Positions 1-64,000 of a stretch of DNA of 64,000 nucleotides are shown here, in pieces. The notes below the pieces were generated by a model. The model ran no database searches. It had not been told where the DNA came from and saw only the letters and a program-made list of their open reading frames with translations. Origin of the DNA: Deltaproteobacteria bacterium. GTDB taxonomy: Bacteria; Desulfobacterota; Desulfobacteria; Desulfobacterales; JAFDMD01. Within the stretch, counting starts at the first letter, position 1. Every line of letters begins with the position of its first letter. The DNA lies in NCBI GenBank assembly GCA_019306065.1, contig JAFDMF010000005.1:843-64842 (forward strand). Reading direction: 5' to 3'. The translations under genes and the position numbers were made by a program.

Positions 1-1
1 G

Positions 2-1009
2 CAAACCGAAGCAAGCAATAAAGCGAATCTTATAGCAAATATAACAAAAACCGTCAGATTATTCATTTATATATTTACTATGGCGGCGGGCGCTTATTTG
101 GTAGTTCATAATAAAATGAGCCCCGGAGGCATCATTGCCGCTTCAATACTTTCCGGCAAAGCTTTAGCGCCTTTTGACGCTGCAATAACCAATTGGAAAA
201 GCGTATTAACTATGCGAAGAGCTTATGAGCGGCTTAATAAAATGATGTTAAATCCAAACATCAGGGAAAAGGCTATGAAACTTCCGGCGCCGAAAGGAGA
301 TTTGAAAATAGAAAAGGTTATATACAAGCCGAAAAAAAGCGCAAAACCGATAATCAAAGGAATAAACATTAAAATTGCGCCCGGAGAATCGGTTTGTATA
401 ATCGGACCTTCCGGCGCGGGAAAAACAACTTTGGCAAAGCTTATTGCCGGAATATATAAACCGAACGCCGGAGTAGTTAGGCTTGATAATGCGGATATAT
501 ATACATGGGATAGAGAGGATATAAAAAATTATGTGGGTTATCTGCCCCAAGATGTGGAATTGTTTAACGGAAAGGTAAAAGATAATATCGCAAGAATGGA
601 TAAAGAAGCGGATCCGCAAAAAATTATAAAAGCCGCGCAAGAGGCTTTTGCTCACGAGCTTATATTACAACTGCCCAAAGGATACGAAACCGATATAGGC
701 GTCGCGGGTTCTGCATTGTCTGCCGGACAAAGACAGCGCATAGCGCTTGCAAGAGCATTTTATAACAACCCCAAACTTATAATATTAGACGAGCCGAATT
801 CAAATTTGGATAAAGAAGGGGAGATTGCTTTGGCAAAAGCGATTTTTAATGCAAAACAGAAAAAAACCACATTAATTATTATTTCTCACAGAGAAACAAT
901 ATTGCAGGTTACAGACAAAATTCTTGTAATAGATCAAGGAGAGGCAAAGCTTTTCGGGCATAAGGATAACGTATTACGTCAGCTTGCCGGAAAAGAGACA
1001 GAGATATAG
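2..1009 (+). CDS. Type I secretion system ABC exporter (permease/ATPase), C-terminal part; the 5' end lies outside the window
   Basis: The frame is open from the window edge. Walker A GPSGAGKTT, ABC signature LSAGQRQR and Walker B LIILDEP are present, and a HlyD-family adaptor gene follows. Confidence 0.9.
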   Translation, partial: QTEASNKANLIANITKTVRLFIYIFTMAAGAYLVVHNKMSPGGIIAASILSGKALAPFDAAITNWKSVLTMRRAYERLNKMMLNPNIREKAMKLPAPKGDLKIEKVIYKPKKSAKPIIKGINIKIAPGESVCIIGPSGAGKTTLAKLIAGIYKPNAGVVRLDNADIYTWDREDIKNYVGYLPQDVELFNGKVKDNIARMDKEADPQKIIKAAQEAFAHELILQLPKGYETDIGVAGSALSAGQRQRIALARAFYNNPKLIILDEPNSNLDKEGEIALAKAIFNAKQKKTTLIIISHRETILQVTDKILVIDQGEAKLFGHKDNVLRQLAGKETEI

Positions 1010-1136
1010 AGGAACAAAGTATAAGGCGTTTCGATAAGGTTGCTTTTTTTTTATGTCTTGTCAACAACCGCGGCAATGAGAAATTTTATAATTGTTAGCC
1101 TGTTTATATGATAGACTATGATTAAAAATTTGATAT

Positions 1137-1164
1137 GTAGATACGTTGCATGCAACGTCTTTAC
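1137..1164. repeat. PAL28 palindrome, imperfect copy (GTAGATACGTTGCATGCAACGTCTTTAC)
   Basis: It matches the 28-bp palindrome at 40452 and 45355 except for 2 positions. It lies in the ABC-HlyD intergenic gap. Confidence 0.8.
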
Positions 1165-1223
1165 TTTGCAACTTTGTATCTTAATTATAAAAAAAGAAAA
1201 ACAAAAAATGCGGAGTTGGAAAG

Positions 1224-2525
1224 TTGAAAAAAAATACTGAAAACAGCGCCGATAACGTTGCAAAAAAGCCGATAATGCTTGGACTATGGATAACCGCAGG
1301 GTTATTTGTCTTTTTCGGGCTATGGGCAGGATTTGCAAAAATAGAAAGCGCCGCAATAGCTCCGGGACATGTAAAGCCTAACTCCAATAAAAAAACAATT
1401 CAACATCTTGAAGGCGGTATCATAGAAAAAATATTAGTTATGGAAGGCGAAAAGGTTAAAGCGGGGCAGCCTTTAATAAAATTAGACCAAACTTCTACAA
1501 AGGCAAGCCTTGCCTTGCTTAAAAAAGAGGCGACATCTTTGCAAATAGAAAAAATAAGGCTTGAAGCGGAAAGAGACGGCTTAAAACAGCCGGCATTTGA
1601 TATAAAATTGGATTATAACCCAAGTTTTGCCGAGATAATAGAAGGGGAAAAAAATTTATTTGCAATACGAAAAAAAAGTTTGGCGGGTAAGATAGGAGCG
1701 TTAAATAAAAAAACAATTCAATTGCAACAACAGATAATAGGCTTTAAAGTTCAGGAAAAATCCGCAGCGCAGCAGATAGAACTTATTGAAGATGAAATGG
1801 GATCCGTAGAAAAACTTTTTAAAAAAAAGATGATCTCAAAATCCAGATTAATCGCCTTAAAAAAAGAGATCGCGAAATTAAAAGGAGACAGAGGCGAATA
1901 TATTGCAAATATTGCAAAAACTAAGCAGGGAATAAATGAAATAAAATTAGAGATAATAAATTTAAAAAACCAAAGAGAAAATGAAATAACGGATCAATTA
2001 CAAGATATTAGAAAAAAAATTGCGGATCTACAAGAAAAAATAACAGCCGCTTTAGACACATTAAACAGAACAACCGTAACCGCTCCGCAAGCCGGAATAG
2101 TTACGGGGCTTAATTTTCATACGCAAGGCGGAGTTATATCGCCCGGAGCGGATATAACCGATATTGTTCCCCAAGACGACGAATTAATTATAGAAGCAAA
2201 AATTGACCCTAAAGATATAGACGTAGTATATGCAGGGTTAAAAGCAAGAGTTAGGCTTTTGGCGTACAAAACAAAGAATGTTCCGATGTTAAGCGGAACC
2301 GTTCAAAACGTATCCGCAGACAGATTTACAGACAAACTAACCGGCGCCGCATATTTTGTGGTAAAGATCAAAGTAGATGAAAAGGAGCTTTTGCGGTTAA
2401 AAGAGGTAAAACTTTACCCCGGCATGCCCGGAGAGTGTTATATTGTTTTGGGATCAAGAACCTTTATCCAATACTTTTTAAGCCCGATTGCCGATACAAT
2501 GAGAAGGGCTTTAAAAGAAAACTAA
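1224..2525 (+). CDS. HlyD-family type I secretion membrane-fusion (periplasmic adaptor) protein
   Basis: 433 aa with an N-terminal TM helix (LWITAGLFVFFGLWAGF), a long coiled-coil middle and a C-terminal beta-barrel region (VTAPQAGIVTGL). It sits directly after the ABC exporter. The start is TTG, preceded by GGAG. Confidence 0.9.
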   Translation: MKKNTENSADNVAKKPIMLGLWITAGLFVFFGLWAGFAKIESAAIAPGHVKPNSNKKTIQHLEGGIIEKILVMEGEKVKAGQPLIKLDQTSTKASLALLKKEATSLQIEKIRLEAERDGLKQPAFDIKLDYNPSFAEIIEGEKNLFAIRKKSLAGKIGALNKKTIQLQQQIIGFKVQEKSAAQQIELIEDEMGSVEKLFKKKMISKSRLIALKKEIAKLKGDRGEYIANIAKTKQGINEIKLEIINLKNQRENEITDQLQDIRKKIADLQEKITAALDTLNRTTVTAPQAGIVTGLNFHTQGGVISPGADITDIVPQDDELIIEAKIDPKDIDVVYAGLKARVRLLAYKTKNVPMLSGTVQNVSADRFTDKLTGAAYFVVKIKVDEKELLRLKEVKLYPGMPGECYIVLGSRTFIQYFLSPIADTMRRALKEN

Positions 2526-2797
2526 TTTTTTGTTTGTAATATCAACGAGCGAGGCGCATAAAAAATGCTCGGCATCTTGTAACCCCGCCTGTTTTATTTC
2601 CAACTTTATATTTTAGAAATCCGCAGATAAAATTTTATAAATTCATTTGACTTTTAATAGAAAAAAAGAGATTGAATTAATAGTTGAAGTGAAAAGTTTT
2701 TAAAATTTTCGGGTTATACGTTTTATTGTTACTAATTTGAAAATTTTTATTTTCTGGAAATAAAATCCCCTGCAACTTAGAATCGGAGAAAAAATTT

Positions 2798-3439
2798 ATG
2801 GAAATTTCAGAGTATTTTAGATTGGCTATTCAACTTTATATCAAAAAATTAGGTTGGGGGTCACAAAAACGGATTGCGACTGCCATAGGAATTCAGCAGA
2901 GTTATTTAAGCGAATTTTTAAATAGAAAAAGAGCTATTTCGGAAAATGCAAGAGTTAGGTTTGCCGAGTATATTAATTTTAATTATGAAGAGCTTATAGC
3001 TTTGGGAAGAAAGCTTTCCAGACATTCAGCAGAGCAGTTAAACGAACAAAGCGAAGCTCTTGCAGGGAGATTCAAGCCAGAATTATTGCAGTTAATACGC
3101 AAAAAGAATAATGTAGCGATAAAGGATTTTGCAAGAATTCTTTATATTTCGGAAACCGAATATATTTTTAAAGAAGAGGGACTATTGCCTTTTACTTTTA
3201 TGGAATTGTCAATTTTATTTCAACATATCGGCTTAACTCAGAGTGAATTTAATAAAAGATTAGACAATGATATAAGTTTTAATATAGAATTTTTTAAAAA
3301 CAGGATTAAATCTTTACGGTCTGAAGAGAAACAGGAACTAAAAAGCAGATTACTCAAAGAACGTTCGGGATTAAAAAAAAAATTTGCTAAAACATATAGG
3401 AAATTAAATAAGGCTAAAAAGAATATCGAAATAGTTTAA
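2798..3439 (+). CDS. DNA-binding protein with two XRE-like helix-turn-helix segments
   Basis: SQKRIATAIGIQQSYLSEFLNRKRAIS and VAIKDFARILYISETEYIFKEEG both resemble HTH_3 cores. The C-terminal tail is basic. Confidence 0.55.
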   Translation: MEISEYFRLAIQLYIKKLGWGSQKRIATAIGIQQSYLSEFLNRKRAISENARVRFAEYINFNYEELIALGRKLSRHSAEQLNEQSEALAGRFKPELLQLIRKKNNVAIKDFARILYISETEYIFKEEGLLPFTFMELSILFQHIGLTQSEFNKRLDNDISFNIEFFKNRIKSLRSEEKQELKSRLLKERSGLKKKFAKTYRKLNKAKKNIEIV

Positions 3440-3461
3440 ATTGAACATTATATTATAAAAC

Positions 3462-6005
3462 ATGAAAGACAAATTTTTCGACGATAATACACAAAAAGCG
3501 GCTTATTTAAAAGAAGACGCCATCTTACGCATAAGGAACGGAAAAAGAGGTATTGTATTACTTATAGCGTTGAATCATATCTGTCATACTTTAGATTATT
3601 TTGTCTATCCGGATATGTTTCAAACCTTTTTTAAGATGCGCTGTATTTGGTCTTTTTTACTTATGTCGTTGTTTTTTTTATTATCAAAAAAAGATCTTGC
3701 GACAAAATATTATCATATAATCGGTTATATGTGGACTATGTTAATAGCTCTTCCGATATGTATTATGGTTTTTTTAAAAGACGGGTCGGTTTCTCCTTAT
3801 TATGCAGGACTTAATCTTGCTATAGTCGGAGCATGTCAAGTATTGCCTTATAATCACTTTGAAGCTATGAGATACGGTTTGACGATAGCTTTTTTTTATA
3901 CGATAGCCGTTCTTTTTCATGAAGAAACCCCTTTTAATTACAGCGTTTTTTATAATAACCTGCTTTTCATTATGCTAACGGTTATAATTAATGTTTATAT
4001 ATGTTATTTTTTTACGGAGATAAGAATTAAAGAGTTCAAACACAGATATAAACTTGAGGAAATGGATAAACTTAAAACCGAGTTTTATGCTAATATTAAT
4101 CATGAATTGCGAACTCCTTTGACAATGATTATTTCTCCTATAGAAAGAATTTTAAATAATGTGCCGGCTTTGCCGGAAACTGCCCGTAAACTTTTAATAT
4201 TAGCAAGAAATAATGGATTGCGTTTATTAAGTTTGATTAACGACCTTCTTGAAATATTACGGTTAGACGAATTAAAAAAGCAGATCGAATTGGTTCCGAT
4301 CAAAATTTCTTTATTAGTATCCGGAATAGTTAATTCCGTCAAATATATGTTTTCAGAACAGAATCAGCGGATTGATTTTATTAATAATTGCGGGGATACC
4401 GTTATACTGGGGGACATCTCGAGTTTGGAAAAAGTTTTGATAAATATATTAAGCAACGCGGCTAAATTTACGCCGACTGACGGAATGGTTGCCGTGTCTA
4501 TGCACGCGAATGAAGATAACCTTATAATAAAAATATGCGATACGGGAATAGGTATTTCGGAAGAAGAAATGCCTTTTATTTTTGAACGATTCAGGCAGGT
4601 AGATGGCTCGTCAACAAGAAATTATCGCGGAATTGGGTTAGGGCTTGCCATTACAAAAGAATTACTCGAAGAACAGAACGGAAGTATAAAAGTTGCAAGC
4701 CGTAAAGGAATGGGAACCACTTTTACTATTACCCTTCCCTTGTATAAAGGAGATTTGGAACTTTTTGTTTCGTCTTCTTCTAATTATGATATATTTGCAG
4801 ATACTTTTAGGAAGGCGGATTTGGCTAAAATACATATCTGGCATCATATAGAAAGACTGAATTTGGATAAGGAAAGTAGAAAATATAAAATTATGATTAT
4901 TGACGACGAACCGGATATGTGCCAATTTCTTATGTCATTATTTGAAGAAAAGTATATAACCGTTCAATCTCATGACGGGATTAGAGGTATAGAAAAAGCG
5001 TTGGAAGTAATTCCGGACGTAATTATTCTGGATGTAATGCTGCCGGGAATGGACGGCATTAAAATATGCAAAAGTTTGCGGAGTTATCCCGAATTGGAAT
5101 ATACTAAAATTATTCTTTTGACTGCAAGAACATATGAAGGTATAAAGATAAAAGGTTTAAAATCAGGAGCTGACGATTTCCTTACTAAACCTTTCAGCAG
5201 CACCGAAGTCATTACCAGAGTAGAAAACGTACTTAGGACATCAATTCAACAAAAGCAGATAAAAGAAGCTATGAATAAGCTAAAAGAGGTTGAATCTCAG
5301 CTTATCCAGAGCGAGAAACTTAATTCGCTTGGCGTGTTATCTGCCGGGATTATTCACGAAATAAATAATCCTTTAAATTTTATGAGCGGATATGTAGGAG
5401 GTTTAAGAAGAAAAAGAAAAGATTCCGACCCTGAAATAAAAGAGGCTGTAGATAATATTTATAAGGGGATAGAACGCATAACGCGTATTACTTCAAGCCT
5501 TAAAAAGTTTGCTTCCGGCGCAAAACGTTATGAACAACCTTTTTATATAAACGATTCTTTAAGAAGCGCTCTTACGCTTACAAGAGCAAAAATCAAAGAG
5601 ATAAAAATAACCGATCTGCTTAATAGAGAAAAATACAAGGTAATAGGTTTGCCTGATGAAATAGCGCAGGTTTTTATAAATCTGCTTATCAATGCGGCGG
5701 ACGCTTTTAAAAATATAGACAGAACGCCCGAAATAACTATAAGTTCGTTCAAAGAACAGGACAGATTATTTATAAAATTTAAGGATAATGGCTGCGGTAT
5801 AGAAAACTCAAAGCTTTCTCATATCTTTGACCCGTTCTTTACTACAAAAGAAACAGGCGAAGGCATGGGACTCGGTTTGAGTATCTGTTATAAAATTGTT
5901 AAAAATCATGGCGGAAATCTTAATGTAAATAGTAAATTGGACGAATTTACAGACTTTATTTTCGACTTGCCTATAATAGAAGATAAGGAGCAAAATAATG
6001 TATGA
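3462..6005 (+). CDS. Hybrid sensor histidine kinase (membrane sensor, HisKA/HATPase, receiver, then a second HisKA/HATPase)
   Basis: About 200 aa of multi-pass membrane N-terminus. First kinase: H-box HELRTPLT and G-boxes DTGIGI / GIGLGLAI. Receiver: IMIIDDEPD...DVMLPGMDG...LTKPF. Second kinase: H-box HEINNPLN, then DNGCGI and GMGLGLSI. Confidence 0.9.
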   Translation: MKDKFFDDNTQKAAYLKEDAILRIRNGKRGIVLLIALNHICHTLDYFVYPDMFQTFFKMRCIWSFLLMSLFFLLSKKDLATKYYHIIGYMWTMLIALPICIMVFLKDGSVSPYYAGLNLAIVGACQVLPYNHFEAMRYGLTIAFFYTIAVLFHEETPFNYSVFYNNLLFIMLTVIINVYICYFFTEIRIKEFKHRYKLEEMDKLKTEFYANINHELRTPLTMIISPIERILNNVPALPETARKLLILARNNGLRLLSLINDLLEILRLDELKKQIELVPIKISLLVSGIVNSVKYMFSEQNQRIDFINNCGDTVILGDISSLEKVLINILSNAAKFTPTDGMVAVSMHANEDNLIIKICDTGIGISEEEMPFIFERFRQVDGSSTRNYRGIGLGLAITKELLEEQNGSIKVASRKGMGTTFTITLPLYKGDLELFVSSSSNYDIFADTFRKADLAKIHIWHHIERLNLDKESRKYKIMIIDDEPDMCQFLMSLFEEKYITVQSHDGIRGIEKALEVIPDVIILDVMLPGMDGIKICKSLRSYPELEYTKIILLTARTYEGIKIKGLKSGADDFLTKPFSSTEVITRVENVLRTSIQQKQIKEAMNKLKEVESQLIQSEKLNSLGVLSAGIIHEINNPLNFMSGYVGGLRRKRKDSDPEIKEAVDNIYKGIERITRITSSLKKFASGAKRYEQPFYINDSLRSALTLTRAKIKEIKITDLLNREKYKVIGLPDEIAQVFINLLINAADAFKNIDRTPEITISSFKEQDRLFIKFKDNGCGIENSKLSHIFDPFFTTKETGEGMGLGLSICYKIVKNHGGNLNVNSKLDEFTDFIFDLPIIEDKEQNNV

Positions 6006-7155
6006 TTTTAAAAAATATTTGATACTCGTTGTAGATGACGAAGAACGAGCCCTTAATTCTTTCCGATATTCGTTCGGAGATGATTTCAATATTGTATTTG
6101 CAAAAAGCGCCACTGATGCTGAAAAAATATTAAGCGACAGATCTTCGGAAATAAGCGTTATATTAAGCGATCATAAAATGCCTAATGGAATTTCGGGTTT
6201 AGACTTTTTAAAAAAATACGCGATTACTCATCCTGATATTGTAAAAATTCTTACTACCGCTTATTCGAATCATGATCTTGCCATAGATGCCGTTAATTCC
6301 GGAGCTATTTATCAATATATAGTAAAACCATGGGAAATGGAAACCCTTTTTCAAATTCTGTTAAGAGGTTATGAACTTTTCATACTTCATAAAGAGAAAA
6401 AAATTTGGGAAATCGAAAGAATAAATATGCTCGAAAAGCTTATTTTTACGGATCGTCTTAGAAATCTTGCGACATTATCTGAAATTCTTCCTTTAAACAA
6501 CTCTATTTCCGCTTTAAAAAAATTTATAAAAATTCTCCCTCCGAATCTTTTATCAGACAAACAGGATACTATCGAATCTTTAAAAAATCTTATGAATAGC
6601 GCAAAGCAGAGAAACCGCCACTTTTTAGAGATTATAAGAGACATAAAAAAAATCATAGTAAAAGAACAGGATAATTTTATCAATTATTCGCTTGAAAATA
6701 TGCTTCAAGAGGAAAAATCTAAAATTGTAAGCGAAACAGATATTGATATTAAAATCGAAATTGATAAAAAACTTCCGGAGTTAGAAGGCGAAATAAACAT
6801 AATGCGCAGTCTTATAAGAATTCTTTTTAAACATTTGCGCGACGTTAATCAAAAGCCTTTAATAATAACCGCTGATCTGGTATTGATAAATGAAGCTATT
6901 AAAGGGGTGACTCTTTATTTTTCTTATGATTTCATTAAGAAAAAAGAAAAGCTTTGGAATTTGCTTCCGATCTTTTTTGCGATTTATCATCACAGCGGCG
7001 AAATAAATGTTACAAAAACTCAAATCGAAATATTTCTGCCCGTATCTCCTGATAGTATAGTAACGGACGAAACCGAAGATACGGAGCTTTTAAACGGTTT
7101 TTTCGATCAATTTGAAGTTATAAAGCATTATGAGGCATGGCTTTCGGTTATATAG
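5998..7155 (+). CDS. Response regulator: receiver domain fused to a degenerate kinase-like output region
   Basis: REC motifs LILVVDDEERA, LSDHKMPNGISG and VKPW. The start overlaps the kinase stop (ATGTATGA). The C-terminus lacks a phospho-accepting His box. Confidence 0.75.
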   Translation: MYDFKKYLILVVDDEERALNSFRYSFGDDFNIVFAKSATDAEKILSDRSSEISVILSDHKMPNGISGLDFLKKYAITHPDIVKILTTAYSNHDLAIDAVNSGAIYQYIVKPWEMETLFQILLRGYELFILHKEKKIWEIERINMLEKLIFTDRLRNLATLSEILPLNNSISALKKFIKILPPNLLSDKQDTIESLKNLMNSAKQRNRHFLEIIRDIKKIIVKEQDNFINYSLENMLQEEKSKIVSETDIDIKIEIDKKLPELEGEINIMRSLIRILFKHLRDVNQKPLIITADLVLINEAIKGVTLYFSYDFIKKKEKLWNLLPIFFAIYHHSGEINVTKTQIEIFLPVSPDSIVTDETEDTELLNGFFDQFEVIKHYEAWLSVI

Positions 7156-7325
7156 CTTTTTATCCGAAATATTACAATATGAGGAGGATAAAAAGATGTC
7201 TTATATTACAAGCGTAGAAAAAATCGGTATGGAAAAAGGGTATTACTTATTAGAATCTAATATAAAATTATAAAATCAATAATATTTATTTAATATCAAC
7301 TTATTTTGACGAAAGGAGGTTCCTT

Positions 7326-8474
7326 GTGGATTTTGATCTTACTAAAGAACAGGAAATGATTCGCAAAGAGGTCCGAAAGTTTGCCAAAGAGGAGATAGTC
7401 CCTGTAGCCGCCGAATTGGATGAAAAAGAGGAGTTTTCGGCGAAACTTACAAAAAAAATGGGGGAAATAGGACTGTTCGGGGTAATAGTTCCGGAAGAAT
7501 ACGGAGGACAAAACCTTGATTACCTGTCTTATATTATTGCCGTAGAAGAGGTTGCAAGAATAGACGGCTCGCAAGCCGCCACCATTGCCGCCGGTAATTC
7601 TTTGGGAATATCTCCGCTATTATATTTCGGCACCGAAGAACAAAAAAAAAAATATCTGCCGAAACTTTGCAGCGGAGAAGGTTTATGGGGATTCGGACTT
7701 ACCGAACCGGAAGCCGGATCCGATGCCGGAGGCACCCAAACCGAGGCAGTATTAGACGGAAACGAATGGGTTATTAACGGAACCAAAGTTTTTATAACAA
7801 ACGCAGCATGCGAGCTATCAATCGGAGTTACGGTTCAGGCAATTACAGGCAAAAGGGATAACGGCAAGCCGGAATATACCTGTTTTCTTGTAGAACACGG
7901 CACAAAAGGATTTGAGGCAAAGCCTATGCATGGCAAAATGGTTTGGAGAGCTTCCAACACCTCCGAACTTTTCTTTAAAGATGTCCGAGTACCCAAAGAA
8001 AATATTCTTGGAAAAAGAGGAGACGGATTTCGTCAAATGTTGAAAACATTAGACGGAGGCAGACTGTCCATAGGATCTATGGGGTTGGGAGGAGCGCAGG
8101 GAGCTTATGATCTTGCTTTAAAGTATGCCAACCAACGAAAACAATTCGGGCAGCCCATAAGCAAATTTCAAGCAATAGCCTTTAAACTTGCGGATTGCGC
8201 AATAGAATTGGAATGCGCAAGAAACATCCTATATAAAGCATGCTGGCTTGCAGACAAAAAAAGAGCTTACGGCAAAGAGGCGGCAATGGCAAAAGTTTAT
8301 TGCTCCGAGCTCATGGGAAGAGCGGCAAACCATGCAGTTCAGATACACGGCGGATACGGACTTATGAAAGAATACAACGTTGAAAGATTCTACAGAGATC
8401 AAAAACTGCTTGATATAGGCGAGGGGACATCCGAAGTTCAGCGAATTGTAATTTCAAGACATATAGGCTGTTAG
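7326..8474 (+). CDS. Acyl-CoA dehydrogenase (short/branched-chain type)
   Basis: 382 aa. GTG start after AAAGGAGG. Family motifs GLTEPEAGSDAGG, FITNA and the C-terminal QIHGGYG...ERFYRD...IGEGTSEVQR. Confidence 0.9.
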   Translation: MDFDLTKEQEMIRKEVRKFAKEEIVPVAAELDEKEEFSAKLTKKMGEIGLFGVIVPEEYGGQNLDYLSYIIAVEEVARIDGSQAATIAAGNSLGISPLLYFGTEEQKKKYLPKLCSGEGLWGFGLTEPEAGSDAGGTQTEAVLDGNEWVINGTKVFITNAACELSIGVTVQAITGKRDNGKPEYTCFLVEHGTKGFEAKPMHGKMVWRASNTSELFFKDVRVPKENILGKRGDGFRQMLKTLDGGRLSIGSMGLGGAQGAYDLALKYANQRKQFGQPISKFQAIAFKLADCAIELECARNILYKACWLADKKRAYGKEAAMAKVYCSELMGRAANHAVQIHGGYGLMKEYNVERFYRDQKLLDIGEGTSEVQRIVISRHIGC

Positions 8475-8492
8475 CAAAACGGAGGTTATAAA

Positions 8493-9275
8493 ATGAGTGA
8501 AAATATACTTATACTTGAAGAAAAAAACAAAATTGCGACAATAACCCTTAACAGACCGCAAGTTATGAATTCGTTAAATTTTGATCTTCTTTTTGCTTTA
8601 AAAGAAAAAATAGAATCAATACGTTTTGCGCCGAATATAAGAGTTGTTATAATTACGGGAGCCGGCGAAAAGGCTTTTTGCTCGGGCGCGGATCTTAAAG
8701 AGCGGGCGACTCTTCCGCCAATAAAAGTAAAAGAGTATATATATACCATCAGAGGATTATTTTCGTTAATAGAAAATTTAAATAAGCCGGTAATAGCAGG
8801 GGTCAACGGCATTGCTTTGGGAGGAGGAACAGAGCTTGCTTTGGCATCCGATATAAGAATAGTATCTTCAAATGCTTTAATGGGTTTAACGGAAACCAGA
8901 CTTGCCATAATACCGGGAGCAGGAGGAACCCAAAGACTGCCGAGACTTGTAGGAAAAGGAAAGGCAAAAGAGCTTATATTTACAGGACGCAAAGTAACCG
9001 CTGCGGAGGCTTTGGATATAGGATTGGCAAATCAAATATGCGAGCGGAAAGAACTTCTTGATAAATGCATGGAAATGGCGTCTATGATATGCAAAGCAGG
9101 TCCCATAGCTATAGAGCAGGCTAAATATGCTATCAACTACGGACTTGAAACCGATATAAATACAGGACTTGGAATCGAATCAAACGCTTATATGGTTACA
9201 ATCCCGACTCAAGACAGATTGGAAGGATTAAAAGCTTTTAAAGAAAAAAGAGAACCCATTTATAAAGGAGAATAA
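8493..9275 (+). CDS. Enoyl-CoA hydratase / crotonase family (methylglutaconyl-CoA hydratase-like)
   Basis: 260 aa. Oxyanion-hole motifs GAGEKAFCSGADL and GIALGGGTELALASD. It begins 18 nt after the dehydrogenase. Confidence 0.85.
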   Translation: MSENILILEEKNKIATITLNRPQVMNSLNFDLLFALKEKIESIRFAPNIRVVIITGAGEKAFCSGADLKERATLPPIKVKEYIYTIRGLFSLIENLNKPVIAGVNGIALGGGTELALASDIRIVSSNALMGLTETRLAIIPGAGGTQRLPRLVGKGKAKELIFTGRKVTAAEALDIGLANQICERKELLDKCMEMASMICKAGPIAIEQAKYAINYGLETDINTGLGIESNAYMVTIPTQDRLEGLKAFKEKREPIYKGE

Positions 9276-9278
9276 AAC

Positions 9279-10448
9279 ATGAGAACAGAGTATGATTTAT
9301 GGAAAATATTTCCGAGAATGCCTAAAAAAGTAACAATAGGCGATATTACCATAAGAGACGGTTTCCAGCACGAAGAAAAATTCATATCTACGCAGGCAAA
9401 AAAATTCTATCTTGAAGAATTAATCTTTGCGGGCTGCAGATACATAGAGGTTACCAATCTCGGCAATCCGTATATTATGCCCCAGTTTTCGGATGCCGAG
9501 GAGCTTCTTGCCCACCTTAGAAGCGATAAATTTAAAAAAAAATGCGAAAGAAAAAAGATAAACTATGACGATATATGTTTAACCGCTATAACCATAAGAG
9601 AATCCGCTGTTGATAGGGCAGTGGAATTAAGAAAAAAAGGAATAGGACCAGATAGGCTTCTTATGATGGTATCTACGGAAGAGGAACACCATTTTGCAAA
9701 TTCCGGAACCACGCTTCCGGATTACTGGAAAGAAGCCGAACGAGCTATAAAAAAATGCAATAATGCAGGTATGAAAATGTGCGGCACGGTAAGCACAATT
9801 TGGGGAAGCCCGATAGGAGGCTCTACCGAGTTAAAAGATGCCGTAGAGTTTTCAAAAAGATGGCTTGAAATAGGCGCTCATGATATAGAGCATGCAGATC
9901 ATGACGGCAGCGCATCGGCGGCTCATGTATATAGATATTTTTCTATGGTATTAGACGAAATGCCGAACCCGAAACTTCATATAGCTCATTTTCACGAAAC
10001 AAAAAGAGTCGCTTCAGCATCCATATTAGCGGCTTTACAGGCTGGAATTGCAAATTTCGAGGCAACACTCGGAGGGCTTGGAGGACAGCCTGCTAACTTT
10101 TTAGGAGATACCCCTGTAAAAGGAACAGGCGACTACTATTATGACGACCCGAGATATGTAGGACTCGTATGCCTTGAAGATACTCTTGTTCAGATAGATG
10201 AAATGGGTATTGAGCATGGATATGATGTTGACCGCGTTTTATGGCTCGGCAGACAAATGGAAAAGACCATAGACAGAAGACTCCGTTCCGAAGCAATAAT
10301 AAACGGCAGAACTTTAAAAGACGGACACATGCATTATGCAAGACCCGGGCTTGCGAAACGAAAAGAAAAATTCGGAGAAAAACCGAAACAGGCATTTCCG
10401 AATACATGGAGCGAAAAGGCTGTTTTACCGGAACAATACAGAAAATAG
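9279..10448 (+). CDS. HMGL-like (pyruvate carboxyltransferase fold) lyase with a C-terminal extension
   Basis: N-terminal ITIRDGFQHE is the hallmark (RDG.Q) of HMG-CoA-lyase-like TIM barrels, and metal-ligand His residues appear in AHFHET. At 389 aa it is longer than classic HMG-CoA lyases. Confidence 0.7.
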   Translation: MRTEYDLWKIFPRMPKKVTIGDITIRDGFQHEEKFISTQAKKFYLEELIFAGCRYIEVTNLGNPYIMPQFSDAEELLAHLRSDKFKKKCERKKINYDDICLTAITIRESAVDRAVELRKKGIGPDRLLMMVSTEEEHHFANSGTTLPDYWKEAERAIKKCNNAGMKMCGTVSTIWGSPIGGSTELKDAVEFSKRWLEIGAHDIEHADHDGSASAAHVYRYFSMVLDEMPNPKLHIAHFHETKRVASASILAALQAGIANFEATLGGLGGQPANFLGDTPVKGTGDYYYDDPRYVGLVCLEDTLVQIDEMGIEHGYDVDRVLWLGRQMEKTIDRRLRSEAIINGRTLKDGHMHYARPGLAKRKEKFGEKPKQAFPNTWSEKAVLPEQYRK

Positions 10449-10463
10449 AAACAAGGAGGAATA

Positions 10464-11090
10464 ATGAGCAATACGCCTCATATAAATGTTGATTATTTTG
10501 AAAGCCTCACCGGAAAAATTTCAACGCAGGCACAAGCAAACGTAGAACAGATAGGCGATAGAATAAAATCTATAAGAAACGAGAAGAAACTCCTGTTATT
10601 CGATGTTGCGAAATTAACTGGATTTGACGAAAAATTTCTTGAAGATATAGAGAATAACTCAATAAAGCCTCAGCTAGGAACAATAATAAAATTATCCAAA
10701 GCATTAGACAGCGCCTTTTCAACACTAATTTCAGGAAAAGGGGATAAGTTATATTCCATTATAAGAAGCGCCGAACAAAAAACCGTAACCCGTTCCGCTT
10801 CAAAAGGCGATAAAGAAGTTTACGTTTATAAAAGTCTTGCGCCGGAAGTTAAAGGAAGGCATATGGAAGCTTTCAAGATTCAGCTTTATAAACCTTCCGA
10901 CTTTGAAATGAAAGTTCATTCCGGCGAAGAGTTTATCTATGTTTTAGAAGGAACCGTAGAACTTAGAATAGATGATAAGATATTGGAATTAAACCCGGGA
11001 GACAGCGCATATTATCCTTCTACTATGCCGCACCTTATCGGCGCAAAAGAGGATAAAGCTTTAATAATAGCGGTTATGTATGGCGGATAA
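10464..11090 (+). CDS. XRE-family HTH transcriptional regulator with a C-terminal cupin domain
   Basis: HTH segment IGDRIKSIRNEKKLLLFDVAKLTGFDEKFLEDIENN; cupin segment HSGEEFIYVLEGTVEL...PGDSAYYPSTMPH. Confidence 0.8.
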   Translation: MSNTPHINVDYFESLTGKISTQAQANVEQIGDRIKSIRNEKKLLLFDVAKLTGFDEKFLEDIENNSIKPQLGTIIKLSKALDSAFSTLISGKGDKLYSIIRSAEQKTVTRSASKGDKEVYVYKSLAPEVKGRHMEAFKIQLYKPSDFEMKVHSGEEFIYVLEGTVELRIDDKILELNPGDSAYYPSTMPHLIGAKEDKALIIAVMYGG

Positions 11091-11110
11091 AAATTTCGGC
11101 GGATAACAAA

Positions 11111-11136
11111 TAGAGACGTTGCATGCAACGTCTCTA
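11111..11136. repeat. PAL28 palindrome copy (26-bp perfect core TAGAGACGTTGCATGCAACGTCTCTA)
   Basis: Perfect palindrome centred on GCATGC, 20 nt after the stop of the XRE-cupin gene. Confidence 0.9.
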
Positions 11137-11171
11137 CCGTTAATCGGATAAATTAAAGTTTAGACAATTAT

Positions 11172-11263
11172 GAAATTTCTCCTCGCTGCATTCGTTGACA
11201 TTACAAGCAAAAAAAATTGCTTTCTGTCTTGTTGACCGAAGGGAGCAATCCCTTTATTATTTC
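11172..11263. repeat. Family-2 inverted-repeat element (paired arms, hairpin-forming)
   Basis: Arms GAAATTTCTCCTCGCTGCATTCGTTGACA and TGTCTTGTTGACCGAAGGGAGCAATCCCTTTATTATT are mutually inverted and match the other copies listed below. Confidence 0.75.
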
Positions 11264-11268
11264 CTTAT

Positions 11269-12135
11269 TTAGTCAATAGGATTTATCATTCTTTTTAAAA
11301 GAGAATCATAAAGTAGGGTTGTAATCTTTCCCGGAACCCCCTCTCCGATCTTATTGCCATTTACAAAAACTACCGGCATTACCTCTGTAATACTTCCTGT
11401 TAAAAAAACCTCGTCTGCATTCATAAGCTTTTCGGCAGCGTAAAAATTTTCGGTTAAAGTTAGTTCTTTTTTCTTAATTATACTTATAATCTCAGAACGG
11501 GTAACCCCTCCTAAAATATTAAAAGTTTCAGGATGAGTAAAAATTGCCTCGTCTTTTACAATAAAGATATTTGCGCTTGAAGCCTCTCGAACAATACCTT
11601 CGTCTGAAATAAAAATAGCGTCGTTTACTCCTGTATCTAAAGCGGTCTGTTTTGCCAAAGAATTTGCAAGAAGCTGAACAGTTTTAATATCGCAGCGTCC
11701 CCATCTTGCGTCATTTACCGTAATGACAGATATTCCCTTTTTTCTTTTTTCTGCGGTTTCGGCATCTTTTTTCAATATATCTCTTATAGTCATTACAAAC
11801 TGAATTTTTGCCTCGTCTATATTCGGCAGACAATGATTCCGCTTATATACTCCTCTTGAAATTTGTATATAAACCGCCGCTCTTTTTAATTTTGCTTTGC
11901 TAAAAAAAAGATTCAATTCGTCATAAAGATATTTTTTCGAAACATTCGGAAATTTTAATTCTTTCAAAGAATATATCATTCTTTTTATATGCTCTTCGGC
12001 TTTAAACATCCTGCCGTTATGACTCGGTATAACCTCGTAAACTGCGTCTCCGAATTGATACCCTCTGTCTTCAATCGAAACAAAAGCATCCTCTATAGCC
12101 GAAATTTTACCGTTTAAATAAGCCAATTCTGGCAT
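11269..12135 (-). CDS. Class IV aminotransferase (D-amino-acid / branched-chain aminotransferase family)
   Basis: 288 aa. The N-terminal EDRGYQFGDAVYEV is the signature of D-alanine-aminotransferase-like fold-type IV PLP enzymes. Confidence 0.85.
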   Translation of the reverse strand: MPELAYLNGKISAIEDAFVSIEDRGYQFGDAVYEVIPSHNGRMFKAEEHIKRMIYSLKELKFPNVSKKYLYDELNLFFSKAKLKRAAVYIQISRGVYKRNHCLPNIDEAKIQFVMTIRDILKKDAETAEKRKKGISVITVNDARWGRCDIKTVQLLANSLAKQTALDTGVNDAIFISDEGIVREASSANIFIVKDEAIFTHPETFNILGGVTRSEIISIIKKKELTLTENFYAAEKLMNADEVFLTGSITEVMPVVFVNGNKIGEGVPGKITTLLYDSLLKRMINPID

Positions 12136-12428
12136 TTTATCTCCTTATAATTAGAAAAAATATTAAAAAATGAAACATCTATAACTAAAATAATAAAATC
12201 AGCCTATATAATTACCGAAATTTAAAGTCAAACAACTTATTAAAAACAAACTATTGATTTAAACCGTTAGAACCGGCGTAGGTAAAATAAAATTCTTGCA
12301 AGCATATATTAAATAATATAATCAATATAATATATCAAATATTACTTTTTAATCTATGCGGTTTTTATTAAAACTGAGACAGAGTAAACATTCAGATTAT
12401 ATTATAGACACAAAAAAGAATGATTAAA

Positions 12429-12518
12429 AATAATAAAGGGATTTCTCGCTTCGCTCGCAATAGCAGGGTGGAAGTTGTTTGTTTGTCATTTCGACGAGCG
12501 TAAGCGAGGAGAAATCTT
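12429..12518. repeat. Family-2 inverted-repeat element (paired arms)
   Basis: AATAATAAAGGGATTTCTCGCTTCGCTCG ... CGACGAGCGTAAGCGAGGAGAAATC. It lies immediately upstream of the ATPase gene at 12546. Confidence 0.8.
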
Positions 12519-12545
12519 TTAATTAAAATGTAAACAGAGGAAAAA

Positions 12546-13676
12546 ATGTTAAATTCTCTGATAATTCGTAATTTCCGTATATTTAAAGAATTAAAAATAA
12601 ACAGGGTAAACAGGGTAAATCTATTTGTAGGCAAAAACAATTCCGGTAAAAGCTGCCTGCTTGAAGCCTTGCAAATATACGCTTCCAAAGGAAATCGCGC
12701 TGATTTATATAAGATAGTTTTATCAAGAGATGAAAATTGGGAAAGTTTGCTTGCTCGCAAACGTAAAGATTCGATCCGAAAAATTTCCGCGCTGTTAGGT
12801 TATCTTTTTAACGGATATGTTTTGCCGGATATTAACGGAAAAGCTATAGAAATAGGACCAGGCAATAGCGAAGCCGATCTTCTTAAAATACGCCATAGAG
12901 CCTTTCATATAACCGAAGATGAAGAAGGAAGAAGAATTCGAACTCCGGTAGAGCAAGAATCCACAGAAGATGATTTTATAGATATTCAAACCGCATTGGA
13001 GGTTACGCAGGGAGAAAAGAGGCTTTATTATATTCCATTAGAATATAATAGATATATTTCTTCTATGAGGAGAATAGTAGAATTTAATAATACCAATTTT
13101 CAAGTGGCGCCTGCGCGGCAGATCAACGATTCAGATATCTCGGCTTTATGGGATAATATAAACTGAACCGATTTGGCACAGGAGATAGTTTCCGCTTTAA
13201 AAATTATTGATCCTAATATATCGGCGGTCGCTCTTATTGGAGATATTTCCAACGATAGATTCAGCAGTGGAAAAAACAAACGAATTCCTATTATCCGTTA
13301 TAAAGGCATAAAAGAAAGAATACCTTTAAAAACAATGGGAGACGGTTTGCTCCGTCTTTTTCATGTTATTTTGGCTCTTGTAAATGCGAAAGACGGACTT
13401 TTATTAATAGATGAATTTGAAAACGGACTCTATTGGGCGCTTCATCCGAAATTATGGGATATTATATTAAGATTATCTCATCAATTAAATGTTCAGGTTA
13501 TAGCTACCACTCATAGCCGAGACTGTATAAAAGGCTTTTATGAAGTTTGGAAAAATAAAAAAGAGGACGCCTCTTTTTACAGGTTAGAAGCAGACGCCGA
13601 AACCGGAGCAAAAGTTATTAATTACACGTATGATATGCTTTCTGATGCAATTGAAACCGATATTGAGGTTCGATAA
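12546..13676 (+). pseudogene. AAA/ABC-type ATPase (AAA_21 / COG1106-like) interrupted by one in-frame TGA
   Basis: ORFs 12546-13166 and 13173-13676 share one frame and are separated only by TGA at 13164-13166 (WDNIN*TDLAQE). Walker A is GKNNSGKS in the first part; Walker B LLLIDEFENGL and H-loop ATTHS are in the second. Confidence 0.8.
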
Positions 13677-13743
13677 TGGCTGATATTTGTAAGAAGCAAG
13701 GCAAAAAAATTTATTAAATGAATCGAAAACCTATTTTATTAAA

Positions 13744-15129
13744 ATGATACGCGAACATTGCGGAATATTTGGCATTGCGGAAAATCCGAATGCCGCAAAT
13801 AATACATATCTCGGATTATACGCTCTTCAGCACAGAGGCGAAGAAAGCGCCGGAATTGCTGTCGCGCATAATGGCGAAATAAAATTATATAAAGGATTAG
13901 GGCTTGTAGCAGACGTTTTTAACATAAAAAAAACGGATAAAATATCCGGCGCAAGCGCAATAGGACATGTTCGATATTCTACCGCAGGAAACACAACCCT
14001 TTCAAACGCCCAACCGATTATAGCTCATTACAAAAATCAAACATTTGCCATAGCCCATAACGGCAATATAGTAAATGCCCATATATTAAAAAAACAGCTT
14101 ATAAGGCAAGGAATTAAGTTTGAAACAACATCGGATAGCGAAGTTTTTTTAAAACTTCTTATAAAAAATTTAAAATACGGTTTTGAAGAGGCGGTAAAAA
14201 AAAGCGCGGAAATCATAAAAGGGGCTTTTTCGATAATAATACTTACAAACAAAGGAGAAATAGCGGCAATAAAGGATCCTAACGGCTTTAGACCTCTTTG
14301 TTTGGGAAAAATAGAAAAAAATTATATTCTTGCCTCCGAAACCTGCGCATTAGATATAAACGGCGCCGAATTTATAAAAGAACTTGATCCAGGCGAAATA
14401 GTTATTATCCGTAATGATAAAATAAAAAGCATAAAAAATAAAAAAGATAAAAGAAGCTTTTGTATATTTGAATATATATATTTTGCCAGACCGGACAGCA
14501 TAATGTTCAATAAAACCGTTTATAAAGTCCGAAAAAATTTTGGTAAAAAACTTGCTGCAGAATCTTCTGCAAAAGCCGATATGGTTATTCCTTTACCGGA
14601 TTCCGGAAATTATGCCGCATTAGGTTATTCTCAAGCAACAGGCATACCTTTTGAACTCGGCATAATTAAAAATCAATACATAGGCAGAACCTTTATACAG
14701 CCGGAGCAGATAATCCGAGAAATCGGAGTAAAAATAAAATTAAATCCCGTTAAAGAAATATTAAAAAACAAAAATATAGTAATAGTTGACGATTCTATTG
14801 TTCGAGGTTCTACTATAAAGATGATAGCAAAAATTTTAAGAAAAACCGGCATTCAAAAAATTCATTTAAAGATAGCAAGCCCCGCTCATAAATATCCATG
14901 CCCTTACGGAATAGATTTTTCGGATAAAAAGGAACTTTTTGCCGCAGATAAAACCGTTGAAGAGATGAAGGATATTTTTAAAGTCGATTCGCTTTCTTAT
15001 CTAAGTATTTCGGGGTTATTGGAAGCTACGGGTATAAGGAAGCCGGAAATTTTTTTTTGCAAGGCATGTTTTGACGGCGTATATCCGGTAGATTTCGATA
15101 TTAATGCAGATAAAAACTTTTGCGTTTAA
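13744..15129 (+). CDS. purF: Amidophosphoribosyltransferase
   Basis: 461 aa. Nucleophile context MIREHCGIFGI, RGEESAGIA, the PRPP-binding loop VIVDDSIVRGST and C-terminal Cys ligands. Confidence 0.95.
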   Translation: MIREHCGIFGIAENPNAANNTYLGLYALQHRGEESAGIAVAHNGEIKLYKGLGLVADVFNIKKTDKISGASAIGHVRYSTAGNTTLSNAQPIIAHYKNQTFAIAHNGNIVNAHILKKQLIRQGIKFETTSDSEVFLKLLIKNLKYGFEEAVKKSAEIIKGAFSIIILTNKGEIAAIKDPNGFRPLCLGKIEKNYILASETCALDINGAEFIKELDPGEIVIIRNDKIKSIKNKKDKRSFCIFEYIYFARPDSIMFNKTVYKVRKNFGKKLAAESSAKADMVIPLPDSGNYAALGYSQATGIPFELGIIKNQYIGRTFIQPEQIIREIGVKIKLNPVKEILKNKNIVIVDDSIVRGSTIKMIAKILRKTGIQKIHLKIASPAHKYPCPYGIDFSDKKELFAADKTVEEMKDIFKVDSLSYLSISGLLEATGIRKPEIFFCKACFDGVYPVDFDINADKNFCV

Positions 15130-15268
15130 ATTGCCCGAATTATGATTTGTCTGATTAAAGGAGCGTATATATATTGGAATATGTAAAAGGCGGTAGATAG
15201 GTTGCAATGCAATAATATTAGGTTTATAATCAACCAATTTTAAAAAACATTTGAAAGGATGGGGCGCA

Positions 15269-16675
15269 ATGCAAGGAAAATTGACTCGTTTTCGTATAGA
15301 AGGATTGCATAATATCCGCACTATAGATATGTCGATTACTGATAATAAATTGGTATTGGTTGGAGAAAACGGCATAGGGAAAAGCACGGTAGCCAATTTT
15401 ATTTATTTTTTCTTAACTATGCAATGGTCAAGAATGCTTGATTATAAATTTAAAAGCGTTTCGGCGGAGATAGACTCAATAAATTATAATTTAAGCAGAG
15501 ACGACGTAAATAAGCTTGCGAGAAAACAAAATTTTATTAATGAAAGATATGGACGTCGCTTGCCTATATCAATATATAACAAAGTTAAAGAATTAGTTGA
15601 AAGAAAATATAATGATAATAAGATAATGGGGCTAATTTCGGACGAATTCGGCGTTCCTCGCACCATATTAAGACGAGAGATTGAAAATATAAGATTTAGC
15701 AACTCGATTTCCAAAGAATTAAAAAAAGATATAGAATCGGTCAAAACTAAAATAGGAAATAAGGTAATATATCTTCCTACTTATAGAAGAATTGAACAGG
15801 ATTTGGAGATTATTTTGCCGAAATTAGAGATAGGAATAAGAGATTTTGAAGAATACCCAAAAAGGCGTAAAAATACGGGATATACCGAGCTGGTGGAATT
15901 CGGGATGGAAGATGTTGAAGAGACTATACATCGTAAAATGATAGAGATAAAAGAGACAATACGAAAAGATTTGAGCGCGTTAACAGGGGATTATCTTAGA
16001 GATGTTATTAAGGGGGCTTATCAATCTATAGATATTGCTAAATTTAACGAGGTTAACGAATTCTTAATTGCAGATATATTCAAAAGAATCCCGGAAGATA
16101 TTCTACCGCAAGAGGATCAGGAACTTTTAAATAAAATTATTTCCGAAATAAATGAATCAAAAACAATTAACGACAATAATAAAGTTATAGCTCACTTTCT
16201 TACGAAATTGGCAAAGCTCTATCAAAAGCAACAAAATGATGAGCGCGATATACGAGAATTCATAGAAATTTGTAATAAAGGGTATTTGTCCGACAAACGT
16301 TTTATATATGATGATCAGAATTTTAATATTGTAATTCGAGATATTCTTATAAAATCAGGCGTTTTGGAACTGCCTCTTAAAGCGTTATCTTCAGGCGAAA
16401 AGCAGATTGTATCTTTATTTTCTCATCTTTATTTATCTGGCAAATCCGGCTTTTTTCTTATTATTGACGAGCCGGAATTATCGCTTTCCGTGCCTTGGCA
16501 GAAACAATTTTTACCGGATATTCTAAAAAGATGTAACGGATTAATAGCGGTTACTCACTCGCCGTTTATTTATGATAATGAATTGCGACCTTATGCGCAT
16601 TCGTTGGAAGAGTTTATTAAACCTTACGAATATGACCCTGATTTAGAAGAATGGGATGAAACTGCTATAATTTAG
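15269..16675 (+). CDS. ABC/SMC-like P-loop ATPase with a long helical insert (COG3950-like, defence-type)
   Basis: Walker A VGENGIGKST, C-terminal signature LSSGEKQ, Walker B FFLIIDEPELSLS and H-loop AVTHSP. I prefer ATG 15269 (AAAGGA 9 nt upstream) over TTG 15251. Confidence 0.8.
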   Translation: MQGKLTRFRIEGLHNIRTIDMSITDNKLVLVGENGIGKSTVANFIYFFLTMQWSRMLDYKFKSVSAEIDSINYNLSRDDVNKLARKQNFINERYGRRLPISIYNKVKELVERKYNDNKIMGLISDEFGVPRTILRREIENIRFSNSISKELKKDIESVKTKIGNKVIYLPTYRRIEQDLEIILPKLEIGIRDFEEYPKRRKNTGYTELVEFGMEDVEETIHRKMIEIKETIRKDLSALTGDYLRDVIKGAYQSIDIAKFNEVNEFLIADIFKRIPEDILPQEDQELLNKIISEINESKTINDNNKVIAHFLTKLAKLYQKQQNDERDIREFIEICNKGYLSDKRFIYDDQNFNIVIRDILIKSGVLELPLKALSSGEKQIVSLFSHLYLSGKSGFFLIIDEPELSLSVPWQKQFLPDILKRCNGLIAVTHSPFIYDNELRPYAHSLEEFIKPYEYDPDLEEWDETAII

Positions 16676-16686
16676 GAGGCGTTTTT

Positions 16687-17235
16687 ATGTCATATATAAA
16701 TACTCTAAACAGAGCGGCTAAAAGTCCCACAACCGATTTTCATCTTTTAATAACTCAACATCCGTTCCAACGGAATAAATATTATGATTTTTTTACAGAT
16801 GAGGCTGTTTCGGATATTCTTTTAAAAATGGAGCGGCTTGACGATCAGAATTCAAACCTTGAAAAAAAATATACGAATAATTGGGAAAAATCTGTTAGCA
16901 TACTCCCCGAAGAAGAGATGGATCATAAACAATGGAGTGAAAATAATTATTTATGGTCAAAATATCATGAAGATTATTATAAAAAGTTAGAGAAAGTTAA
17001 GCTTACCCTTGTAGATAATGTGGGAATATCGGGAACAAAAAAGTTGGCAATGGAACAAGAGCCTATTGAACAAGAGTTTGTTAAGGAAAATTCGGCTGAT
17101 AAACCTTCTGAAAAAAACGGAATAAATTTTCTTATGTCAATAGCGGGAATGTTTGATTCCGGCGATAAAAATGGCTCGAAAAATATTAAATCCGTCGTAT
17201 CTGAATCCATCTTAAAAAAGTATGGAAAAAAATAA
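16687..17235 (+). CDS. Hypothetical 182-aa protein; possible adaptor or antitoxin for the downstream PIN
   Basis: AGGAGG precedes the ATG. The stop lies 2 nt before the PIN start. I recognise no domain motif, and the C-terminal tail is acidic then basic. Confidence 0.5.
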   Translation: MSYINTLNRAAKSPTTDFHLLITQHPFQRNKYYDFFTDEAVSDILLKMERLDDQNSNLEKKYTNNWEKSVSILPEEEMDHKQWSENNYLWSKYHEDYYKKLEKVKLTLVDNVGISGTKKLAMEQEPIEQEFVKENSADKPSEKNGINFLMSIAGMFDSGDKNGSKNIKSVVSESILKKYGKK

Positions 17236-17237
17236 AA

Positions 17238-17657
17238 ATGGCTTTTATAATTGATACCGGATTCCTATATGCCGCGCTTGATAAAAAAGATAAAAATCAT
17301 AAAAATGTTATCAAATTATTACCGATTTTGCCGAAAAGCGATTTAATACTGCCTACTCTTGTATTGGTAGAAATTACGTATCTTTTACAAAAAAGATTAG
17401 GGCATAAAAAAATGCGACAATTTATATCTACGCTTGACAACTCCCCTATCAAATTTGAAAATATTACTCAAGACGATATTCATAGAATATATGAACTGTT
17501 AAATCAATATTCGAATATAAAATTGGATTTTGTAGATGCATCTATTACGGCTATAGCGGAACGTTTGAATATCAAACAAATTTTAACGGTAGATAAAAGG
17601 GATTTCAATATAATTTGTCCTATCCACTGCAAGCATTTTGAAATACTTCCGCAATAA
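17238..17657 (+). CDS. vapC: PIN-domain ribonuclease (VapC-like toxin)
   Basis: 139 aa. N-terminal FIIDTGFLYA (first acidic residue), EITYLL and LDFVDASITAIAE are typical of PIN. Confidence 0.85.
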   Translation: MAFIIDTGFLYAALDKKDKNHKNVIKLLPILPKSDLILPTLVLVEITYLLQKRLGHKKMRQFISTLDNSPIKFENITQDDIHRIYELLNQYSNIKLDFVDASITAIAERLNIKQILTVDKRDFNIICPIHCKHFEILPQ

Positions 17658-17734
17658 AAAATTTCTATTAAGCAAATTATTTTTGAATATCTTCAAAAAT
17701 CCATTCTCTTACTTCATTATAACCGGAGAAAAAA

Positions 17735-18730
17735 ATGAAAAAAACAGTATCATTTTCAAAAAAGGCTTCTAATATATTTTTTCATATATTAACAGACTGC
17801 AATCTTAAATGCGCTCATTGTTATATAAATAAAAAGGAACACGGTCAAGGAAAATTACCCGTAGAAACAATAAAATTATGGCTTAGTGTTTTTGCAAAAA
17901 GAAATCCAAAAAAAAAGAATCTTATATTTTTGGGAGGAGAACCCACCTTACATCCCGACCTTTCCGAAGCAGTAAAAGAGGCAAAAAGATTAAATTACGA
18001 ATCCATAACCGTAGATACAAACGGTTATCTTTTTTTTGATATACTTTCAAAAGTAACGCCGGAACAGGTAGATTATTTCAGTTTCAGCATAGACGGCTCA
18101 AATACGAAATTAAACGATAAAATAAGAGGCAAAGGCTCTTATGAAAAGGTTATCGAAGGCATAAAAAAAGCAAAGGCAAAAGGTTTTAAAACAAGTATGA
18201 TATATACGGTATCTTCTTATAATATAGAAGATATTAAAAATATGCCTGATATTTTAAAAGATATAATGCCGGATAAATTTTTTATTCAAATCATAGGAAT
18301 AAGAGGCAAACCCGCGGCAAGCGCGAATAACTTTCAGGTAAATAACAGTCAATGGTTTTGCGCTATTCCGAATACCGCAAAAAAGATAGCAGAACTCGGA
18401 ATAAGCGTAATATATCCGAAAGTATATCTTAAAAAAGAGGAGCCTTTTGAATGCGCCGGATTATTGGCGGATAATTATTTTATATTTCCTAACGGAAGGG
18501 TTTACAAATGCCCTTTATGCGAAGACTTTGCTATAAACGGACTTTATTTTAATAAAAACAACAAGCTGGTAAAAAACGGTAAAATAAACGAAGACGACCT
18601 TTTTAATCTGTCAATACCGGAAGGCTGCGTAATCAATAAGATCGTTCAGTCGGATAATATAGAGTATAATAAAGACGGCAAGCCATTATATAAAATTGCG
18701 TGTTGTATGCTAAAGGAAGAAATATCATAG
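17735..18730 (+). CDS. Radical SAM protein with a Cys-rich (SPASM-like) C-terminus
   Basis: CNLKCAHCY is the CxxxCxxC cluster motif. GGEPTL is present. C-terminal Cys residues occur in YKCPLCED and IACCM. Confidence 0.85.
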   Translation: MKKTVSFSKKASNIFFHILTDCNLKCAHCYINKKEHGQGKLPVETIKLWLSVFAKRNPKKKNLIFLGGEPTLHPDLSEAVKEAKRLNYESITVDTNGYLFFDILSKVTPEQVDYFSFSIDGSNTKLNDKIRGKGSYEKVIEGIKKAKAKGFKTSMIYTVSSYNIEDIKNMPDILKDIMPDKFFIQIIGIRGKPAASANNFQVNNSQWFCAIPNTAKKIAELGISVIYPKVYLKKEEPFECAGLLADNYFIFPNGRVYKCPLCEDFAINGLYFNKNNKLVKNGKINEDDLFNLSIPEGCVINKIVQSDNIEYNKDGKPLYKIACCMLKEEIS

Positions 18731-18905
18731 TTCCCGTAGAAATGAGCCTTTTTTTACTTGATTTCGGCGGTAGATAAATATAAAAAATTTTAAATATCAT
18801 CGAAGGATTTCTTCCGGCTAAAGTTAGGGGGCTTGTGGAAGGATGGGCTTACAATATTTGTAATACCCGCTTTAATGGGGTTGTTTGTGAAAAAAGGAGA
18901 AATAA

Positions 18906-19973
18906 ATGTTTCGTAATTTTAAAGTTGTTCCGCAAATAATATTCGGAAAAGGCTCTTTTGCTCAATTAGACGATATATTAAGCAATAGGCGTAAGCATCA
19001 AAAATCGTTTATGGTATTTTTAATAGATCATGCTTTTGAAAATACAAATTTTAAATCCCGCGTTCCTTTAAAAAAAGATGATATGTTAATATGGATAAAT
19101 ACCGATACCGAACCTAAAACCTATTATATAGACCGGCTTGTAGAAGAAATAAAAAAACATAAAAATATTCTTCCCGATGGAATAATAGGAATAGGGGGCG
19201 GGGCTACAATGGATATTTCAAAAGCCGTATCTTTAATGCTTACAAATCCTGGAAGTTCAGCGGATTATCAGGGCTGGGATCTTATAAAAAATTCCGCGGT
19301 ATATCATGTAGGAATACCAACCCTTTCCGGAACCGGAGCGGAAGCCTCAAGAACCGCAATATTAACCGGACCCGAAAAAAAATTGGGGATAAACTCCGAT
19401 TATACCGTATTTGATCAAATAGTATTAGATCCGGAACTTACCGAAGGCGCGCCTGCAGATCAGCGTTTTTATACGGGAATGGATTGTTACATCCATTGCG
19501 TAGAAGCATTAACAGGAACATATTTAAACACATTTTCCAAAGCCTACGGCGAAAAAGCAATGGAGCTTTGCCAAAACGTATTTTTAAACAATGCAAAAAA
19601 TGCCGCAGACGAACTTATGATAGCCTCATATTTCGGAGGAATGAGCATAGCATATTCGCAAGTAGGGGTATGCCATGCTTTATCTTACGGACTTTCTTTC
19701 GGGCTTGGAATAAGACACGGCATAGGAAACTGCATAGCCTTTGATTATCTTGAAGAGTTTTATCCCGAAGGTGTTGCGGAATTTAGAAAAATGCAAGAAA
19801 TTGCAAAAATAGAACTTCCTCGCGGCATTACAAAAAATATAGATAATAATATACTTGCAAAAATGATAACCGTTGCTTTAGGGTTAGAGCCGTTATGGGA
19901 AAATGCTTTGGGAAAAGATTGGAAAAAGATAATGCCGAAAGAAAGAATAAAAGAATTATATCTTAAGATGTAA
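18906..19973 (+). CDS. Iron-containing (group III) alcohol dehydrogenase family protein
   Basis: 355 aa. The GIGGGATMDISKA nucleotide loop and His-rich metal site (YIHCVEAL, VCHALSYGL) are present. Confidence 0.85.
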   Translation: MFRNFKVVPQIIFGKGSFAQLDDILSNRRKHQKSFMVFLIDHAFENTNFKSRVPLKKDDMLIWINTDTEPKTYYIDRLVEEIKKHKNILPDGIIGIGGGATMDISKAVSLMLTNPGSSADYQGWDLIKNSAVYHVGIPTLSGTGAEASRTAILTGPEKKLGINSDYTVFDQIVLDPELTEGAPADQRFYTGMDCYIHCVEALTGTYLNTFSKAYGEKAMELCQNVFLNNAKNAADELMIASYFGGMSIAYSQVGVCHALSYGLSFGLGIRHGIGNCIAFDYLEEFYPEGVAEFRKMQEIAKIELPRGITKNIDNNILAKMITVALGLEPLWENALGKDWKKIMPKERIKELYLKM

Positions 19974-20110
19974 TATTTTGCCGTAGAAAAAGCGTTTTTT
20001 TATAAAATCGGAAATTGCAAAACCTGTTTTTCTTGACGTTACAATACTTCCATTGATAGTTATTTATAAATACAATAAGTTTTTATTATGGTTATTTAGA
20101 GATAAAAAAA

Positions 20111-20755
20111 ATGCATGAAGAATATACCCGAATTCAATTAGTAAAAGAATTAAAAAAAGCTTTTTATTTTTTTCCTTTTATATCTAGAATAAAAAGCCTT
20201 GGCAGACCTATCGTAAGTCCAATGCATAAATTAATTGCCGCTATTCCGGAAAAAAAAAGGATTTTGGATATAGGCTGTGGTACAGGGGCATTATTACATT
20301 TAGCTTTAAAATATAGAAAAGCAAGATATGCTTATGGATATGATATTTCCGAAAAAGTCGTTGATTATTCATTAAATAAATTATGGACAAAAAAGCGATG
20401 TTTAATCGAATATAATAAAGAACTACCCGAATTAAAAGGATTTGATGTCGTAACAATGACTGACGTAATACATCATATTCCTATAAGCCATCAGAATATT
20501 TTTCTTAAATCGGTTGCAGACAAATTAGACTATAATGGACTTTTTATTATTATGGATATTGATCCTTCCAATCTTATAGGATGCTATGCAAATTATCTGC
20601 ATGATTTAATAATCTCAAATCAATGGGTTCATCATAGAAAGCCGGCAGATATTATAGCTTTATTAACAGATTACGGTTTAAAAGTTCTTAATGTGAACAT
20701 AACTAGGTCGTTATGGTATTATCATTATTTAATTGTCGCTAAAAAATCTTTATAA
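20111..20755 (+). CDS. Class I SAM-dependent methyltransferase
   Basis: Motif I ILDIGCGTGALL and post-I acidic YGYDIS. Confidence 0.8.
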   Translation: MHEEYTRIQLVKELKKAFYFFPFISRIKSLGRPIVSPMHKLIAAIPEKKRILDIGCGTGALLHLALKYRKARYAYGYDISEKVVDYSLNKLWTKKRCLIEYNKELPELKGFDVVTMTDVIHHIPISHQNIFLKSVADKLDYNGLFIIMDIDPSNLIGCYANYLHDLIISNQWVHHRKPADIIALLTDYGLKVLNVNITRSLWYYHYLIVAKKSL

Positions 20756-20869
20756 ATTTAATGTTCCTATACTCGACATCGCCGAAAAAAGATATAAAAA
20801 TGTTTGATTGTTCAAAAACAGGTAGAGAAAAAATTTTAATTTTTCCTATTATACAAAGAGGTTAAAAGT

Positions 20870-22324
20870 ATGGTTTCCGATAAAGAATATAAAATGTATA
20901 TTAATGGCAAATGGGTTAATAACGGCAATACATTTGAAGATTATAACCCCGCAACAGGCGCTGTATGGGCAAATATTCCGGACGGGGATAAAAAAGTCGC
21001 TATAAATGCCATTGATGCTGCGGTATCAGCTCAGGCTAAATGGGCTACAATGCCTCATACGGAAAGAGCGGGTATATTGCTAAAGGTTGCAGATATTTTG
21101 GAAAAACGTAATGCGGATTTTGTAAGTGTATTAGTAGATGAAAGCGGATCATGGATTGGAAAGGCAATGTTTGAGGCGGGTTATGTCCCGAATATTTTTA
21201 GAGCGGCAGCCGCCTCGGTTTATCAGATGACAGGAGAAATTTTGCCTTCCAATCATGGTAAAGTCAATATGCTTGTTCGCAAACCTCTTGGGGTTGTATC
21301 TGTGATCTCACCGTGGAACTTTCCGTTACTGCTCTCTGCACGCGGACTATCATTTGCTCTTGCCGTGGGAAATACGGTAGTTTTAAAGCCGTCGGAAGAA
21401 ACGCCTGTGAGCGGCGGTTTGCTTATAGCCGAACTTTTTGAGGAAGCGGGAGCGCCGGATGGAGTTTTTAATGTGGTAACCTGTTCTCTTAAAAACGTAG
21501 AAAAGGTAGGCAGCGAATTAATCTCGAATCCGCATATAAAAGGTATTAGTTTTACAGGCTCAAGCGAGATAGGGCGTCAAGTTGCATCCAAAGCCGGATA
21601 TTTACTAAAAAAAGCTACTCTGGAATTGGGCGGTAAAAATTCGCTTATTATTCTAAAAGATGCGGATATGGAACTTGCGCTCAATGCCGTCAATTTCGGC
21701 GTTTTTCTGCATCAGGGACAGATTTGTATGTCCGTTGAAAAAATTATTATTGACGAGGCTATTGCAGATGAGTTTACCAAACGTTTTATCGAAAAAATTA
21801 AGACTTTTAAGGTAGGCGAGCCCAGCGGGAAGAGCAATGTAATAGGGCCTATTATCAATAAAAAGCAATTAAATAAGATTAACGAGCTGATTACGGAAGC
21901 TGTTCAAAAAGGGGCGAAACTGCTTATAGGCGGTAAATATGAAAGCGCTTTTTATAACCCTACGATATTAACAGATATTAAACCGAATATGCGGATTTAT
22001 TATGAAGAAACCTTTGGTCCGGTTGCCTCTATTTTTATGGTTAAAAATATAGATGAAGCAGTTGCCATAGCAAACGATTCCAAATATGGACTGTCTGCAG
22101 GTATTATCACTGGTGATGAAAAAAAAGGAATGGAGATAGCCGAGCGTCTTCAAACAGGTATGGTCCATATAAACGATTCCTCTGTATATGACGAACCGCA
22201 TATTCCTTTCGGCGGCATTAAAAACAGCGGCAGAGCGTCTGTAGAGGCTTTTACAGAATTGCAATGGCTGACTTTGGAACGTGGCGGTCAGCATTATCCG
22301 CCTCCATTCATCATTGCGCATTAA
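20870..22324 (+). CDS. NAD(P)+ aldehyde dehydrogenase
   Basis: 484 aa. VISPWNFP, FTGSSEIG, the catalytic-Glu box ELGGKN and the catalytic Cys in GQICMS. Confidence 0.9.
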   Translation: MVSDKEYKMYINGKWVNNGNTFEDYNPATGAVWANIPDGDKKVAINAIDAAVSAQAKWATMPHTERAGILLKVADILEKRNADFVSVLVDESGSWIGKAMFEAGYVPNIFRAAAASVYQMTGEILPSNHGKVNMLVRKPLGVVSVISPWNFPLLLSARGLSFALAVGNTVVLKPSEETPVSGGLLIAELFEEAGAPDGVFNVVTCSLKNVEKVGSELISNPHIKGISFTGSSEIGRQVASKAGYLLKKATLELGGKNSLIILKDADMELALNAVNFGVFLHQGQICMSVEKIIIDEAIADEFTKRFIEKIKTFKVGEPSGKSNVIGPIINKKQLNKINELITEAVQKGAKLLIGGKYESAFYNPTILTDIKPNMRIYYEETFGPVASIFMVKNIDEAVAIANDSKYGLSAGIITGDEKKGMEIAERLQTGMVHINDSSVYDEPHIPFGGIKNSGRASVEAFTELQWLTLERGGQHYPPPFIIAH

Positions 22325-22420
22325 TTTTTAAAAATGCTGGCGTTCTCCGATAAATATAAAAAAACAAATTATATTATGTATTTTTGCATCAGTATATAAA
22401 ACCAAAAAAGCGAGAAAAAA

Positions 22421-25400
22421 ATGTGCGGAATAGCCGGAATAATACCGTTTAAAAAAATAAAAAATAAAAAATTAAATATAAATAAATTAAACGATTATAT
22501 TGATAGAATTAAAGAGACGGTTGAAGATTTGTCCGTAACCCGGCCGAATATAACAAATTATTTGGGAGGCAAAAAACTACTTAATTCCTTTTTAATAAAA
22601 ACCGGAGAATTGAAACTTCAAAACCAATTTTACGCTCTTTATACAGACGGCGCAGAGATAAAAAAAATAGAAAAAATCGCAGAACAACTTGATAACATAA
22701 TAACATCTCAAACAAATTTTTTTTTAAAAAAAGATTTCGGCTTTGCAAAAAAAGATGCGGAAAAAATATATTCGGCTCTTTTTAAATTAAAAGATATTAG
22801 ATGGGCTTTAACATCGGAACTTATAGATAATATAAATAAAGTAAAAAAGCTTATAACCTATAATAATAATCCGACTTCAATACAGGTTGCCGCATTTAAA
22901 AATATCAACACGGTTTTAAACTCAATAGACAGGCTTGAAGTCCGAGGCAGAGATTCTGCCGGAATATCCGTTATATTTACATACAATAAAAAAAAGTTTA
23001 AAAAATTTCAACTTCTTTTAACCTCGGAAGAAAAAAAACAATTAAATAAACGAACCGAAACAAAACAGCTTTTAAACGGCTCAATAAACGCAAATACCTC
23101 TTCCGATAATAAGACCTCCATAACATTTACCTACAAAATAGCCGCGGAAGTAGGAAAACTCGGAGACAACGTAAAATTTTTGCGCAAAGAGATAATCAAA
23201 GATAATATATTACAAAAAGCTGGCGCGGTTCAATATCTGTACAACAGTATAATATCCCATACAAGATGGGCGTCTGTAGGCGGCATAAACGAATTCAACT
23301 GCCATCCTATAGACTTATACCTTACCGATACAAAAAATAAAAATCAAAATATTAACGTATGCTTAAACGGCGATATAGACAACTATATCCGATTAAAAAC
23401 CGAGTTTGAAAACAACGGCGAAAAAATAGACTCCGATACAAAAATAATACCCCTTTTAATAAAAAAATATCTTAAAAAAACATCCGATATAAAAGAGGCT
23501 TTTCGGCTTGCGGTAAATAATTTTAAAGGCTCTCATGCAATAGCAATGCACACCGATCTTGCCCCCGGAAAAATATTTTTGGCTCAAAAAGGCAGCGGAC
23601 AGGCTCTTTTTATAGGCATAGCGGACGAGCATTACATACCTGCATCCGAAGTTTACGGCTTTGTGGAGGATACCCGGTATTTTATAAAAATAAACTGCGA
23701 ACAGAGTCAAAAAATAAAAAACAAAGAGATAGAAGGGCAGATATTTATACTTGATTCTGACAAAGGAGGAAAATTAAACGGTATAACGGCATCATATTAT
23801 GACGGAGAAAAAATAAAGCTTAATGAAAAATTTATAAAACAGACCGAAATAACCTCAAGAGATATAGACAGAAGAGATTATGCCCATTACTTTTTAAAAG
23901 AAATATCCGAATCTCCGGCATCCGTAGAAAAAACCCTGTTAAACCGATTAAAAACGGATAAACAACAAAAACGAGTAACTTTGGATAAAAAAGCCTTTCC
24001 GCAGACTTTGAAAAAAGCCTTTTTAAAAAATAAAATAAAAAAAATATATTTTGTAGGGCAGGGAACGGCAGGAGTGGCAGCAGTATGCGGAGCAAACATA
24101 CTTCGATATTATCTAAGCAAAGCCTCAATACAAATAAGGGCGGTAAAAGCTTCGGAACTCTCTGGCTTTATACTGTTTGAAAACGACGATAAAGAAAGCT
24201 TAAAAGACACATTAGTAGTTGCGGTAACCCAGTCCGGCACAACAACAGATACAAACAAAACCGTTGATATGGCAAAAGAAAGAGGCGGGTGGACAATTGC
24301 CATAGTAAATAGAAGAGATTCCGATATTACCTTTAAAACAGACGGGGTTTTATATACAAGCAGCGGCAGAGATATAGAAATGTCCGTAGCATCTACAAAA
24401 GCTTTTTATTCGCAGGTTGCCGCCGCCGCTTTACTAGGGCTTTGCATAACATCTGCAGTTGGCATAAGAGAAGAAAAGTTTATCCGAAAAGAGATAAAAA
24501 GACTTATAGAAATACCAAATTCTATGCGTAAAATACTGGCGACAAAAGATAAAATAAAAAAATCCGCAGAAAAATTCGCGCTTTTTAAAACCTACTGGGC
24601 TGTTGTGGGAAGCGGTGCAAACAAGCCGGCGGCAGACGAAATAAGAATAAAACTTTCGGAATTATGCTATAAAACAATATCTTCCGATTACATAGAGGAT
24701 AAAAAACATATAGACCTTTCCGCCGAACCGCTAATAATAGTATGCGCTGCAAGTGCGAGAGAAAACGTAATACAAGATATAGTAAAAGATACCGCAATAT
24801 TTAAAGCTCATAAAGCCACTCCTATAGTAATAACGGATGAAAAAGAACATAGATTCGACGCATATGCGGAAGATGTTTTTTACATACCTACGGTAAGCCA
24901 GCACTTTGCGCCCATATTAAATACCCTTGCCGGGCATTTGTGGGGTTATTTTGCCGCCCTTGCAATAAACGGCGTATCCGAATATCTGTATCAATTTAAA
25001 GAGGATATAAAAAATACAGTAGATAATTTTGTAAAACAAGGGTTAGACATATACGAAATTGTGCAAAAAGAGGAATTCAAAGAAAAAATCACGCTTTTTT
25101 CAATAGATTTCAAACAAAAAAAAGCGGACAAACAATTCCCTTCCATAATAGGATTTAAAACAGCATCCGATCTTACCCTCCTTTTAAAATATCTGTCCGG
25201 CAAGTTAGACGTATCAGATTTTACCTTTGATTTCGATATAGAATACAGCGCGTTAAATATGCTTCAACTTCTACTTAAAAGATTAAACGGCGCTATAAAC
25301 AGATTATCCAGACCAATAGATGCGATAAGACATCAGGCTAAAACCGTCACCGTGGGCACAAGCAGAATCAGTGATAAAATAGAAGGCGTAATATTTGAAG

Positions 25401-25972
25401 AAATAGAAAAACTCGGTATAAAACTATATGGAATTACAGCTAAAAACATACTTGTATTAAAAAACCTGCAAAAAATCATATCCGGCATAAGAGGCTACAT
25501 ACTTTATAAAATAGACGGGTTAAACATAAACGGCAAACCTTGCGACGCTTCTACCATAACCGTTTTGGAAAAAGGCGGAGCGCTTTTTATGCTGCCTTCC
25601 CGCGTAGAAAAAGACAGCAGATTACGAGGAACCAAAAAAACCATAGTGGAGCGGGAAAACGTTTATATAGCAAAAGCAAGATTAGACGGCAGAAACATAA
25701 TAATAATACCGATAATATCTACAAATCCTCAAATTCCGAATAAAATAGAATATCTGCTTTTATTCAACATTACATTTAAAGAAGAGGTTCCGTTAGAGGT
25801 AAAAATAAAAGCATTAGGTCCGAAATTTCAGTTTATAAAAAACATAGTTCAAGAAAGCGTAAATGATTGGAAAGACGAATATATCAATATGGTTCCTATG
25901 TATGACCTATTCGGAAAAACAGCCGAAAAAACAGGGGAGCTTATTATATCAATCATTTCTATGATGAAATAG
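22421..25972 (+). CDS. Giant GlmS-like protein: class II glutamine amidotransferase plus two SIS domains, with large insertions and a C-terminal extension
   Basis: 1183 aa. N-terminal nucleophile MCGIAGI. GATase-II blocks RLEVRGRDSAGI, HTRWASVGG..NCHP and CLNGDIDNY. SIS blocks VGQGTAG / VTQSGTTTDT and VGSGANKPAADEIRIKLSE. Confidence 0.8.
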   Translation: MCGIAGIIPFKKIKNKKLNINKLNDYIDRIKETVEDLSVTRPNITNYLGGKKLLNSFLIKTGELKLQNQFYALYTDGAEIKKIEKIAEQLDNIITSQTNFFLKKDFGFAKKDAEKIYSALFKLKDIRWALTSELIDNINKVKKLITYNNNPTSIQVAAFKNINTVLNSIDRLEVRGRDSAGISVIFTYNKKKFKKFQLLLTSEEKKQLNKRTETKQLLNGSINANTSSDNKTSITFTYKIAAEVGKLGDNVKFLRKEIIKDNILQKAGAVQYLYNSIISHTRWASVGGINEFNCHPIDLYLTDTKNKNQNINVCLNGDIDNYIRLKTEFENNGEKIDSDTKIIPLLIKKYLKKTSDIKEAFRLAVNNFKGSHAIAMHTDLAPGKIFLAQKGSGQALFIGIADEHYIPASEVYGFVEDTRYFIKINCEQSQKIKNKEIEGQIFILDSDKGGKLNGITASYYDGEKIKLNEKFIKQTEITSRDIDRRDYAHYFLKEISESPASVEKTLLNRLKTDKQQKRVTLDKKAFPQTLKKAFLKNKIKKIYFVGQGTAGVAAVCGANILRYYLSKASIQIRAVKASELSGFILFENDDKESLKDTLVVAVTQSGTTTDTNKTVDMAKERGGWTIAIVNRRDSDITFKTDGVLYTSSGRDIEMSVASTKAFYSQVAAAALLGLCITSAVGIREEKFIRKEIKRLIEIPNSMRKILATKDKIKKSAEKFALFKTYWAVVGSGANKPAADEIRIKLSELCYKTISSDYIEDKKHIDLSAEPLIIVCAASARENVIQDIVKDTAIFKAHKATPIVITDEKEHRFDAYAEDVFYIPTVSQHFAPILNTLAGHLWGYFAALAINGVSEYLYQFKEDIKNTVDNFVKQGLDIYEIVQKEEFKEKITLFSIDFKQKKADKQFPSIIGFKTASDLTLLLKYLSGKLDVSDFTFDFDIEYSALNMLQLLLKRLNGAINRLSRPIDAIRHQAKTVTVGTSRISDKIEGVIFEEIEKLGIKLYGITAKNILVLKNLQKIISGIRGYILYKIDGLNINGKPCDASTITVLEKGGALFMLPSRVEKDSRLRGTKKTIVERENVYIAKARLDGRNIIIIPIISTNPQIPNKIEYLLLFNITFKEEVPLEVKIKALGPKFQFIKNIVQESVNDWKDEYINMVPMYDLFGKTAEKTGELIISIISMMK

Positions 25973-26076
25973 TTTTCGTAGAAACAAGCCCTCTTTTACT
26001 TGATTTCGGCGTTGAAAAACACTTTGTTATAAAACAGGATTTTATTGAAATATAAACAGAGGAAATAACATATATA

Positions 26077-26293
26077 ATGTTAATAATAAAACTACTCTTC
26101 AACAATGTTGAATTACGCCCCTCGCAAATACACAAATTACGCGGATACATAGACAGACTCTTTATAGATTACGACCTTATACACAACCATGATCTTAAAA
26201 CCGGAAAACCGATCTACAGAGATACCCCTTAATACAATTCAAGCTATCCGAAAATACCCCGATGGTTCTTGCCGTAACCCAAAAAGCGGTCTG
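26077..26293 (+). pseudogene. Remnant of a Cas6-family (Cas6b-type N-terminal domain) gene, frameshifted and truncated
   Basis: MLIIKLLFNNVELRPSQIHKLRGYIDRLFIDYDLIHNHDLKTGKPIYR is followed, in another frame, by RYPLIQFKLSENTPMVLAVTQKAV*. The FHNH...YRYPLIQYK pattern is one I remember from Cas6 proteins. Only about 75 codons remain. Confidence 0.4.
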
Positions 26294-26466
26294 ATAAAAC
26301 GGTTTTTATTACGGGAGACAGAGATTTTTATAATTTGGCAGCTTATTTGCAAATACAAAACAAAATAAAGAACGTTATTCATCGTTATTAAGAAAATTTG
26401 AAAGGTTTTATATATCGGATTTGAGAAAAAAATATGTGATTTTTTTTTTTAGGTTTAACAATCGGT

Positions 26467-27540
26467 TTAGCAAGCCTTCAAGTCTCTCTTTGTTATTTTG
26501 TTACTCTTATCTTCAATATCCATAACTCTTTGAGAAATCCCCAAAAGTAGCCTTCCTAAAATATCGGCTCCCGTAATAATCTTTTTTTTATCTCCCCAAA
26601 GAAGAATAATATCTTTATCTATTACGTCATCATCTTTATCGTCAGAATCTATTTTTAATCTTTTTATAACCTCTCCGAGTTTTATAGAAGAATCTGTTAC
26701 TATTATAGGATGATGAGAAAATTTTGCAGGATCAACATATTCTTTGTCAAAAATAGTGCTTCTTAAAAAGCCGTTTGAATTAAGAGCCATTTTAGGAATA
26801 TTATTTTGGTCTGTAATTATCACCCATTTTTTTCTGGATTTATCCAATTTTTTTAAAAAAGGATCTTCGGGGCTTTTTTTGTATTTCGAAAAAATAGGTT
26901 TTTCATTATCAAACGGCAGAGAGATTATACTGTTTTTATCTATTATTTCTCCTTCCTGATCTAGAAAAAGATCATCTATGGAAAGAAAATTAATAGCGCC
27001 TGTTCCTTCTACATGATCTATATCATGCGTATGTTCTATATGTTTTTTTATAAGACACTTCAAACTTTTTTCTTTAAAATACTCCACATTCTCTTTTCCG
27101 AGCAGCTTATCTAACATCATTGCGGAAGGCTTTGCCACAGGATATAGTATTATCTGATACAATTTTAATATTGGTAAAAAGAATGCTGTGGTTTTAATAG
27201 CGTTTCTGGAAAAATATGCCTGAGGAACTATTTCGCCTATGTATGTGATTAAAAACGTAGAGAAAATAAAGGCAATTATTCCGGACATTATCGAATTTGA
27301 AAGAAGAGCTAATAAAACGTTAATGCCAACGTTGCCGAAAAGAATAGTTGTTAATAAAAAGTTGGAATCTTTTCTTGCTTCCAGAATTTTTTTTGCAGTT
27401 TGGTTATGAGAGGCTTCAACCTCAAGTTTAAGTCTGTTAATGCTGAAAAAGGCGAGATTAAGACCGGACAACATAGCGGATTGAGATATACACAAAATAA
27501 TTCCGATCCAAATAAAAAAAATCGTATCAAAAGGTAGCAT
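26467..27540 (-). CDS. CNNM/DUF21-domain membrane protein (HlyC/CorC-like family)
   Basis: The N-terminal 4-TM DUF21 pattern is present (SAMLSGLNLAFFSINRLKLEV, GNVGINVLLA, GEIVPQAY). The C-terminal half is divergent. Confidence 0.75.
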   Translation of the reverse strand: MLPFDTIFFIWIGIILCISQSAMLSGLNLAFFSINRLKLEVEASHNQTAKKILEARKDSNFLLTTILFGNVGINVLLALLSNSIMSGIIAFIFSTFLITYIGEIVPQAYFSRNAIKTTAFFLPILKLYQIILYPVAKPSAMMLDKLLGKENVEYFKEKSLKCLIKKHIEHTHDIDHVEGTGAINFLSIDDLFLDQEGEIIDKNSIISLPFDNEKPIFSKYKKSPEDPFLKKLDKSRKKWVIITDQNNIPKMALNSNGFLRSTIFDKEYVDPAKFSHHPIIVTDSSIKLGEVIKRLKIDSDDKDDDVIDKDIILLWGDKKKIITGADILGRLLLGISQRVMDIEDKSNKITKRDLKAC

Positions 27541-27666
27541 TTTTTATAAGTTAATTCTTTTTTTAATAGTTATATTACAAACTGGGTTGCTCAATTTATA
27601 ACAATGCCCGAGTAAATACTTATAATACGGCTATTTTTACTCAGGCATTGTTGATTTGATTATTTG

Positions 27667-27966
27667 TTAATATCTTCTCTGATTATAAGATGATCTGCCG
27701 CCGCCGCCGCCGCCTTGTCTGCCCGCATTGGGTTTGGATTCGTTAACTCTTATATTGCGTCCTTTTAGATTACTTCCGTTTAAAGCGTTAATTGCCGCTT
27801 CGCCTTCGGATTCGTCTGACATCTCTACAAAACCGAAACCTTTTGATTTGCCGGAAAACCTGTCGCTTATTATTTTACTGCTTTCAACAGCTCCGAATTC
27901 TCCAAACAGTTCTTTTAATTCATCTTCTTTAATATCGTAAGACAGGTTGCCTACATAAATATTCAT
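27667..27966 (-). CDS. RRM-type RNA-binding protein with a Gly-rich tail
   Basis: RNP2 IYVGNL and RNP1 KGFGFVEM, plus a GGGGGG tail encoded by a GCC repeat. I prefer ATG 27966 (AAAGGA 7 nt upstream) over the longer TTG ORF. Confidence 0.9.
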   Translation of the reverse strand: MNIYVGNLSYDIKEDELKELFGEFGAVESSKIISDRFSGKSKGFGFVEMSDESEGEAAINALNGSNLKGRNIRVNESKPNAGRQGGGGGGRSSYNQRRY

Positions 27967-28168
27967 AAAAAATCCTTTCAATTATACTATACGCGCCGTT
28001 ATTTTAAAACTCCGAATACTCAATTAACTGCGCGTAAAAATATTGAGAAACCGGCATATCGTAATTTTTTAAGTTACGATATAAAACTAATACAGCTATA
28101 GTTAATCTTTATTTTAATAAATTGCAAATACTATTTTTATAAAAGTTAATTTTTTTGTATCAACATCT

Positions 28169-28237
28169 CATCCTGTCCTGTCGAGCGAAGCGAAAAATTC
28201 CTTTATTATTTTTTTTTAAAAGCTGTCTCCGTATTAT
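28169..28237. repeat. Family-2 repeat, single arm
   Basis: CATCCTGTCCTGTCGAGCGAAGCGAAAAATTCCTTTATTATT plus the tail CTGTCTCCGTATTATAAT. It abuts the stop of the DUF47 gene. Confidence 0.75.
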
Positions 28238-28239
28238 AA

Positions 28240-28908
28240 TTATTTTGCAAGCATAGCCCTTATCATATCTCCGGCATTTTCGGCATGATCTGCTATTGAG
28301 CCTATAATTTCAGCAAGTCGGACAACATGGAATGATGAGGTTGAATCTATATCCATGTTAAAAAGTTCTCTTTTCAAATTATCCTCTTCTTTATCTGCAT
28401 TGCTCTCTTTTGCACGAATATCTCTTATTATATTCTTTACAATATCTCTTTGTCCGTCCGAAAAGTTTTTAAAATATTTTTTTGTTTCCAAAACCATTAT
28501 CGGCAGTTTTTCTATAGTTTCGATTACGGCTTCCACTAATATAACAACTTGTTTTTTAATATCTTCCGGAATATTGTTTGTGTTTCTGTAAGATATCCAT
28601 TCCAAAGATTCGTCTATTGCGTCTATTGTATTATCCTGCTCTTTTAAAAATAAAAAAAGCTGAAATTTATCTATAGGCATAATAGTCCCTTTAGGAAGAT
28701 GCTCTCTTATTCCTCTTTTAATTTTATCTGCCTCTTTTTCCAGAGTATCAATCTCTTCTTTTAAAATTTCAAACTGTTCGCATTCAAGCGAAATGTAGCA
28801 TTCTATTGCTTTTTTAAATACCAATGTGCATTCTTTAACCTTTTCGGAATGTTGTATCAGTCCTTCAAAAGGGGATGTTAAAAATACGGATAATAATGCG
28901 CTTTTCAT
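28240..28908 (-). CDS. DUF47 / PhoU-like phosphate-transport regulator (TIGR00153-type)
   Basis: 222-aa helical protein immediately downstream of a PiT transporter, which is the classical pairing. Confidence 0.75.
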   Translation of the reverse strand: MKSALLSVFLTSPFEGLIQHSEKVKECTLVFKKAIECYISLECEQFEILKEEIDTLEKEADKIKRGIREHLPKGTIMPIDKFQLFLFLKEQDNTIDAIDESLEWISYRNTNNIPEDIKKQVVILVEAVIETIEKLPIMVLETKKYFKNFSDGQRDIVKNIIRDIRAKESNADKEEDNLKRELFNMDIDSTSSFHVVRLAEIIGSIADHAENAGDMIRAMLAK

Positions 28909-28921
28909 TTTTTTTACTCCT

Positions 28922-30223
28922 TTATATAAAAATTTTTAGTATCTTAAATATCATTATGCAGGTAATGGCTGATGCTGGGACGGTTAACACCCAATATAAT
29001 ATAATCTTTAAAATCAAATAGAAATTTACGGCTCCTATTCCTCTTGCAAGCCCTACGCCCAAAACTCCGCCTACCGTAGCGTGAGTGGTAGATACGGGAA
29101 GCCCCAGTTTCGAGGCTATTAAAACCGTAGTTGCCGCTGCAAAGTCAACCGAAAACCCGCGGGAGTTATTTAATGTGGTAATTTTGGTTGACAAAGTTTC
29201 CATTACTCTTCTTCCGGCCATAGCAATCCCCGCGGCTATTCCGACGCCTCCGAATAAAAGAAGAAATACCGGAACCGGAATTGTTGAGTCTACGCTGCCG
29301 GTTTTAACAATAAAATATATAACCGCAAGAGGTCCTATAGCGTTTGCCACGTCATTTGCCCCATGAGCCAAAGATACATAACAGGATGTTCCTATCTGAA
29401 TTTTTCTAAAAACAGATTCCGGTCCGTCTTCCCCTTTTTTAACAAAGCGTTTTATAACCTTTCCCAATATAATTCCTAATAATAAAGATAAACAAAAAGC
29501 AATTAACGAAGCCTGAACTATGTTTAAATGAAGGTTTTTACCCAAAGGGGTTTTATATATAAAAGACATAACAACTATAAATATTGTAGCGCCTATAAAA
29601 AACGGAGACAGTTTAATTGCAAGACTAAATCTGTTCTTTTTGCTTAGAATCACGGCAACAATAACTTTAAATATAGTAAAGGATATTATCATTGCAAATA
29701 CCGGCGATATTATCCAGCTTGCCACAACCGCGATCAGTTTACTCCATTGAATTACCGAAAATCCGCCAGCTGCTATACCGAAGCCTATCATTGCTCCTAC
29801 AATCGAATGGGTTGTCGATACGGGCAAAGATTTTATAGTTGCAAAACTTACCCATAAGGCTGCAGCCAAAAGAGCCGATAAGGCGCCTAACATAGCCGTA
29901 TGCGGATCGCTTAAAACATCGGTAGATATAATTCCCTTTCTTATTGTATTAGTTACATGAGTTCCTAAAAATATGGCGCCTACTATATTTAATATGCCTG
30001 CTATAAAAACGGCCTGACAAAGCGTAATAGCTTTTGCGCCTACGGCGGAAGCCATAGAATTTGCCACGTCGTTTGCGCCGATATTCCAAGCCATATAAAA
30101 GCCGAATATATACCCTAATATAAGAACAATGTATTGAGTTTCCACTATCTTATTCCTTGTTTTTAAATTAAAAAGTTTGTTTGTTTGCATAAACTGCCAG
30201 ACAAACTCGCCTGCGTTATACAA
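28922..30223 (-). CDS. Inorganic phosphate transporter, PiT (PHO4) family
   Basis: Duplicated GANDVANSMA / GANDVANAIGP motifs and many TM helices. The true start may be the internal GTG at 30145, which is preceded by AAGGA. Confidence 0.9.
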   Translation of the reverse strand: MYNAGEFVWQFMQTNKLFNLKTRNKIVETQYIVLILGYIFGFYMAWNIGANDVANSMASAVGAKAITLCQAVFIAGILNIVGAIFLGTHVTNTIRKGIISTDVLSDPHTAMLGALSALLAAALWVSFATIKSLPVSTTHSIVGAMIGFGIAAGGFSVIQWSKLIAVVASWIISPVFAMIISFTIFKVIVAVILSKKNRFSLAIKLSPFFIGATIFIVVMSFIYKTPLGKNLHLNIVQASLIAFCLSLLLGIILGKVIKRFVKKGEDGPESVFRKIQIGTSCYVSLAHGANDVANAIGPLAVIYFIVKTGSVDSTIPVPVFLLLFGGVGIAAGIAMAGRRVMETLSTKITTLNNSRGFSVDFAAATTVLIASKLGLPVSTTHATVGGVLGVGLARGIGAVNFYLILKIILYWVLTVPASAITCIMIFKILKIFI

Positions 30224-30383
30224 AACTGAGTTTGAGAGTCAAGGCATTAATCGGATACGCTGACGGATAAAAATTATTCAAATAAAATATTATAAAAATA
30301 TTTGCTTTTATTTAATTTTAAATTGAGATATTAAGAGAGTTTTTTACGGAAATTTCAACAGGGGAAAGAAGAGAGAATATATA

Positions 30384-31517
30384 ATGTCAAAAATAGACCA
30401 ACTTATAAAAAAAGGGGTAAAAATAGCAGCGCCTTGCTCCATAGAAATAGGAGACGAGGTAAATATTGATGACATATCAGGCGAAGGGGTAACCTTATAT
30501 GCGGGAGTAAAAATTTTCGGAGAGTCTACCGTTATTTTAAAAAACTGCTCCATAGGCTACGAAGCTCCCGTTACCATAGATAACTGCCAGATCGGAGTTA
30601 ATGTAAAACTTGCAGGAGGCTATTTTAACAATGCGGTTTTTTTAAAAAAAGCAAGCGCTGGATCCTGCGCTCATGTAAGAGAGGCAACAATATTGGAAGA
30701 GGAAGCAAGCATAGCCCATACAGTAGGGCTTAAACATACCATACTTTTTCCTTATGTAGCCCTCGGAAGCCTTATAAATTTTTGCGACTGTCTTATGACT
30801 GGCGGCGCAAGCATAAAAAATCATAGCGAAGTTGGGAGTTCATTTATACATTTTAATTATACTCCAGCTCAGGATAAAGCTACCCCTTCGATATTCGGAG
30901 ATGTTTTTAATGGAGTGATGCTTAATAAAAATCCTATATTTCTCGGGGGGCAAGGCGGAGTTGTAGGACCCTGCCGATTGGCTTTCGGAACCGTTACTCC
31001 CGCCGGAACAATATGCAGAAAAGACGAATATGTAGAAAACAGACTCGTTATAAATGTAGGAGCCGAAAAAACGGTTTCAATACCATACAAGAAAAAAATA
31101 TTCGGAGACGTTAAAAGAATTATTACAAATAATGTTAATTATTTGGCAAATTTAACTGCTCTTTACGTCTGGTATAAAAACATCAGGGCAAACTTTATAT
31201 CTCAAGAATTTACAAAGCAAATATTATCTGGGCTGCTTCAAAAAACGGACATGGCAATATCCGAGCGAATCAAAAGATTTAAAGAATTTTTGAATAATGC
31301 AAATTTTTTTTATGATATTGCAGAATTAGAAGATATAATATCAGAAAAAAAAAAGACTGCGGCAGATATAAAATATTACGAGCCTTTTTTGAAAACAATA
31401 GAACAAAACATTACAGCTTACGGAAAAGATTATATAAAGGTAATAAAAAATTTAAACGAAGAGCAGCGTCAAGCCGGAATCTTATGGCTTAATAGAGTAA
31501 TTCGGGATATATTGTAG
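30384..31517 (+). CDS. Left-handed beta-helix (hexapeptide-repeat, GlmU C-terminal-like) protein with a helical C-terminal domain
   Basis: The N-terminal 230 aa show an imperfect hexapeptide periodicity (VTLYAGVKIFGESTVI, VTIDNCQIGVNVKL and others). Function is unknown. Confidence 0.55.
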   Translation: MSKIDQLIKKGVKIAAPCSIEIGDEVNIDDISGEGVTLYAGVKIFGESTVILKNCSIGYEAPVTIDNCQIGVNVKLAGGYFNNAVFLKKASAGSCAHVREATILEEEASIAHTVGLKHTILFPYVALGSLINFCDCLMTGGASIKNHSEVGSSFIHFNYTPAQDKATPSIFGDVFNGVMLNKNPIFLGGQGGVVGPCRLAFGTVTPAGTICRKDEYVENRLVINVGAEKTVSIPYKKKIFGDVKRIITNNVNYLANLTALYVWYKNIRANFISQEFTKQILSGLLQKTDMAISERIKRFKEFLNNANFFYDIAELEDIISEKKKTAADIKYYEPFLKTIEQNITAYGKDYIKVIKNLNEEQRQAGILWLNRVIRDIL

Positions 31518-31541
31518 AGACGCCGTATTCAGCATCTCTAC
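31514..31541. terminator. Hairpin GTAGAGACGC-N8-GCATCTCTAC sharing the outer arms of PAL28, between convergent genes
   Basis: 10-bp stem with 1 mismatch. It overlaps the TAG stop of the beta-helix gene and lies 23 nt from the stop of the convergent BI-1 gene. Confidence 0.4.
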
Positions 31542-31563
31542 TGGAACTAACTAATATGAATAA

Positions 31564-32274
31564 TTAATCTCGGCTTACGCCGAAAATTCTAAGAAACATA
31601 ATAAAAAGATTAATAAAATCCAAATATAATTTTAACGCGCCCAAAATAGCCCCTTTTCGTATAACATCCGCTTCAAGACCCGCTGGCTGGGCAAGCGCCA
31701 TCTTTTTTAGTTCCTGAGTATCGTAAGCCGTAAGTCCTACAAAAACCAACACTCCGATATAGCTTATTATCATACTCATACCGGAACTTTGTAAAAAAAT
31801 ATTTACTACGGAAGCAATTAAAATTCCGAACAAGCCCATCATTGCAAAACCGCCTAACGAGGTAAGATCGCGTTTTGTAACCATACCGTAAATACTGCAT
31901 CCCGCAAAAGTTCCCGAACATATAAAAAATACCGAAGCTATGGAAGAATGCGTATAAGCAAGAAAAATCCAAGAAATCGTTATTCCGTTTAAAACCGCGT
32001 AAAGCATAAAATAAGAGGTTGCTTTTAAAGCGGAAATTTTATCAATCTTTCTTGAAATAGATACTACCAAAAGCAGCTCGCAAATAATAATTCCGAAAAA
32101 AACAAGCATGTTGCCATATATAAGCTGCATTATAGCCTCATTATTAGACACATAATATGCTATAAGCCCCGTAAGCCCAAGTCCTATAGCCATCCAGTTA
32201 TAAACCGATTTAATAAATTCATTAATTCGGACTTTATCTTGCACCGCAGCGGCTGTAATAAAGTTATTTGTCAT
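31564..32274 (-). CDS. Bax-inhibitor-1 / YccA family membrane protein
   Basis: 7-TM protein with an N-terminal FIKSVYNWMAIGL and a C-terminal LGALKLYLDFINLF pattern. I prefer ATG 32274 (AAAGGAGA upstream). Confidence 0.85.
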   Translation of the reverse strand: MTNNFITAAAVQDKVRINEFIKSVYNWMAIGLGLTGLIAYYVSNNEAIMQLIYGNMLVFFGIIICELLLVVSISRKIDKISALKATSYFMLYAVLNGITISWIFLAYTHSSIASVFFICSGTFAGCSIYGMVTKRDLTSLGGFAMMGLFGILIASVVNIFLQSSGMSMIISYIGVLVFVGLTAYDTQELKKMALAQPAGLEADVIRKGAILGALKLYLDFINLFIMFLRIFGVSRD

Positions 32275-32497
32275 CTTATTTATCTCCTTTAAATTATTTA
32301 TATTGGCTATGAGATGTCCAAGACACAAAAAATTTCGGACATCTTTTTTCTAATAATTCCTTCTTGTATCTATAACATAATCGTAGTCTATCACATAAAT
32401 TATAGTTAAGCACAGTTTGGACAAAAGGCTTTATCAAAATTAATTAATAAATCTGCGGTCAATTATAATGATAATATATAAAATTTCAACTTAAAAA

Positions 32498-32595
32498 TTG
32501 CTTCCTGTCCTGTCGAGCAAAGCGAGAAATCTCTTTATTATTTCCTTTTAACCTGTCTCCGTTTTATAATCATCCCTTTTTGCGTCTATAATATT
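32498..32595. repeat. Family-2 repeat, single long arm
   Basis: TTGCTTCCTGTCCTGTCGAGCAAAGCGAGAAATCTCTTTATTATTTCC...CTGTCTCCGTTTTATAATCATCCCTTTTTGCGTCTATAATA. Confidence 0.75.
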
Positions 32596-32958
32596 TCCTC
32601 TGTTTTCTGTTTGATATCCAAGTTGTTTTGCTCCGCTTCTTACTTATTGCTTCGGATTTTCGGCTGCATTTTGCTAAAAATATAAAAACTCAAGCTACGC
32701 TCTTAAACAGTTCATATTTGCCTATAATTCTATTGAATCCCGTTGTCCAACAAAATACGAAGTTCTGCGAGGGTATTTATAAAGTTTTATTACTTGTAAT
32801 ATCATATATTTTTTTATAGAGATATAACATTTATTTATTTGAGTTTGCGGCGGATAAAAAATTTTATCCAACCCTTAAAACCCGATAAAATAAGGCGTTT
32901 TTATACAGAAATCAAATAAGGATAAAATTATTTTTACATTTTTTTATAAAGGAGCGCT

Positions 32959-34956
32959 ATGCAAGATATACTTTTCGAACCCATCGTAATTAACAAACTT
33001 GAAATAAAAAACAGAATTTACATGCCCGCTATGCATCTTAATATGGCGGAAAATTTTCATGTTACAGACAGATTAATCAATTTTTATAAAAAAAGAGCCG
33101 AAGGAGAAACCGGAGCTATAAGCGTAGGGTTTGCTACGGTTAATGATTTGGCCGGTTTTTATAAAAACATAGGAGCCCATAAAGACGAATTTATACCGGG
33201 GTTAAAACGTTTGGCGGACGCAATAAAAAACGGAGGCGCAAAATCGGTTGTTCAACTTAATCATTCCGGACGCTACAATTTTTCTCTTTTAATGGGCGGG
33301 AAAAAGCCTGTCGCCCCTTCCGCTATAGCGTCAAATCTTACAAAAGAGATTCCGAAAGAGCTTGCCATTGACGAAATTAAAAAAACAATAAAAGATTTCG
33401 GAGACGCCGCTTTAAGAGTGAAAAAGGCTGGTTTTGATGCTGTGGAAATTTTAAGCGGCACAGGATATTTAATAAGCGAATTTATGTCCGCTTTAACCAA
33501 TAAAAGAGAGGATGAATATGGCGGAAATTTTGAAAACAGAATCCGTTTCGGATTGGAAGTTATACAACAGATAAGAGAAAAAGTAGGAGAAAATTTTCCT
33601 ATAATCGTCAGAATGAACGGAAACGATTTTATGCCGAAAGGACAAGGAAGAGAGGAATTATTAAAATATGCTCAAAAAATATCCGTCAAAGGATATGCGG
33701 ACGCTCTTTGCATCAACGTAGGATGGCACGAAGCAAGAGTTCCTCAAATAATAGCCTCTGTTCCTGCGGGAGTATTCTCCTATTTATCCGCCGGAGTTAA
33801 AATGGCTACGGATATTCCCATAATAGCAAGCCACAGAATAAATACCCCCCAAACCGCTCGCAGACTTTTAAACGACGGCGAAGCCGATATGGTAGCAATA
33901 GGCAGGGGATTAATTGCAGATCCGTATTTTACTATTAAAGCTAAAACAGGCAGAGAAAAAGAGATAACCCATTGCATAGGCTGCTCTCAGGGATGTTTTG
34001 ATCATATATTTAAACTCGCGGCGGTAGGATGTTTATGCAATCCTTTGGCGGGATACGAAGAAACCAAACCGATAATTAAAGCGGAAAATAAAAAAAACAT
34101 ACTGATAATAGGCGGAGGAGTCGCCGGAATGACAGCCGCTCTTACTGCGCATAAAAGAGGACATAAAGTTGTTTTATACGAAAAAAATCGTTTGGGAGGG
34201 CAAATTTTTATTGCATCTGCTCCCTACGGCAGACAAGAGTTTGCAAGACTTGCCGAGGATTTAATTTTTAAAATAAATTCAAGCGATATTAAAGTTATTT
34301 TTAATAATGTGGATGAAAAAATTATCGAACAGGGTAATTTTGACGAAATAATAATAGCTACGGGCGCGGCTCCGGCAATCCCGAATATTGAGGGTATAAA
34401 CCTTAAAAACGTCGTTTCGGCATGGGATATTTTACAAAACAGAGCATACGCCGGCAAAAAAGTAGTAATAATCGGAGGCGGAGCCGTAGGAGTTGAGACG
34501 GCTTTATTTTTATCCGAAAAAGGGTGTTTAACCGGCGAAGCTTTGAAATTTTTATTTGTAAACAGAGCCGAATCTTATGATGATTTATATCAGTTGGCTA
34601 CGCGCGGAACCAAAGAGATTGCCATAGTAGAAATGATAAACAAAGTAGGAAAAGATATAGGCAAATCTACAAGATGGGCTATGATGCAAGACCTTGCTAT
34701 AAAAGGGATAAAAGTTTTTACCCAAAGAAAAGCCCTTAAAATAACAGAGAGTTATCTGCTTACCGAATATAACGGCAAACAGGAGAAACTTTTTTGCGAT
34801 ACCGTAGTTATAGCCGCTGGTTCTGTTCCTTATAATCCGTTAGAAGCCTTTATTAAAGAAAAAAGAATACATTATTATGTAATCGGAGATGCCGAAAAGG
34901 TAGGTTTGGCTTATAACGCGGTTCATAAAGGATTTGAAATAGGAAGAAAAATTTAA
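32959..34956 (+). CDS. 2,4-dienoyl-CoA reductase-like flavoenzyme (OYE-type FMN domain plus FAD/NAD(P) domain)
   Basis: 665 aa. The OYE-like N-terminus (NRIYMPAMH, QLNHSGR), an Fe-S Cys cluster (CIGCSQGCFD...CLCNP) and two GxGxxG folds (IIGGGVAGM, IIGGGAVGVE) are present. Confidence 0.9.
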   Translation: MQDILFEPIVINKLEIKNRIYMPAMHLNMAENFHVTDRLINFYKKRAEGETGAISVGFATVNDLAGFYKNIGAHKDEFIPGLKRLADAIKNGGAKSVVQLNHSGRYNFSLLMGGKKPVAPSAIASNLTKEIPKELAIDEIKKTIKDFGDAALRVKKAGFDAVEILSGTGYLISEFMSALTNKREDEYGGNFENRIRFGLEVIQQIREKVGENFPIIVRMNGNDFMPKGQGREELLKYAQKISVKGYADALCINVGWHEARVPQIIASVPAGVFSYLSAGVKMATDIPIIASHRINTPQTARRLLNDGEADMVAIGRGLIADPYFTIKAKTGREKEITHCIGCSQGCFDHIFKLAAVGCLCNPLAGYEETKPIIKAENKKNILIIGGGVAGMTAALTAHKRGHKVVLYEKNRLGGQIFIASAPYGRQEFARLAEDLIFKINSSDIKVIFNNVDEKIIEQGNFDEIIIATGAAPAIPNIEGINLKNVVSAWDILQNRAYAGKKVVIIGGGAVGVETALFLSEKGCLTGEALKFLFVNRAESYDDLYQLATRGTKEIAIVEMINKVGKDIGKSTRWAMMQDLAIKGIKVFTQRKALKITESYLLTEYNGKQEKLFCDTVVIAAGSVPYNPLEAFIKEKRIHYYVIGDAEKVGLAYNAVHKGFEIGRKI

Positions 34957-34993
34957 TCTTAAACTTCTCTTGACTGCGATTTAACAATAGAAT

Positions 34994-35018
34994 AAAAGGT
35001 ATCATAATGATACCTTTT
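34994..35018 (+). terminator. Perfect 11-bp hairpin AAAAGGTATCA-TAA-TGATACCTTTT downstream of the reductase gene
   Basis: Inverted repeat seen directly in the sequence, with a T-run at its 3' side. It also contains the displaced ATG of the mqsR-like gene. Confidence 0.5.
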
Positions 35019-35023
35019 ATTGA

Positions 35024-35335
35024 GAATATATTATAGAACAAAAGAGTTATCTTTTAACAAATACTTCGAGGCAAACTGCTCATAATATAGGATTTAGTCA
35101 AACTGAAATTATCGATACAATTAGTGGATTAGAGGCAAAAGATTTTTATAAATCAACAACGGAATTTTATAAACAAAATATTTGGCAAGATGTTTATAAA
35201 CCTACGGCAAAGGGATATTTCCTGTATGTTAAATTTAAAATTACAAAGGATAAAATACGCCTAATTATAACCTCTTTTAAAAGAGCGGAGGAAGATTTTT
35301 ATTTACATAAGGAGAAACGCTATGAATGTATATAA
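35024..35335 (+). pseudogene. mqsR: MqsR-family toxin gene lacking an in-frame start codon
   Basis: The open frame ...GLEAKDFYKSTTEFYKQNIWQDVYKP...IITSFK matches MqsR (DFYKSMT...IWQDVY). No ATG, GTG or TTG occurs after the TGA at 35021. The only ATG (35007) is in another frame. The 3' end overlaps the mqsA start. Confidence 0.65.
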
Positions 35336-35777
35336 TAAAATGTTATGCTCTGTATGCGAATCAGGACAAATTGAATCTTGCATACAGGATTTGCCGTTTG
35401 AATATAAAGGGAAAAAAACCGTTTTGCCCGATCAAATTATATTTAAATGCCCCGAGTGCGCCGAAACATTTATCTCTCCGGAAAATGAACGCAATATTGA
35501 TAAATATTTAATAGACGAACGCCGAAAAATCGATGGATTATTAACTTCGGACGAAATTAAGGCAATTAGAAAACAATACGGTATGACGCAAACGGCATTT
35601 GCAAAAATGCTTAGAGTCGCCGCAAAAACCTTTGCTCGTTATGAAAACGGGCAGGTAGCGCAAAGCTATGCAATGGATAATCTGCTTCGTATCCTGAGGA
35701 AATTTCCAGATGCTATTTCCGCCATTTCTAATATTGAAACAAAAATAAAAAACGCCGCGACCGCGTTATCCGCATAG
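35322..35777 (+). CDS. mqsA: MqsA-family antitoxin (zinc-ribbon plus HTH)
   Basis: CSVCESG...CPECAE zinc ribbon, followed by the HTH segment IRKQYGMTQTAFAKMLRVAAKTFARYENG. Confidence 0.85.
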   Translation: MNVYNKMLCSVCESGQIESCIQDLPFEYKGKKTVLPDQIIFKCPECAETFISPENERNIDKYLIDERRKIDGLLTSDEIKAIRKQYGMTQTAFAKMLRVAAKTFARYENGQVAQSYAMDNLLRILRKFPDAISAISNIETKIKNAATALSA

Positions 35778-35812
35778 AGATAAACCTGCCTGTAAGCATG
35801 CGGGTTTAAAAA

Positions 35813-35900
35813 AGGTTTCTCGCTTTGCTCGAAATGACAGGCTTCTTATTTTTGCCGGCGTTTTTGCCATATAATGTCAACGAGCGCAGCAAGGAGAAAT
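35813..35900. repeat. Family-2 inverted-repeat element (paired arms)
   Basis: GGTTTCTCGCTTTGCTCGAAATGACAGGC ... GTCAACGAGCGCAGCAAGGAGAAAT. Confidence 0.75.
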
Positions 35901-35943
35901 TATATAATTATAACCATATAAAATAGATAAATAAAACACTATT

Positions 35944-37230
35944 ATGAAATACAATAGAAAAATCTCGGTAATAGGACTCGGATATGTAGGACTGCCTGTA
36001 GCTGTAGCTTTTGGGAAACTCGGTTTAACAATAGGATATGATATAAATTCAAAAAGAATCGAAGCCTTAAAAAAAGGATTTGACGCTACCGGCGAAATAA
36101 CGCCGGAACAGCTTAAAAATTCCGACATACTATTTACCGATAACATATACAATTTAAAATCCGCCGATTTTCATATAATAGCCGTGCCTACGCCTATAGA
36201 CCAAGCAAAAAAGCCGGATCTAACCCCCCTGTTTAAAGCGTCCGAGAGCATAGGAAAAATATTAAAAAAAGGGGATATTGTAGTATATGAGTCTACCGTT
36301 TATCCCGGAGCCACCCAAGAAGACTGCGTTCCGATATTGGAAAAACATTCAAACCTTAAAAACGGCGCAGACTTTACCGTAGGCTACAGCCCCGAACGCA
36401 TAAACCCCGGAGATAAAGAGCATACATTCGATAAAATAAAAAAAATAGTATCCGGTCAAGATAGTAAAACCCTTGAAATAATAGCCAAAGTATATCAAAG
36501 CGTAGTAACTGCAGGGATATATTGCGCGCCTTCTATTAAAATAGCCGAAGCCGCAAAAATAATAGAAAACACCCAGCGGGATATAAACATAGCTTTAATG
36601 AATGAACTTGCTTTAATATTTGATAAAATAGGTATAAATACCAATCAAGTATTAGAAGCTTCAAAAACAAAGTGGAACTTTTTACCCTTTAAACCGGGGC
36701 TTGTAGGCGGACACTGCATAGGAGTAGATCCTTATTATCTAACACATAAAGCGGAAAAACTCGGCTATACTCCACAAGTAATACTTGCCGGCAGAAGATT
36801 AAACGACGACATGGGCAAATTTATAGCAAAACAGGCAATAAAAAAGATAATTGCCGCCGGGCACAACATATTAAAAAGTTCCGTTACCGTTCTTGGCGTA
36901 ACATTTAAAGAAAACTGCCCCGACATACGAAACTCCAAAGTAATAGATATAATACAAGAGTTAGAGGAATTCGGCATAAAGGTAACGCCCCATGACCCTT
37001 ATGCTGATTACGAAGAATGTAAAAAAGAATACGGCATCGGTTTATCCGATTTCAACGAATTAACTCCGGCATCCTGCGTTATTATAGCCGTAGAACACGA
37101 TCAATATAAAAAACTGCCCACAAAAACCTTATTTGCTCTTTTAAAAAAAAACGGCGTTATAATAGACGTAAAAGGAATATTTAATTCCGATAAAATCATA
37201 AAAGCCGGTTATACTTATTGGAGTTTATAA
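35944..37230 (+). CDS. Nucleotide-sugar dehydrogenase (UDP-GlcNAc/ManNAc dehydrogenase type; TviB/WbpO/Cap5O-like)
   Basis: 428 aa. N-terminal ISVIGLGYVGLPVAVAFG Rossmann fold and the catalytic Cys context GGHCIGVDPYY. Confidence 0.9.
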   Translation: MKYNRKISVIGLGYVGLPVAVAFGKLGLTIGYDINSKRIEALKKGFDATGEITPEQLKNSDILFTDNIYNLKSADFHIIAVPTPIDQAKKPDLTPLFKASESIGKILKKGDIVVYESTVYPGATQEDCVPILEKHSNLKNGADFTVGYSPERINPGDKEHTFDKIKKIVSGQDSKTLEIIAKVYQSVVTAGIYCAPSIKIAEAAKIIENTQRDINIALMNELALIFDKIGINTNQVLEASKTKWNFLPFKPGLVGGHCIGVDPYYLTHKAEKLGYTPQVILAGRRLNDDMGKFIAKQAIKKIIAAGHNILKSSVTVLGVTFKENCPDIRNSKVIDIIQELEEFGIKVTPHDPYADYEECKKEYGIGLSDFNELTPASCVIIAVEHDQYKKLPTKTLFALLKKNGVIIDVKGIFNSDKIIKAGYTYWSL

Positions 37231-37384
37231 TTAAAACTCAAAACCGTTATATAATAAAGGATAATTATAAAGTAATAAAGATACAGAGTAATATCAGACA
37301 AAAAAAATGATAAAAGTCGGCAGGATAACAAAGTGCAAATTACAAAGTTAGACGGTAAACTTTAAACAAAGAAAGTTAAACCAA

Positions 37385-38473
37385 ATGCAATTTATAGATT
37401 TAAAAACCCAATATAAACAGCTTCAAGAAAAAATAGATAAAAACATAAAAAAAGTATTAGATCACAGCCAATTTATAATGGGGGCCGAGGTAAAAATACT
37501 CGAAGAAAAACTTGCCGAATACATAGAAGTAAAACACTGCATTACAGTGTCCAGCGGAACAGACGCTTTGCTTGCCGCGCTTATGGCGCTTAACATTAAA
37601 AAAGGCGACCAAGTAATTACAACCCCGTTCAGCTTCATCGCAACTGCAGAAAGCATAATTCTAACAGGAGCGGAACCTGTTTTTACAGATATAAATCCGC
37701 TTACCTACAACATAGAGCCAAATCTGATAGAAAAAGCAATAACTTCCGAAACAAAAGCGCTAATGCCCGTATCGTTATACGGACAATGCGCGGATATGGA
37801 CGCCATCAACAACATAGCGGCAAAGTACAACATCCCCATAATAGAAGATGCCGCCCAAAGCTTCGGAGCGGAATATAAAAATAAAAAATCATGCGGATTA
37901 ACTCTTATCGGCTGCACAAGCTTCTTCCCTTCAAAACCGCTTGGATGCTACGGAGACGGAGGAGCATGCTTTACAAATGACGATACAATTGCCAAGAAAC
38001 TAAAAGAAATAAGAGATCACGGGCAAAACGGACGTTATAATCACATACGAATAGGAATAAACGGAAGATTAGACACATTACAAGCGGCAATACTTCTTGC
38101 AAAATTGGAAACATTTGATACGGAAGTAAAAGCAAGAGAACAAATCGGCGCAAGATATACCAGACTTTTAAACAATATAAAAGCAATTACCGCCCCGCAT
38201 ATCCAACCCCACAATAAAAGCGTATATGCTCAATATACAATACAGATTGATAACAGAGACAGTTTTGCGGAAAAACTCAAACAAAAAAATATTCCTACTG
38301 CGGTTCATTATCCCATCCCCCTTAACATGCAGCCCGCAATAGATCAGACAAATAAAAAATTTCCTATTGCAGAAACCGTAGCAAAACGAGTAATAAGTTT
38401 GCCAATGCATCCGTTTTTAAGCAAAAAGGAACAGGATATAATAGTAAATGCGATTATAGAGGCTATCAGTTAA
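37385..38473 (+). CDS. DegT/DnrJ/EryC1/StrS-family sugar aminotransferase
   Basis: 362 aa. The SSGTDALL motif, DAAQSFGA and the PLP-Lys region FFPSKPLGCYGDGGA are present. Confidence 0.9.
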   Translation: MQFIDLKTQYKQLQEKIDKNIKKVLDHSQFIMGAEVKILEEKLAEYIEVKHCITVSSGTDALLAALMALNIKKGDQVITTPFSFIATAESIILTGAEPVFTDINPLTYNIEPNLIEKAITSETKALMPVSLYGQCADMDAINNIAAKYNIPIIEDAAQSFGAEYKNKKSCGLTLIGCTSFFPSKPLGCYGDGGACFTNDDTIAKKLKEIRDHGQNGRYNHIRIGINGRLDTLQAAILLAKLETFDTEVKAREQIGARYTRLLNNIKAITAPHIQPHNKSVYAQYTIQIDNRDSFAEKLKQKNIPTAVHYPIPLNMQPAIDQTNKKFPIAETVAKRVISLPMHPFLSKKEQDIIVNAIIEAIS

Positions 38474-38513
38474 AAAATAGAGAAATAAAAAAGTATTATA
38501 AAAGAGGTTAAAA

Positions 38514-38669
38514 ATGTCAAAACATTATCCCATCATAATCGAACAAGACACAGACGGTTTTTTTATAGTTACCTGTCCTTTTTTTAAAGGATGCCGAAGT
38601 TACGGCAAAACAATTGACGAGGCGATGGATAATATAAAAGAGGCTGTTGAGTTATGCGCCGAAGAGTAG
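38514..38669 (+). CDS. hicB: HicB-family antitoxin, shortened by an in-frame TAG (the frame continues to 38735)
   Basis: MSKHYPIIIEQDTDGFFIVTCPFFKGCRSYGKTIDEAMDNIKEAVELCAEE*. After the TAG the same frame reads DVDFYIQPSFIGIRDIEIAAV and ends in an ATGA overlap with hicA. Confidence 0.75.
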   Translation: MSKHYPIIIEQDTDGFFIVTCPFFKGCRSYGKTIDEAMDNIKEAVELCAEE

Positions 38670-38731
38670 GATGTCGATTTTTATATACAGCCGTCTTTTA
38701 TAGGTATCAGAGATATTGAGATAGCTGCCGT

Positions 38732-38962
38732 ATGACGCGATATCCGATTATATCTTTCAACAACTTGATTGCCGTAGCAAAAAAACTTGGTTTTCAACAA
38801 ACACGGCAAAAAGGTTCTCATATTCGTTTTATTCATCAAGACGGAAGAAAAATTACCATTCCTGATCATAGTAATAAAGATGTGCCTAAAGGTTTACTCT
38901 TTAAAATCATTAAATATGATCTTGAGTTAACTGCCGATGATTTTTTCAAACTTATCCGATAA
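38732..38962 (+). CDS. hicA: HicA-family mRNA interferase toxin
   Basis: The core LGFQQTRQKGSHIRFIHQDGRKITIPDH is the HicA (YcfA-like) signature. Confidence 0.85.
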   Translation: MTRYPIISFNNLIAVAKKLGFQQTRQKGSHIRFIHQDGRKITIPDHSNKDVPKGLLFKIIKYDLELTADDFFKLIR

Positions 38963-39006
38963 CATTTAAAAAATTAATATCAGACAATTATAACTAACTT
39001 AAAAAA

Positions 39007-39572
39007 ATGAAAAACAAAGCAAGACAATATAAATCCTCTACAATTAAAAGACTTCATACGTTATCTGGCAATCAATGCGCGGCGCCGGATTGCGAATGAA
39101 AAAGGACCCAGATTTAATCCGAATATGATAGATGAAGAAAGAAGACATTTTAATAACCTCATCCTGCTCTGCGACGAATGTCATGAAATTATAGATAATA
39201 AAGCAAATGAAAAAAATATCCTGTAGAGCTTTTAAGAGAGTGGAAAAAAAATCATGAAGGTAAACACAGTTAAATCGTTTAAATTCAAACCCTTCATTAT
39301 TGAAACTTACTATAAAGGCGATAATAGACGCTGATCTTGAAAATAACGAATATAAAAACGAGGAAACTTATGCGCCTTTTAAGAAAGAAAGCCTGCTAAG
39401 ATACATAAAAATATTATATAATAAATCAAAAGGGAAATATATTGAAAATTATGATAATCGAATCGAAGCAATCAAAACTAACGCCGATAATATAATAGAG
39501 GATATTGAAAACAACCTTCTTGAATCAATTAAAAAAAATAGTAAAATATATAAGCTTTCGCAATACCCATAA
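39007..39572 (+). pseudogene. HNH-nuclease effector of an ABC-three-component-like system, broken by frameshifts and an internal deletion
   Basis: Pieces lie in three frames: CAAPDCE*, then GPRFNPNM..NLILLCDECHEIIDN, then YPVELLREWKKNHE, then the 90-aa tail ORF 39300-39572. Confidence 0.55.
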
Positions 39573-39624
39573 TAATGGTTGACGCTTTTATGAGATGTAA
39601 AATATTAGAGGAGCCCATAAAAAA

Positions 39625-39855
39625 ATGATAATAGCAAAAGATATACATCCCGAAAAAAAAATATATTATCTCGGAGTTTCGGTTTTAAAAGAATTGAAAA
39701 ATTCCGATGAAAAAAAACTTGATTTTTTAAATATATACCGCGAACTAAATAAAAACAAAAAAATACCCATGCAGCTATTTATATTAACTTTGGATTGGTT
39801 ATTTCTTTTAGGAGCAATAGAGAGCGAAAAAGGTTACATAAAAAAATGTTTTTAA
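39625..39855 (+). CDS. Small 76-aa protein resembling an ABC-3C middle component
   Basis: Its size, its position between effector and ATPase, the 4-nt-scale overlap with the next ATG, and the C-terminal LTLDWLFLLGAIE..GYI pattern all fit. Confidence 0.5.
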   Translation: MIIAKDIHPEKKIYYLGVSVLKELKNSDEKKLDFLNIYRELNKNKKIPMQLFILTLDWLFLLGAIESEKGYIKKCF

Positions 39856-40100
39856 AAAGCCTTATAATAGAAAACAACAAAACAATAATAAGAGAAATCC
39901 TTTTTAATAAAGGAATAAATCTTATCGTAGATGAAACCCCTACAAAAGACAGAACAAAATCCGGAAATAATGTCGGTAAAACCACAGTATTAAGGCTTAT
40001 AGATTACTGTTTGGGAGGCGCCGGGAAAAATATATATCAATATCCCGAATTTAAAAACAGCTCCAACACCCGAATAGAAAAACTTTTTAAAATAGAATAA
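39846..40100 (+). pseudogene. N-terminal 85-codon stub of a DUF2326-type ABC/SMC-like ATPase (ABC-3C ATPase), truncated
   Basis: MFLKSLIIENNKTI..FNKGINLIVDE...GNNVGKTTVLRLIDYCLGG is a Walker A region. The ORF stops at 40100, far short of a full ATPase. Confidence 0.6.
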
Positions 40101-40122
40101 CAAATAAAAAAACAAAATTAAA

Positions 40123-40422
40123 ATGAATAACCAACTTAAAACAAACATAAAAAAAATCATAACAAACCAACTCGGAAACAAAGTTAAAATATTTCTTTTC
40201 GGTTCGAGAGCAGATAATACGCATACAAAACAATCCGATTATGATATAGGAATAATATCCAATACGCCGATTCCTTTTGATACAATGCAGCGCATCAAAG
40301 AAAATATAGACAAACTTCCTATATTACAGCAAATTGATATAATAGATTTCAAAAGAGTAAACGCCGATTTTTACAATAAAGTTTTATCAAGTGAAAACTC
40401 CGTTATTAAAGAATTGGTTTAA
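40123..40422 (+). CDS. Minimal nucleotidyltransferase (MNT-type antitoxin)
   Basis: FLFGSRADNTHTKQSDYDIGI is the GSx10-DxD nucleotidyltransferase motif. Confidence 0.8.
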   Translation: MNNQLKTNIKKIITNQLGNKVKIFLFGSRADNTHTKQSDYDIGIISNTPIPFDTMQRIKENIDKLPILQQIDIIDFKRVNADFYNKVLSSENSVIKELV

Positions 40423-40451
40423 ATTTTTTTTATTGGACAATATAAAAAGCG

Positions 40452-40479
40452 GTAGAGACGTTGCATGCAACGTCTCTAC
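40452..40479. repeat. PAL28 palindrome, perfect 28-bp copy GTAGAGACGTTGCATGCAACGTCTCTAC
   Basis: Perfect palindrome read directly from the sequence. It sits between the MNT and HEPN genes. Confidence 0.95.
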
Positions 40480-40587
40480 ATAATGCCAAATTTTTAGCCA
40501 ACTATGATTAAATTTTTTTTTCAACGCAGAAAACGGGTAAAATACAAAGTTAGACAGCGGAATTTAAATAGGGAAACAATATTATAA

Positions 40588-40983
40588 ATGGATATAGAGC
40601 AAAAACTTCAATACCTTTTAAACAGTTTCGATAAAGCTTGCAGGCAACTTGAAAAAGCTTTGGCTTTGCCCAAAGATGAATTCATTCGAGATTCCGCAAT
40701 ACAACGTTTTGAATTTACATTTGAATTATTTTGGAAAACCCTTAAAACATATTGCAACATACTCGGATTCAAAGCGGATTCTCCGAGAGCAAGCATAAAA
40801 CAATCCTTTAAAGCAGGAATAATCAAAGACAACCCAATCTATCTTGCTATGCTGCAAGTCAGAAACTTAACCGCCCATACTTACGAAGAAAAGCTTGCCG
40901 AAGAAATATATACAAAACTGCCTTCTTATTCAAAGGCAATGCAGGAGGCAATTGCAAACATTCGTAAAGATTTTTATGATTAA
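40588..40983 (+). CDS. HI0074-family nucleotidyltransferase substrate-binding protein (HEPN toxin partner)
   Basis: RDSAIQRFEFTFELFWKTLK and RNLTAHTY (the HEPN Rx4-6H motif). Confidence 0.85.
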   Translation: MDIEQKLQYLLNSFDKACRQLEKALALPKDEFIRDSAIQRFEFTFELFWKTLKTYCNILGFKADSPRASIKQSFKAGIIKDNPIYLAMLQVRNLTAHTYEEKLAEEIYTKLPSYSKAMQEAIANIRKDFYD

Positions 40984-41014
40984 GCAGTCATTCAAAAAAT
41001 AAAAAAGGTTAAAA

Positions 41015-41179
41015 ATGACAAAACATTATCCCATTATAATCGAACAAGACACAAACGGCTTTTTTATAGTTACCTGTCCTTTTTTTAAAGAATGCCGAAG
41101 TTATGGCAAAGCCATTGACGAGGCGACGGATAATATAAAAGAGGCTATTGAATTATGCGCGGCGGAATTCTCGAATTAA
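41015..41179 (+). CDS. hicB: Second HicB copy, with its 3' end fused to the last ~40 nt of a deleted hicA
   Basis: MTKHYPIIIEQDTNGFFIVTCPFFKECRSYGKAIDEATDNIKEAIELCAAEFSN*. By my hand count there are about 15 mismatches to copy 1 over 153 nt. The downstream CTCGAATTAACTGCCGATAATTTTTTTAAACTTATC matches the hicA tail at 38921-38958. Confidence 0.7.
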   Translation: MTKHYPIIIEQDTNGFFIVTCPFFKECRSYGKAIDEATDNIKEAIELCAAEFSN

Positions 41180-41244
41180 CTGCCGATAATTTTTTTAAAC
41201 TTATCTAACTAATCATAATGAGATTACGGGAGACACAAACTGCA

Positions 41245-42231
41245 ATGTTTGACGACAAAACAATATTAATAACCGGAGGCACAGGCTCCTTCGGAAGAAA
41301 ATGCACCCAAACAATCCTAAAACGCTACAAACCGAAAAAACTAATCATATTCAGCCGAGACGAACTAAAACAATTTGAAATGGCTCAAACATTTTCCGCC
41401 GATAAATATTCCTGCATAAGATACTTCATAGGAGACGTTCGAGACAAAGAACGCCTTTACCGAGCATTCTATAACGTAGACTACGTAATCCACGCGGCGG
41501 CATTAAAACAAGTTCCGGCAGCGGAATACAACCCCTTTGAAGCCGTAAAAACAAACATAATAGGCGCTCAAAACATAATAAACGTAGCAATAGATCAAAA
41601 AGTAAAAAAAGTTATAGCCCTAAGCACAGACAAAGCGGTTAATCCGATAAATCTATACGGGGCTACAAAATTATGCTCCGACAAACTATTTGTAAGCGCA
41701 AACGTTTATGTAGGAAAAGAACATACGATATTTTCGGTAGTCCGATACGGAAACGTAGTAGGAAGCAGAGGCAGCGTCATACCTTTTTTTATAAAGAAAA
41801 AAAATACTGGAACACTTCCCATTACAGATCCTCGTATGACACGCTTTTGGATTACGTTAAAACAAGGAGTGAATTTTGTTATCGAACGCTTCGAGCGAAT
41901 GGTAGGCGGCGAAATATTCGTTCCGAAAATACCCAGTATGAACATAATGGATCTGGCAAAAGCAATATCTCCGGAAGCAAAAACCGAAATAACAGGCATA
42001 AGACCCGGAGAAAAACTTGATGAAGTAATGATTTCAAAAGACGATTCCAGACACACCGTAGAATTTGACGACTACTACATAATAATGCCCGTTTTTCATT
42101 TTTTTGAAAAAAGATTCAACAACAAAAACAACAACTGCAAACCTGTTGAAGAAGGCTTCGAATACAACTCCGGCACAAACAAACAATGGCTTACGGTAGA
42201 ACAACTACAAGAAATGATAAAACAAATATGA
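41245..42231 (+). CDS. pseB: UDP-N-acetylglucosamine 4,6-dehydratase (inverting), PseB/FlaA1-type
   Basis: MFDDKTILITGGTGSFGRK..., the YGATKLCSDKL catalytic YxxxK, and polysaccharide-biosynthesis (CapD-like) short-chain dehydratase features. The ORF track starts 27 nt earlier, at 41218. Confidence 0.9.
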   Translation: MFDDKTILITGGTGSFGRKCTQTILKRYKPKKLIIFSRDELKQFEMAQTFSADKYSCIRYFIGDVRDKERLYRAFYNVDYVIHAAALKQVPAAEYNPFEAVKTNIIGAQNIINVAIDQKVKKVIALSTDKAVNPINLYGATKLCSDKLFVSANVYVGKEHTIFSVVRYGNVVGSRGSVIPFFIKKKNTGTLPITDPRMTRFWITLKQGVNFVIERFERMVGGEIFVPKIPSMNIMDLAKAISPEAKTEITGIRPGEKLDEVMISKDDSRHTVEFDDYYIIMPVFHFFEKRFNNKNNNCKPVEEGFEYNSGTNKQWLTVEQLQEMIKQI

Positions 42232-43385
42232 TCCCTTACGGAAAACAAAACATCTGCAAACAGGATATAGAAAAAGTTATCCAAATCCTCAATTCTAACA
42301 ACCTTACCCAAGGTCCTACCGTGTTAAAATTCGAACAGGCTTTGGCAAAACATTGCAAAGCAAAATATGCGGTTGCGGTTTCAAGCGGAACCGCCGCCTT
42401 ACATCTTGCTTATCTTGCCGCCGGCATCGGCAAAAACGATGCAATATGGACAACTCCCAATACATTTGCGGCAACGGCAAACGCCGCGCTTTACTGCGGG
42501 GCAAAACCCAATTTTATAGATATAAATCCCAACACCTACAACATATCCGTTGAAAAATTAGAAGAAAAACTTATACAAGCGGCAAAAAATAACAGCCTGC
42601 CACAAGCGGTTATCCCCGTTCATTTTGCAGGGCAGGCATGCGAAATGAAAAAAATAGCTCGGCTATCCCGCAAATACGGCTTTACAATAATAGAAGACGC
42701 CTCGCATGCCATAGGAACAAAATATAACGACGGCAAATATATAGGAGACTGCAAATATTCGAATATTACTACATTTTCTTTCCATCCCGTAAAAACAATA
42801 ACCACCGGAGAAGGCGGAGCCGCGCTTACAAACAATAAAAAAATATATAAAAAACTTCTAACGCTGCGCTCTCATGGAATTGTAAAAAACAGCAAAATGG
42901 CGGAAAAATACGGGCTATGGTATTATCAAATGCAACATCTCGGTTTCAATTACAGAATAACCGACATACAAGCAGCATTAGGGATTTCCCAGTTAAACAA
43001 ATTAAACAATTTTGTAGAAAAAAGAAAAAAAATCGTCCGGCAATACAACAACGCCTTCAAAAACATACCACACCTTACAATCCCCTACGAAAAAGAAAAA
43101 AAAAACACATCTTTTCATCTATATGTATTACAAATAGATTTTAAAAAAATAAAAAAAAGCCGAAAAACAGTAATGGAAAAACTATCTGCCCGAAACATAG
43201 CAACCCAAGTTCATTACATCCCCGTTTATAGGCATCCTTATTATAAAAAAAAGTTCGGATACAACTATAAAAACTATCCCGCAACCGAAAACTATTATAA
43301 AAAAGCGTTAAGCATACCCTTATATCCGGCAATGACAAACTCGCAAGTAGAGTATGTAATAGAAAAAATAACCGCTTTGTTTTAA
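42228..43385 (+). CDS. pseC: UDP-4-amino-4,6-dideoxy-N-acetyl-beta-L-altrosamine transaminase-like (DegT family), PseC-type
   Basis: MIPYGKQNICKQDIEKVIQIL is the typical PseC N-terminus. SSGTAALHLA, DASHAIG and SFHPVKTITTGEGG are present. The ATGA overlaps the pseB stop. Confidence 0.85.
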   Translation: MIPYGKQNICKQDIEKVIQILNSNNLTQGPTVLKFEQALAKHCKAKYAVAVSSGTAALHLAYLAAGIGKNDAIWTTPNTFAATANAALYCGAKPNFIDINPNTYNISVEKLEEKLIQAAKNNSLPQAVIPVHFAGQACEMKKIARLSRKYGFTIIEDASHAIGTKYNDGKYIGDCKYSNITTFSFHPVKTITTGEGGAALTNNKKIYKKLLTLRSHGIVKNSKMAEKYGLWYYQMQHLGFNYRITDIQAALGISQLNKLNNFVEKRKKIVRQYNNAFKNIPHLTIPYEKEKKNTSFHLYVLQIDFKKIKKSRKTVMEKLSARNIATQVHYIPVYRHPYYKKKFGYNYKNYPATENYYKKALSIPLYPAMTNSQVEYVIEKITALF

Positions 43386-43542
43386 ATAGTTGCTATCTTA
43401 ATCTATACATTAACGAATTTTTAATCCGCTTTATATATTTGGCGCAGATTTTGAATTTTTCATTGCTCTTTTATTTCTGTTTTTGTAATAGTTATACTAT
43501 TACAACGGCTTATAACAGAGCAAAAAAAAGGAGCAAAACAGA

Positions 43543-43836
43543 ATGAAATCCGTTGAAGAAATTAAAAATATTATTAGCTCGCAAAAACCGCTGTTAATTA
43601 AAAAGCATAAAATAAAAGAAATCGGAATATTCGGCTCGTATGTAAAGGGAGAGCAAAATAATAACAGCGATATAGATATTCTTGTAAGCTTTGAAGAATT
43701 TCCCGGACTTATTCAATTTATAAGCCTACAAGATGAATTAAGCCAATATCTGGACGCGAAAGTGGATTTGGTAACAAAAAGCGGTCTTAAACCGGAAATA
43801 GGCAAACATATTATAAATGAGGCGGTTTATCTGTGA
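43543..43836 (+). CDS. Nucleotidyltransferase-domain antitoxin (MntA-like)
   Basis: IGIFGSYVKGEQNNNSDIDILV is the GSx10-DxD motif. It shares a GTGA overlap with the next gene. Confidence 0.85.
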   Translation: MKSVEEIKNIISSQKPLLIKKHKIKEIGIFGSYVKGEQNNNSDIDILVSFEEFPGLIQFISLQDELSQYLDAKVDLVTKSGLKPEIGKHIINEAVYL

Positions 43837-44216
43837 TACGAGAATGTATTGATTTTATAAAAGATATAATTAAGTCTATTGAAGATGTTCAAATCTTTGT
43901 AACTGGCTTTAACTTTAATCGTTTCGGTCAAGACATAAAAACGGTTTATGCGGTAATCAGAGCTATCGAAATAATGGGCGAGGCTGTTAAACACATTCCT
44001 AATACAATCAAAAAAGAGCATTCTGATATTCCTTGGAAGCAGATCGCCGGAATGCGCGATAAATTAATTCACGAATATTTCGGCATAGATATGATGATTG
44101 TGTGGAAAACCGCAACTAAAGAGATTCCGAAACTTAAACCTCTGTTTTTACAGATACAGGATATGGAAATAACAAAAAAAAATCGGTTAAAAAAAATAAA
44201 CATACTTCAAGAATAA
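43833..44216 (+). CDS. DUF86 / HepT-like HEPN toxin
   Basis: The Rx4H context MRDKLIHEYFGID and the AIEIMGEAVKHIP helix are typical of DUF86. Confidence 0.85.
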   Translation: MIRECIDFIKDIIKSIEDVQIFVTGFNFNRFGQDIKTVYAVIRAIEIMGEAVKHIPNTIKKEHSDIPWKQIAGMRDKLIHEYFGIDMMIVWKTATKEIPKLKPLFLQIQDMEITKKNRLKKINILQE

Positions 44217-44685
44217 GGAGGCAATTATGCAAAGAGAATTTAAAACAAGATAAAAACCTTGTATTTGTTTTTAATGCCTTTTAAAGATTCCAATATGAAA
44301 AAATTGCATAATAAAGAAACGGAGTTGGAAACCGTTAAAAGAAAATTAGAAGATTATAATAAAAATCATAAGAAAGCCGAGGCGGATTATAACAAAGCAA
44401 CGGAAATAAATCCGAATCTATTTAAATAACGAAAGATTAAGGGCTAAATTAAATAAAAAAACCGCTGCGCAGATTGAAAACAATCGATAAATTTCAATAA
44501 CCTTTAATTACAAAACTGCGCCTATAGGTTTTAAAACCGTCAACCGCTTCAAACCCAAAACAAACCGTCTCAAACCTGCGAAGAACCATTTTAAGCTTGC
44601 AATAAGCAATCTCCCGCTTGCAACGATTTATTTCAATCTTGCGGCGTTACATTTAAGGTAAAATTATAATTGAAAGGAGAAAACA

Positions 44686-45303
44686 ATGAGTAAAAAAGTG
44701 CCTAGAAAAGAGGCGGAGCTTGTAGCTTTGGTAGAGGTTATGATAGGCGGATTAAAGGTAGACCCAAAAATATTTACAGACCCGCCTTTAACCTTCGAGC
44801 AGCTAACCAATGCCATAAACAAAATAAACCTTTCCGTAGACAAAGTGGCTCAAAAAAAATCGGATTATCATAAAGCGATTAAAGAGAAAAACGCAAACCT
44901 TAACGCCTTATACAATAATGCCCGCGAAATTGCGGAATATTGTTATAGAATCTCTAAAAATAATCAAGTTATTCTTGCAAAAGTCGGTTTAACCCCGCGA
45001 GCCGTAAAACAATCCGTAGAGTCGCCAGGACAATGCCGCAGTTTTACCGTAGTAAAACAGGAAATTGACAGCGCAACATTTAAATGGAAAGAGCCTATAG
45101 CAGGCGGGAAAATAAGAGCATACATAATACAGCGCAAAGAATCCGAAGCCCAGTCAGACACATGGATAAATCTATGGACGGAAATCGGCAAAGAAGCGGA
45201 AATAAAAGAACAGTCTACAGACAAAACCTTCGATTATAGAGTGCGCGCTCTTAATAGATCCGGAATAGGGGAGCAGAGCAATACGGTTACTTTAAAATTT
45301 TAA
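44686..45303 (+). CDS. Hypothetical protein with an N-terminal helical region and a C-terminal fibronectin type III domain
   Basis: The C-terminal ~90 aa (FTVVKQEIDSATFKWKEP..GGKIRAYIIQRK...FDYRVRALNRSGIGEQSNTV) follow the FN3 strand pattern. AAAGGAGA precedes the ATG. Confidence 0.6.
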   Translation: MSKKVPRKEAELVALVEVMIGGLKVDPKIFTDPPLTFEQLTNAINKINLSVDKVAQKKSDYHKAIKEKNANLNALYNNAREIAEYCYRISKNNQVILAKVGLTPRAVKQSVESPGQCRSFTVVKQEIDSATFKWKEPIAGGKIRAYIIQRKESEAQSDTWINLWTEIGKEAEIKEQSTDKTFDYRVRALNRSGIGEQSNTVTLKF

Positions 45304-45354
45304 AATAAAAAAATACCGTAAAAAGCAACATTATAAATTTGAAACAACAATATT

Positions 45355-45382
45355 GTAGAGACGTTGCATGCAACGTCTCTAC
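45355..45382. repeat. PAL28 palindrome, perfect 28-bp copy
   Basis: GTAGAGACGTTGCATGCAACGTCTCTAC, 51 nt after the stop of the FN3 gene. Confidence 0.95.
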
Positions 45383-45497
45383 CGCAATTAATAACTTGCA
45401 ATCTTCCCCTTTCTTCCTTTCCTCTCCATTTTCCCCTTGTAAACTCATCATAATTTTATTATTATCGTAGAAAAATAACCCATTTTACAGGTAAAAA

Positions 45498-48400
45498 ATG
45501 AAAAAGCAAAAGAGTAAAAAAACAGCGACAAATATCATCTTAATAATTATAATCTTCTTATTTTGCGGTTTTTATTTAAAAAAAGCATGCGAGGCATCGG
45601 ATGCAATAAATCCGGAAAAAACAAAAGGCTTTGTTTATTACAAACAAAATGTCGCTCCCATATTAGCAAAAACATGTTCTTCAAAGGATGAAAACGGGGT
45701 TTATGTATGTCATGGAAAAAGCGGAGCGGAAGCGGAAAAAGAGGAATACGCAAAGTTTCATAATGCTCCTTATCAAAATTCTCAGTATTGCCAAACCTGT
45801 CATACTCAAAAAAAGGGGAAATTTTCTTTTATACTTGATTCCCAAGGTAAAATATCAACTTCGGCTCAATACATACTATCTTATATAGAAGCGAAAAAAA
45901 AGGCGGTTCATAATAAAATACCGTTTGCAAAGATATTAAGAATGCCTCTTGTGGGGCAAGCCGGCGGATTCGGACTTTATCATAAGGGCGGAGAAATATT
46001 TAACGGCACATCGGACCCGCAATACAAAAAACTTGCGGAATGGGTAAGATTGGAAAACGAAGATATAAAAAAGGTTCTTGCTCAAAACAAAACCGAACAA
46101 TTTTTTGCAAAAAAAGTTTTGCCTGCATATGCAAGAAACTCATGCTTTAATCCGTCCTGTCATATATTTAATCACAGCTCCTTTTTGCCGGATGCGGGAA
46201 TGGAAACCGAAGATTTAAATACCAAAATAGAAAACAGATTTTCTTTAGAGCAAATCCGGTTCAACCGAATGACTTCAAAAGGTTTGATACAGCATAATGT
46301 TTATTTGACCGGAGATGTCGAACAAAGCAGAATTTTAAAAAAAAACATACCTATTAATCAAGGCGGAGTTCTTCACAGAGGCGGAAACGATCAGTTTTTT
46401 ACCGGACCGGACGATCCCGATTATAAAATATTAAAAGAATGGCTTATGATGGAGCGCGAAGATGCCGTATCAAAACTTAAAACAAACGGCAAAAAAATCA
46501 AGCCTTCTATGGTAGGCAAGCTTCAAGGGATAGTATTTGTCCGAACAAAAACAAAAAATTACAGAAAATATCTTGACGTAGGAAAATATATGCCAGGCGC
46601 GGATTTATATCTGTTAAAATTAAAAGAAGGGGAGACGCTACAAAATACTACAAGCAAGCCTATAAACCTTACCGCCCGTTTTCGTAAAGGCAAAGAGGCG
46701 GATATAAGAGAGCCGGATATAAGATACGACGGACAAGCAATTTTATTTGTAATGAGAATAGGCGAAGCCGATAATCTCAATATATATGAACTTACGGCAG
46801 ATTCAAACCTTGATTTTTCAAAAGGAACATTAAGAAAGCTTACTTACGGACACAAATATATAAACGGAATAAAGATTCATTATACGGATCCTACTTATGT
46901 TCCCGATCCTGCGGACAAAAATGCGGCGGCAGGGGGATATAACCTTGATAAAGCGGATATAGTATTTGCTTCCAATATAAGCGGATATATGGTTCAAAGC
47001 GAAGAACGCGGCATAGTAGGGGAGGCGGATGCGGGAGATACAACAACCATAATAGATTTTGACAGACCCGAAACGGATAATACATTTGTAGGAAAAAGAA
47101 TCTATATAGTTGACGGAACAAACAAAGGAGAACGGAGAACAATAATAGATTTTAAAAATCGGCTTTTTACTCAAGAAAAACGCTCTTACATAACCGTAGA
47201 TCGCCCCTTTGCAAAACCTATCGATAATTCTACTATATATGTAATAGAGCGGGATAAAAACAGCCAACCCGGATTTCTGCCTTCATATTCGGTATATGGC
47301 ATAAAATATCCCGAGCCATTACAAGAAAAAGAGAATTATAATCAAACCCTGTCCCGAATCACCTACGGAATAGCCCAAGAACTCGATATTAGCGTCCGAA
47401 CCACCGGCGAAGTTTTTTTTACGGGGCAGCGCTCATTTACGGATAAATACGACAGACCTATCTTTCATCTTACAAGCTGCAGAAGACATCTTGATACAAG
47501 ATTTAGTTTTCCCACACATCAGGGAAACAGATCGGAAGTTATAATATATGCGGATAACTACGAAATGCCAAGCGGAATAGATATACACGTAGGTATGGAA
47601 CCTCGCAATTTATGGGAAGGAGGCAATTTAAACGTATCGGATCATCAGATGGGTCCAGGGCTTGAAGCAAGAAACCCTAATGATTTTTCCACCGGATATT
47701 TTGACGAAAACAAAATGCCCGTAACCGAAAATGTCAAAATATCCAATACAAGATACAATTTCAAAAATAAAAAACAGCCCTCTCATACAAGATTCATATT
47801 TAAAAAAATATCCCTTTTCCCTTTAAGAGGACCCAATGCGGTATCTCGAACAGGATATTCTCCAGGCGGAGTATTTAAAGATTCTACGCCGCTTCCAAAC
47901 GGAGACATTCTGGTTTCACATTCCGATAAACCAATAAATAATCTCAATCCGAAAGCAAACCCGGATTTTGATCTATACATTATAAAGCCGGATCCAAGCT
48001 TTCATTCCGAAGGCGGAAAAACAAACCCGAAAGTTAAAAAAGTAAAAATAGCCGCGGCATCAAAAGCCGGAACAAGCGAAGTTCAGGCATATCCGCTTTA
48101 TATAAGACTAAAACCGAAAATAAATGCGGCAAAAAGACCAAAGAAAGAACATCTTATAGGACCCGCTGGAAAACCGGAAGACAGCCGTCCGGCAGTATAT
48201 CTTGAAAGAAACTACCTTTTAATAGATGCAATAATGGATAATCCGTCTCCGGTAGGCAAAAATACCGCATATCCTGCAAATCCGATGACGGGCGCAAAAA
48301 TCGCTCCCATAGATGAAGTTAAATATGTAAGAATGATAGAAGTTATGCCAACAAAGCCCGATCTTGCCAAAAAAGTGGATACAAATAAAATAAAAAACAA

Positions 48401-49153
48401 AGATCCGCAAAGCACGCAGTTTGCGAAGCCCCCCTTGAAAGCGACGGCTCAATATACATAAAAGTTCCTTCTAAAATATCTATGGTAATACAAAGCCTTA
48501 ATGCGGATAAAATGGCTTTGCGGCAGTCTGCCAGACTTTATTTCTTTGCTCCTAACGAACTATTTACAATATCTCCGTCAAAAAGCGAAACCTTCCAAAC
48601 CTGCGGAGCATGTATGGGAGCTATGTCCGGAGACCCAAAAAAACTATTCGGACCCATAAACAAATTTACAGGGCAGACAAAAGTAAAGGCAATAGCAAAT
48701 GCAAACGGAAACCCAAAAGAATACGGAATAAAACCGGAACAAAGAATTGCAATGGATTTTGTAAAAGATATTCAGCCCATATTAAATAAAAACTGCGTTG
48801 CCTGCCACAACGGAAACAACGCCCCTACAGGCTTATCCTTTGGCGACAAAAAAACCTATTATTACAACGAGGCTTATGAAAACCTAATGCAACTTCAAAA
48901 TCCGCAAAGCGGATGGTATTCTCATAAAAAATATATAGAAGAAAGAGGCGCCCTTGCAATAAAAAGTTATTTAATAGAAAAGGTTTACGGCAAAGAACTT
49001 AAAGCGCCGCGTAAACTTTCCGGAGATACTCCGCATCCGAGTATGGAGCTTATAAAAAAATACAACTTAAACATAACTCCGCTTAACCAAAAAGAAAAAC
49101 TTACTCTGGTAAGATGGGTAGATATGGGCGCGGCGTTTATGGGCGGAGAGTAA
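45498..49153 (+). pseudogene. Very large exported protein with repeated Cys/His (cytochrome-c-like, PSCyt-type) modules and a TolB-like beta-propeller region; two ORFs joined by an apparent 1-nt frameshift in a C6 run
   Basis: ORFs 45498-48461 and 48482-49153. The second frame is open back to 48389 and reads ...APLESDGSIYIKVPSKISMVIQSLN across the junction. The N-terminal anchor is hydrophobic. Motifs: YCQTCH, CVACHNG, CFNPSCH and FVKDIQPILNKNC. Confidence 0.6.
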
Positions 49154-49214
49154 AGGAAGCGAGATACAAAAGACGAAATATTAAAATCTAATTATAAACA
49201 ACGGAATTATAACG

Positions 49215-52200
49215 ATGATAAAAAAAATAAAACCTCAAAAAACAATTTACATAACAATGATAATAGCTGCCGTATTAATTTTAAGCTGTATTCCGCAAAA
49301 TAAATCCGGCGGCAAAGATAACGAAAAGTTTTTAAAAAATTCCGAATCCGTATCATATCCTTCGATATACGGAATTTTAACAAGCGATAGATGGGCTTAT
49401 TCGGCTCAATACAAAAAAGCCGATTTAACCCCCGTAAAAAATAATAATCCGTATCCGGAACCTCAGCCTCATCGCGATCATCCTCAAAGTCTGGCGCTAT
49501 CTGCAGACGGAGTAAAACTATACATAACCCTTACGGGAAACGAAGCCGAACCCGGAAACCAAATTGCGGTTTTTGATATTACATTAAAAAAAGTAATAAA
49601 AAAAATAAAAGTAGGTTTAAGTCCATATTATCTTGCTCTTCATCCTAACGGAAAGTTTTTGGTAGTTATAAACCGATTTTCCAATTACGCCTCTGTTATC
49701 AATACAAAAACCGATACGGTAACAAACGAAATACCTCTTGATTTTTACTGCCAAGAAATCCTGTTTAATAAAAAAGGAACAAAAGCTTACGTTAGTAACA
49801 GATACTTAAATCAAATATTTGTGTTAAACATAAAAGCCAAAAAAAATCTACTTAAAGCAAAAATACAATTGCTCGGCGGATTTGACGAAACAAGCTTCAA
49901 ACAAAAAATCTATCCGATTTTAAACAAAACCTGCGGAGTTTCAAACTGTCACGCGGCAAATACGGGAGGTTTTTATGCAGGCAAAAATTATCTTGAAACC
50001 TTCTTTTCCGCAATCGAAAACTCGACTGCCGGAGACGCGAATAACAGCATCTTATTAAAAGCGATTATATCAACCGAAGAGGGTGGATTTGCAGATGATT
50101 TAAGCGGAAACAACTTTCACGCTGCAGGAACGGTAGTATTTAAAAAGGATAATGCCGAATATAAAAGGATAGAAAACTGGATAAATACCGCAAAACAGGG
50201 ACCCGGTATTCCCGTAGGAAATTTCGGTTCCAAACCTGCAAGCCTCTATCTAAGTAAAAATGAAAAATATCTGTATGCGGGCAACATGGGAACCCAAGAT
50301 ATATCCGTAATAGATGCCGATAAAAACGAAGAGGTTACGGGAATATACATGCAAAACATAATATTAGATATTTGCGGATATTACGATAAAAAAATCGAAA
50401 AAGAATTCTTAATAGCAGGCTCAATGGGAATAGGGTTTGGCGCGGCAAAAGAAAGAGACTTCTTTGGAGGAGAAACCGAAAGCCCAAACAATCCCGCAGC
50501 TCAATATTCGGTTTTACGAGATATAGAAACTACCGAACCCCTGCCTATAAATCAGCAAAAAATACTCGGAAAATTCGACGCCATAGACGGAACTGCAGCA
50601 TATAAAATGACAGACATTCAAAACGATATAACCTTAATTGACGCCAAAACCCTCAACATACCCAAAACCGTAAAAAACCGAAACTATTTACAATATGCTC
50701 TTCTCGCCAATCGTTACGAAGCCCATAAAAACTGGGTAAGATATACCTCCGATTCCGCGGAAATCCTTCCTCATGAGATAAGCGGAGACATACCTCCGGA
50801 ACTTCAAAGAGTTATAGGCGCATATCCGGTTTGCGTAAAAACAAATCAAAACAGGTTATATACATTAATGATGGGAACATACCAGCTTGTAGAATGGAAA
50901 ATAAACCCGAATGCAGAAGAATCTTCCGAATATCTTATACCCATAAAAATGTATAAAACCGGAATAATGCCAAAAGACATAGCAATAGGCAAAAAAGGAA
51001 CAATTGCCGAAAATCTGCTTTTTGTAAGCAATTTTTTAGGGGAAACCATAAGCGTTATAAATAAAAAAACAGGCATTTCAAAAGAATATATAGTAGGCGA
51101 TCTAACCCGTCCTTTTCCGGATACAAACGCGGAACGCGGAGAAGTATTTGTAAATACGGCAGTATTTTCGGTTGATAAAGATACGTCTTGCACATCCTGC
51201 CACATAAATCATACAAACGACGCGAGAGGCTGGGGAGCAGGGCAGGCAATAGCTCAAATGAAAGACGGAAAATTTGTAAACGGCGGACTTTTGGGAATTC
51301 CGCAAATAAAAAACCTATTTGCAACTCAGCCTTTTTATTTTGAAGGAACCCATACATGCTTTGACGCTCAATTTGACGACGCAAGAGAACATGTAGCGCT
51401 TCAAGGATTTTTGGAAAAAAGTCCAAATGGTGATTTTACAAATATTAATCATCCAATTCCCGCAAACCAAAGAAAAAAAGAGCATGAAGAGATACAAGAT
51501 AAAATGTCAACAGATTCATTCGGAGAAATCTATGCGGATTTAAACGAACGCCGAGATGAAATGATAAGACAACTTAGTATGAAATATTTCGGCAAAGCTT
51601 ATAATTTTCGAGATTTTCAGAGATTTATAGGCGAATTTCAGGCTGCGGAAACAAGACTTAATCCAAACCCTTACGATCAAAAGAATCCATCGGTTATAAG
51701 AGGAAAAAAACTGTTTAACAGATTAGATACAAGCTGCATTGTTTGCCATTCCGCACCGGAATTTACAAATAAAAGCGAAAAACTTTTTAACAACAACGAG
51801 AGAACCCTTCCTGCTGTAGTAAGTTTTACAAAAAGAGAAAAAGCATTTACATTGGTAGGACCGCATTGGATGGATAAGGCAAACAATTATAAAAGAGATC
51901 TGGAATACTGGGAAGAAGGACGAGTAGAAAGAAAACAAGGAAACGTTACCGTATTTCAATTAAGAGGACTTTTCGACAGACCCTTTGCATTTTTACACAA
52001 TGGAAGAGCCGTATCCGTAAGAGAAGCAATAGCGGCTCCGGATCATTACTCTTTAAGAAAATTTAAATACCCCGTATTAAGAGGCGGAGAAAACGTCCGA
52101 AAAAACCGCGCGGAACGCGGATTTAATGAATTAAGCTTTATAGAGGAAAAAACTTACATGATGGATACTCATGGCGGAACTTCCCATCTTAATACCATTC

Positions 52201-52241
52201 AAATCGGAGATTTGGAAAATTTTTTGCTTTCGATAGAGTAA
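49215..52241 (+). CDS. Lipoprotein-like exported protein: YVTN-type beta-propeller repeats plus a C-terminal di-haem cytochrome-c-peroxidase/MauG-like domain
   Basis: The signal peptide has a lipobox-like LILSC. Propeller repeats include LYITLTGN...IAVFDI...YYLALHPNGKFLVVINRFSNYASVINTKT. Haem motifs are SCTSCH and SCIVCH, and the CCP-like tail is LRGLFDRPFAFLHNGRAVSVREAI. Confidence 0.65.
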   Translation: MIKKIKPQKTIYITMIIAAVLILSCIPQNKSGGKDNEKFLKNSESVSYPSIYGILTSDRWAYSAQYKKADLTPVKNNNPYPEPQPHRDHPQSLALSADGVKLYITLTGNEAEPGNQIAVFDITLKKVIKKIKVGLSPYYLALHPNGKFLVVINRFSNYASVINTKTDTVTNEIPLDFYCQEILFNKKGTKAYVSNRYLNQIFVLNIKAKKNLLKAKIQLLGGFDETSFKQKIYPILNKTCGVSNCHAANTGGFYAGKNYLETFFSAIENSTAGDANNSILLKAIISTEEGGFADDLSGNNFHAAGTVVFKKDNAEYKRIENWINTAKQGPGIPVGNFGSKPASLYLSKNEKYLYAGNMGTQDISVIDADKNEEVTGIYMQNIILDICGYYDKKIEKEFLIAGSMGIGFGAAKERDFFGGETESPNNPAAQYSVLRDIETTEPLPINQQKILGKFDAIDGTAAYKMTDIQNDITLIDAKTLNIPKTVKNRNYLQYALLANRYEAHKNWVRYTSDSAEILPHEISGDIPPELQRVIGAYPVCVKTNQNRLYTLMMGTYQLVEWKINPNAEESSEYLIPIKMYKTGIMPKDIAIGKKGTIAENLLFVSNFLGETISVINKKTGISKEYIVGDLTRPFPDTNAERGEVFVNTAVFSVDKDTSCTSCHINHTNDARGWGAGQAIAQMKDGKFVNGGLLGIPQIKNLFATQPFYFEGTHTCFDAQFDDAREHVALQGFLEKSPNGDFTNINHPIPANQRKKEHEEIQDKMSTDSFGEIYADLNERRDEMIRQLSMKYFGKAYNFRDFQRFIGEFQAAETRLNPNPYDQKNPSVIRGKKLFNRLDTSCIVCHSAPEFTNKSEKLFNNNERTLPAVVSFTKREKAFTLVGPHWMDKANNYKRDLEYWEEGRVERKQGNVTVFQLRGLFDRPFAFLHNGRAVSVREAIAAPDHYSLRKFKYPVLRGGENVRKNRAERGFNELSFIEEKTYMMDTHGGTSHLNTIQIGDLENFLLSIE

Positions 52242-52592
52242 AATTAAAAAATTTAGAAGTTTAAAAAATTAAAAAAGGTAAAGATATGAAATGTCCTCAT
52301 TGTAATATAGGAATAAGAGAAGTATGGCAGAAAGATACCGATTTCGTAAAACTTGTAGAAACAGATTCGGTTTATCTCCATAATGTGAATAATACTTTAA
52401 AGTTTACATAAGACCTCTTATCAGACCTTGTATAAATAATTATTTTAATACAAACTTGTAAGGCTTTTAAATATTTGTAAATTGTTAATCGGCTTAATAG
52501 AAATTTTCGCTCTGTTGACTTTAAAATAATAAAATGCTAATCGACAAACCAATACTTTCATAACCTACGCAACCTACAAAATTAAAAATAAA

Positions 52593-53948
52593 ATGCAAAT
52601 TTTAAAACAACTTATCAACAGCGCCTCGAATAAGCTTTATACGGTATCTGAACTTAATACAGGCATAAAAAAACTTCTTGAAGAAAAATTTCCTCTAATT
52701 TGGATATGCGGAGAAATATCCAATTTTAAAACCCCTTCTTCAAATCATTATTACTTTACATTAAAAGATAATAAATCTCAAATGTCGGCGGTAATCTTTG
52801 CAAATCAGAATATGTATCTTAAATTTATGCCGGAAAACGGCATGAAAATAAAAGGTATAGGCAGAATAAGCCTATATGAACCAAGAGGCGCGTATCAGAT
52901 TATATTTGAACATATAGAGCCTTACGGATTAGGAGAATTGCAGGCGGCGTTTGAGCATTTAAAAGTAAAGCTTGAAAAAGAAGGATTATTTGACCAATCC
53001 TTTAAAAAACCGATATCCTTTTTGCCCAAAAAAATAAGCGTTGTATCTTCGCCTACAGGAGCGGTTATTCACGATATACAAACTGTTATAAAAAGACGCT
53101 ACCCTAACATCCATATTGAAATAGTTCCCGTAAAGGTGCAGGGAGAAAACGCCGAACAAGAGATAACCGAAAGCATAAATTTGCTAAACAGGCTTAATAA
53201 TACAGATATTATAATACTGGCAAGAGGCGGTGGATCGTTAGAAGATCTTGCCGCTTTTAATACCGAAATTGTTGCAAGAGCAATATTTGCCTGTAAAATT
53301 CCTATTATATCTGCGATAGGGCATCAAACCGATTTTACCATAGCAGATTTTACGGCAGATTTAAGAGCCCCTACCCCATCTGCAGCGGCAGAGCTTGCCG
53401 TTCCGGTAAAAGCGGAACTTGAGCATAAAATTTTTCTACTTTATAACAGAGCCTATTCCCTGCTTTTAAATAGTTTGGAAAAAGAGAAAAAGCAGATAGA
53501 TCATCTTACGGTAAGAATAGTTAATCCGAGAAAAAAAATAGACGATTTACGCTTAAAAATAGATGACTTATGCTTAAAAATGTCAAGAGTGATTCGAAAT
53601 AAGCTGCAAATTTATAATGAAAGGCTTAAATGGAAAAAAAGCGGACTTAATATAAAAGAATTGGAAAAAAGAATATACGAACTTAAATCAAAACTTTATA
53701 CTTTAAATAACAACATATTGATAAATTTAAATATTGACTATAGAAAACAACAGCTTGAAAGAGCCTTTTTACGAATAAAAATTTTAAAGCCGGAACATAT
53801 ATTAAAACTCGGATACGGCATAATACGAAAAACAGAGGATAATAAACTGATTAAAAGTATAAAAGATATTAAAACAGGCGATAATCTTGAAATAAAAATA
53901 TCCGACGGTTATATAGAATGCAATATAAAACGCTTGAAGGGAATTTAA
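52593..53948 (+). CDS. xseA: Exodeoxyribonuclease VII large subunit
   Basis: 451 aa. The N-terminal OB fold (WICGEISNFK..SNHYYFTLKD), IILARGGGSLEDL and a C-terminal coiled coil are present, and xseB follows. Confidence 0.9.
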   Translation: MQILKQLINSASNKLYTVSELNTGIKKLLEEKFPLIWICGEISNFKTPSSNHYYFTLKDNKSQMSAVIFANQNMYLKFMPENGMKIKGIGRISLYEPRGAYQIIFEHIEPYGLGELQAAFEHLKVKLEKEGLFDQSFKKPISFLPKKISVVSSPTGAVIHDIQTVIKRRYPNIHIEIVPVKVQGENAEQEITESINLLNRLNNTDIIILARGGGSLEDLAAFNTEIVARAIFACKIPIISAIGHQTDFTIADFTADLRAPTPSAAAELAVPVKAELEHKIFLLYNRAYSLLLNSLEKEKKQIDHLTVRIVNPRKKIDDLRLKIDDLCLKMSRVIRNKLQIYNERLKWKKSGLNIKELEKRIYELKSKLYTLNNNILINLNIDYRKQQLERAFLRIKILKPEHILKLGYGIIRKTEDNKLIKSIKDIKTGDNLEIKISDGYIECNIKRLKGI

Positions 53949-53951
53949 AAA

Positions 53952-54182
53952 ATGAATAAAAAAGAGCAGGATTTTGAAACCGCTATAAAAAAGCTTGAAG
54001 ATATAGTTTTGAAAATGGAAACAGGCGAATTATCTTTAGATGAATCTTTAAAAAAATTTGAAGAAGGAATAAAATTATCAAAATTTTGTTCGGACAAACT
54101 TAATGAAGCCGAAGAAAAAATCAGCATGCTGGCAAAAGAGCATAAATTAAATTTGAAAGGAAAAGATGGAATTTTCTCTTAA
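53952..54182 (+). CDS. xseB: Exodeoxyribonuclease VII small subunit
   Basis: 76 aa. FETAIKKLEDIVLKMETGELSLDESLKKFEEGIKL is the classic XseB pattern. Confidence 0.9.
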   Translation: MNKKEQDFETAIKKLEDIVLKMETGELSLDESLKKFEEGIKLSKFCSDKLNEAEEKISMLAKEHKLNLKGKDGIFS

Positions 54183-55071
54183 AGATTATCTACGTAAAAA
54201 AGAAAAAATTATAAACGACAAACTTAATTCCATAATGACGCGGCTTTCGAATAACAGCTTAATGCGCGAAACTATGACTTATTCTCTTATGGCTGGCGGA
54301 AAACGTCTCCGCCCTATTCTATGTTTGGCTGGCGCAGAAATAGTAAAATCGGATTATAAAAAGGCGGTTACTACGGCATGCGCTATTGAAATGATTCATA
54401 CATATTCTTTAATACACGATGATCTTCCGGCTATGGACAACGATGAACTAAGGCGAGGCATGCCTACGCTGCATATTAAATACAAAAAATATAGAGGGGA
54501 AGCCATAGCAATTCTTGCAGGAGACGGACTTTTGACTTTGGCTTTTGAGATAATGCTTTCAGACGCCGCAAAAGCTAAAAATCCGCTTCCTTTAATAAAA
54601 GCTGCAAATCTTATAGCAGATGCCGCAGGTTATAATAACATAATTGCAGGTCAAACCGAAGATATATTATCCGAAGGCAAAAAACGGACTCTATCAAAGA
54701 TTGAAAAAATAGATTCTTTAAAAACAGGCGCATTAATCAACGCTTCCGTATTATCAGGAGCAATTATAGGAGGCGCAGATTTGAAGCGGCAAAAATCGCT
54801 TGAAATTTACGCAAAAAATATCGGATTTGCTTTTCAGATTACAGACGACATACTAAACGTAGTCGGAGATCAGAAAACTATGGGAAAAGCTGTTGGAACA
54901 GATAAAACAAATCTTAAAAACACATTCCCTGATATTATGGGGCTTGACAAATCGAAAAAATATGCCGAAAACCTTATAAAAAATGCGTTAAAAGCGCTTG
55001 ATAAGTTTGACGATAAACTTGCGGAACCGTTAAAGGCGGTAGCCCTCTATGTTATAGAGCGCAATAAGTAG
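54166..55071 (+). CDS. ispA: Polyprenyl (farnesyl/geranyl) diphosphate synthase
   Basis: First Asp-rich motif LIHDDLPAMDNDELRRG and second motif FQITDDILN. It lies in the conserved xseB-ispA-dxs arrangement. Confidence 0.85.
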   Translation: MEFSLKDYLRKKEKIINDKLNSIMTRLSNNSLMRETMTYSLMAGGKRLRPILCLAGAEIVKSDYKKAVTTACAIEMIHTYSLIHDDLPAMDNDELRRGMPTLHIKYKKYRGEAIAILAGDGLLTLAFEIMLSDAAKAKNPLPLIKAANLIADAAGYNNIIAGQTEDILSEGKKRTLSKIEKIDSLKTGALINASVLSGAIIGGADLKRQKSLEIYAKNIGFAFQITDDILNVVGDQKTMGKAVGTDKTNLKNTFPDIMGLDKSKKYAENLIKNALKALDKFDDKLAEPLKAVALYVIERNK

Positions 55072-55149
55072 AAATAGCGTTGTATAACTTCTTATTTTAC
55101 CCGTTTTCTGCGTTGAAAATTTTTTCTCCTTATAGCTATTGTTTTTTTT

Positions 55150-55186
55150 GCTTGTCATTTCGACGAGCGCGGCGAGGAAAAATCTC
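55150..55186. repeat. Family-2 repeat, single arm
   Basis: GCTTGTCATTTCGACGAGCGCGGCGAGGAAAAATCTC, in the ispA-dxs gap, next to a copy of the 26-nt family-3 motif (55094-55119). Confidence 0.7.
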
Positions 55187-55253
55187 ATAATTGATTTTAG
55201 ACAAGAGAGGATTATAAGGGATATAAATATAAACTTATGAAAGATATAAACAG

Positions 55254-57125
55254 ATGAAGATATTAGACAGGATAAATTATCCTAATGATTTAAAGAAACT
55301 TACAAAATCGGAACTTGAAATACTTGCAAAAGAGATACGGGAATATATAGTAAAAGTAATATCAAAAAACGGAGGACATCTTGCTTCAAGTCTTGGAGTT
55401 GTAGAACTTACCATAGCCCTTCATTATGTTTTTGATACTCCTTCGGATAAAATTATATGGGACGTAGGGCATCAGTCTTATGCTCATAAAATTCTTACGG
55501 GCAGGAAAAAAGAATTTCAAAATATACGCAAATTCGGAGGGATATCAGGTTTTACCCGCATAAGCGAAAGCATTTACGATTCTTTTACAACCGGGCATAG
55601 CAGCACCTCAATATCTGCAGGGCTCGGAATTATATCTGCAAAACGGCTCAAACATGATAATTCCAAAGTTATATCGGTTATAGGAGACGGCTCTATGACA
55701 GCAGGAGTCGCTTTTGAAGGAATGAATCAAACGGGCGATCTGCACAAAGACCTTATAGTAATATTAAACGATAATGAAATGTCAATTTCGCCTAATGTAG
55801 GCGCCCTATCCTCTTTACTCAGCCGCACGTTTTCTATCAAATCTATTCAGAATTTAAAAAGAAATTTCGGCGATTTTTTAAAATCTCTGCCTAAAATAGG
55901 AGACAACGCATATCAGTTTGTAAAAAAAGTAGAAGATTCCTTTAAAACCTTTATAACCCCCGGCATGCTTTTTGAAGCTTTTAATTTCGATTATTTTGGA
56001 CCTATAGACGGGCATAATCTTAACAGGCTTATAACAATTTTAAATAATATAAAGATAAATCGGGAACCTGTTCTTCTTCACGTAATAACAAAAAAAGGTA
56101 AGGGATACGCGCCGGCAGAAAAAAATCCGGTATATTTTCACGGCGTAGGAAGCTTTGAACTTGAAACGGGAAAAACCTTTAAAAAAGAGAATGCTCCGCC
56201 CTCATATACCCAAGTTTTCGGCTCTACGATGATTAAGCTTGCGGAAAAAAATGATAAAATTATAGCTATTACAGCGGCGATGCCGGAAGGCACAGGTTTA
56301 ACTGAATTTGCAAAACTTTTTCCAAAACGCTTTTTTGACGTAGGAATTGCAGAACAGCACGGAGCCCTTTTTGCCGCGGCAATTGCCGCCGAAGGATTTA
56401 AACCGGTAGTGGCAATTTATTCAACCTTTTTACAAAGAGCTTACGACCAAATTTTACACGACGTATGTATAGAATCGCTTCCGGTAATATTTGCCATAGA
56501 CAGAAGCGGAATAGTAGGAGAAGACGGACCTACTCATCACGGACTTTTTGATCTTTCTTATTTAAGAAGCCTGCCTAATATGGTTCTGATGTCTCCTAAA
56601 AATGAAAATGAACTTGCAAATATGCTTGAAGCAGCAACATTATATAAATGTCCTATAGCCGTTCGATACCCAAGAGGAGCCGGAACAGGCGCTCCCGTTA
56701 AAAAAGAGGATATACCGATAGGAAAAGCGGAGATATTATCATCAGGAGAAGATATAACCTTATTGGCGGTAGGGCAGCCCGTATCCGAAGCGGTTATTGC
56801 GGCGGAAGAATTGAAAAAATTCAATATTTCGGCATCCGTAATAAACGCCAGATTTATAAAGCCGTTAGATACCGAATTAATTATATCCACAGTTAAAAAA
56901 AATCCGAATATAATAACCGTAGAAGACAACATCCTTGCAGGAGGCTTTGGAAGCGCGGTAATAGAGGCTCTTTCGGATCAAAACATTAATTTTAAAATCA
57001 AAAGATTGGGCATAAAAGATCAATTCGTAGAACACGGCTCCCAAAAAGAATTAAGGGCAAAGTATGGAATAGATTCTGCCGCAATAGTAGAAGCTGCAAA
57101 AAAATTATTAAAGCCGGTTTTATAA
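55254..57125 (+). CDS. dxs: 1-deoxy-D-xylulose-5-phosphate synthase
   Basis: 623 aa. GGHLASSLGVVELT, WDVGHQSYAHKILTGR, the GDGSMTAG ThDP motif and IAEQHG. Confidence 0.95.
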   Translation: MKILDRINYPNDLKKLTKSELEILAKEIREYIVKVISKNGGHLASSLGVVELTIALHYVFDTPSDKIIWDVGHQSYAHKILTGRKKEFQNIRKFGGISGFTRISESIYDSFTTGHSSTSISAGLGIISAKRLKHDNSKVISVIGDGSMTAGVAFEGMNQTGDLHKDLIVILNDNEMSISPNVGALSSLLSRTFSIKSIQNLKRNFGDFLKSLPKIGDNAYQFVKKVEDSFKTFITPGMLFEAFNFDYFGPIDGHNLNRLITILNNIKINREPVLLHVITKKGKGYAPAEKNPVYFHGVGSFELETGKTFKKENAPPSYTQVFGSTMIKLAEKNDKIIAITAAMPEGTGLTEFAKLFPKRFFDVGIAEQHGALFAAAIAAEGFKPVVAIYSTFLQRAYDQILHDVCIESLPVIFAIDRSGIVGEDGPTHHGLFDLSYLRSLPNMVLMSPKNENELANMLEAATLYKCPIAVRYPRGAGTGAPVKKEDIPIGKAEILSSGEDITLLAVGQPVSEAVIAAEELKKFNISASVINARFIKPLDTELIISTVKKNPNIITVEDNILAGGFGSAVIEALSDQNINFKIKRLGIKDQFVEHGSQKELRAKYGIDSAAIVEAAKKLLKPVL

Positions 57126-57145
57126 CTTTATTCCGTTAGTGAGAA

Positions 57146-57823
57146 ATGGAGAAGTTTATGCTCGGTAATTTGTTTAGAAAACACAAAAAGTATTTTCTCT
57201 ATGCGTTAAAAAAAACATGGAGATTTTTTTTTAACGAACACCAAAAAAAAATAATTATTGGTATATGTATATATGCTTTGGGGTCTATTATATACTATCT
57301 TATTAAAAAAGAAAAAGATCCCATTTTTGAAGAAATACTCATACAATTTTGTTATTACGTTGCTCCAGTGACGGTATTATTCTCAGTTGTATTAATTTGG
57401 AATTGGATAAAAGCAGATTTAAATCTGAAACTAGAGAATACAAATACAAAAATAGCAAATAATATAGATAGTAATAATAAATATTATGAATATGTTGGCA
57501 GTTTATGGGATTTGTTACAACAATATGATTATACAACAAAATCATACTATTATGTTGTAGATTTGCTGGGTCCGTCGTATGATTATTATAGTAGCTCTTA
57601 TAAAGAATTAAATAGTTTTGCTACGAGTTTATTTGCCCAACCATCTTATCAAAAGTTGATTAGAGATTTTTTATCAAATTTTATTTATCTTAATATTGCT
57701 CCTTTTATTCTCGAAATCTATCGTGTAAAACCAAAGTTCAAAACAAAAAAAGAGTTTGATAAAAAGAAAAAAAATATTTTTAATACCATAAACGAAATTA
57801 ACAATATTTTTAATTCTCTATAA
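57146..57823 (+). CDS. Hypothetical membrane protein (two predicted TM helices), very AT-rich
   Basis: This ORF begins 20 nt after dxs. It has hydrophobic segments IIIGICIYALGSIIYYLI and VAPVTVLFSVVLIWNWI. I recognise no family motif. Confidence 0.4.
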   Translation: MEKFMLGNLFRKHKKYFLYALKKTWRFFFNEHQKKIIIGICIYALGSIIYYLIKKEKDPIFEEILIQFCYYVAPVTVLFSVVLIWNWIKADLNLKLENTNTKIANNIDSNNKYYEYVGSLWDLLQQYDYTTKSYYYVVDLLGPSYDYYSSSYKELNSFATSLFAQPSYQKLIRDFLSNFIYLNIAPFILEIYRVKPKFKTKKEFDKKKKNIFNTINEINNIFNSL

Positions 57824-57891
57824 TATAAAAAATAAATAATAAAAAGATTAGATAAATAAAACTTTTTATAGATAAGGAATTTTATAAAATT

Positions 57892-59031
57892 ATGAAAAAG
57901 AAAATAATAGTATTAGGCGCTGGGATGGTAGGCAGCGCAATAGCCGTTGATTTGAGTGAAAAATACTCGGTAACATCGGCGGACATTAATGAAAATAATC
58001 TTCAAAAAATAAAAGGAGATAATATAAATACAATTTGCGCGAATTTAACGGACGCAAAAACAATTACTAAAATAATCTCCGATTTTGATCTGATTATAGG
58101 AGCGCTGCCCGGAACCATCGGTTTTAAAACTATGGAAACCGTCATTAAAGCAAAAAAAGATATAGTAGATATATCATTTTTTAACGAAGATCCTTTTTTA
58201 CTCGACACTCTTGCAAAACAAAACAATGTTACCGCTATAACAGACTGCGGAGTAGCCCCGGGAATGCCGAATATTTTTCTCGGCCATCATAATCTTTTAA
58301 TGAAGGTTGAAAATTTTAAATTTTATGTAGGCGGACTTCCTATTGCCCGAAAAATGCCGTATCAGTATAAGGCGCCCTTTTCTCCTATAGATGTTATATC
58401 CGAATATACCAGAGAAGTAAAAATGGTAGAACAAGGCAGAATAGTAAAAAAAGAGGCGCTTTCCGAAATAGAAACTATGGAATTTGACCAAGTAGGAACT
58501 TTGGAGGCGTTTAATACGGACGGATTAAGAAGCTTAATAAAAACAATGCCGAATATTCCCGAAATGTCCGAAAAAACTTTGCGTTATCCGGGGCATGCGG
58601 CTCTTATGAAAATATTGCGCGATACCGGTTTTTTTAATGAAGAGCCTGTATATATTAACGAAACCCCAATAAAACCTATAGATTTAACCTCAAAGCTTAT
58701 ATTTCCTATATGGAAACTAAAAGAAGACGAAGAAGAATTTACTATAATGCGGATTATAATTAAAGGAACCGAAAACGGCGCTTTTAAAAAATACGCTTAT
58801 GATCTTTTTGATAAATTCGATAAAAAAACCGGGACATCTTCTATGGCACGCTCTACCGGTTATACATGCGCGGCTGCTGCAAATCTGGTATTAGACGGCT
58901 TATACAATAGAAAAGGAATTTCGCCGCCGGAATATATTGGAGCGGAAAGCAAAGCTTTTGAAGCTGTTATAAATTATTTGAAAAAAAGAAATATTAAATA
59001 TAAACAAAGCGTTTCGGTTACAAAAAAATGA
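57892..59031 (+). CDS. Saccharopine dehydrogenase-like NAD(P)-binding oxidoreductase
   Basis: 379 aa. The N-terminal IIVLGAGMVGSAIAVDL Rossmann fold and the overall Sacchrp_dh N-terminal/C-terminal layout (GVAPGMPN, LRYPGH) are present. Confidence 0.75.
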   Translation: MKKKIIVLGAGMVGSAIAVDLSEKYSVTSADINENNLQKIKGDNINTICANLTDAKTITKIISDFDLIIGALPGTIGFKTMETVIKAKKDIVDISFFNEDPFLLDTLAKQNNVTAITDCGVAPGMPNIFLGHHNLLMKVENFKFYVGGLPIARKMPYQYKAPFSPIDVISEYTREVKMVEQGRIVKKEALSEIETMEFDQVGTLEAFNTDGLRSLIKTMPNIPEMSEKTLRYPGHAALMKILRDTGFFNEEPVYINETPIKPIDLTSKLIFPIWKLKEDEEEFTIMRIIIKGTENGAFKKYAYDLFDKFDKKTGTSSMARSTGYTCAAAANLVLDGLYNRKGISPPEYIGAESKAFEAVINYLKKRNIKYKQSVSVTKK

Positions 59032-59057
59032 AACTTATATTATAGATAATATAAAAT

Positions 59058-59085
59058 GGGGCTTATATTATATAAACCCCGTTTT
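59058..59085. terminator. Bidirectional terminator-like hairpin between convergent genes
   Basis: GGGGCTTATA-TTA-TATAAACCCC (1 mismatch) followed by GTTTT, between the stop at 59031 (+) and the stop at 59098 (-). Confidence 0.5.
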
Positions 59086-59097
59086 GTAATAAATATT

Positions 59098-60954
59098 TTA
59101 TGCTACCCAAAGCAGATTTAACTCTTCTAATTTTTTCAGCGTAGGAATACCATCTGTTTTATTCCATCCCATAGCTTCATAATAACTATCCAAAGCCACT
59201 TCAAGATTCACTACTTCCCCCTTCCCTACTCCGTCCGGCGCGGGTTCAGTAAGCAGACGCTTTGGCAGTTTATCATCTTTGCGGTCAAAACCGAATTTTT
59301 TATTAATAATGCGTTCCAAATTTATTACTCTTTCGCCGGCTTTTAGCAAATCCTTTACAGTCCGTTTTTCGCCTGTAACCGCGTTAAGCATATCCGACCA
59401 TGTAATAGGTTTTACAGCCAAACAGATTGATGCAAATAAACAGGCTCCCATAATATTGGTTGTCATAGAAAGCTCCTGCAAAGGTTTGATCCATTTTTTA
59501 TTATCATCTTCTACCGGATTCTTCTTTTCGTTAATTCCGAGTTCTTCTTCAATATAACCGAAAGCATCTATAACCGAAGCATAAGGACGCAGATGATCCG
59601 CTCCTCTTGGAGATACTGCATGCGCTACAGCTTCGCCTTTGCTTGCGCGGACTCCGCATGAAGCCATTTCAAGACCTTTTACTTGAAAGGCATAATCTAT
59701 AGCATCGCCTCCCAGCTTTTCCGCAGCCTTTTTTGAGCCTTCTGCCAATAAATCTCCGAAGCCGTCTCTATAAGCTATCTTTTCGATAAGTTTTAAAACC
59801 GCATTCGCATTCCCCCATTCCAATTTCAGCCCGTCCGCTTTTTTATCGTCTATAATGCCCCGCTCATACCATTCCATAGCCGTAGCTATAACCTGCCCTG
59901 CGCTTATAGTATCAAGCCCGAGTTCATTACAAAGATACCCTGCTTTTGCCACAGTATTTAAATCGTTAATAAGGCATTTGCTTCCGAACGCTCCTAAAGT
60001 TTCATATTCGGGACCTCCTCCGCTTTCTCCTGCATAATGACCGCTTTTAATCGTAGTTTTTCGACCGCAGGAGATAGCGCACTGAGCGCATGCATAAGGT
60101 TTGACATCCAAAGTATTATGATATGCTTCATGCCCTAATACTTCATGAGACTCCGGATAAGTTGTTCTTTGCCAGTTTTTATTAGGAAGAGTTCCTGTTC
60201 CGCTTATAGAGGTATAAAAACCGGGAGTGCCGAACGGAGATAAAAGACCGGAAGTAAAAGGTTCTGCTTTAAGTTGCTTGATTACCTTTTTAGAAGTCTC
60301 TTTTAGTTTATTCGGATCTGCTACAGATATGGAAATACTGCCAGCTGCAGCTATGGCTTTTAAATTTTTAGAACCGATTACGGCGCCTCCTCCGCCTCTG
60401 CCTGCGGCGCGGTGCGAATCTGTCATAATAGATGAAAATAAAATCAAATTTTCTCCCGCAGGACCAATCGAAAGAATTTCGGCATTTTTATCTTTCATCC
60501 GCTCTTTAATATAGTTTTCTGTAAAATCTATTTTTTCTCCCCAAATATTCGATGCATCTTCTATTGTAATCTTTTTATCAGTTATTTTTAACCAAACCTT
60601 TTTATCTGCCTTGCCTTTTATCAATAAAAGATCATACCCGGCTTTTTTTAAGGCTGGCGCAAAATGACCGCCGACATTTGTAAGTCCTATACCTCCTGTA
60701 GCAGGCGAACGAAATATAACAGACAAACGCCCTCCCATAGGGGCTTTTGTTCCATTTAAAGGACCTGTGGCAAAAATTATCGGAGATTCGGCATCAAGCG
60801 GATCTAACAAAGGATTAATATAATCGTAAAATAGCCTAACCCCTATTCCTTCGCCGCCTATAAAATCGCGTTTCCATTCTTCAGGCAGTTTTTGAATTTC
60901 GGTCTGTTTTGTATTAAGATCTACTATTAAAATTTTACCGGTATAACCCTTCAT
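59098..60954 (-). CDS. aor: Aldehyde:ferredoxin oxidoreductase (tungstopterin AOR family)
   Basis: 618 aa. N-terminal MKGYTGKILIVDLNTKQ..., GGEGIGVRL, the Fe-S Cys context CAQCAISC, and family-typical length. Confidence 0.9.
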   Translation of the reverse strand: MKGYTGKILIVDLNTKQTEIQKLPEEWKRDFIGGEGIGVRLFYDYINPLLDPLDAESPIIFATGPLNGTKAPMGGRLSVIFRSPATGGIGLTNVGGHFAPALKKAGYDLLLIKGKADKKVWLKITDKKITIEDASNIWGEKIDFTENYIKERMKDKNAEILSIGPAGENLILFSSIMTDSHRAAGRGGGGAVIGSKNLKAIAAAGSISISVADPNKLKETSKKVIKQLKAEPFTSGLLSPFGTPGFYTSISGTGTLPNKNWQRTTYPESHEVLGHEAYHNTLDVKPYACAQCAISCGRKTTIKSGHYAGESGGGPEYETLGAFGSKCLINDLNTVAKAGYLCNELGLDTISAGQVIATAMEWYERGIIDDKKADGLKLEWGNANAVLKLIEKIAYRDGFGDLLAEGSKKAAEKLGGDAIDYAFQVKGLEMASCGVRASKGEAVAHAVSPRGADHLRPYASVIDAFGYIEEELGINEKKNPVEDDNKKWIKPLQELSMTTNIMGACLFASICLAVKPITWSDMLNAVTGEKRTVKDLLKAGERVINLERIINKKFGFDRKDDKLPKRLLTEPAPDGVGKGEVVNLEVALDSYYEAMGWNKTDGIPTLKKLEELNLLWVA

Positions 60955-60995
60955 ACTTCCTCCTTTTTTTTAATATTTACAATGTTAATTATAAA

Positions 60996-61040
60996 AATAA
61001 TAAAGGAATTTTTCGCTTTGCTTGACAGAACAGGAAGCAA
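60996..61040. repeat. Family-2 repeat, single arm
   Basis: AATAATAAAGGAATTTTTCGCTTTGCTTGACAGAACAGGAAGC, between aor and the USP gene. Confidence 0.7.
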
Positions 61041-61051
61041 TTTTTTGCTTG

Positions 61052-61504
61052 TTAATCGTCTCGACGCACGCTTAACAACGGAACAGGACATTTTCTAAAC
61101 ATCTTTTCGGCAGTCGTTCCCAAAATAGCGCCTACAATATTGCTTCTGCCTTTTGTTCCCATAACCGCTAAGTCGGCTTTTTCCTCTTTTATTGCGTTTA
61201 TCAATTCAACAAAAGGAACGCCTACTTTAATAATTTTTCTATATTTATTAGTTTTATCTTTAAGCAGCTTATCCATTATTTCAATTCTATCTTTTTCCTG
61301 CCCTTTAATATAATCCTCTATGGTCATATCATTCATATACTGTTTTGTTAACTTGTAGACAATATCTACGTCTCTTTGATTCAAAACATTTACAATTACA
61401 AGTTCCGCTTTTAAATCATCCGATAGTTTGCAAGCATACTCAAGCGCTTTTTCCGAGTAATCGGACATATCAAATGCCGAAACAATTTTTTTAATTTTGG
61501 ACAT
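61052..61504 (-). CDS. Universal stress protein (UspA family)
   Basis: 150 aa. The C-terminal ATP-binding pattern LAVMGTKGRSNIVGAILGTTAEKMFRKCPVPLLSV is present. Confidence 0.9.
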   Translation of the reverse strand: MSKIKKIVSAFDMSDYSEKALEYACKLSDDLKAELVIVNVLNQRDVDIVYKLTKQYMNDMTIEDYIKGQEKDRIEIMDKLLKDKTNKYRKIIKVGVPFVELINAIKEEKADLAVMGTKGRSNIVGAILGTTAEKMFRKCPVPLLSVRRDD

Positions 61505-61543
61505 AATATATTCTCCTTATAATTAAATAAACAAAAAATTTTT

Positions 61544-61675
61544 AATAAAGGGATTTCTCCTCGCTTCGTTTTTCGAAATGATAGGCAAAAATAAGAAGCC
61601 TGTACTGTTAAGGTAATGTCCTGTTGAGCGAAGCGAGAAATCCCTTTATTATTTTCATAATCATCCTTTTTTGTG
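61544..61675. repeat. Family-2 inverted-repeat element (paired arms plus tail)
   Basis: AATAAAGGGATTTCTCCTCGCTTCG ... GTCCTGTTGAGCGAAGCGAGAAATCCCTTTATTATTTTCATAATCATCCTTTTTTGTG. Confidence 0.8.
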
Positions 61676-61776
61676 ATTAACTATTTTTAATAATGGGCGT
61701 TTCCGTAAATTCTTTTTTATAAAAGCAAATTTTATTACGGACTCTATTATAAAACAAGGAGAATTTTATTTTGATA

Positions 61777-62505
61777 TTATAAATCTTTTAAAGCAGCAAT
61801 TCCGCCTAATTTTCTTATCTGTTTTTTAATCCATACTCTTCTTTTATTCATATAAGCGGTAGGTTTTTGAACGTTGAATTTTTTGGGATTCGGAAGAGCG
61901 GCTGCGAGAAGAGCCGCATTGTTTTCGGTAAGCTTATTTGCGGATTTGCCCAAAAGTATATTAGACGCCGCGGATACCCCGTATATATTATTTCCGAATT
62001 CGGCTATATTAAGATATACTTCAAGTATCCTTTTTTTGCTCCATAAAAGTTCCAAAAGAGTTGTAAAGTATGCTTCAAAAGCTTTTCTCATGTAGCTTTT
62101 TTTCTTCCATAAAAAAAGGTTTTTTGCAACCTGTTGGGTAATAGAGCTTGCTCCTTTTAATCGGCTTTTATTATTATTATTATCTTCAATAGCCTTTAAG
62201 ATTGCCTGAACGTCAAAGCCGTAATGATAAAAAAATTTCTGATCTTCCGCCGCTATAACCGCAAGAGGCATATAAGGAGCGATGTCTTCCCAATCCGCCC
62301 ATTTAAAGCGGACAGGATGTTCTTTATCTTTATTAATAATATGCTGGGTAATCATAACCGAGCTTGTGATAGGGTTTATCCATTTTAAAGATAAGATTAT
62401 AATTATGGAAAAGATTATAAAGCAAAGAAGAAGGCGAGCTATTGTTTTTATAATCTTCTGGATTATACGCAGGTTTTGCTTTTCTTTTTTTTTATTGAAA
62501 GTCAT
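61777..62505 (-). CDS. mtgA: Monofunctional biosynthetic peptidoglycan transglycosylase
   Basis: 242 aa. An N-terminal TM helix and the GT51 motifs AAEDQKFFYHYGFD, GASSITQQVAKN and RILEVYLNIAEFG are present. Confidence 0.9.
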   Translation of the reverse strand: MTFNKKKEKQNLRIIQKIIKTIARLLLCFIIFSIIIILSLKWINPITSSVMITQHIINKDKEHPVRFKWADWEDIAPYMPLAVIAAEDQKFFYHYGFDVQAILKAIEDNNNNKSRLKGASSITQQVAKNLFLWKKKSYMRKAFEAYFTTLLELLWSKKRILEVYLNIAEFGNNIYGVSAASNILLGKSANKLTENNAALLAAALPNPKKFNVQKPTAYMNKRRVWIKKQIRKLGGIAALKDL

Positions 62506-62516
62506 AAAACGGATAG

Positions 62517-63104
62517 TTAAATCGAAAGAATAAAATCGGAAATGCCGGACATTAACATTTGAACCGAAATTACTACAAGAAGCATTCCCATTAGGCGTTT
62601 TGTGGCAAGAAGCGCTTTTTTACCGAAAAACTTTGCCAAAAAACCGGACATTAAAATAATTAACCCGGAAAAAAACCATGCGATCAGCAAAGCGATAAGC
62701 CAGTCCGCCCATCTTGCAGGCTCTTTATTCATAATAAAAAGTATGGAAGCCATTGCCGAAGGACCCGCCATATAAGGAACTGCAAGAGGAAATATAAAAG
62801 GCTCGCCTGTTAAATCTTCGGCAACCCTTTTATTAGACGGAAATATCATTTTAACCGCAATTAAAAAAAGAAGAATTCCTCCGGAAACCGTTAAAGCAGG
62901 CTCGGAAATATGTAATGCTTTTAAGATATGCTCGCCGGAAAATAAAAAAAGCAGCAATACCGCAAGAGCTATAAGAAGTTCTCTTACAATAATAAAGTTA
63001 TGTCTTGATTTGTCTACAGCGCTTAATGCGGTAATAAAAAACGGGATATTACCGAAAGGGTCTATTACAAGAAATAACAAAAGAGCCGCTGAAAAAATCG
63101 TCAT
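62517..63104 (-). CDS. MarC-family (UPF0056) integral membrane protein
   Basis: 195 aa, 6 TM helices. N-terminal LFLVIDPFGNIPFF and the central PLAVPYMAGPSA motif are present. Confidence 0.85.
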   Translation of the reverse strand: MTIFSAALLLFLVIDPFGNIPFFITALSAVDKSRHNFIIVRELLIALAVLLLFLFSGEHILKALHISEPALTVSGGILLFLIAVKMIFPSNKRVAEDLTGEPFIFPLAVPYMAGPSAMASILFIMNKEPARWADWLIALLIAWFFSGLIILMSGFLAKFFGKKALLATKRLMGMLLVVISVQMLMSGISDFILSI

Positions 63105-63111
63105 TCAACCG

Positions 63112-63838
63112 TTACTCCGTTAAAAATTTTAGCTTTTCATAAGAATTTAAACAATAAATAATATTTTCCCATTCTACAAGCTTTAATTTTTCGTCTATAT
63201 TTGTAAATACCCAATCCGGAGATAACGCGGATAATACGGAACCTAGCGCCGCTTTTTGCGGAAATCTTTTTTTATTTAAATAAGATACCTCTTTTATACT
63301 ACTAATATAATTTTCCGCCTCCGTTACTATTTTATTATCCTCTCCGCCTCTTTTTGCTAAACAATCCAATAAAAAGGTTTCCAATGCTCCTTGGCTATCG
63401 GAAGGCAAAGCTAATCCGAAAAGATTTATTGAAAATTTATTTGCATTAGAACCTGCAAGAGTGATAAAAGCTTTAAACCAATTATCAAGTGTCGCTTTAT
63501 CTTCTTCATATTCACAATTAGCGGCTTTCAGCCATTTACAAAATAATTCTTTGCAGTCCGCCTTTTCTCTTGTGTCCGCATCAAAATATGTCGCTATTTT
63601 TTTAAATCTTAATTTTTCTCTTTTTTCTTTCCGATTTCTTTCCGATATTTCACATTGCGATAGCCGGTTTGGAGTCTTTTTTTGTCGAATACCAGTTAAT
63701 AATCTGATTTTTGTCTTTTACGGGCAGTTTTACAGGCGGATCGTTTTGAGTAAATCGGACGCCGTATTTTTTATTTAAAAAATAGCTTATTAATATGGCG
63801 TCTGTTCTCCCCTCGCAAATAATGATTGATAACGCCAT
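63112..63838 (-). pseudogene. TOPRIM-like (DUF3226/DUF4276-type) partner of an AAA ATPase, frameshifted in a homopolymer
   Basis: The N-terminal piece MALSIIICEGRTDAILISYF... stops at 63650. The remainder (...LPSDSQGALETFLLDCL...) is open in another frame from about 63655 to 63112. Removing one base of the T7 run at 63677-63683 restores a single ORF. Confidence 0.55.
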
Positions 63839-64000
63839 TTATCTAAAATCCAGACCGAATTTCGAACGCATTTCAAAAGCCTCTTTTCCGGTATGTTTCC
63901 AAACTTCAAGTTTGTCGTTTTTGTCTTTTGCCAAAGTAAAAATTCTAATCGGATCCTCGCCCTCTTTTATTAATTCGTTATTTTTATCTTTATATAAAGA
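63839..64000 (-). CDS. C-terminal end of an AAA/ABC-type ATPase (partial; the rest lies outside the window)
   Basis: The frame is open to the window edge and ends ...IRIFTLAKDKNDKLEVWKHTGKEAFEMRSKFGLDFR*. The same style of tail appears in the ATPase at 12546-13676 (...YRLEADAETGAKVINYTYDMLSDAIETDIEVR). Its stop abuts the start of the TOPRIM-like gene. Confidence 0.5.
   Translation of the reverse strand, partial: SLYKDKNNELIKEGEDPIRIFTLAKDKNDKLEVWKHTGKEAFEMRSKFGLDFR

Follow-up and report, generated by a model that had tools for sequence, protein, structure and literature searches.

A putative PARIS-derived three-gene module joins an AriA-like ATPase to a VapC-like PIN RNase through a chimeric adaptor in a Desulfobacterales genome

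Introduction

Three tightly packed genes on one strand of a Desulfobacterales contig, encoding an ABC ATPase, a 182-aa protein and a PIN RNase, raise the question of whether they work as one module and, if so, from which known system this module comes. They lie next to purF in the stretch of 64,000 nucleotides analysed here (the window). A sequence-only reading had proposed that they are co-transcribed and make up an uncharacterised defence or tripartite toxin-antitoxin module, in which gene 2 would encode an adaptor or antitoxin. Our analysis supports this proposal on two counts: homologues of the ATPase, the small protein and the PIN recur together in unrelated contexts, and no named system fits the triad, gene 2 and the PIN having no match in PADLOC.

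Results

Layout of the locus

The gaps between the genes are 11 nt (ATPase gene to gene 2) and 2 nt (gene 2 to gene 3). As read before, AGGAGG precedes gene 2 and the gene 2/gene 3 junction is TAA-AA-ATG (Table 1). The ATPase gene extends from ATG 15269 to TAG 16675; the mechanical ORF starts at TTG 15251, and 15269 was retained as the start because homologues begin with MxxxLTRFRIEGLH. A signal scan of 15000-17900 found no terminator-like sites. In the same AT-rich region, 23 promoter-like matches were counted versus 15.2 +/- 4.2 in shuffled sequences, a number that is not clearly above chance. PAL28 is a real family of 28-nt palindromes, GTAGAGACGTTGCATGCAACGTCTCTAC, and complete copies of it occur at four places in the window (1137, 11110, 40452 and 45355). 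The degenerate copy that had been noticed in front of the module was recovered as a left half-site, and about 0.16 matches of this quality are expected by chance per whole window. When the three genes were compared with those of two sister genomes, dN/dS was 0.22-0.26 for the ATPase, 0.24-0.30 for the PIN and 0.47-0.51 for gene 2; being below 1 in each case, these values indicate that purifying selection acts on all three.

Table 1. Features of the triad and of its upstream region (window positions, all on the + strand)
Feature	Position	Strand	Basis or remark
PAL28 degenerate left half-site, GTAGATAGGTTGCA	15193..15206	+	2 mismatches
Promoter-like site TTGCAA-17-TATAAT, 39 nt 5' of the ATPase start	15202..15230	+	10 of 12 positions match; weak evidence only
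AriA-like ABC ATPase, 468 aa, predicted sensor and scaffold	15269..16675	+	Pfam, PADLOC, PDB, Foldseek
Walker A GENGIGKST, residues 32-40	15362..15388	+	sequence reading
ABC signature LSSGEKQ, residues 373-379	16385..16405	+	7 of 7 residues invariant (58 homologues)
Walker B and D-loop region FFLIIDEPELSLS, residues 395-407	16451..16489	+	sequence and homologue alignment
H-loop THSP, residues 429-432	16553..16564	+	sequence and homologue alignment
AGGAGG, ribosome-binding site of gene 2; overlaps the stop codon of the ATPase gene	16674..16679	+	read from sequence
Chimeric adaptor/antitoxin, 182 aa	16687..17235	+	profile comparisons of both ends
Anchor, adaptor residues 1-40, MSYINTLNRAAKSPTTDFHLLITQHPFQRNKYYDFFTDEA, predicted ATPase-docking segment	16687..16806	+	AriB/DUF4435-derived
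Helical hairpin insert, adaptor residues 41-112	16807..17022	+	AF2; variable
Predicted disordered linker, adaptor residues 113-142	17023..17112	+	pLDDT < 50 for 113-143
VapB-type tail, adaptor residues 143-182, FLMSIAGMFDSGDKNGSKNIKSVVSESILKKYGKK, predicted PIN neutraliser	17113..17232	+	tail homology
VapC-like PIN RNase, 139 aa, predicted toxin/effector	17238..17657	+	Pfam PIN 2e-15

The ATPase is of the AriA type

The split ABC layout recognised earlier in gene 1 is complete: Walker A is separated by about 330 aa from the signature, which is followed by the Walker B/D-loop region and the H-loop. Across 58 homologues, the core residues of the four motifs are mostly invariant, among them G32, E33, N34, G35, G37, K38, S39 and T40 of Walker A, and so are W410 and Q411, which follow the Walker B/D-loop region. 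Pfam assigned AAA_21 (6e-15) and AAA_15 (1e-11) to the protein, and the PADLOC AriA model PDLC04164 matched it at 5e-22, the best 25 PADLOC matches being to AriA, mad3, PtuA, HEC-01A, AbiLi, PD-T4-4_A and GajA. In the PDB, the best sequence match was AriA (8UX9/8V45, 4e-11), which is collinear with it (464 versus 468 aa). With the AF2 model (pLDDT 83, pTM 0.78), the top 15 Foldseek matches in the PDB were all AriA chains (TM 0.56-0.67 normalised to target), with E values mostly between 1e-12 and 1e-10 (best 8e-13 at TM 0.67, 15th 1.4e-08), and the next were retron PtuA at 1e-8. The ATPase is AriA-type, AriA being its closest solved relative both by sequence and by fold. In E. coli AriA, the segment to which the Walker B/D-loop region of the triad ATPase aligns includes D401 and E404, two residues in contact with AriB; as these align to P409 and K412, the AriB salt-bridge residues are not conserved in the triad ATPase.

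Gene 3 encodes a VapC-like PIN RNase

Pfam agreed with the earlier assignment of gene 3 to the PIN/VapC nucleases. The best PDB matches were M. tuberculosis VapC26 (2e-9) and VapC20 (8e-4), and the acidic quartet D6/E45/D100/D119 was found invariant in nine triad PINs. Gene 3 also shares 51% identity (5e-53) with the PIN from a two-gene toxin-antitoxin pair, a classical one of the Phd type. The PADLOC search of the PIN gave no match at E 0.1 or better.

Gene 2 carries a nuclease-derived anchor and an antitoxin-type tail

Searches of gene 2 in Pfam, PADLOC and NCBIfam returned no match, and no DNA-binding domain was detected with them. The family is rare, with 12 clusters in 5.8 billion proteins, and the comparative sample is therefore small. 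A profile search of 1.84 billion representatives gave about 20 matches spanning the whole profile and many confined to the tail. In total, 28 matches start with M[ST][YH][LIV], and 26 of them, taken as anchor-bearing family members, were used to build an N-terminal profile. When this profile was compared by hhalign with that of the N-termini of DUF4435 partners, columns 1-40 aligned to columns 1-40 (probability 97.4%, P = 1.1e-11), while controls for the comparison gave 0.032 and 0.15. HMM searches in both directions ranked the gene-2 and DUF4435 N-termini together, above about 10,800 other ORF pieces, in a background of 10,887 six-frame ORF pieces. Hence the statement that gene 2 holds no placeable motif stands for a DNA-binding domain but not for the N-terminus, which is an AriB/DUF4435-derived segment. 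It is conserved as MSYLxTLxRAxxSPxxDxH in the 26 family members, forms of only 87-89 aa included, and the catalytic FVEG glutamate of the DUF4435 partners is lost in the adaptor. Compared with the PDB, the DUF4435 partners of this ATPase clade did not match E. coli AriB by sequence, so that mapping of the anchor to 'AriB 1-53' rests on the position of the motif, immediately ahead of the first TOPRIM glutamate, and not on direct alignment.

The C-terminus had been described as a toxin-wrapping antitoxin tail, a view now backed by homology to the tails of bona fide antitoxins. About 70 short proteins matched the tail alone, at their own C-termini (E 1e-16 to 1e-4), and their N-termini carry RelB, PhdYeFM, HTH_17 or DUF2281 domains. 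Each of the tail-bearing antitoxins examined is encoded directly upstream of a PIN 50-59% identical to gene 3, and at locus L089 a divergent PIN is accompanied by a divergent tail. The tail itself had no match in the PDB or Pfam. Between the two ends, AF2 predicted helices at residues 39-65 and 74-116 of the insert, with 10-residue-block means of pLDDT over 41-110 between 63 and 95 and a minimum around the 61-80 turn; the insert is missing from the 87-89-aa forms (L089, L092). Beyond the disordered linker, low-confidence helices were predicted in the tail, as would be expected if it folded on binding. The fold search proposed for the 182-aa protein was unproductive, the model, a helical bundle with a hairpin, having no significant match (E 0.37 or worse). 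Within gene 2, dN/dS was 0.25-0.34 for the anchor, 0.25-0.42 for the tail and 0.53-0.58 for the insert. Judged by these homologies, the adaptor is a chimera of an AriB/DUF4435 N-terminus and a type II antitoxin C-terminal tail, and both ancestries are established. Binding of the anchor to the ATPase and of the tail to the PIN is predicted, in each case from homology alone.

The triad recurs in unrelated contexts and has a single origin among DUF4435-paired ATPases

The triad was found in unrelated contexts (L085, L086, L088, L089, L091, L092/L006 and L101) and, in syntenic positions, in two sister genomes, L001 and L003. All examined ATPase homologues of at least 54% identity were accompanied by a small protein with no Pfam match (87-194 aa) and a PIN (138-147 aa), and the genes around them differ each time. 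The ATPase-adaptor gap is 9-13 nt in seven of eight orthologous triads, whose contexts have no other genes in common; at L085 it is 11 nt with the gene-2 start corrected to 3567. Of 80 genome loci with ATPase homologues at 35-46% identity, 64 have a 300-350-aa ORF as the next gene, -56 to +27 nt away, and the six partners that were sampled all matched DUF4435/PADLOC AriB (2e-16 to 8e-27). In relatives at or below 52% identity, the next gene almost always encodes a DUF4435 (AriB-type) nuclease of about 320 aa. The ATPases of the triads group in a single clade within the DUF4435-paired ATPases (487 of 500 NJ bootstraps, 97%), a sequence phylogeny that places a single origin of the triad within them. 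As the ATPase is AriA-like, the module derives from PARIS-type ATPase and DUF4435 pairs and is not unrelated to them.

The locus had also been said to lie in a small accessory pocket, which is only partly apt: the order purF-triad-radical SAM is conserved in three related Desulfobacterales MAGs. A synteny so stable within the lineage of the window is as compatible with a chromosomal toxin-antitoxin module as with defence. Several triads are found among housekeeping genes, namely purF and radical SAM here, and tRNA synthetase, argininosuccinate synthase or PPDK elsewhere. A tblastn search with the adaptor against phage and plasmid collections found nothing. The triad of L091 has an iHKD gene and a serine recombinase as neighbours, and in two unrelated lineages the triad is adjoined by a second ATPase system (AAA_15 with DUF3226); such neighbours make a role in defence plausible. 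We also observed an in-frame stop in a neighbouring second ATPase whose DUF3226 partner is absent, and a protein, P0187, in which the ATPase N-terminus is fused to the tail.

Comparison with known systems

PARIS combines AriA, an AAA_15/AAA_21 ABC ATPase of about 55 kDa with helical inserts, and AriB, a DUF4435/TOPRIM nuclease encoded next to it or fused to it; an AriA hexamer sequesters this effector and lets it go upon a trigger and with ATP. In PARIS of E. coli B185 (PDB 8UX9, 8V45-8V49), AriB residues 1-53 cover the ATP sites of AriA, and defence depends on this interface (PMC11464382). A similar sequestration and release in the triad is predicted from the anchor homology and the published structure. 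The triad resembles PARIS in having an AriA-type ATPase of equal length, in the DUF4435 proteins with which the wider family of its ATPase is paired, and in an adaptor that retains the partner's N-terminal segment, the one that touches AriA in PARIS. The two likely have a common logic, in which the ATPase would sequester a translation-targeting RNase until triggered. In contrast to PARIS, the triad contains three genes instead of two and no DUF4435/TOPRIM effector (neither gene 2 nor gene 3 matches DUF4435), its effector is a separate PIN predicted to be held through the antitoxin-type tail, and the E. coli AriA-AriB interface residues are not conserved.

The adaptor and PIN, for their part, resemble VapBC, of which M. 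tuberculosis VapBC26 and VapC20 are the closest solved members, in the D-E-D-D quartet, in a tail homologous to those of RelB-, Phd-, HTH- and DUF2281-type antitoxins, and in the tight coupling of the antitoxin and toxin genes. Unlike VapBC, the triad has an ABC ATPase as an obligatory upstream neighbour, and an AriB-type anchor (with the helical hairpin in long forms) replaces the DNA-binding/dimerisation domain of the antitoxin, which in VapBC is of the RHH, AbrB, Phd/YefM or HTH type and autoregulates the operon; this makes transcriptional autoregulation unlikely. Toxin-antitoxin-chaperone (TAC) systems also comprise three genes, and an extra segment of the antitoxin ties it to the third protein. 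In TAC, this protein is a SecB-like chaperone and the antitoxin extension is C-terminal and aggregation-prone, whereas in the triad an ABC ATPase takes the place of the chaperone, with an N-terminal anchor of nuclease origin as the presumed tie.

According to the sequence-only reading, the known ATPase-led systems use no PIN together with an adaptor. This holds for the PIN plus adaptor but was too strong for an ATPase plus PIN, since HEC-03 is a validated two-gene system of an ABC ATPase and a VapC-like PIN, antiphage and dependent on both genes (Payne et al., bioRxiv 10.1101/2024.01.29.577857). Both HEC-03 and the triad pair an ABC ATPase with a VapC-like PIN; however, the authors stress that the HEC-03 ATPase is unrelated to VapB, while the triad has a VapB-derived tail. 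ATPases of the same class as that of the triad also form the NetFlax D29 hub, where, as the hub is described in PMC10440598, an AAA/ABC-ATPase 'antitoxin' neutralises interchangeable toxins (TOPRIM_OLD, RloB, HNH, HEPN and the mRNA-interferase-like AarT) in toxicity assays. The passages on the hub describe pairs of two genes, the toxin being bound by the ATPase itself, and mention neither a PIN partner nor a bridging antitoxin-like adaptor for it.

Discussion

We consider it probable that the triad is a PARIS-derived, three-component, sensor-gated VapBC-type toxin module, in which the interactions, the trigger, the release, the unmasking and the RNA target are those that we infer as follows. 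The AriA-type ATPase would act as infection sensor and scaffold, the adaptor combines an anchor from the DUF4435/AriB N-terminus with a tail from a VapB-type type II antitoxin, and the effector would be the cognate VapC-type PIN RNase, the D-E-D-D active site of which is intact. At rest, an ATPase oligomer would grip the anchor while the tail occludes the PIN. A phage-derived trigger would then bind the ATPase and cause an ATP-dependent rearrangement that releases the adaptor, which, once off the scaffold, would be lost, its disordered linker and tail probably exposing it to proteolysis. The freed PIN would cut rRNA or tRNA and arrest translation, leading to abortive infection. Release of the adaptor and PIN together would not by itself unmask the PIN, and the degradation step is a conjecture. 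More tentatively, and with somewhat less conviction than the module as a whole, we picture the adaptor as a 'plug adapter', an AriB docking peptide joined to an antitoxin tail, by which a PARIS-type sensor may have captured and gated a free-standing VapBC.

The most serious competitor, although we regard it as rather unlikely, is a tripartite toxin-antitoxin module for addiction or stress instead of antiviral defence, in which the ATPase would be a chaperone or stabiliser of the adaptor-antitoxin, by analogy with SecB-type TAC; stress or gene loss and not phage sensing would then activate the PIN. The core of the module is clearly VapBC-derived and AriA has been described as both antitoxin and chaperone for AriB (PMC10802264), which speaks for such a role together with the many triads among housekeeping genes, the vertical conservation of this one in three related MAGs and the empty search of phage and plasmid collections. 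Yet the characterised members of the ATPase family are phage sensors (PARIS), another ABC-ATPase and PIN pair, HEC-03, has been shown to defend, and the fully conserved ATP-hydrolysis motifs are more in keeping with an active switch than with a passive chaperone. Both readings could hold at once, as PARIS is both. We find it improbable that the locus is instead a decaying PARIS-like one, in which a VapBC inserted into or recombined with ariB left a fossil AriB N-terminus and an orphan ATPase, with only the VapBC functional. The anchor motif is kept in all 26 family members, even in those of 87-89 aa that retain little beyond the tail, and its dN/dS is the lowest within gene 2; the triad ATPases retain their catalytic residues, have the low dN/dS given above and stay adjacent to the adaptor across contexts that have no other genes in common. 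These observations argue against decay in spite of the lost FVEG motif and of the signs of it nearby and in relatives (the in-frame stop in the neighbouring ATPase, the absent DUF3226 partner and the P0187 fusion).

The idea that a lone ATPase and an ordinary VapBC came to lie side by side by chance was refuted by co-occurrence and phylogeny, and we give it hardly any credence. VapBC pairs are abundant and mobile, and gene 2 matched nothing in Pfam, PADLOC and NCBIfam; but the same three-gene order occurs in at least eight distinct genomic contexts, and for this reason it is not accidental, the triad ATPases are monophyletic with 97% bootstrap, and the middle protein bears a segment homologous to the normal partner of the ATPase family. 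It is very doubtful, too, that the triad is a member of HEC-03, although it shares both domain classes and the overall logic with that system: HEC-03 consists of two genes and lacks an adaptor, HEC-03A is absent from the best 25 PADLOC matches of the ATPase, which AriA leads, and the PIN, for which PADLOC gave nothing at E 0.1 or better, is not a match to HEC-03B.

The PARIS-derived, sensor-gated module bears on a wider problem. PARIS-type systems are a current model for bacterial sensing of phage counter-defence proteins, and the problem is how such sensors gain new effectors; in the published view, ariA co-evolves with ariB and swaps between them are rare, and the PARIS paper lists no PIN-linked form. 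The triad records a sensor-effector swap, in which a docking segment of about 40 residues was kept, the nuclease discarded, and an antitoxin tail with its own toxin added, and illustrates how bacterial immune sensors can be re-plugged into toxin-antitoxin effectors. It connects classical type II toxin-antitoxin modules mechanistically with abortive infection gated by an ATPase, and suggests a rule by which chimeric sensor-effector systems might be designed. Its predictions are testable, as they concern two short peptides, two interfaces and one RNase. For annotation, tools that require AriB will miss such loci. If the plug-adapter picture is true, the triad would be the first documented route for ABC-ATPase immune sensors to exchange effectors through a bridging antitoxin and not through direct co-evolved contact, and sensor and effector could be re-paired by swapping short peptides.

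Organization of the triad

The sequence-only reading had placed three ORFs on one strand, and a sequence check found them where it had put them (see the table). The mechanical ORF of gene 1, an ABC ATPase, opens at TTG 15251; ATG 15269 was taken as its start because homologues begin MxxxLTRFRIEGLH. Gaps of 11 nt and 2 nt separate gene 1 from gene 2 (the adaptor) and gene 2 from gene 3 (a VapC-like PIN RNase), the second junction being TAA-AA-ATG. A scan of 15000-17900 detected no terminator-like site, and a promoter-like site at 15202-15230 is weak evidence, the DNA being AT-rich here. PAL28, also named from the sequence, proved to be a genuine palindromic repeat: the window contains four full copies, against none expected by chance. 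It may be REP-like or serve as an operator.

Features of the triad and PAL28 elements in the window
Feature	Position	Strand	Size or remark
Gene 1, ATPase	15269-16675	+	468 aa
AGGAGG	16674-16679	+	overlaps ATPase stop codon
Gene 2	16687-17235	+	182 aa
Gene 3	17238-17657	+	139 aa
PAL28 half-site	15193-15206	+	2 mismatches
PAL28 copies	1137-1164, 11110-11137, 40452-40479, 45355-45382		28-nt perfect/near-perfect palindrome, GTAGAGACGTTGCATGCAACGTCTCTAC

An AriA-like ATPase and the origin of the triad

Gene 1 contains Walker A, ABC signature, Walker B and H-loop, and most core residues are invariant across 58 homologues. It matches AAA_21, AAA_15 and, at 5e-22, the AriA-specific PADLOC model. By sequence, its best solved relative is AriA, the ATPase of the E. 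coli PARIS system (4e-11, collinear, 468 vs 464 aa). The predicted structure (pLDDT 83) gave the same picture: the top 15 Foldseek matches were all AriA chains, most with E values of 1e-12 to 1e-10, and the next one was retron PtuA (1e-8).

The ATPase belongs to a large family (more than 4,000 matches). Eighty genome loci encode homologues at 35-46% identity; in 64 of them an ORF of 300-350 aa lies downstream of the ATPase, at -56 to +27 nt, and all six partners sampled matched DUF4435 and PADLOC AriB (2e-16 to 8e-27). The parent family therefore pairs an ATPase with DUF4435, the combination by which PARIS is operationally defined. An ATPase at 52% identity (L093) is also paired with DUF4435. 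At 54% identity or more, every homologue examined (loci L085, L086, L088, L089, L091, L092/L006 and L101) is followed by a small protein without Pfam match (87-194 aa) and a PIN protein (138-147 aa). The flanks differ from locus to locus (DeoR and GFO_IDH; PPDK; leucyl/valyl-tRNA synthetase; argininosuccinate synthase; iHKD and a recombinase), and the purF-triad-radical SAM synteny of the window is common to the two closest genomes, L001 and L003. A neighbour-joining tree with 87 ATPases unites the nine from triads in a single clade that is nested within the DUF4435-paired ones (487 of 500 bootstraps). This recurrence and this nesting indicate that the triad is a recurrent module with a single origin from an ATPase + DUF4435 ancestor, and they rule out a chance juxtaposition of an ATPase and a VapBC pair.

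The sizes of genes 2 and 3 (182 + 139 = 321 aa) raised the idea that a DUF4435 partner of about 320 aa had been split in two. It was rejected because phmmer comparison of both proteins with 64 partner proteins gave only the N-terminal signal described below, and the PIN is instead 51% identical to that of a classical toxin-antitoxin pair (locus L097, 5e-53).

The sister of the triad clade, a Desulfomonilaceae MAG (L014), has a short DUF4435 partner ORF (6446-7150, 234 aa) with HAFFESDED in place of its relatives' FVEGxxD and no in-frame N-terminal anchor. Lying beside the ATPase closest to the triad clade, this partner may be degenerating or transitional.

A chimeric adaptor

Gene 2 had no match in Pfam, PADLOC or NCBIfam. 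Its orthologues are alike at the N-terminus (MSYLxTLxRAxxSPxxDxHLxxL) and at the C-terminus (FLxSIAGMFDSGxxDTSxNxKSxVxxxILKKYGK), both conserved, around a variable middle (the insert) that is wholly absent in forms of 87-89 aa. Selection analysis put the strongest constraint within gene 2 on the anchor (residues 1-40) and the tail (the last ~40 residues).

The DUF4435 partners have a similar N-terminal consensus, MxxLDxLxxAxxxxxxxYHxFLxxYxxxxxxxYxFVEG. When the two N-terminal profiles were compared, columns 1-40 of the anchor aligned with columns 1-40 of the partner at a probability of 97.4% (P = 1.1e-11), against control values of 0.032 for the rest of the partner and 0.15 for a reversed profile. 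HMM searches in both directions over 10,887 six-frame ORF pieces ranked the two N-termini side by side, always in N-terminal position. The alignment ends at the site of the first TOPRIM glutamate (FVEG), where gene 2 reads FFxx. Structural work on E. coli PARIS places AriB residues 1-53 over the ATP sites of AriA, and disruption of this interface abolishes defence (PMC11464382). Searches of the PDB with a DUF4435 partner, as a single sequence or a profile, did not retrieve E. coli AriB, so the correspondence of the anchor to AriB residues 1-53 is a putative one based on motif position.

When 1.84 billion representatives were searched exhaustively with the gene 2 profile, 105 relatives were returned. 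Roughly 70 of them are short proteins matching only the last ~45 positions, at their own C-termini, with E values down to 1e-16; their N-termini belong to RelB (2e-11), Phd/YefM (4e-8), HTH_17 (3e-16) or DUF2281 (5e-6). A PIN of the gene 3 subfamily lies directly downstream in seven of the nine neighbourhoods examined; five of these PINs are full-length (50-59% identity) and two are contig-end fragments whose N-termini closely match gene 3. No ATPase was present at any of these seven loci. On L099 and L103, the two remaining contigs, both short, no PIN was detected downstream. A related-locus search with the tail alignment confirmed only 8 metagenome loci. Taken together, the sequence comparisons make gene 2 a chimera whose dual ancestry is clear. 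The module is rare: clustering at 90% identity gives about 12 clusters, and clustering at 50% identity roughly 25-30 that bear the anchor. Word-based searches under-count the adaptor family, one reason being a late start call: in L085 the public gene call starts at 3630, too late, and misses 3567-3629, the conserved MSYLDTL start being at 3567.

In the AF2 model, the N-terminal part of gene 2 is predicted helical and mostly confident (mean pLDDT of 10-residue blocks 63-95 in residues 1-110, with the minimum near the 61-80 turn). It is followed by a disordered linker (residues 113-143) and two low-confidence tail helices, as would be expected for a tail folding on its partner. Foldseek of the model against the PDB gave a best E of 0.37, the matches being unspecific helical hairpins (for example, the ING4 dimerisation domain). 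The full profile gave only coiled-coil noise from the insert (CFAP91, 0.0024), dropped as low-complexity similarity. A likeness of the tail to the VapB26 C-terminus was set aside, as tail-only profile searches of the PDB and Pfam gave no match.

Gene 3 matches PIN at 2e-15, with VapC26 and VapC20 as its closest solved relatives, and its acidic quartet D6/E45/D100/D119 is invariant in nine orthologues.

In L097 (176-1214), the PIN comes after two Phd/YefM antitoxin genes in tandem, of which only the second bears the conserved tail. In the L089 triad (6449-7140), the adaptor measures 89 aa and its tail is altered (SITGMFASGTPDPWEEL...); the PIN is only 25% identical to that of the window, acidic quartet kept. 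It seems that tail and PIN changed in concert. The metagenomic protein P0187 (179 aa) fuses ~100 N-terminal residues of a triad-type ATPase, Walker A ruined (GENGVRRRT), directly to a VapB-type tail, and apparently arose from a triad by deletion.

Defence-like genes near the triad

Across purF from the triad lies a second, AbiLi-like AAA_15/AAA_21 ATPase (12546-13676, + strand) of 375 codons, matching PADLOC PDC-M38A at 3e-36 and 3e-51. A single in-frame stop, at codon 207 (13164-13166), breaks the gene, and the C-terminal 167 aa (13173-13676) share 86% identity with an intact 375-aa orthologue in L003. There, a 211-aa DUF3226 gene follows; it is missing in the window, with only 67 nt between 13676 and purF, and the locus looks like a decayed defence pair. 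The same AAA_15 + DUF3226 pair precedes the triad, at no more than a few kilobases, in both L089 (1135-2873) and L003 (3307-5069). The triad ATPases of these two lineages share only 56% identity, and L089 also has an AbiEii gene nearby. This hints at defence-island-like clustering.

Comparison with known systems and proposed functioning

Lacking a DUF4435 effector, the triad does not qualify as a PARIS system. It differs from canonical VapBC in that its antitoxin has no DNA-binding domain and the ATPase is an obligatory neighbour. The PADLOC models of HEC-03, a validated two-gene ABC-ATPase + PIN defence system (bioRxiv 10.1101/2024.01.29.577857), fail to match the triad, and HEC-03 has no adaptor. 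In the available part of the NetFlax study (PMC10440598), the same ATPase class is a hub 'antitoxin' for TOPRIM, RloB, HNH, HEPN and AarT toxins; unlike in the triad, neither a PIN partner nor a bridging protein figures there. The analysis of PARIS evolution gives no PIN-linked form and describes ariA and ariB as rarely swapped, and a literature search for AriA, AriB or DUF4435 with PIN, VapC or VapB found no description of the triad.

Beside the observed ancestry, architecture, recurrence and intact motifs, we infer by analogy with PARIS how interactions, trigger, unmasking and target could combine in a sensor-gated mechanism. An ATPase oligomer would dock the adaptor via its AriB-derived anchor, and the VapB-derived tail would mask the PIN. 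Binding of a trigger to the ATPase, together with ATP turnover, would then let the adaptor go; the PIN would be freed, most plausibly through instability of the released adaptor, and would cut rRNA or tRNA, stopping translation. The alternative, a tripartite toxin-antitoxin module working outside defence, is less likely. It was kept because four findings count against the PARIS-like mechanism: D401 and E404, which lie at the interface in E. coli, align with P409 and K412 in gene 1; sequence searches with the DUF4435 clade of the triad relatives did not retrieve E. coli AriB; many triads sit among housekeeping genes; and tblastn with the adaptor found no match in plasmid or phage collections. 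The observation is real, and the initial proposal of an ATPase-led defence or tripartite toxin-antitoxin module is supported and sharpened. The triad is a rare, evolutionarily coherent variant of ATPase-gated toxin systems, of interest mainly for what it reveals of effector exchange and for being directly testable.

Follow-up and report, generated by a model that had tools for sequence, protein, structure and literature searches.

Does a reading frame that resembles GlmS at twice its usual length encode a genuine enzyme, and if so, what do the additional parts contribute? GlmS (glutamine:fructose-6-P amidotransferase, EC 2.6.1.16) catalyzes the first step to UDP-GlcNAc, on which peptidoglycan and lipid A both draw; it governs entry to UDP-GlcNAc and hence cell-wall and LPS synthesis, and it is both a classic model of ammonia channelling and an antimicrobial target. 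Known control of bacterial GlmS is exerted by RNA (the glmS ribozyme, GlmY/GlmZ) or by partner proteins. The frame in question lies at 22,421-25,972 of the window (the whole stretch of 64,000 nucleotides that was analyzed), on the forward strand, as do all features given below. The source belongs to the Desulfobacterales, one of the major groups that reduce sulfate in the sea.

An intact gene of double length

The frame starts with ATG, runs uninterrupted through 1183 codons and ends with a stop codon, which confirms the length given by the first-pass annotation; that annotation had put the protein at about twice the canonical size, and E. coli GlmS has 608 residues. The ATG is the first start codon downstream of an in-frame stop, and the intergenic gap on its 5′ side is 96 nt, so there is no room for a leader before the Met-Cys start. 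An identical copy of the protein is recorded as P0001, on a contig of 128.9 kb. Its NCBI name is only "SIS domain-containing protein", and metabolic reconstructions may for this reason wrongly call GlmS missing.

We found more than 100 full-length homologs (99-100% of the length covered, 53-86% identity), which come from many independent assemblies, including a complete genome of 5.57 Mb; since the whole length is conserved at this level, the architecture is not a chance pattern. The tail (residues 850-1183) matches 323 clusters at the 50% identity level. It occurs in proteins of 1100-1260 aa only: the complete tail-bearing cluster members all fall in this range and carry the tail at the C-terminus, and the short matches that were looked up sit on contigs of 1.5-1.7 kb and are thus fragments. 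In addition, a scan of species-representative genomes gave 591 confirmed stretches, of which the best 80 are all full length; these 80 include Desulfosarcina, Desulfobacula, Desulfonema and Desulfatibacillum, as well as the isolate Desulfamplus magnetovallimortis.

The doubled length could raise the suspicion of an artefact, either two genes fused by assembly or gene calling, or a decaying pseudo-enzyme, and the AlphaFold model is poorly confident at residues 731-767, which include the catalytic loop, and at 964-986. We give this reading practically no credence, since the same architecture is repeated in hundreds of independent assemblies, in complete genomes and in an isolate; the frame is unbroken; and the catalytic residues are invariant or nearly so across the long-form family. 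Furthermore, the C-tail motif of GlmS (see below) lies past the first of the extra domains that follow the isomerase domain, indicating that the extra parts were inserted within one gene and not appended to it. An assembly fusion of two genes, which the first-pass annotation had named as a possible way for its reading to fail, is ruled out by the homolog, representative and genome scans. The long-form GlmS gene is real and intact.

The GlmS core and its internal C-tail

The protein has the class II (Ntn, PurF-type) amidotransferase fold with an N-terminal Cys and, as in GlmS and GFAT, this nucleophile directly follows the initiator Met. Residues 1-10 (22,421-22,450) comprise Met, the nucleophile Cys2 and beta-strand 1 of the Ntn glutaminase; the MCGIAGI start (residues 1-7) had been recognized as a class II nucleophile in the first-pass annotation. 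The glutaminase core resumes at residues 161-480 (22,901-23,860), and the next conserved block, RLEVRGRDSAGI at 171-182, begins 164 residues after the first, close to the spacing of about 160 noted earlier. Within this core there is a smaller second insertion at about 190-232. The first SIS subdomain follows at 481-680 (23,861-24,460), with the phosphate loop T603-Q-S-G-T-T608 and V656-A-S658-T-K, and the second at 681-850 (24,461-24,970), with K744, E747 and H763 (K485, E488 and H504 in E. coli); two SIS subdomains with sugar-phosphate ligands and a catalytic K/E/H set are likewise a feature of GlmS and GFAT. The two SIS-like blocks reported before were located at 602-611 (VTQSGTTTDT) and 730-747 (GSGANKPAADEIRIKLSE).

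Domain searches agree with this layout: Pfam SIS matched in two stretches (E = 4.4e-19), and GATase_6 (31.9 bits) and GATase_7 (31.0 bits) matched at 276-411, both past their cutoffs. The NCBIfam GlmS models are the best matches by far, at 285 and 267 bits, and both scores stay under the respective cutoffs (381 bits for NF001484 and 418 bits for TIGR01135). Residues 57-590 of E. coli GlmS (PDB 1jxa) align to 267-848 of the query, and the global alignment with the E. coli enzyme has 31% identity over 575 columns. Comparison of the functional residues revealed that 19 out of 23 are identical (in E. coli numbering, C1, R26, R73, W74, H86, N98, G99, D123, T302, Q348, S349, T352, V399, S401, K485, E488, H504, A602, and K603), and the other four are conservative changes, among them the phosphate ligand S303 to Ala, S347 to Thr, and H77 to Val. 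The glutamine-site residues from R26 to D123 in this list correspond to R175, R282, W283, H295, N316, G317 and D339, and are invariant in 41 homologs; the sugar-phosphate and catalytic residues T549, Q604, S605, T608, V656, S658, K744, E747 and H763 are conserved. Overall, the 19 identical residues are invariant or at least 90% conserved across the 41 aligned homologs, and most of them stay so in members of only 34-43% identity. A Foldseek search with the full AlphaFold model matched E. coli GlmS 2j6h (E = 8.5e-23, TM 0.71) and also human GFAT1. On the strength of these matches, the protein is probably a GlmS, with a complete catalytic core, in line with the first-pass view of a GlmS-like enzyme that aminates a ketose phosphate.

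In one respect the long form departs from GlmS and GFAT, where the lid is formed by the last residues of the chain. About 335 residues remain beyond the canonical GlmS end; the first-pass annotation had described a tail of about 350 residues without recognizable motifs, which is nearly right as to length but overlooks the GlmS C-tail (lid) motif that this tail holds at residues 964-982 (RPIDAIRHQAKTVTVGTSR; 25,310-25,366). The motif ends the chain in all solved GlmS and GFAT structures, and is internal here, with about 200 residues after it. The assignment is based on a targeted motif scan with shuffles and on the global alignment: DQPRNLAKSVTVE has its best match at 967-979 with a score of 27 (next best 13), a score reached by 1.2% of shuffles. 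A 41-residue peptide around the motif did not retrieve GlmS from the PDB, since the peptide is too short. K974 corresponds to the Schiff-base Lys603 of E. coli, and the motif is invariant across the long-form family and predicted to be flexible (AlphaFold pLDDT below 50).

Modules added to the core

The first additional module is an insertion of roughly 150 aa (residues 11-160; 22,451-22,900), which follows the first strand of the glutaminase domain and bears out the large insertion in this domain that had been proposed. AlphaFold predicts it as helical, with a five-helix bundle within 22-144 and a sixth helix (153-175) that continues into the core; pLDDT is mostly 74-93, with dips to about 56-62 in loops. 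D125 and W128 do not vary, even in family members with as little as 34% identity. A second helical domain of roughly 110 aa (851-963; 24,971-25,309; pLDDT about 66-91) is predicted, which separates the isomerase domain from the C-tail motif. The extra domains show 51-76% column identity.

The chain ends with a predicted alpha/beta domain of roughly 200 aa (983-1183; 25,367-25,969), in the order of two helices, two strands, helices, three strands and terminal helices. It contains a conserved motif, SR(V)E...L.GTK (S1060, R1061, G1070, and K1072), and these four residues together with D1089 and E1145 are invariant down to 34% identity. Foldseek found no significant match of the tail in the PDB (E between 0.01 and 0.5, best 0.014; TM 0.15-0.4); most of the matches are sensors (KinD, LOV, formate Cache, and GAF), with probability up to 0.84, and none reaches E = 0.001. 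No PAS, GAF or Cache model of Pfam matched residues 983-1183, and a profile of the tail against PDB sequences returned nothing. The topology of the modelled domain is weakly suggestive of a PAS/GAF-like fold.

Insertion and tail were both predicted as discrete folded domains, as the AlphaFold check suggested by the first-pass annotation was meant to reveal, and the domain annotation that it also suggested found SIS and GATase, with the extra regions left without a Pfam or NCBIfam match. Neither collection gave anything significant for the insertion or the tail; the first insertion has no relative in Pfam or the PDB (its profile against PDB sequences gave coiled-coil noise only), and searches of literature and supplements found no description of a long GlmS or its extra modules. 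As to the concern that these regions might belong to a known GlmS subtype, the same searches turned up neither a family in Pfam, NCBIfam or the PDB nor a publication that covers them. In these searches the extra modules match no described family, and the long-form GlmS constitutes an uncharacterized subfamily.

In most long-form relatives, a conserved translated sequence precedes the nucleophile Cys; the protein in the window starts with Met-Cys, without such a pro-sequence and without need of processing. In PurF the amino group of the Cys becomes free only once the pro-sequence is cleaved off, and by analogy the relatives would have to lose theirs for the same purpose.

Genomic context, proposed function and known systems

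A KdnB ortholog (3-deoxy-D-manno-octulosonate 8-oxidase, Kdo8N pathway; 18,906-19,973), a part of the context and not of the enzyme, lies 2.4 kb upstream of the long-form GlmS, and kdnB recurs upstream in related genomes. Among 87 loci examined, the commonest order where the flank sufficed is holB-PSP1-metG, then kdsB, or kdnA-kdnB, or nothing, then GlmS; kdsB scores past its cutoff, and KdnA and KdnB reach 560 and 491 bits against PDB 5k8b and 5k8c, which supports their orthology. The distant member P0239 has the order rplM-rpsI-glmM-GlmS-acpS...alr, with glmM overlapping the GlmS start; glmM is adjacent in only one of the seven distant contexts examined, and the others were uninformative. 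The context is one of cell-envelope housekeeping, in Desulfobacterales with kdsB or kdnA/kdnB on the upstream side. A functional link to the neighboring aldehyde dehydrogenase and methyltransferase genes was set aside, since neither was seen upstream in a close relative (L006) and neither matched an ORF at the 87 loci. We found no second GlmS in the 64-kb window; no Rfam family, the glmS ribozyme included, reaches its gathering score anywhere in it; and promoter and terminator sites around the gene are no more numerous than in shuffled sequence.

Ordinary fructose-6-P is the most likely substrate, given the conserved sugar-phosphate site and the glmM-GlmS operon of one distant member. The kdn and kdsB neighbors raise another reading, a specialized paralog that acts on a different ketose phosphate or makes an amino sugar for LPS or polysaccharide (e.g., Kdo8N-linked), leaving housekeeping to a separate canonical GlmS. 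Besides kdnB 2.4 kb upstream here, and kdnA-kdnB or kdsB directly upstream in many relatives, the scores under the GlmS equivalog cutoffs and the change of S303 to Ala in the phosphate site speak for it. We nevertheless consider it improbable: the amination in Kdo8N synthesis is already done by KdnA (PDB 5k8b is named a transaminase), many relatives have neither a kdn nor a kdsB neighbor, the remaining Fru-6-P ligands and catalytic residues are conserved, the gene stays within a housekeeping block throughout the order, and in P0239 the gene fills the slot directly after glmM.

We think it likely that the protein is a functional GlmS of a distinct, vertically inherited long-form subfamily, whose extra modules are most likely built-in allosteric or assembly elements. 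Going by residue conservation and gene context, removal of Met would expose Cys2, which would hydrolyze glutamine; the ammonia would pass through a channel to the isomerase domain with its two SIS subdomains, and there Fru-6-P, held by the conserved phosphate loop, would be converted to GlcN-6-P by K974, E747, and H763. Three modules would serve as the allosteric or assembly elements: the helical bundle of residues 11-160, the helical domain of residues 851-963 and the PAS/GAF-like domain of residues 983-1183. With an extra domain on either side, the lid is tethered at both ends, and movement of these domains could gate both the isomerase site and the ammonia channel; a possible trigger would be a phosphorylated metabolite at the conserved SR...GTK patch.

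A regulatory role of the extra modules is our inference, and we regard it as probable. The modules might instead be purely structural in an otherwise ordinary GlmS, as a scaffold for oligomerization or stability or as a docking surface for partners, with no sensing of ligands. The first insertion and 851-963 are indeed all-helical, like generic helical bundles or coiled coils, sequence searches detect no sensor family, and the Foldseek matches to PAS and GAF are not significant; but the C-terminal domain has polar residues that do not vary even at 34% identity, which suggests that they form a binding site and do more than pack the fold, and a catalytic lid held between two extra domains would lend itself to control. 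We hold the structural reading possible, if doubtful. A bolder form of the regulatory reading, which we offer only tentatively and would not expect to hold in full, is a self-regulating hexosamine gate: the PAS/GAF-like domain would bind a pathway metabolite such as UDP-GlcNAc or GlcN-6-P and, by way of the doubly tethered K974 lid, gate the isomerase site and the ammonia channel, replacing control by RNA or partners, and in most members the pro-sequence would make the enzyme zymogen-like. Such an activation step, if true, has not been described for GlmS before.

The extra modules are conserved in hundreds of bacteria, sulfate reducers among them, and a double-size GlmS of this spread would point to protein-intrinsic control in Desulfobacterales and several other phyla; what bears on this is the internal lid, the two helical modules, the possible sensor domain and, in most members, the pro-sequence.

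Among known systems, the long form is closest in plan to E. coli GlmS (1jxa, 2j6h; TIGR01135): in each, an Ntn glutaminase with N-terminal Cys precedes two SIS subdomains, the predicted interdomain arrangement is the same (TM 0.71), and the C-tail motif contains AK[ST]VTV. The long form differs in its length (1183 versus 608 aa), its 150-aa insertion after strand 1, its 110-aa domain before the C-tail, the internal position of that C-tail, its 200-aa terminal alpha/beta domain, and its scores under the family cutoffs. Human GFAT-1 (6r4e and others) is also a good structural match (TM 0.63-0.69), and eukaryotic GFAT1/2 are likewise GlmS enzymes enlarged by lineage-specific insertions, which in GFAT serve regulation. 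GFAT is feedback-inhibited by UDP-GlcNAc and has a phosphorylated loop in its glutaminase domain. However, it is only about 680 aa long, its insertion occupies another place in the glutaminase domain, and its chain still ends with the C-tail, with no extra C-terminal domain. The pre-Cys sequence of most relatives stands where other class II amidotransferases, Bacillus subtilis PurF and the large subunit of glutamate synthase, are made with a pro-peptide, although these are different enzymes and the protein in the window starts with Met-Cys. As modelled, residues 983-1183 would share with PAS, GAF and Cache sensors an antiparallel sheet of two strands, helices and three strands, whereas TM values of 0.15-0.4 and the lack of a matching Pfam model set them apart.

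Identification and distribution of a long-form GlmS

We identified a real ORF of 1183 codons at 22421-25972 (forward strand), whose ATG is the first start codon past an in-frame stop; the upstream aldehyde dehydrogenase gene stops at 22324, leaving an AT-rich spacer of 96 nt. The encoded protein, about twice the size of canonical GlmS, contains all of the sequence blocks listed in the first-pass annotation: MCGIAGI (residues 1-7), RLEVRGRDSAGI (171-182), VTQSGTTTDT (602-611), and GSGANKPAADEIRIKLSE (730-747). Among 5.8 billion proteins searched, more than 100, each 1148-1296 aa long, match it at 53-86% identity with 99-100% query coverage, and full-length homologs come from many independent assemblies, one of them a 5.57-Mb complete genome. 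Mean column identity among 41 aligned long-form homologs is 67%. When the final 334 residues alone were searched against 1.84 billion cluster representatives (E <= 0.001), 323 clusters matched; their complete members are all 1100-1260 aa long, with the match C-terminal in each, and the short matches that we checked are fragments, encoded on contigs of 1.5-1.7 kb.

Scanning one genome per species yielded at least 591 confirmed stretches, and each of the 80 best spans the full length. These 80 come almost entirely from Desulfobacterales or from unclassified Thermodesulfobacteriota or proteobacterial MAGs; they include the genera Desulfosarcina, Desulfonema, Desulfatibacillum, Desulfobacula, Desulfatitalea, and Desulfosalsimonas, as well as the isolate Desulfamplus magnetovallimortis. 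More distant members (34-43% identity), found in Planctomycetota, Candidatus Xenobia, and unnamed bacteria, retain all of the extra elements. We therefore rejected an assembly fusion, an explanation raised in the first-pass annotation, or other artefact, since the same long architecture recurs in the homolog, tail-cluster, and species-genome scans, across independent assemblies and at near-complete coverage.

Catalytic core, internal lid, and extra modules

Domain annotation with Pfam found two stretches of SIS together with GATase_6/GATase_7, and the two GlmS models of NCBIfam outscore all other models by a wide margin (285 and 267 bits; the curated cutoffs of 381 and 418 are not reached). 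Residues 57-590 of E. coli GlmS (PDB 1jxa) align with residues 267-848 of the window protein, and a global alignment with cheap gap extension gave 31% identity over 575 columns. We mapped 23 E. coli positions to which the GlmS literature assigns a function; 19 are identical, namely C1, R26, R73, W74, H86, N98, G99, and D123 of the glutaminase site, T302, Q348, S349, T352, V399, and S401 of the sugar-phosphate site, the isomerase catalytic residues K485, E488, and H504, and A602 and K603 of the lid (E. coli numbering). The other four differ (T76S, H77V, S303A, and S347T). The 19 identical residues are invariant or at least 90% conserved in the 41 aligned homologs, and most hold in the distant members. 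The top PDB match of the full-length AlphaFold model (mean pLDDT 74, pTM 0.71) is E. coli GlmS in its closed, ligand-bound form (2j6h; E 8.5e-23, TM 0.71 on the target), with human GFAT-1 also among the best matches. With most of the functional residues conserved and the model matching GlmS and GFAT-1, the protein has all it needs to aminate Fru-6-P at the expense of glutamine and to isomerise it. The proposal of a GlmS-like aminating enzyme was thus supported by residues, profiles, and fold, and GlmS activity is probable.

The lid, which is the C-terminal motif of GlmS (...DQPRNLAKSVTVE in E. coli), is found in the window protein as RPIDAIRHQAKTVTVGTSR at residues 964-982 and is 97% conserved. 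In an ungapped scan of the whole protein with the E. coli lid 13-mer, the top match was at 967-979 with a score of 27 (the runner-up scored 13; only 247 of 20,000 shuffles scored 27 or more), and the global alignment places E. coli residues 595-609 on 965-979. All solved GlmS and GFAT chains end in this motif; here it is internal, tethered at both ends, and predicted to be flexible (pLDDT < 50 in both AlphaFold models). The tail had initially been noted as having no recognised motif, which does not hold for residues 964-982.

Extra sequence beyond canonical GlmS totals 575 residues. The large insertion first suspected within the glutaminase domain is indeed present (residues 11-160), lying between the nucleophile-bearing first strand and the first canonical helix; it is modelled as five helices within 22-144, with a sixth (153-175) continuing into the canonical core (pLDDT mostly 74-93, loops dipping to about 56-62), and its D125 and W128 are invariant family-wide. 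A smaller second insertion occupies residues about 190-232. In the AlphaFold models, a helical domain (851-963) follows the last isomerase helix, and beyond the lid lies an alpha/beta domain (983-1183; pLDDT about 65-94) with the order two helices, two strands, helices, three strands, and terminal helices. Foldseek of the tail against the PDB gave no matches at E <= 0.001; PAS, LOV, GAF, and Cache sensor domains make up most of its weak matches (E 0.014-0.6, probability up to 0.84). Polar residues of the helices that lie between the strands (S1060, R1061, G1070, K1072, D1089, and E1145) are invariant down to 34% identity. None of the extra modules matched Pfam families or PDB sequence profiles; they are conserved, and the structural modelling suggested in the first-pass annotation predicts that insertion and tail fold as discrete units.

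N-terminal pro-sequence and genomic context

The nucleophile Cys was located in 68 related loci, and in 64 of them the frame upstream of this Cys stays open over 42 codons or more. The conserved stretch preceding the Cys (consensus ...YFG[KR]...VP..[ST][ILV][VI][FL]FP......C|CG in the 65 loci of the codon test; Pro at -8 in 63 of these) is at least 27 aa long in most relatives, and it is translated, since the codons of its conserved residues vary to saturation at position 3 but are fixed at positions 1 and 2. Ntn amidotransferases require a free Cys amino terminus, so by analogy these relatives should be made as precursors and then processed, as B. subtilis PurF is; we found no description of GlmS processing in the literature. 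Met-Cys stands at the very start of the window protein and of the three homologs nearest to it; this clade has lost the pro-sequence. A second class II amidotransferase in the window (13744-15129, forward strand), PurF-like by eye, begins MIREHCGIFGI; the five residues ahead of the nucleophile would make up a short pro-peptide like that of B. subtilis PurF.

Desulfobacterales share a conserved block of housekeeping genes consisting of surE / lptD, a nusG-like gene, HU, holB, PSP1, metG, and the long GlmS, after which come pyrG and eno. The interval between metG and GlmS has three arrangements: it is empty, or contains kdsB (304 bits; cutoff 193), or contains orthologs of KdnA (560 bits, PDB 5k8b) and KdnB (491 bits, PDB 5k8c), the two enzymes making the LPS sugar Kdo8N. 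In the window the holB-metG synteny is lost and kdnB is kept (18906-19973, forward strand), encoding a 355-aa Fe-ADH family ortholog of KdnB (3-deoxy-D-manno-octulosonate 8-oxidase) that matches 5k8c over its full length; this ortholog suggests that the organism may make Kdo8N. No close KdnA ortholog was found within the window, the sole KdnA-related ORFs being DegT-type aminotransferases at 37352-38470 and 42150-43382 (36-38% identity to KdnA). The aldehyde dehydrogenase and methyltransferase genes between kdnB and GlmS were not found beside GlmS in the other loci examined.

Several other genes in the window were noted. Just upstream of kdnB, 17735-18730 (forward strand) encodes a 331-aa radical SAM protein with generic matches only (viperin-like, NirJ-like, and MoaA-like, about 75 bits, all under cutoffs). 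Between purF and this gene lies an AAA_21/AAA_15 ATPase of AbiEii/OLD-like type (15251-16675, forward strand), followed by ORFs of 182 aa (16687-17235) and 139 aa (17238-17657, PIN-domain toxin-like by eye); the three may form a small islet of defence or toxin-antitoxin genes. By eye, ORFs 12546-13166 and 13173-13676 resemble another such ATPase, split in two. A 377-aa left-handed beta-helix protein (30384-31517, forward strand) bears a weak resemblance to GlmU in its acetyltransferase half (46 bits, far under cutoff) and has no uridylyltransferase half.

Proposed role and comparison with known enzymes

The long-form enzyme would make GlcN-6-P, and its extra modules would regulate or organise it. 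The best contextual evidence for GlcN-6-P supply by the family comes from locus L088 (6661-11794), which lies on a 2.55-Mb contig and belongs to a distant member of high GC content. Its genes run rplM-rpsI-glmM-long GlmS-acpS...alr, with a one-base overlap between glmM and the start of the GlmS gene that couples GlmS translationally to glmM; in many Gram-positive genomes canonical glmS sits in this post-glmM slot. The contexts of the other distant members examined are uninformative. Together, the conserved block, the kdsB or kdnAB neighbours, and the glmM-GlmS-acpS order support a housekeeping function, the supply of cell-envelope precursors; the chief alternative reading of the enzyme is a specialised paralog that coexists with a canonical GlmS.

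For the modules, the canonical C-tail, once sugar phosphate is bound, shuts over it and completes the ammonia channel, so a lid with both ends fixed to added domains would be an obvious lever for allosteric control, and the conserved SR...GTK patch of the PAS/GAF-like fold would suit a phosphorylated effector. Ligand-controlled regulation through the extra modules is a reading that we offer tentatively, its main rival being a purely structural or oligomerisation role for the same conserved domains.

We found no description of this form in the literature, nor, with Pfam and PDB profiles also lacking a match, any sign of a known characterised subtype; members are labelled "SIS domain-containing protein" at NCBI and GlmS at JGI. 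The long form shares the catalytic definition of GlmS but departs from it in three respects: it scores below the curated cutoffs, its lid is not terminal, and it is longer. A GlmS enlarged through regulatory insertions has a precedent in eukaryotic GFAT, although GFAT is only about 680 aa long, carries its insertion elsewhere, and keeps the lid terminal. The long form is a well-studied enzyme in a widespread but uncharacterised architecture, not categorically new chemistry.

What the first reader, a model, noticed from the sequence alone, without database searches (positions are those of the whole stretch)
38503..41210. A 2.5-kb toxin-antitoxin and defence junkyard bounded by a direct duplication of hicB, inserted inside a nucleotide-sugar locus
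hicB occurs twice, at 38514-38669 and 41015-41179, with about 15 mismatches over 153 nt by hand count. The first copy is followed by an intact hicA. In the second copy the hicB 3' end is joined directly to the last ~40 nt of hicA (41170-41210 versus 38921-38962), which is a deletion of about 250 bp.

Between the copies lie a broken HNH effector, a small middle-component-like gene, an ATPase stub, an MNT-HEPN pair and a PAL28 copy. The whole block separates the sugar dehydrogenase and aminotransferase genes (35944-38473) from pseB and pseC (41245-43385). The structure records serial insertion, duplication and deletion at one hotspot.
Basis: seen in the sequence. Interest (0 to 1): 0.6.

Follow-up and report, generated by a model that had tools for sequence, protein, structure and literature searches.

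The report
Decaying toxin-antitoxin and defence gene graveyard
The 2.7-kb gap between two pairs of sugar-biosynthesis genes in this uncultured deltaproteobacterial genome is filled with selfish toxin-antitoxin and phage-defence genes in various states of decay, including two diverged copies of hicB; this is a real but ordinary pattern of bacterial genome evolution.

Summary
Window 38498-38659 and 40999-41160 are direct repeats (162 nt, 12 mismatches, E 1e-64). The second hicB is fused to the last ~37 nt of hicA, a net 252-bp internal deletion. Between the copies lie an HNH effector pseudogene, an intact MC6 gene, a remnant of a DUF2326 ABC ATPase (together a dead Lamassu/ABC-3C system), an MNT-HEPN pair and a 28-nt palindrome.

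An independent metagenome scaffold (L083, 99.6% identical) spans both copies, so this is not an assembly artefact.

The interpretation needs four corrections:
- The repeats do not bound an inserted unit. The sister species (L003) keeps the inner MNT-HEPN pair and a longer hicA tail next to pseB, but lacks both hicB copies and the Lamassu remnant.
- The duplication is not recent. Copy dS is about 0.29, against 0.32-0.51 for orthologues.
- hicB copy 1 is itself broken in this window by a TAG at codon 52. Other assemblies of the same population have CAG there.
- The "sugar locus" is two separate two-gene modules, with no evidence that they were ever contiguous.

The ATPase remnant appears to keep its native start and end, which suggests decay in place. 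All parts belong to known families. Interest is low.

The parts
35944..37230 (+). Left flank: UDP-N-acetylglucosamine/mannosamine-type nucleotide-sugar dehydrogenase (TviB/WbpO-like)
   Evidence: Three UDPG_MGDP_dh Pfam domains match. TIGR03026 is above its cut-off, and the TviB model scores 517 bits, below its 592 cut-off. The L003 orthologue is 91% identical at the protein level.
37385..38473 (+). Left flank: DegT/WbpE-like aminotransferase
   Evidence: PF01041 matches at E 1.5e-119. Close homologues are named UDP-2-acetamido-2-deoxy-ribo-hexuluronate aminotransferase by JGI.
38498..38659 (+). Direct repeat, copy 1 (ribosome-binding site plus the first 146 nt of hicB)
   Evidence: 162 nt, 92.6% identical to 40999-41160.
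38514..38735 (+). hicB copy 1: a 73-codon frame interrupted by TAG at 38667-38669 (codon 52), so the ORF as called is 38514-38669 (51 aa)
   Evidence: Pfam HicB_lk_antitox scores 39.3 bits. It resembles PDB HicB 6G1C/6G1N and TTHA1756. L001 and L083 have CAG at 38667 and a 73-aa product, while L002 has TAG.
38732..38962 (+). hicA copy 1: intact 76-aa toxin gene whose start overlaps the hicB frame stop (ATGA)
   Evidence: Pfam HicA_toxin scores 65 bits. It aligns to 1WHZ, and the G-S-H motif lies at residues 28-30.
39007..39628 (+). Pseudogene of an HNH effector (LmuA-like component of an ABC-3C/Lamassu system), with at least 4 frame switches
   Evidence: Three-frame translation. The HNH Pfam fragment matches. 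The reconstructed peptide matches PADLOC PDC-M68A at E 4e-14. The native C-terminal motif IIMVDAFMRCKILEEP at 39569-39616 matches the pCLJ effector C-terminus. The sequence is identical in L001 and L083.
39625..39855 (+). Intact 76-aa ABC-3C middle component 6 (LmuC-like) ORF, now an orphan
   Evidence: Pfam MC6 scores 66.6 bits against a cut-off of 27.2. The 10-nt overlap with the ATPase start is the same as in intact plasmid operons.
39846..40100 (+). Remnant of a DUF2326/YydD-type ABC ATPase (LmuB-like): about 78 N-terminal codons, including Walker A (GNNVGKTT), joined to about 6 native C-terminal codons (KLFKIE, then stop). Intact homologues are 573-581 aa.
   Evidence: PADLOC PDC-M68B matches positions 5-59 of 581 at E 1.6e-12, and LmuB models also match. 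Homologues are named DUF2326/YydD. N-terminal homology ends near residue 78-82. The C-terminal motif DKLF(K/R)IE is present in full-length plasmid homologues.
40123..40422 (+). MNT (minimal nucleotidyltransferase) gene of an HI0073/HI0074-type pair
   Evidence: Pfam Polbeta scores 51.8 bits. The G-S-x10-D-x-D motif lies at residues 27-41. The L003 orthologue is 74% identical.
40452..40479 (.). PAL28, a perfect 28-nt palindrome from a dispersed intergenic repeat family, sitting in the MNT-HEPN spacer
   Evidence: Four copies with 3 or fewer mismatches occur in the window, against 0 expected. It is absent from L003, whose MNT-HEPN spacer is not homologous.
40518..40565 (.). Copy of a second short dispersed repeat in the same spacer
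   Evidence: 88% complementary to 55072-55119 (pair I8).
40588..40983 (+). HEPN-domain gene (HI0074 family, nucleotidyltransferase substrate-binding protein-like), with an intact ORF
   Evidence: Pfam NTase_sub_bind scores 109 bits. TIGR01987 scores 95.8 bits against a cut-off of 55.8. The R-x4-H motif lies at residues 92-97. The L003 orthologue is 88% identical but has a premature stop at codon 106.
40999..41160 (+). Direct repeat, copy 2
41015..41179 (+). hicB copy 2: a 54-codon fusion ORF made of hicB codons 1-49, a junction, and an out-of-frame read into the hicA tail
   Evidence: Pfam HicB_lk_antitox scores 31.1 bits. It has 7 non-synonymous and 5-7 synonymous differences from copy 1. The identical ORF is present in L083.
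41169..41205 (+). Remnant of the last ~12 codons of hicA, directly upstream of pseB
   Evidence: 33 of 37 positions match 38920-38956. An orthologous but longer tail (~61 nt) sits at the same place in L003.
41245..42231 (+). Right flank: pseB (UDP-GlcNAc 4,6-dehydratase, inverting)
   Evidence: TIGR03589 scores 539.7 bits against a cut-off of 407.75, aligned from residue 1 when the start is set at 41245.
42186..43385 (+). Right flank: pseC aminotransferase
   Evidence: TIGR03588 scores 529.8 bits against a cut-off of 423.5.

Best explanation
The spacer between the DegT aminotransferase gene and pseB is an in-line accumulation site for selfish toxin-antitoxin and defence modules, most of which have decayed where they sit. 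It is not one inserted element.

The parts, all on the + strand with short spacers and no predicted terminator between them, are:
- hicBA copy 1. The toxin gene is intact. The antitoxin gene carries a segregating C-to-T nonsense mutation at codon 52.
- A dead Lamassu/ABC-3C system. The HNH effector has at least 4 frameshifts. The MC6 gene is intact. The DUF2326 ABC ATPase is reduced to about its first 78 and last 6 codons by an internal deletion of roughly 1.5 kb.
- An MNT-HEPN pair of the HI0073/HI0074 type. It looks intact, but small dispersed repeats including PAL28 have colonised its spacer.
- hicBA copy 2, collapsed by a 252-bp internal deletion into a 54-codon hicB'-'hicA fusion.

Most likely history (inferred):
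1. The common ancestor of this lineage and its sister species already had MNT-HEPN followed by a hicBA module directly upstream of pseB.
2. That module suffered independent internal deletions in each lineage. The window keeps hicB plus 37 nt of hicA. The sister species keeps only about 61 nt of hicA.
3. The second hicBA copy is its paralogue. It sits with a once-complete effector-MC6-ATPase operon between the aminotransferase and MNT genes. This segment was either gained in the window lineage or lost in the sister lineage.

How the parts work (inferred from family knowledge):
- HicA is a small mRNA-cleaving toxin held in check by HicB.
- MNT neutralises the HEPN RNase.
- The Lamassu remnant cannot function, because it lacks nearly all of its ATPase and has a broken nuclease.
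- The modules probably ride on read-through transcription of the surrounding sugar genes.
For: Shown:
- Repeat statistics.
- Family assignments.
- Catalytic motifs are present in HicA, MNT and HEPN.
- The effector frame disruptions are identical in three assemblies.
- Intact reference operons on plasmids run effector - MC6 (75 aa) - DUF2326 ATPase (573-581 aa), with the same 10-nt overlap between MC6 and the ATPase.
- The remnant keeps the family's C-terminal DKLF(K/R)IE motif just before its stop codon. The effector keeps its native C-terminal motif just before MC6.
- The sister species L003/L085 has AT - MNT - HEPN - hicA tail - pseB. Its hicA tail starts 19 nt further upstream than the tail of window copy 2, so the two deletions are independent.
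- L083 spans the whole block at 99.56% identity.
- The nonsense site at 38667 is polymorphic. It is T in the window and L002, and C in L001 and L083.
- HicA copy 1 has no homologue above 80% identity anywhere else among 5.8 billion proteins, so the two local copies are each other's closest relatives.
- Copy dS is about 0.29, against 0.32-0.51 for orthologues.
- No + strand terminator-like site lies inside the block.
- Other toxin-antitoxin insertions fill neighbouring gaps: an mqsR remnant plus mqsA at 35030-35777, absent from L003, and a second MNT-HepT pair at 43543-44216.
Against: - Polarity is unresolved. With only one sister lineage, gain of the 1.6-kb hicBA-1 plus Lamassu segment in the window lineage and its loss in L003 are equally parsimonious. 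No closer relative exists in the collections searched.
- The dS comparison rests on only about 29 synonymous sites.
- The reading of the ATPase as an internal deletion rests on a 6-residue C-terminal match. The residues just before it could also be read as continuing N-terminal homology.
- Nothing here shows that any module is expressed or active.
- All assemblies are short-read metagenomes.
Confidence: 0.78

Rival explanations
1. The block is one inserted or integrated element whose ends are the two hicB copies. For example, a circular element carrying a hicBA homologue could have integrated by a single crossover (Campbell-type) into a chromosomal hicBA. This is what the first reader's title implies.
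For: The direct repeats of 162 nt plus 37 nt lie at the two ends of the spacer. Everything between them is toxin-antitoxin or defence cargo.
Against: The sister species keeps the inner MNT-HEPN pair (74% and 88% amino-acid identity) and the junction between the hicA tail and pseB, while lacking both hicB copies. The indels therefore do not coincide with the repeat boundaries. There is no integrase, transposase, tRNA or att-like feature in 64 kb. The repeats are 7% diverged, with dS about 0.29.
Confidence: 0.06
2. The second hicB copy, or the whole arrangement, is an assembly artefact caused by expansion of a repeat or chimeric joining of strain variants.
For: The source is a metagenome-assembled genome. 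L001 ends 25 bases before PAL28, at window 40437, which would fit an assembly break at that repeat, though nothing here shows why the contig ends there.
Against: An independent ENA scaffold from another sample (L083) contains both copies in one gap-free stretch, identical to the window at both. The copies differ at 12 of 162 positions and have different flanks and different 3' structures, unlike an artefactual duplicate.
Confidence: 0.03
3. The truncated hicB copy 2 is not junk. It would be a retained orphan mini-antitoxin, consisting of only the N-terminal ~50 residues of HicB. It would neutralise HicA-1 in trans, which would explain how a nonsense allele of hicB-1 can segregate while hicA-1 stays intact.
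For: Copy 2 keeps its ribosome-binding site and an open 54-codon frame. dN/dS between the copies is about 0.2. Both hicB genes end at almost the same residue, 51 and about 50. hicA-1 is intact and keeps its G-S-H motif in all assemblies.
Against: The counts are tiny (7 non-synonymous and 5-7 synonymous changes), and they partly date from when both copies were intact. By my own recollection of the HicB fold (beta-beta-beta-alpha-beta, not checked here), truncation at residue ~50 would remove the last strand. There are no expression or toxicity data. HicA-1 may simply be weakly expressed or already inactive.
Confidence: 0.1
4. The two hicBA modules were acquired independently, as two related cassettes from outside, rather than by duplication within the lineage.
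For: The unit shared by the two copies is a precise cassette running from the ribosome-binding site to the hicA stop, with unrelated flanks. Toxin-antitoxin modules are known to move horizontally (general knowledge).
Against: No other HicA above 80% identity exists in the 5.8-billion-protein collection, whereas the two local hicB copies are 92.6% identical at the DNA level. This makes a local paralogous origin the simpler reading.
Confidence: 0.1

Closest known systems
HicAB type II toxin-antitoxin modules (short single-domain HicB/UPF0150 type, for example Thermus TTHA1756 and TTHA1913-like 1WHZ, and Burkholderia HicAB 6G26)
   Same: The HicA_toxin and HicB_lk_antitox domains are above the Pfam cut-offs. 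The G-S-H motif is present. The two genes overlap by ATGA in the intact allele.
   Different: The gene order is hicB then hicA. The antitoxin is a 73-aa form with no DNA-binding domain. In this window copy 1 has a nonsense codon in hicB, and copy 2 is a deletion fusion with no toxin.
Lamassu / ABC-3C defence systems, MC6 subtype (PADLOC candidate PDC-M68). An intact example is on Clostridium botulinum plasmid pCLJ, genes CLJ_RS00355-00365.
   Same: The order effector - MC6 - DUF2326 ABC ATPase is the same, as are the overlapping gene boundaries, the Walker A motif and the terminal motifs. The equivalence of ABC-3C and Lamassu is taken from PMC10586767.
   Different: Here the system is dead. 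The effector is frameshifted at least 4 times, and the ATPase has 84 codons instead of about 575. The effector head is an HNH nuclease, which differs from the pCLJ effector.
HI0073/HI0074-type MNT-HEPN pairs (related to type VII MntA-HepT toxin-antitoxin systems)
   Same: The MNT gene has the GSx10DxD motif and the HEPN gene has the Rx4H motif. The HEPN gene is above the TIGR01987 cut-off. The two genes are co-oriented neighbours.
   Different: The two genes are 165 nt apart rather than adjacent or overlapping, and the spacer holds dispersed repeats. The MNT gene scores below the MntA equivalog cut-off (45.8 against 60). The sister species has a truncated HEPN gene.
Defence islands and toxin-antitoxin-rich variable hotspots with pseudogenised systems
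   Same: Unrelated toxin-antitoxin and defence modules cluster at one intergenic site. Content varies between close relatives, and decay by deletion and frameshift is frequent.
   Different: The scale is very small (2.7 kb). There are no mobility genes. The modules are embedded in-line between housekeeping-type sugar genes. Neighbouring intergenic gaps carry further single toxin-antitoxin modules.

Membership tests
HicAB type II toxin-antitoxin | Toxin with a HicA (YcfA) domain above the family threshold | tested here: met
   PF07927 scores 65 bits against a cut-off of 27 for 38732-38962.
HicAB type II toxin-antitoxin | Conserved catalytic histidine in a G-x-H motif of HicA | tested here: met
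   G-S-H lies at residues 28-30 and aligns to G-G-H of 1WHZ. That this histidine is catalytic is taken from the literature, not tested here.
HicAB type II toxin-antitoxin | Adjacent, co-oriented antitoxin gene with a HicB N-terminal domain | tested here: met
   PF15919 scores 39.3 bits (copy 1) and 31.1 bits (copy 2) against a cut-off of 27. In L001 and L083 the 73-codon hicB overlaps hicA by ATGA.
HicAB type II toxin-antitoxin | Complete antitoxin reading frame in this window | tested here: not met
   Copy 1 has TAG at codon 52 (38667-38669). Copy 2 is truncated at about codon 50 and fused to the hicA tail.
HicAB type II toxin-antitoxin | Toxicity of HicA and its neutralisation by HicB | not testable with these tools
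   This needs expression experiments.
Lamassu / ABC-3C (MC6 subtype, PDC-M68) | Three-gene order: effector - middle component - ABC/SMC-like ATPase | tested here: met
   HNH pseudogene at 39007-39628, MC6 at 39625-39855 and ATPase remnant at 39846-40100. The order and overlaps match pCLJ and the P. megaterium plasmid.
Lamassu / ABC-3C (MC6 subtype, PDC-M68) | Middle component above the family threshold | tested here: met
   PF20293 MC6 scores 66.6 bits against a cut-off of 27.2.
Lamassu / ABC-3C (MC6 subtype, PDC-M68) | Full-length ABC ATPase (Walker A through the signature, Walker B and D-loop motifs, plus coiled coil) | tested here: not met
   Only 84 codons remain, covering positions 5-59 of the 581-position PDC-M68B profile. 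Intact homologues are 573-581 aa.
Lamassu / ABC-3C (MC6 subtype, PDC-M68) | Intact effector reading frame | tested here: not met
   There are at least 4 frame switches and several stops, identical in three assemblies.
MNT-HEPN pair (HI0073/HI0074, type VII-like toxin-antitoxin) | MNT with the G-S-x(9-11)-D-x-D nucleotidyltransferase motif | tested here: met
   GSRADNTHTKQSDYD lies at residues 27-41. Polbeta scores 51.8 bits. The MntA equivalog model is below its cut-off, 45.8 against 60.
MNT-HEPN pair (HI0073/HI0074, type VII-like toxin-antitoxin) | HEPN protein with the R-x(4-6)-H motif and a family model above its cut-off | tested here: met
   RNLTAH lies at residues 92-97. TIGR01987 scores 95.8 bits against a cut-off of 55.8.
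MNT-HEPN pair (HI0073/HI0074, type VII-like toxin-antitoxin) | Tightly linked bicistronic arrangement | tested here: inconclusive
   The genes are co-oriented but separated by 165 nt that contain PAL28 and a second repeat. The spacer is not homologous to that of the sister species.
Mobile element or island bounded by direct repeats | The repeats coincide with the ends of the segment that is present or absent in relatives | tested here: not met
   L003 lacks 38474-40087 and 40984-41168 but retains 40088-40980 and the hicA tail.
Mobile element or island bounded by direct repeats | Recombinase, integrase or transposase, or a tRNA/att site | tested here: not met
   None was found among the ORFs of the 64-kb window that were scanned (most ORFs of 90 aa or more, and the ORFs inside the block). 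No tRNA gene was found.
Pseudaminic acid biosynthesis locus | PseB and PseC equivalogs | tested here: met
   TIGR03589 scores 539.7 bits against a cut-off of 407.75. TIGR03588 scores 529.8 bits against a cut-off of 423.5.
Pseudaminic acid biosynthesis locus | The remaining pathway genes (pseF, pseG, pseH, pseI) or glycosyltransferases are nearby | tested here: not met
   No such domains were found in any of the window ORFs that were scanned.

The most novel reading that the evidence does not exclude
The two ~50-residue HicB N-terminal peptides are functional mini-antitoxins. Copy 2, the hicB'-'hicA fusion, would be retained as an orphan that acts in trans as an anti-addiction factor. That would make full-length hicB-1 dispensable and would explain the segregating nonsense allele beside an intact toxin gene.

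A related reading concerns the three internal deletions, in hicBA-2, the ATPase and the effector. Each spares the native gene ends. This could reflect selection to keep read-through and translational coupling to pseBC intact while the selfish cargo is disarmed.
Probability: 0.1. Interest if true: 0.4.

Novelty: new member of a known kind. Interest (0 to 1): 0.2.

Why it matters
The significance is modest. The locus is a clean, small example of how toxin-antitoxin and defence modules pile up and erode in place at intergenic gaps of an uncultured, toxin-antitoxin-rich deltaproteobacterial genome.

Two features could be useful:
- Two closely related lineages allow some of the events to be ordered.
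- A nonsense polymorphism in an antitoxin sits next to an intact toxin. If the truncated antitoxins still work, this would be a convenient natural experiment on the minimal HicB neutralising unit.

Otherwise the main practical value is for annotation. The 51-aa and 54-aa 'HicB' proteins, the 84-aa 'ATPase' and the 90-aa ORF at 39300-39572 should be flagged as pseudogene fragments.

Tried and rejected
- **Closer relatives, to polarise the events.** The aminotransferase search found only the window type (100%), the L003 type (85-86%) and L084 (77%). The metagenome DNA scan for the hicA-tail motif found nothing. The PseB scan of JGI metagenomes found nothing above 76% identity. These distant pseB loci only rarely have MNT- or HEPN-like genes upstream.
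- **A donor for hicBA.** No HicA above 80% identity exists elsewhere.
- **Full-length close homologues of the ATPase.** The protein search returned only short N-terminal fragments. Plasmid records supplied intact but distant operons instead. MC6 alone gave no plasmid hit.
- **TAG read-through or pyrrolysine recoding of hicB-1.** Rejected, because TAG ends 10 of 54 ordinary ORFs in the window and the site is a simple C/T polymorphism.
- **Integron cassette array.** Rejected. There is no integrase, and the spacers of 20-40 nt are too short for attC sites.
- **RNA elements.** There are no Rfam hits and no tRNA genes in the window.
- **Promoter and terminator scans.** Promoter-like sites are at shuffle level. 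The only strong hairpins are the PAL28 copies, read on the minus strand.
- **A remnant of the ATPase 3' end upstream of MNT in L003**, which would have shown loss in L003. The A-rich alignment is too weak to use.
- **Source study.** A literature search for the source accessions found nothing.

Full report
**Observation.** A self-comparison of the window confirms the repeat. Positions 38498-38659 and 40999-41160 are 162-nt direct repeats with 12 mismatches and no gaps (92.6% identity, E 1.7e-64). Positions 38920-38956 and 41169-41205 match at 33 of 37 positions. The repeat starts 16 nt before each ATG, so it includes the ribosome-binding site. In copy 2, 260 nt of copy 1 (38660-38919) are replaced by 8 nt, a net 252-bp deletion that fuses hicB codon ~50 to the last ~12 codons of hicA. 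The mismatch count is 12, not about 15.

**What the parts are.**
- HicB_lk_antitox matches both hicB copies.
- HicA_toxin (65 bits) matches 38732-38962, with the G-S-H motif at residues 28-30.
- An HNH fragment is present. A stitched translation of it matches the PADLOC candidate PDC-M68A (E 4e-14).
- ABC-3C middle component 6 matches at E 2e-18.
- An 84-codon ATPase piece matches PDC-M68B positions 5-59 of 581 (E 1.6e-12) and several LmuB models. Its homologues are named DUF2326/YydD.
- An MNT gene carries the GSx10DxD motif.
- An HI0074-family HEPN gene carries Rx4H and is above the TIGR01987 cut-off.
- The flanking genes are a TviB/WbpO-like dehydrogenase, a WbpE-like DegT aminotransferase, and PseB and PseC, both above their equivalog cut-offs.

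ABC-3C systems are part of the Lamassu superfamily: LmuA effector, LmuC middle component, LmuB SMC-like ATPase (PMC10586767). So 39007-40100 is a dead Lamassu-like operon.

**New details on the decay.**
- **hicB copy 1.** This gene is not intact in the window. Its frame runs for 73 codons to 38735, ending in an ATGA overlap with hicA, but it is interrupted by TAG at 38667-38669. Assemblies L001 and L083 of the same population have CAG there and a 73-aa product. L002 has TAG. TAG is an ordinary stop codon in this genome, ending 10 of 54 ORFs. This is therefore a segregating nonsense allele next to an intact toxin gene.
- **The effector pseudogene (39007-39628).** It changes frame at least four times. 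It still ends with the family's C-terminal motif (IIMVDAFMRCKILEEP, against IIVVDAFIRCKIFKNP in the Clostridium botulinum pCLJ effector), and its stop overlaps the MC6 start.
- **The ATPase 'stub'.** It ends ...NTRIE-KLFKIE-stop. Full-length DUF2326 ATPases of intact effector-MC6-ATPase operons end ...DKLFKIENSIL (pCLJ, 581 aa) and ...DKLFRIEND (Priestia megaterium plasmid, 573 aa). Homology to the N-terminus of the family stops near residue 78-82. The most economical reading is an in-frame internal deletion of about 490 codons that left both native gene ends. If so, a complete system once sat here and decayed in place. This step rests on a six-residue match, and I rate it at about 0.65.

**Is the duplication real?** Yes. 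L083 is a 9,990-bp scaffold from a different ENA metagenome. It is 99.56% identical to window 37997-47708 and contains both hicB copies, the whole block, pseB, pseC and the downstream MNT-HepT pair. Its only N runs lie far outside the block. L001 (4.7 kb, a different NCBI assembly) carries AT-hicB-hicA-HNH pseudogene-MC6-remnant-MNT with two SNPs. It ends 25 bases before PAL28, at window 40437.

**Comparison with relatives.** The only sister lineage available is L003, a MAG labelled Desulfobacterales, together with L085. Its orthologue dS is 0.32-0.51. Its gene order is oxidoreductase - DH - AT - MNT - HEPN (premature stop) - about 61 nt of hicA 3' end - pseB - pseC. It therefore shares the inner MNT-HEPN pair and the junction between the hicA tail and pseB. 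It lacks two separate segments, 38474-40087 (hicBA-1 plus the Lamassu remnant) and 40984-41168 (the hicB-2 part).

Its hicA tail begins 19 nt further upstream than the tail in the window. The two lineages therefore deleted a once longer hicA independently, and the common ancestor most simply had a whole hicBA next to pseB. This argues against the hicB repeats being the ends of one inserted element. No integrase, transposase or tRNA was found in the window: none among the ORFs scanned, which were most of those of 90 aa or more, and no tRNA gene.

L003 also lacks the mqsR remnant and mqsA module at 35030-35777. Its MNT-HEPN spacer is not homologous to the window's spacer, which carries PAL28 and a second repeat.

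The next relative, L084 (AT 77% identical), has DH-AT followed by yjeF and tsaE, not pseBC. In 80 GTDB loci with more distant AT homologues, AT is not normally next to pseB or pseC. The window holds no other sugar-pathway genes. There is thus no evidence that DH-AT-pseB-pseC were ever contiguous. 'Inserted inside a nucleotide-sugar locus' should be read as 'sits between two two-gene sugar modules'.

**Age and origin of the copies.** The hicB copies differ by 7 non-synonymous and 5-7 synonymous changes, giving dN about 0.06 and dS about 0.29 on only ~29 synonymous sites. That is comparable to the divergence from the sister species, so the duplication is old, not recent. No HicA above 80% identity exists elsewhere in a 5.8-billion-protein collection. 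The two local copies are therefore each other's closest relatives, which favours duplication within the lineage over two imports. Whether the 1.6-kb hicBA-1 plus Lamassu segment was gained in the window lineage or lost in L003 cannot be decided. Further scans found no closer relatives.

**How it works.** The following is inferred from family knowledge.
- HicA is a small RNA-cleaving toxin neutralised by binding of the HicB N-terminal domain.
- The MNT protein counteracts the HEPN RNase.
- Lamassu needs its ATPase and effector, both of which are destroyed here.
- All genes lie on the + strand with short spacers, and no + strand terminator-like site lies within the block. They are probably carried on read-through transcripts of the sugar genes.
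- The only units that could still act are hicA-1, MNT-HEPN-1, and hicB-1 in carriers of the CAG allele.
- How cells with the TAG allele tolerate hicA-1 is open. The 51-aa HicB or the 54-aa copy-2 product may still neutralise it, or HicA-1 may be weak or silent.

**Verdict.** The locus is a small graveyard of toxin-antitoxin and defence genes built from known families: HicAB, Lamassu/ABC-3C of the MC6 type, and HI0073/HI0074 MNT-HEPN. The genome shows similar debris elsewhere, including an mqsR remnant, a split AAA_15/21 ATPase and a PIN gene. It is a new instance of a known kind and of low general interest.

Noticed in passing
window 35030-35777: A second decayed toxin-antitoxin module lies one gene upstream. 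It consists of an mqsR toxin remnant (Pfam MqsR_toxin E 4.8e-20, beginning at profile position 16, with no start codon) followed by an intact mqsA antitoxin gene (35322-35777). The whole module is absent from the sister species L003, where the oxidoreductase gene is followed directly by the dehydrogenase gene.
   Followed up: yes
window 1137-1164, 11110-11137, 40452-40479, 45355-45382 (degenerate copy at 31515-31543): PAL28 (GTAGAGACGTTGCATGCAACGTCTCTAC) is a dispersed perfect 28-nt palindrome. Four copies with 3 or fewer mismatches occur, against 0 expected by chance. All lie in intergenic DNA. Three follow the 3' end of the upstream gene within about 20-55 nt, while the copy at 1137 is about 128 nt downstream of its gene. 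This resembles REP elements. PAL28 is absent from the 10.9-kb sister-species contig L003. Its function is unknown.
   Followed up: partly
window 11212-11266, 28161-28215, 32493-32547, 61604-61658; inverted copies at 12425-12479, 35799-35853, 60992-61046: A second family of intergenic repeats, about 55 nt long, has the core CCTGTCCTGTCGAGCGAAGCGAGAAATCCCTTTATTATTT and occurs in both orientations. The MNT-HEPN spacer of L003 carries a similar stretch where the window has PAL28. Different small repeats therefore colonised the same spacer in the two lineages.
   Followed up: partly
window 40604-40625 (5' end of the HEPN gene), compared with L083 at about 2616-2637: Five SNPs cluster within 22 nt between the window and the otherwise near-identical scaffold L083. 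The window allele equals the L003 allele at 4 of the 5 sites. This suggests a short recombination or conversion tract, or a strain-mixing artefact, in L083.
   Followed up: partly
window 12546-13166 and 13173-13676; 15251-17657: An AAA_15/AAA_21 (OLD/AbiEii-like) ATPase is split into two ORFs. A second, intact AAA_15 ATPase is followed by an unknown 182-aa ORF and a PIN-domain gene. These flank a purF-like gene, so there is more defence and toxin-antitoxin material, some of it broken, among housekeeping genes.
   Followed up: no
window 43543-44216: A second MNT-HEPN pair, of the MntA/HepT (DUF86) type with overlapping genes, sits immediately after pseC. With the mqsRA remnant and the main block, three successive intergenic gaps of this gene string hold toxin-antitoxin modules.
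   Followed up: partly
L003 9810-10127: The sister species' HEPN orthologue has a premature TAA after codon 105 (131 codons in the window), and its MNT is only 74% identical. The shared MNT-HEPN pair is therefore also decaying in that lineage.
   Followed up: partly
window 39300-39572: The 90-aa ORF that gene callers report here has no family hit. It is an internal frame of the HNH effector pseudogene, not a separate gene.
   Followed up: yes
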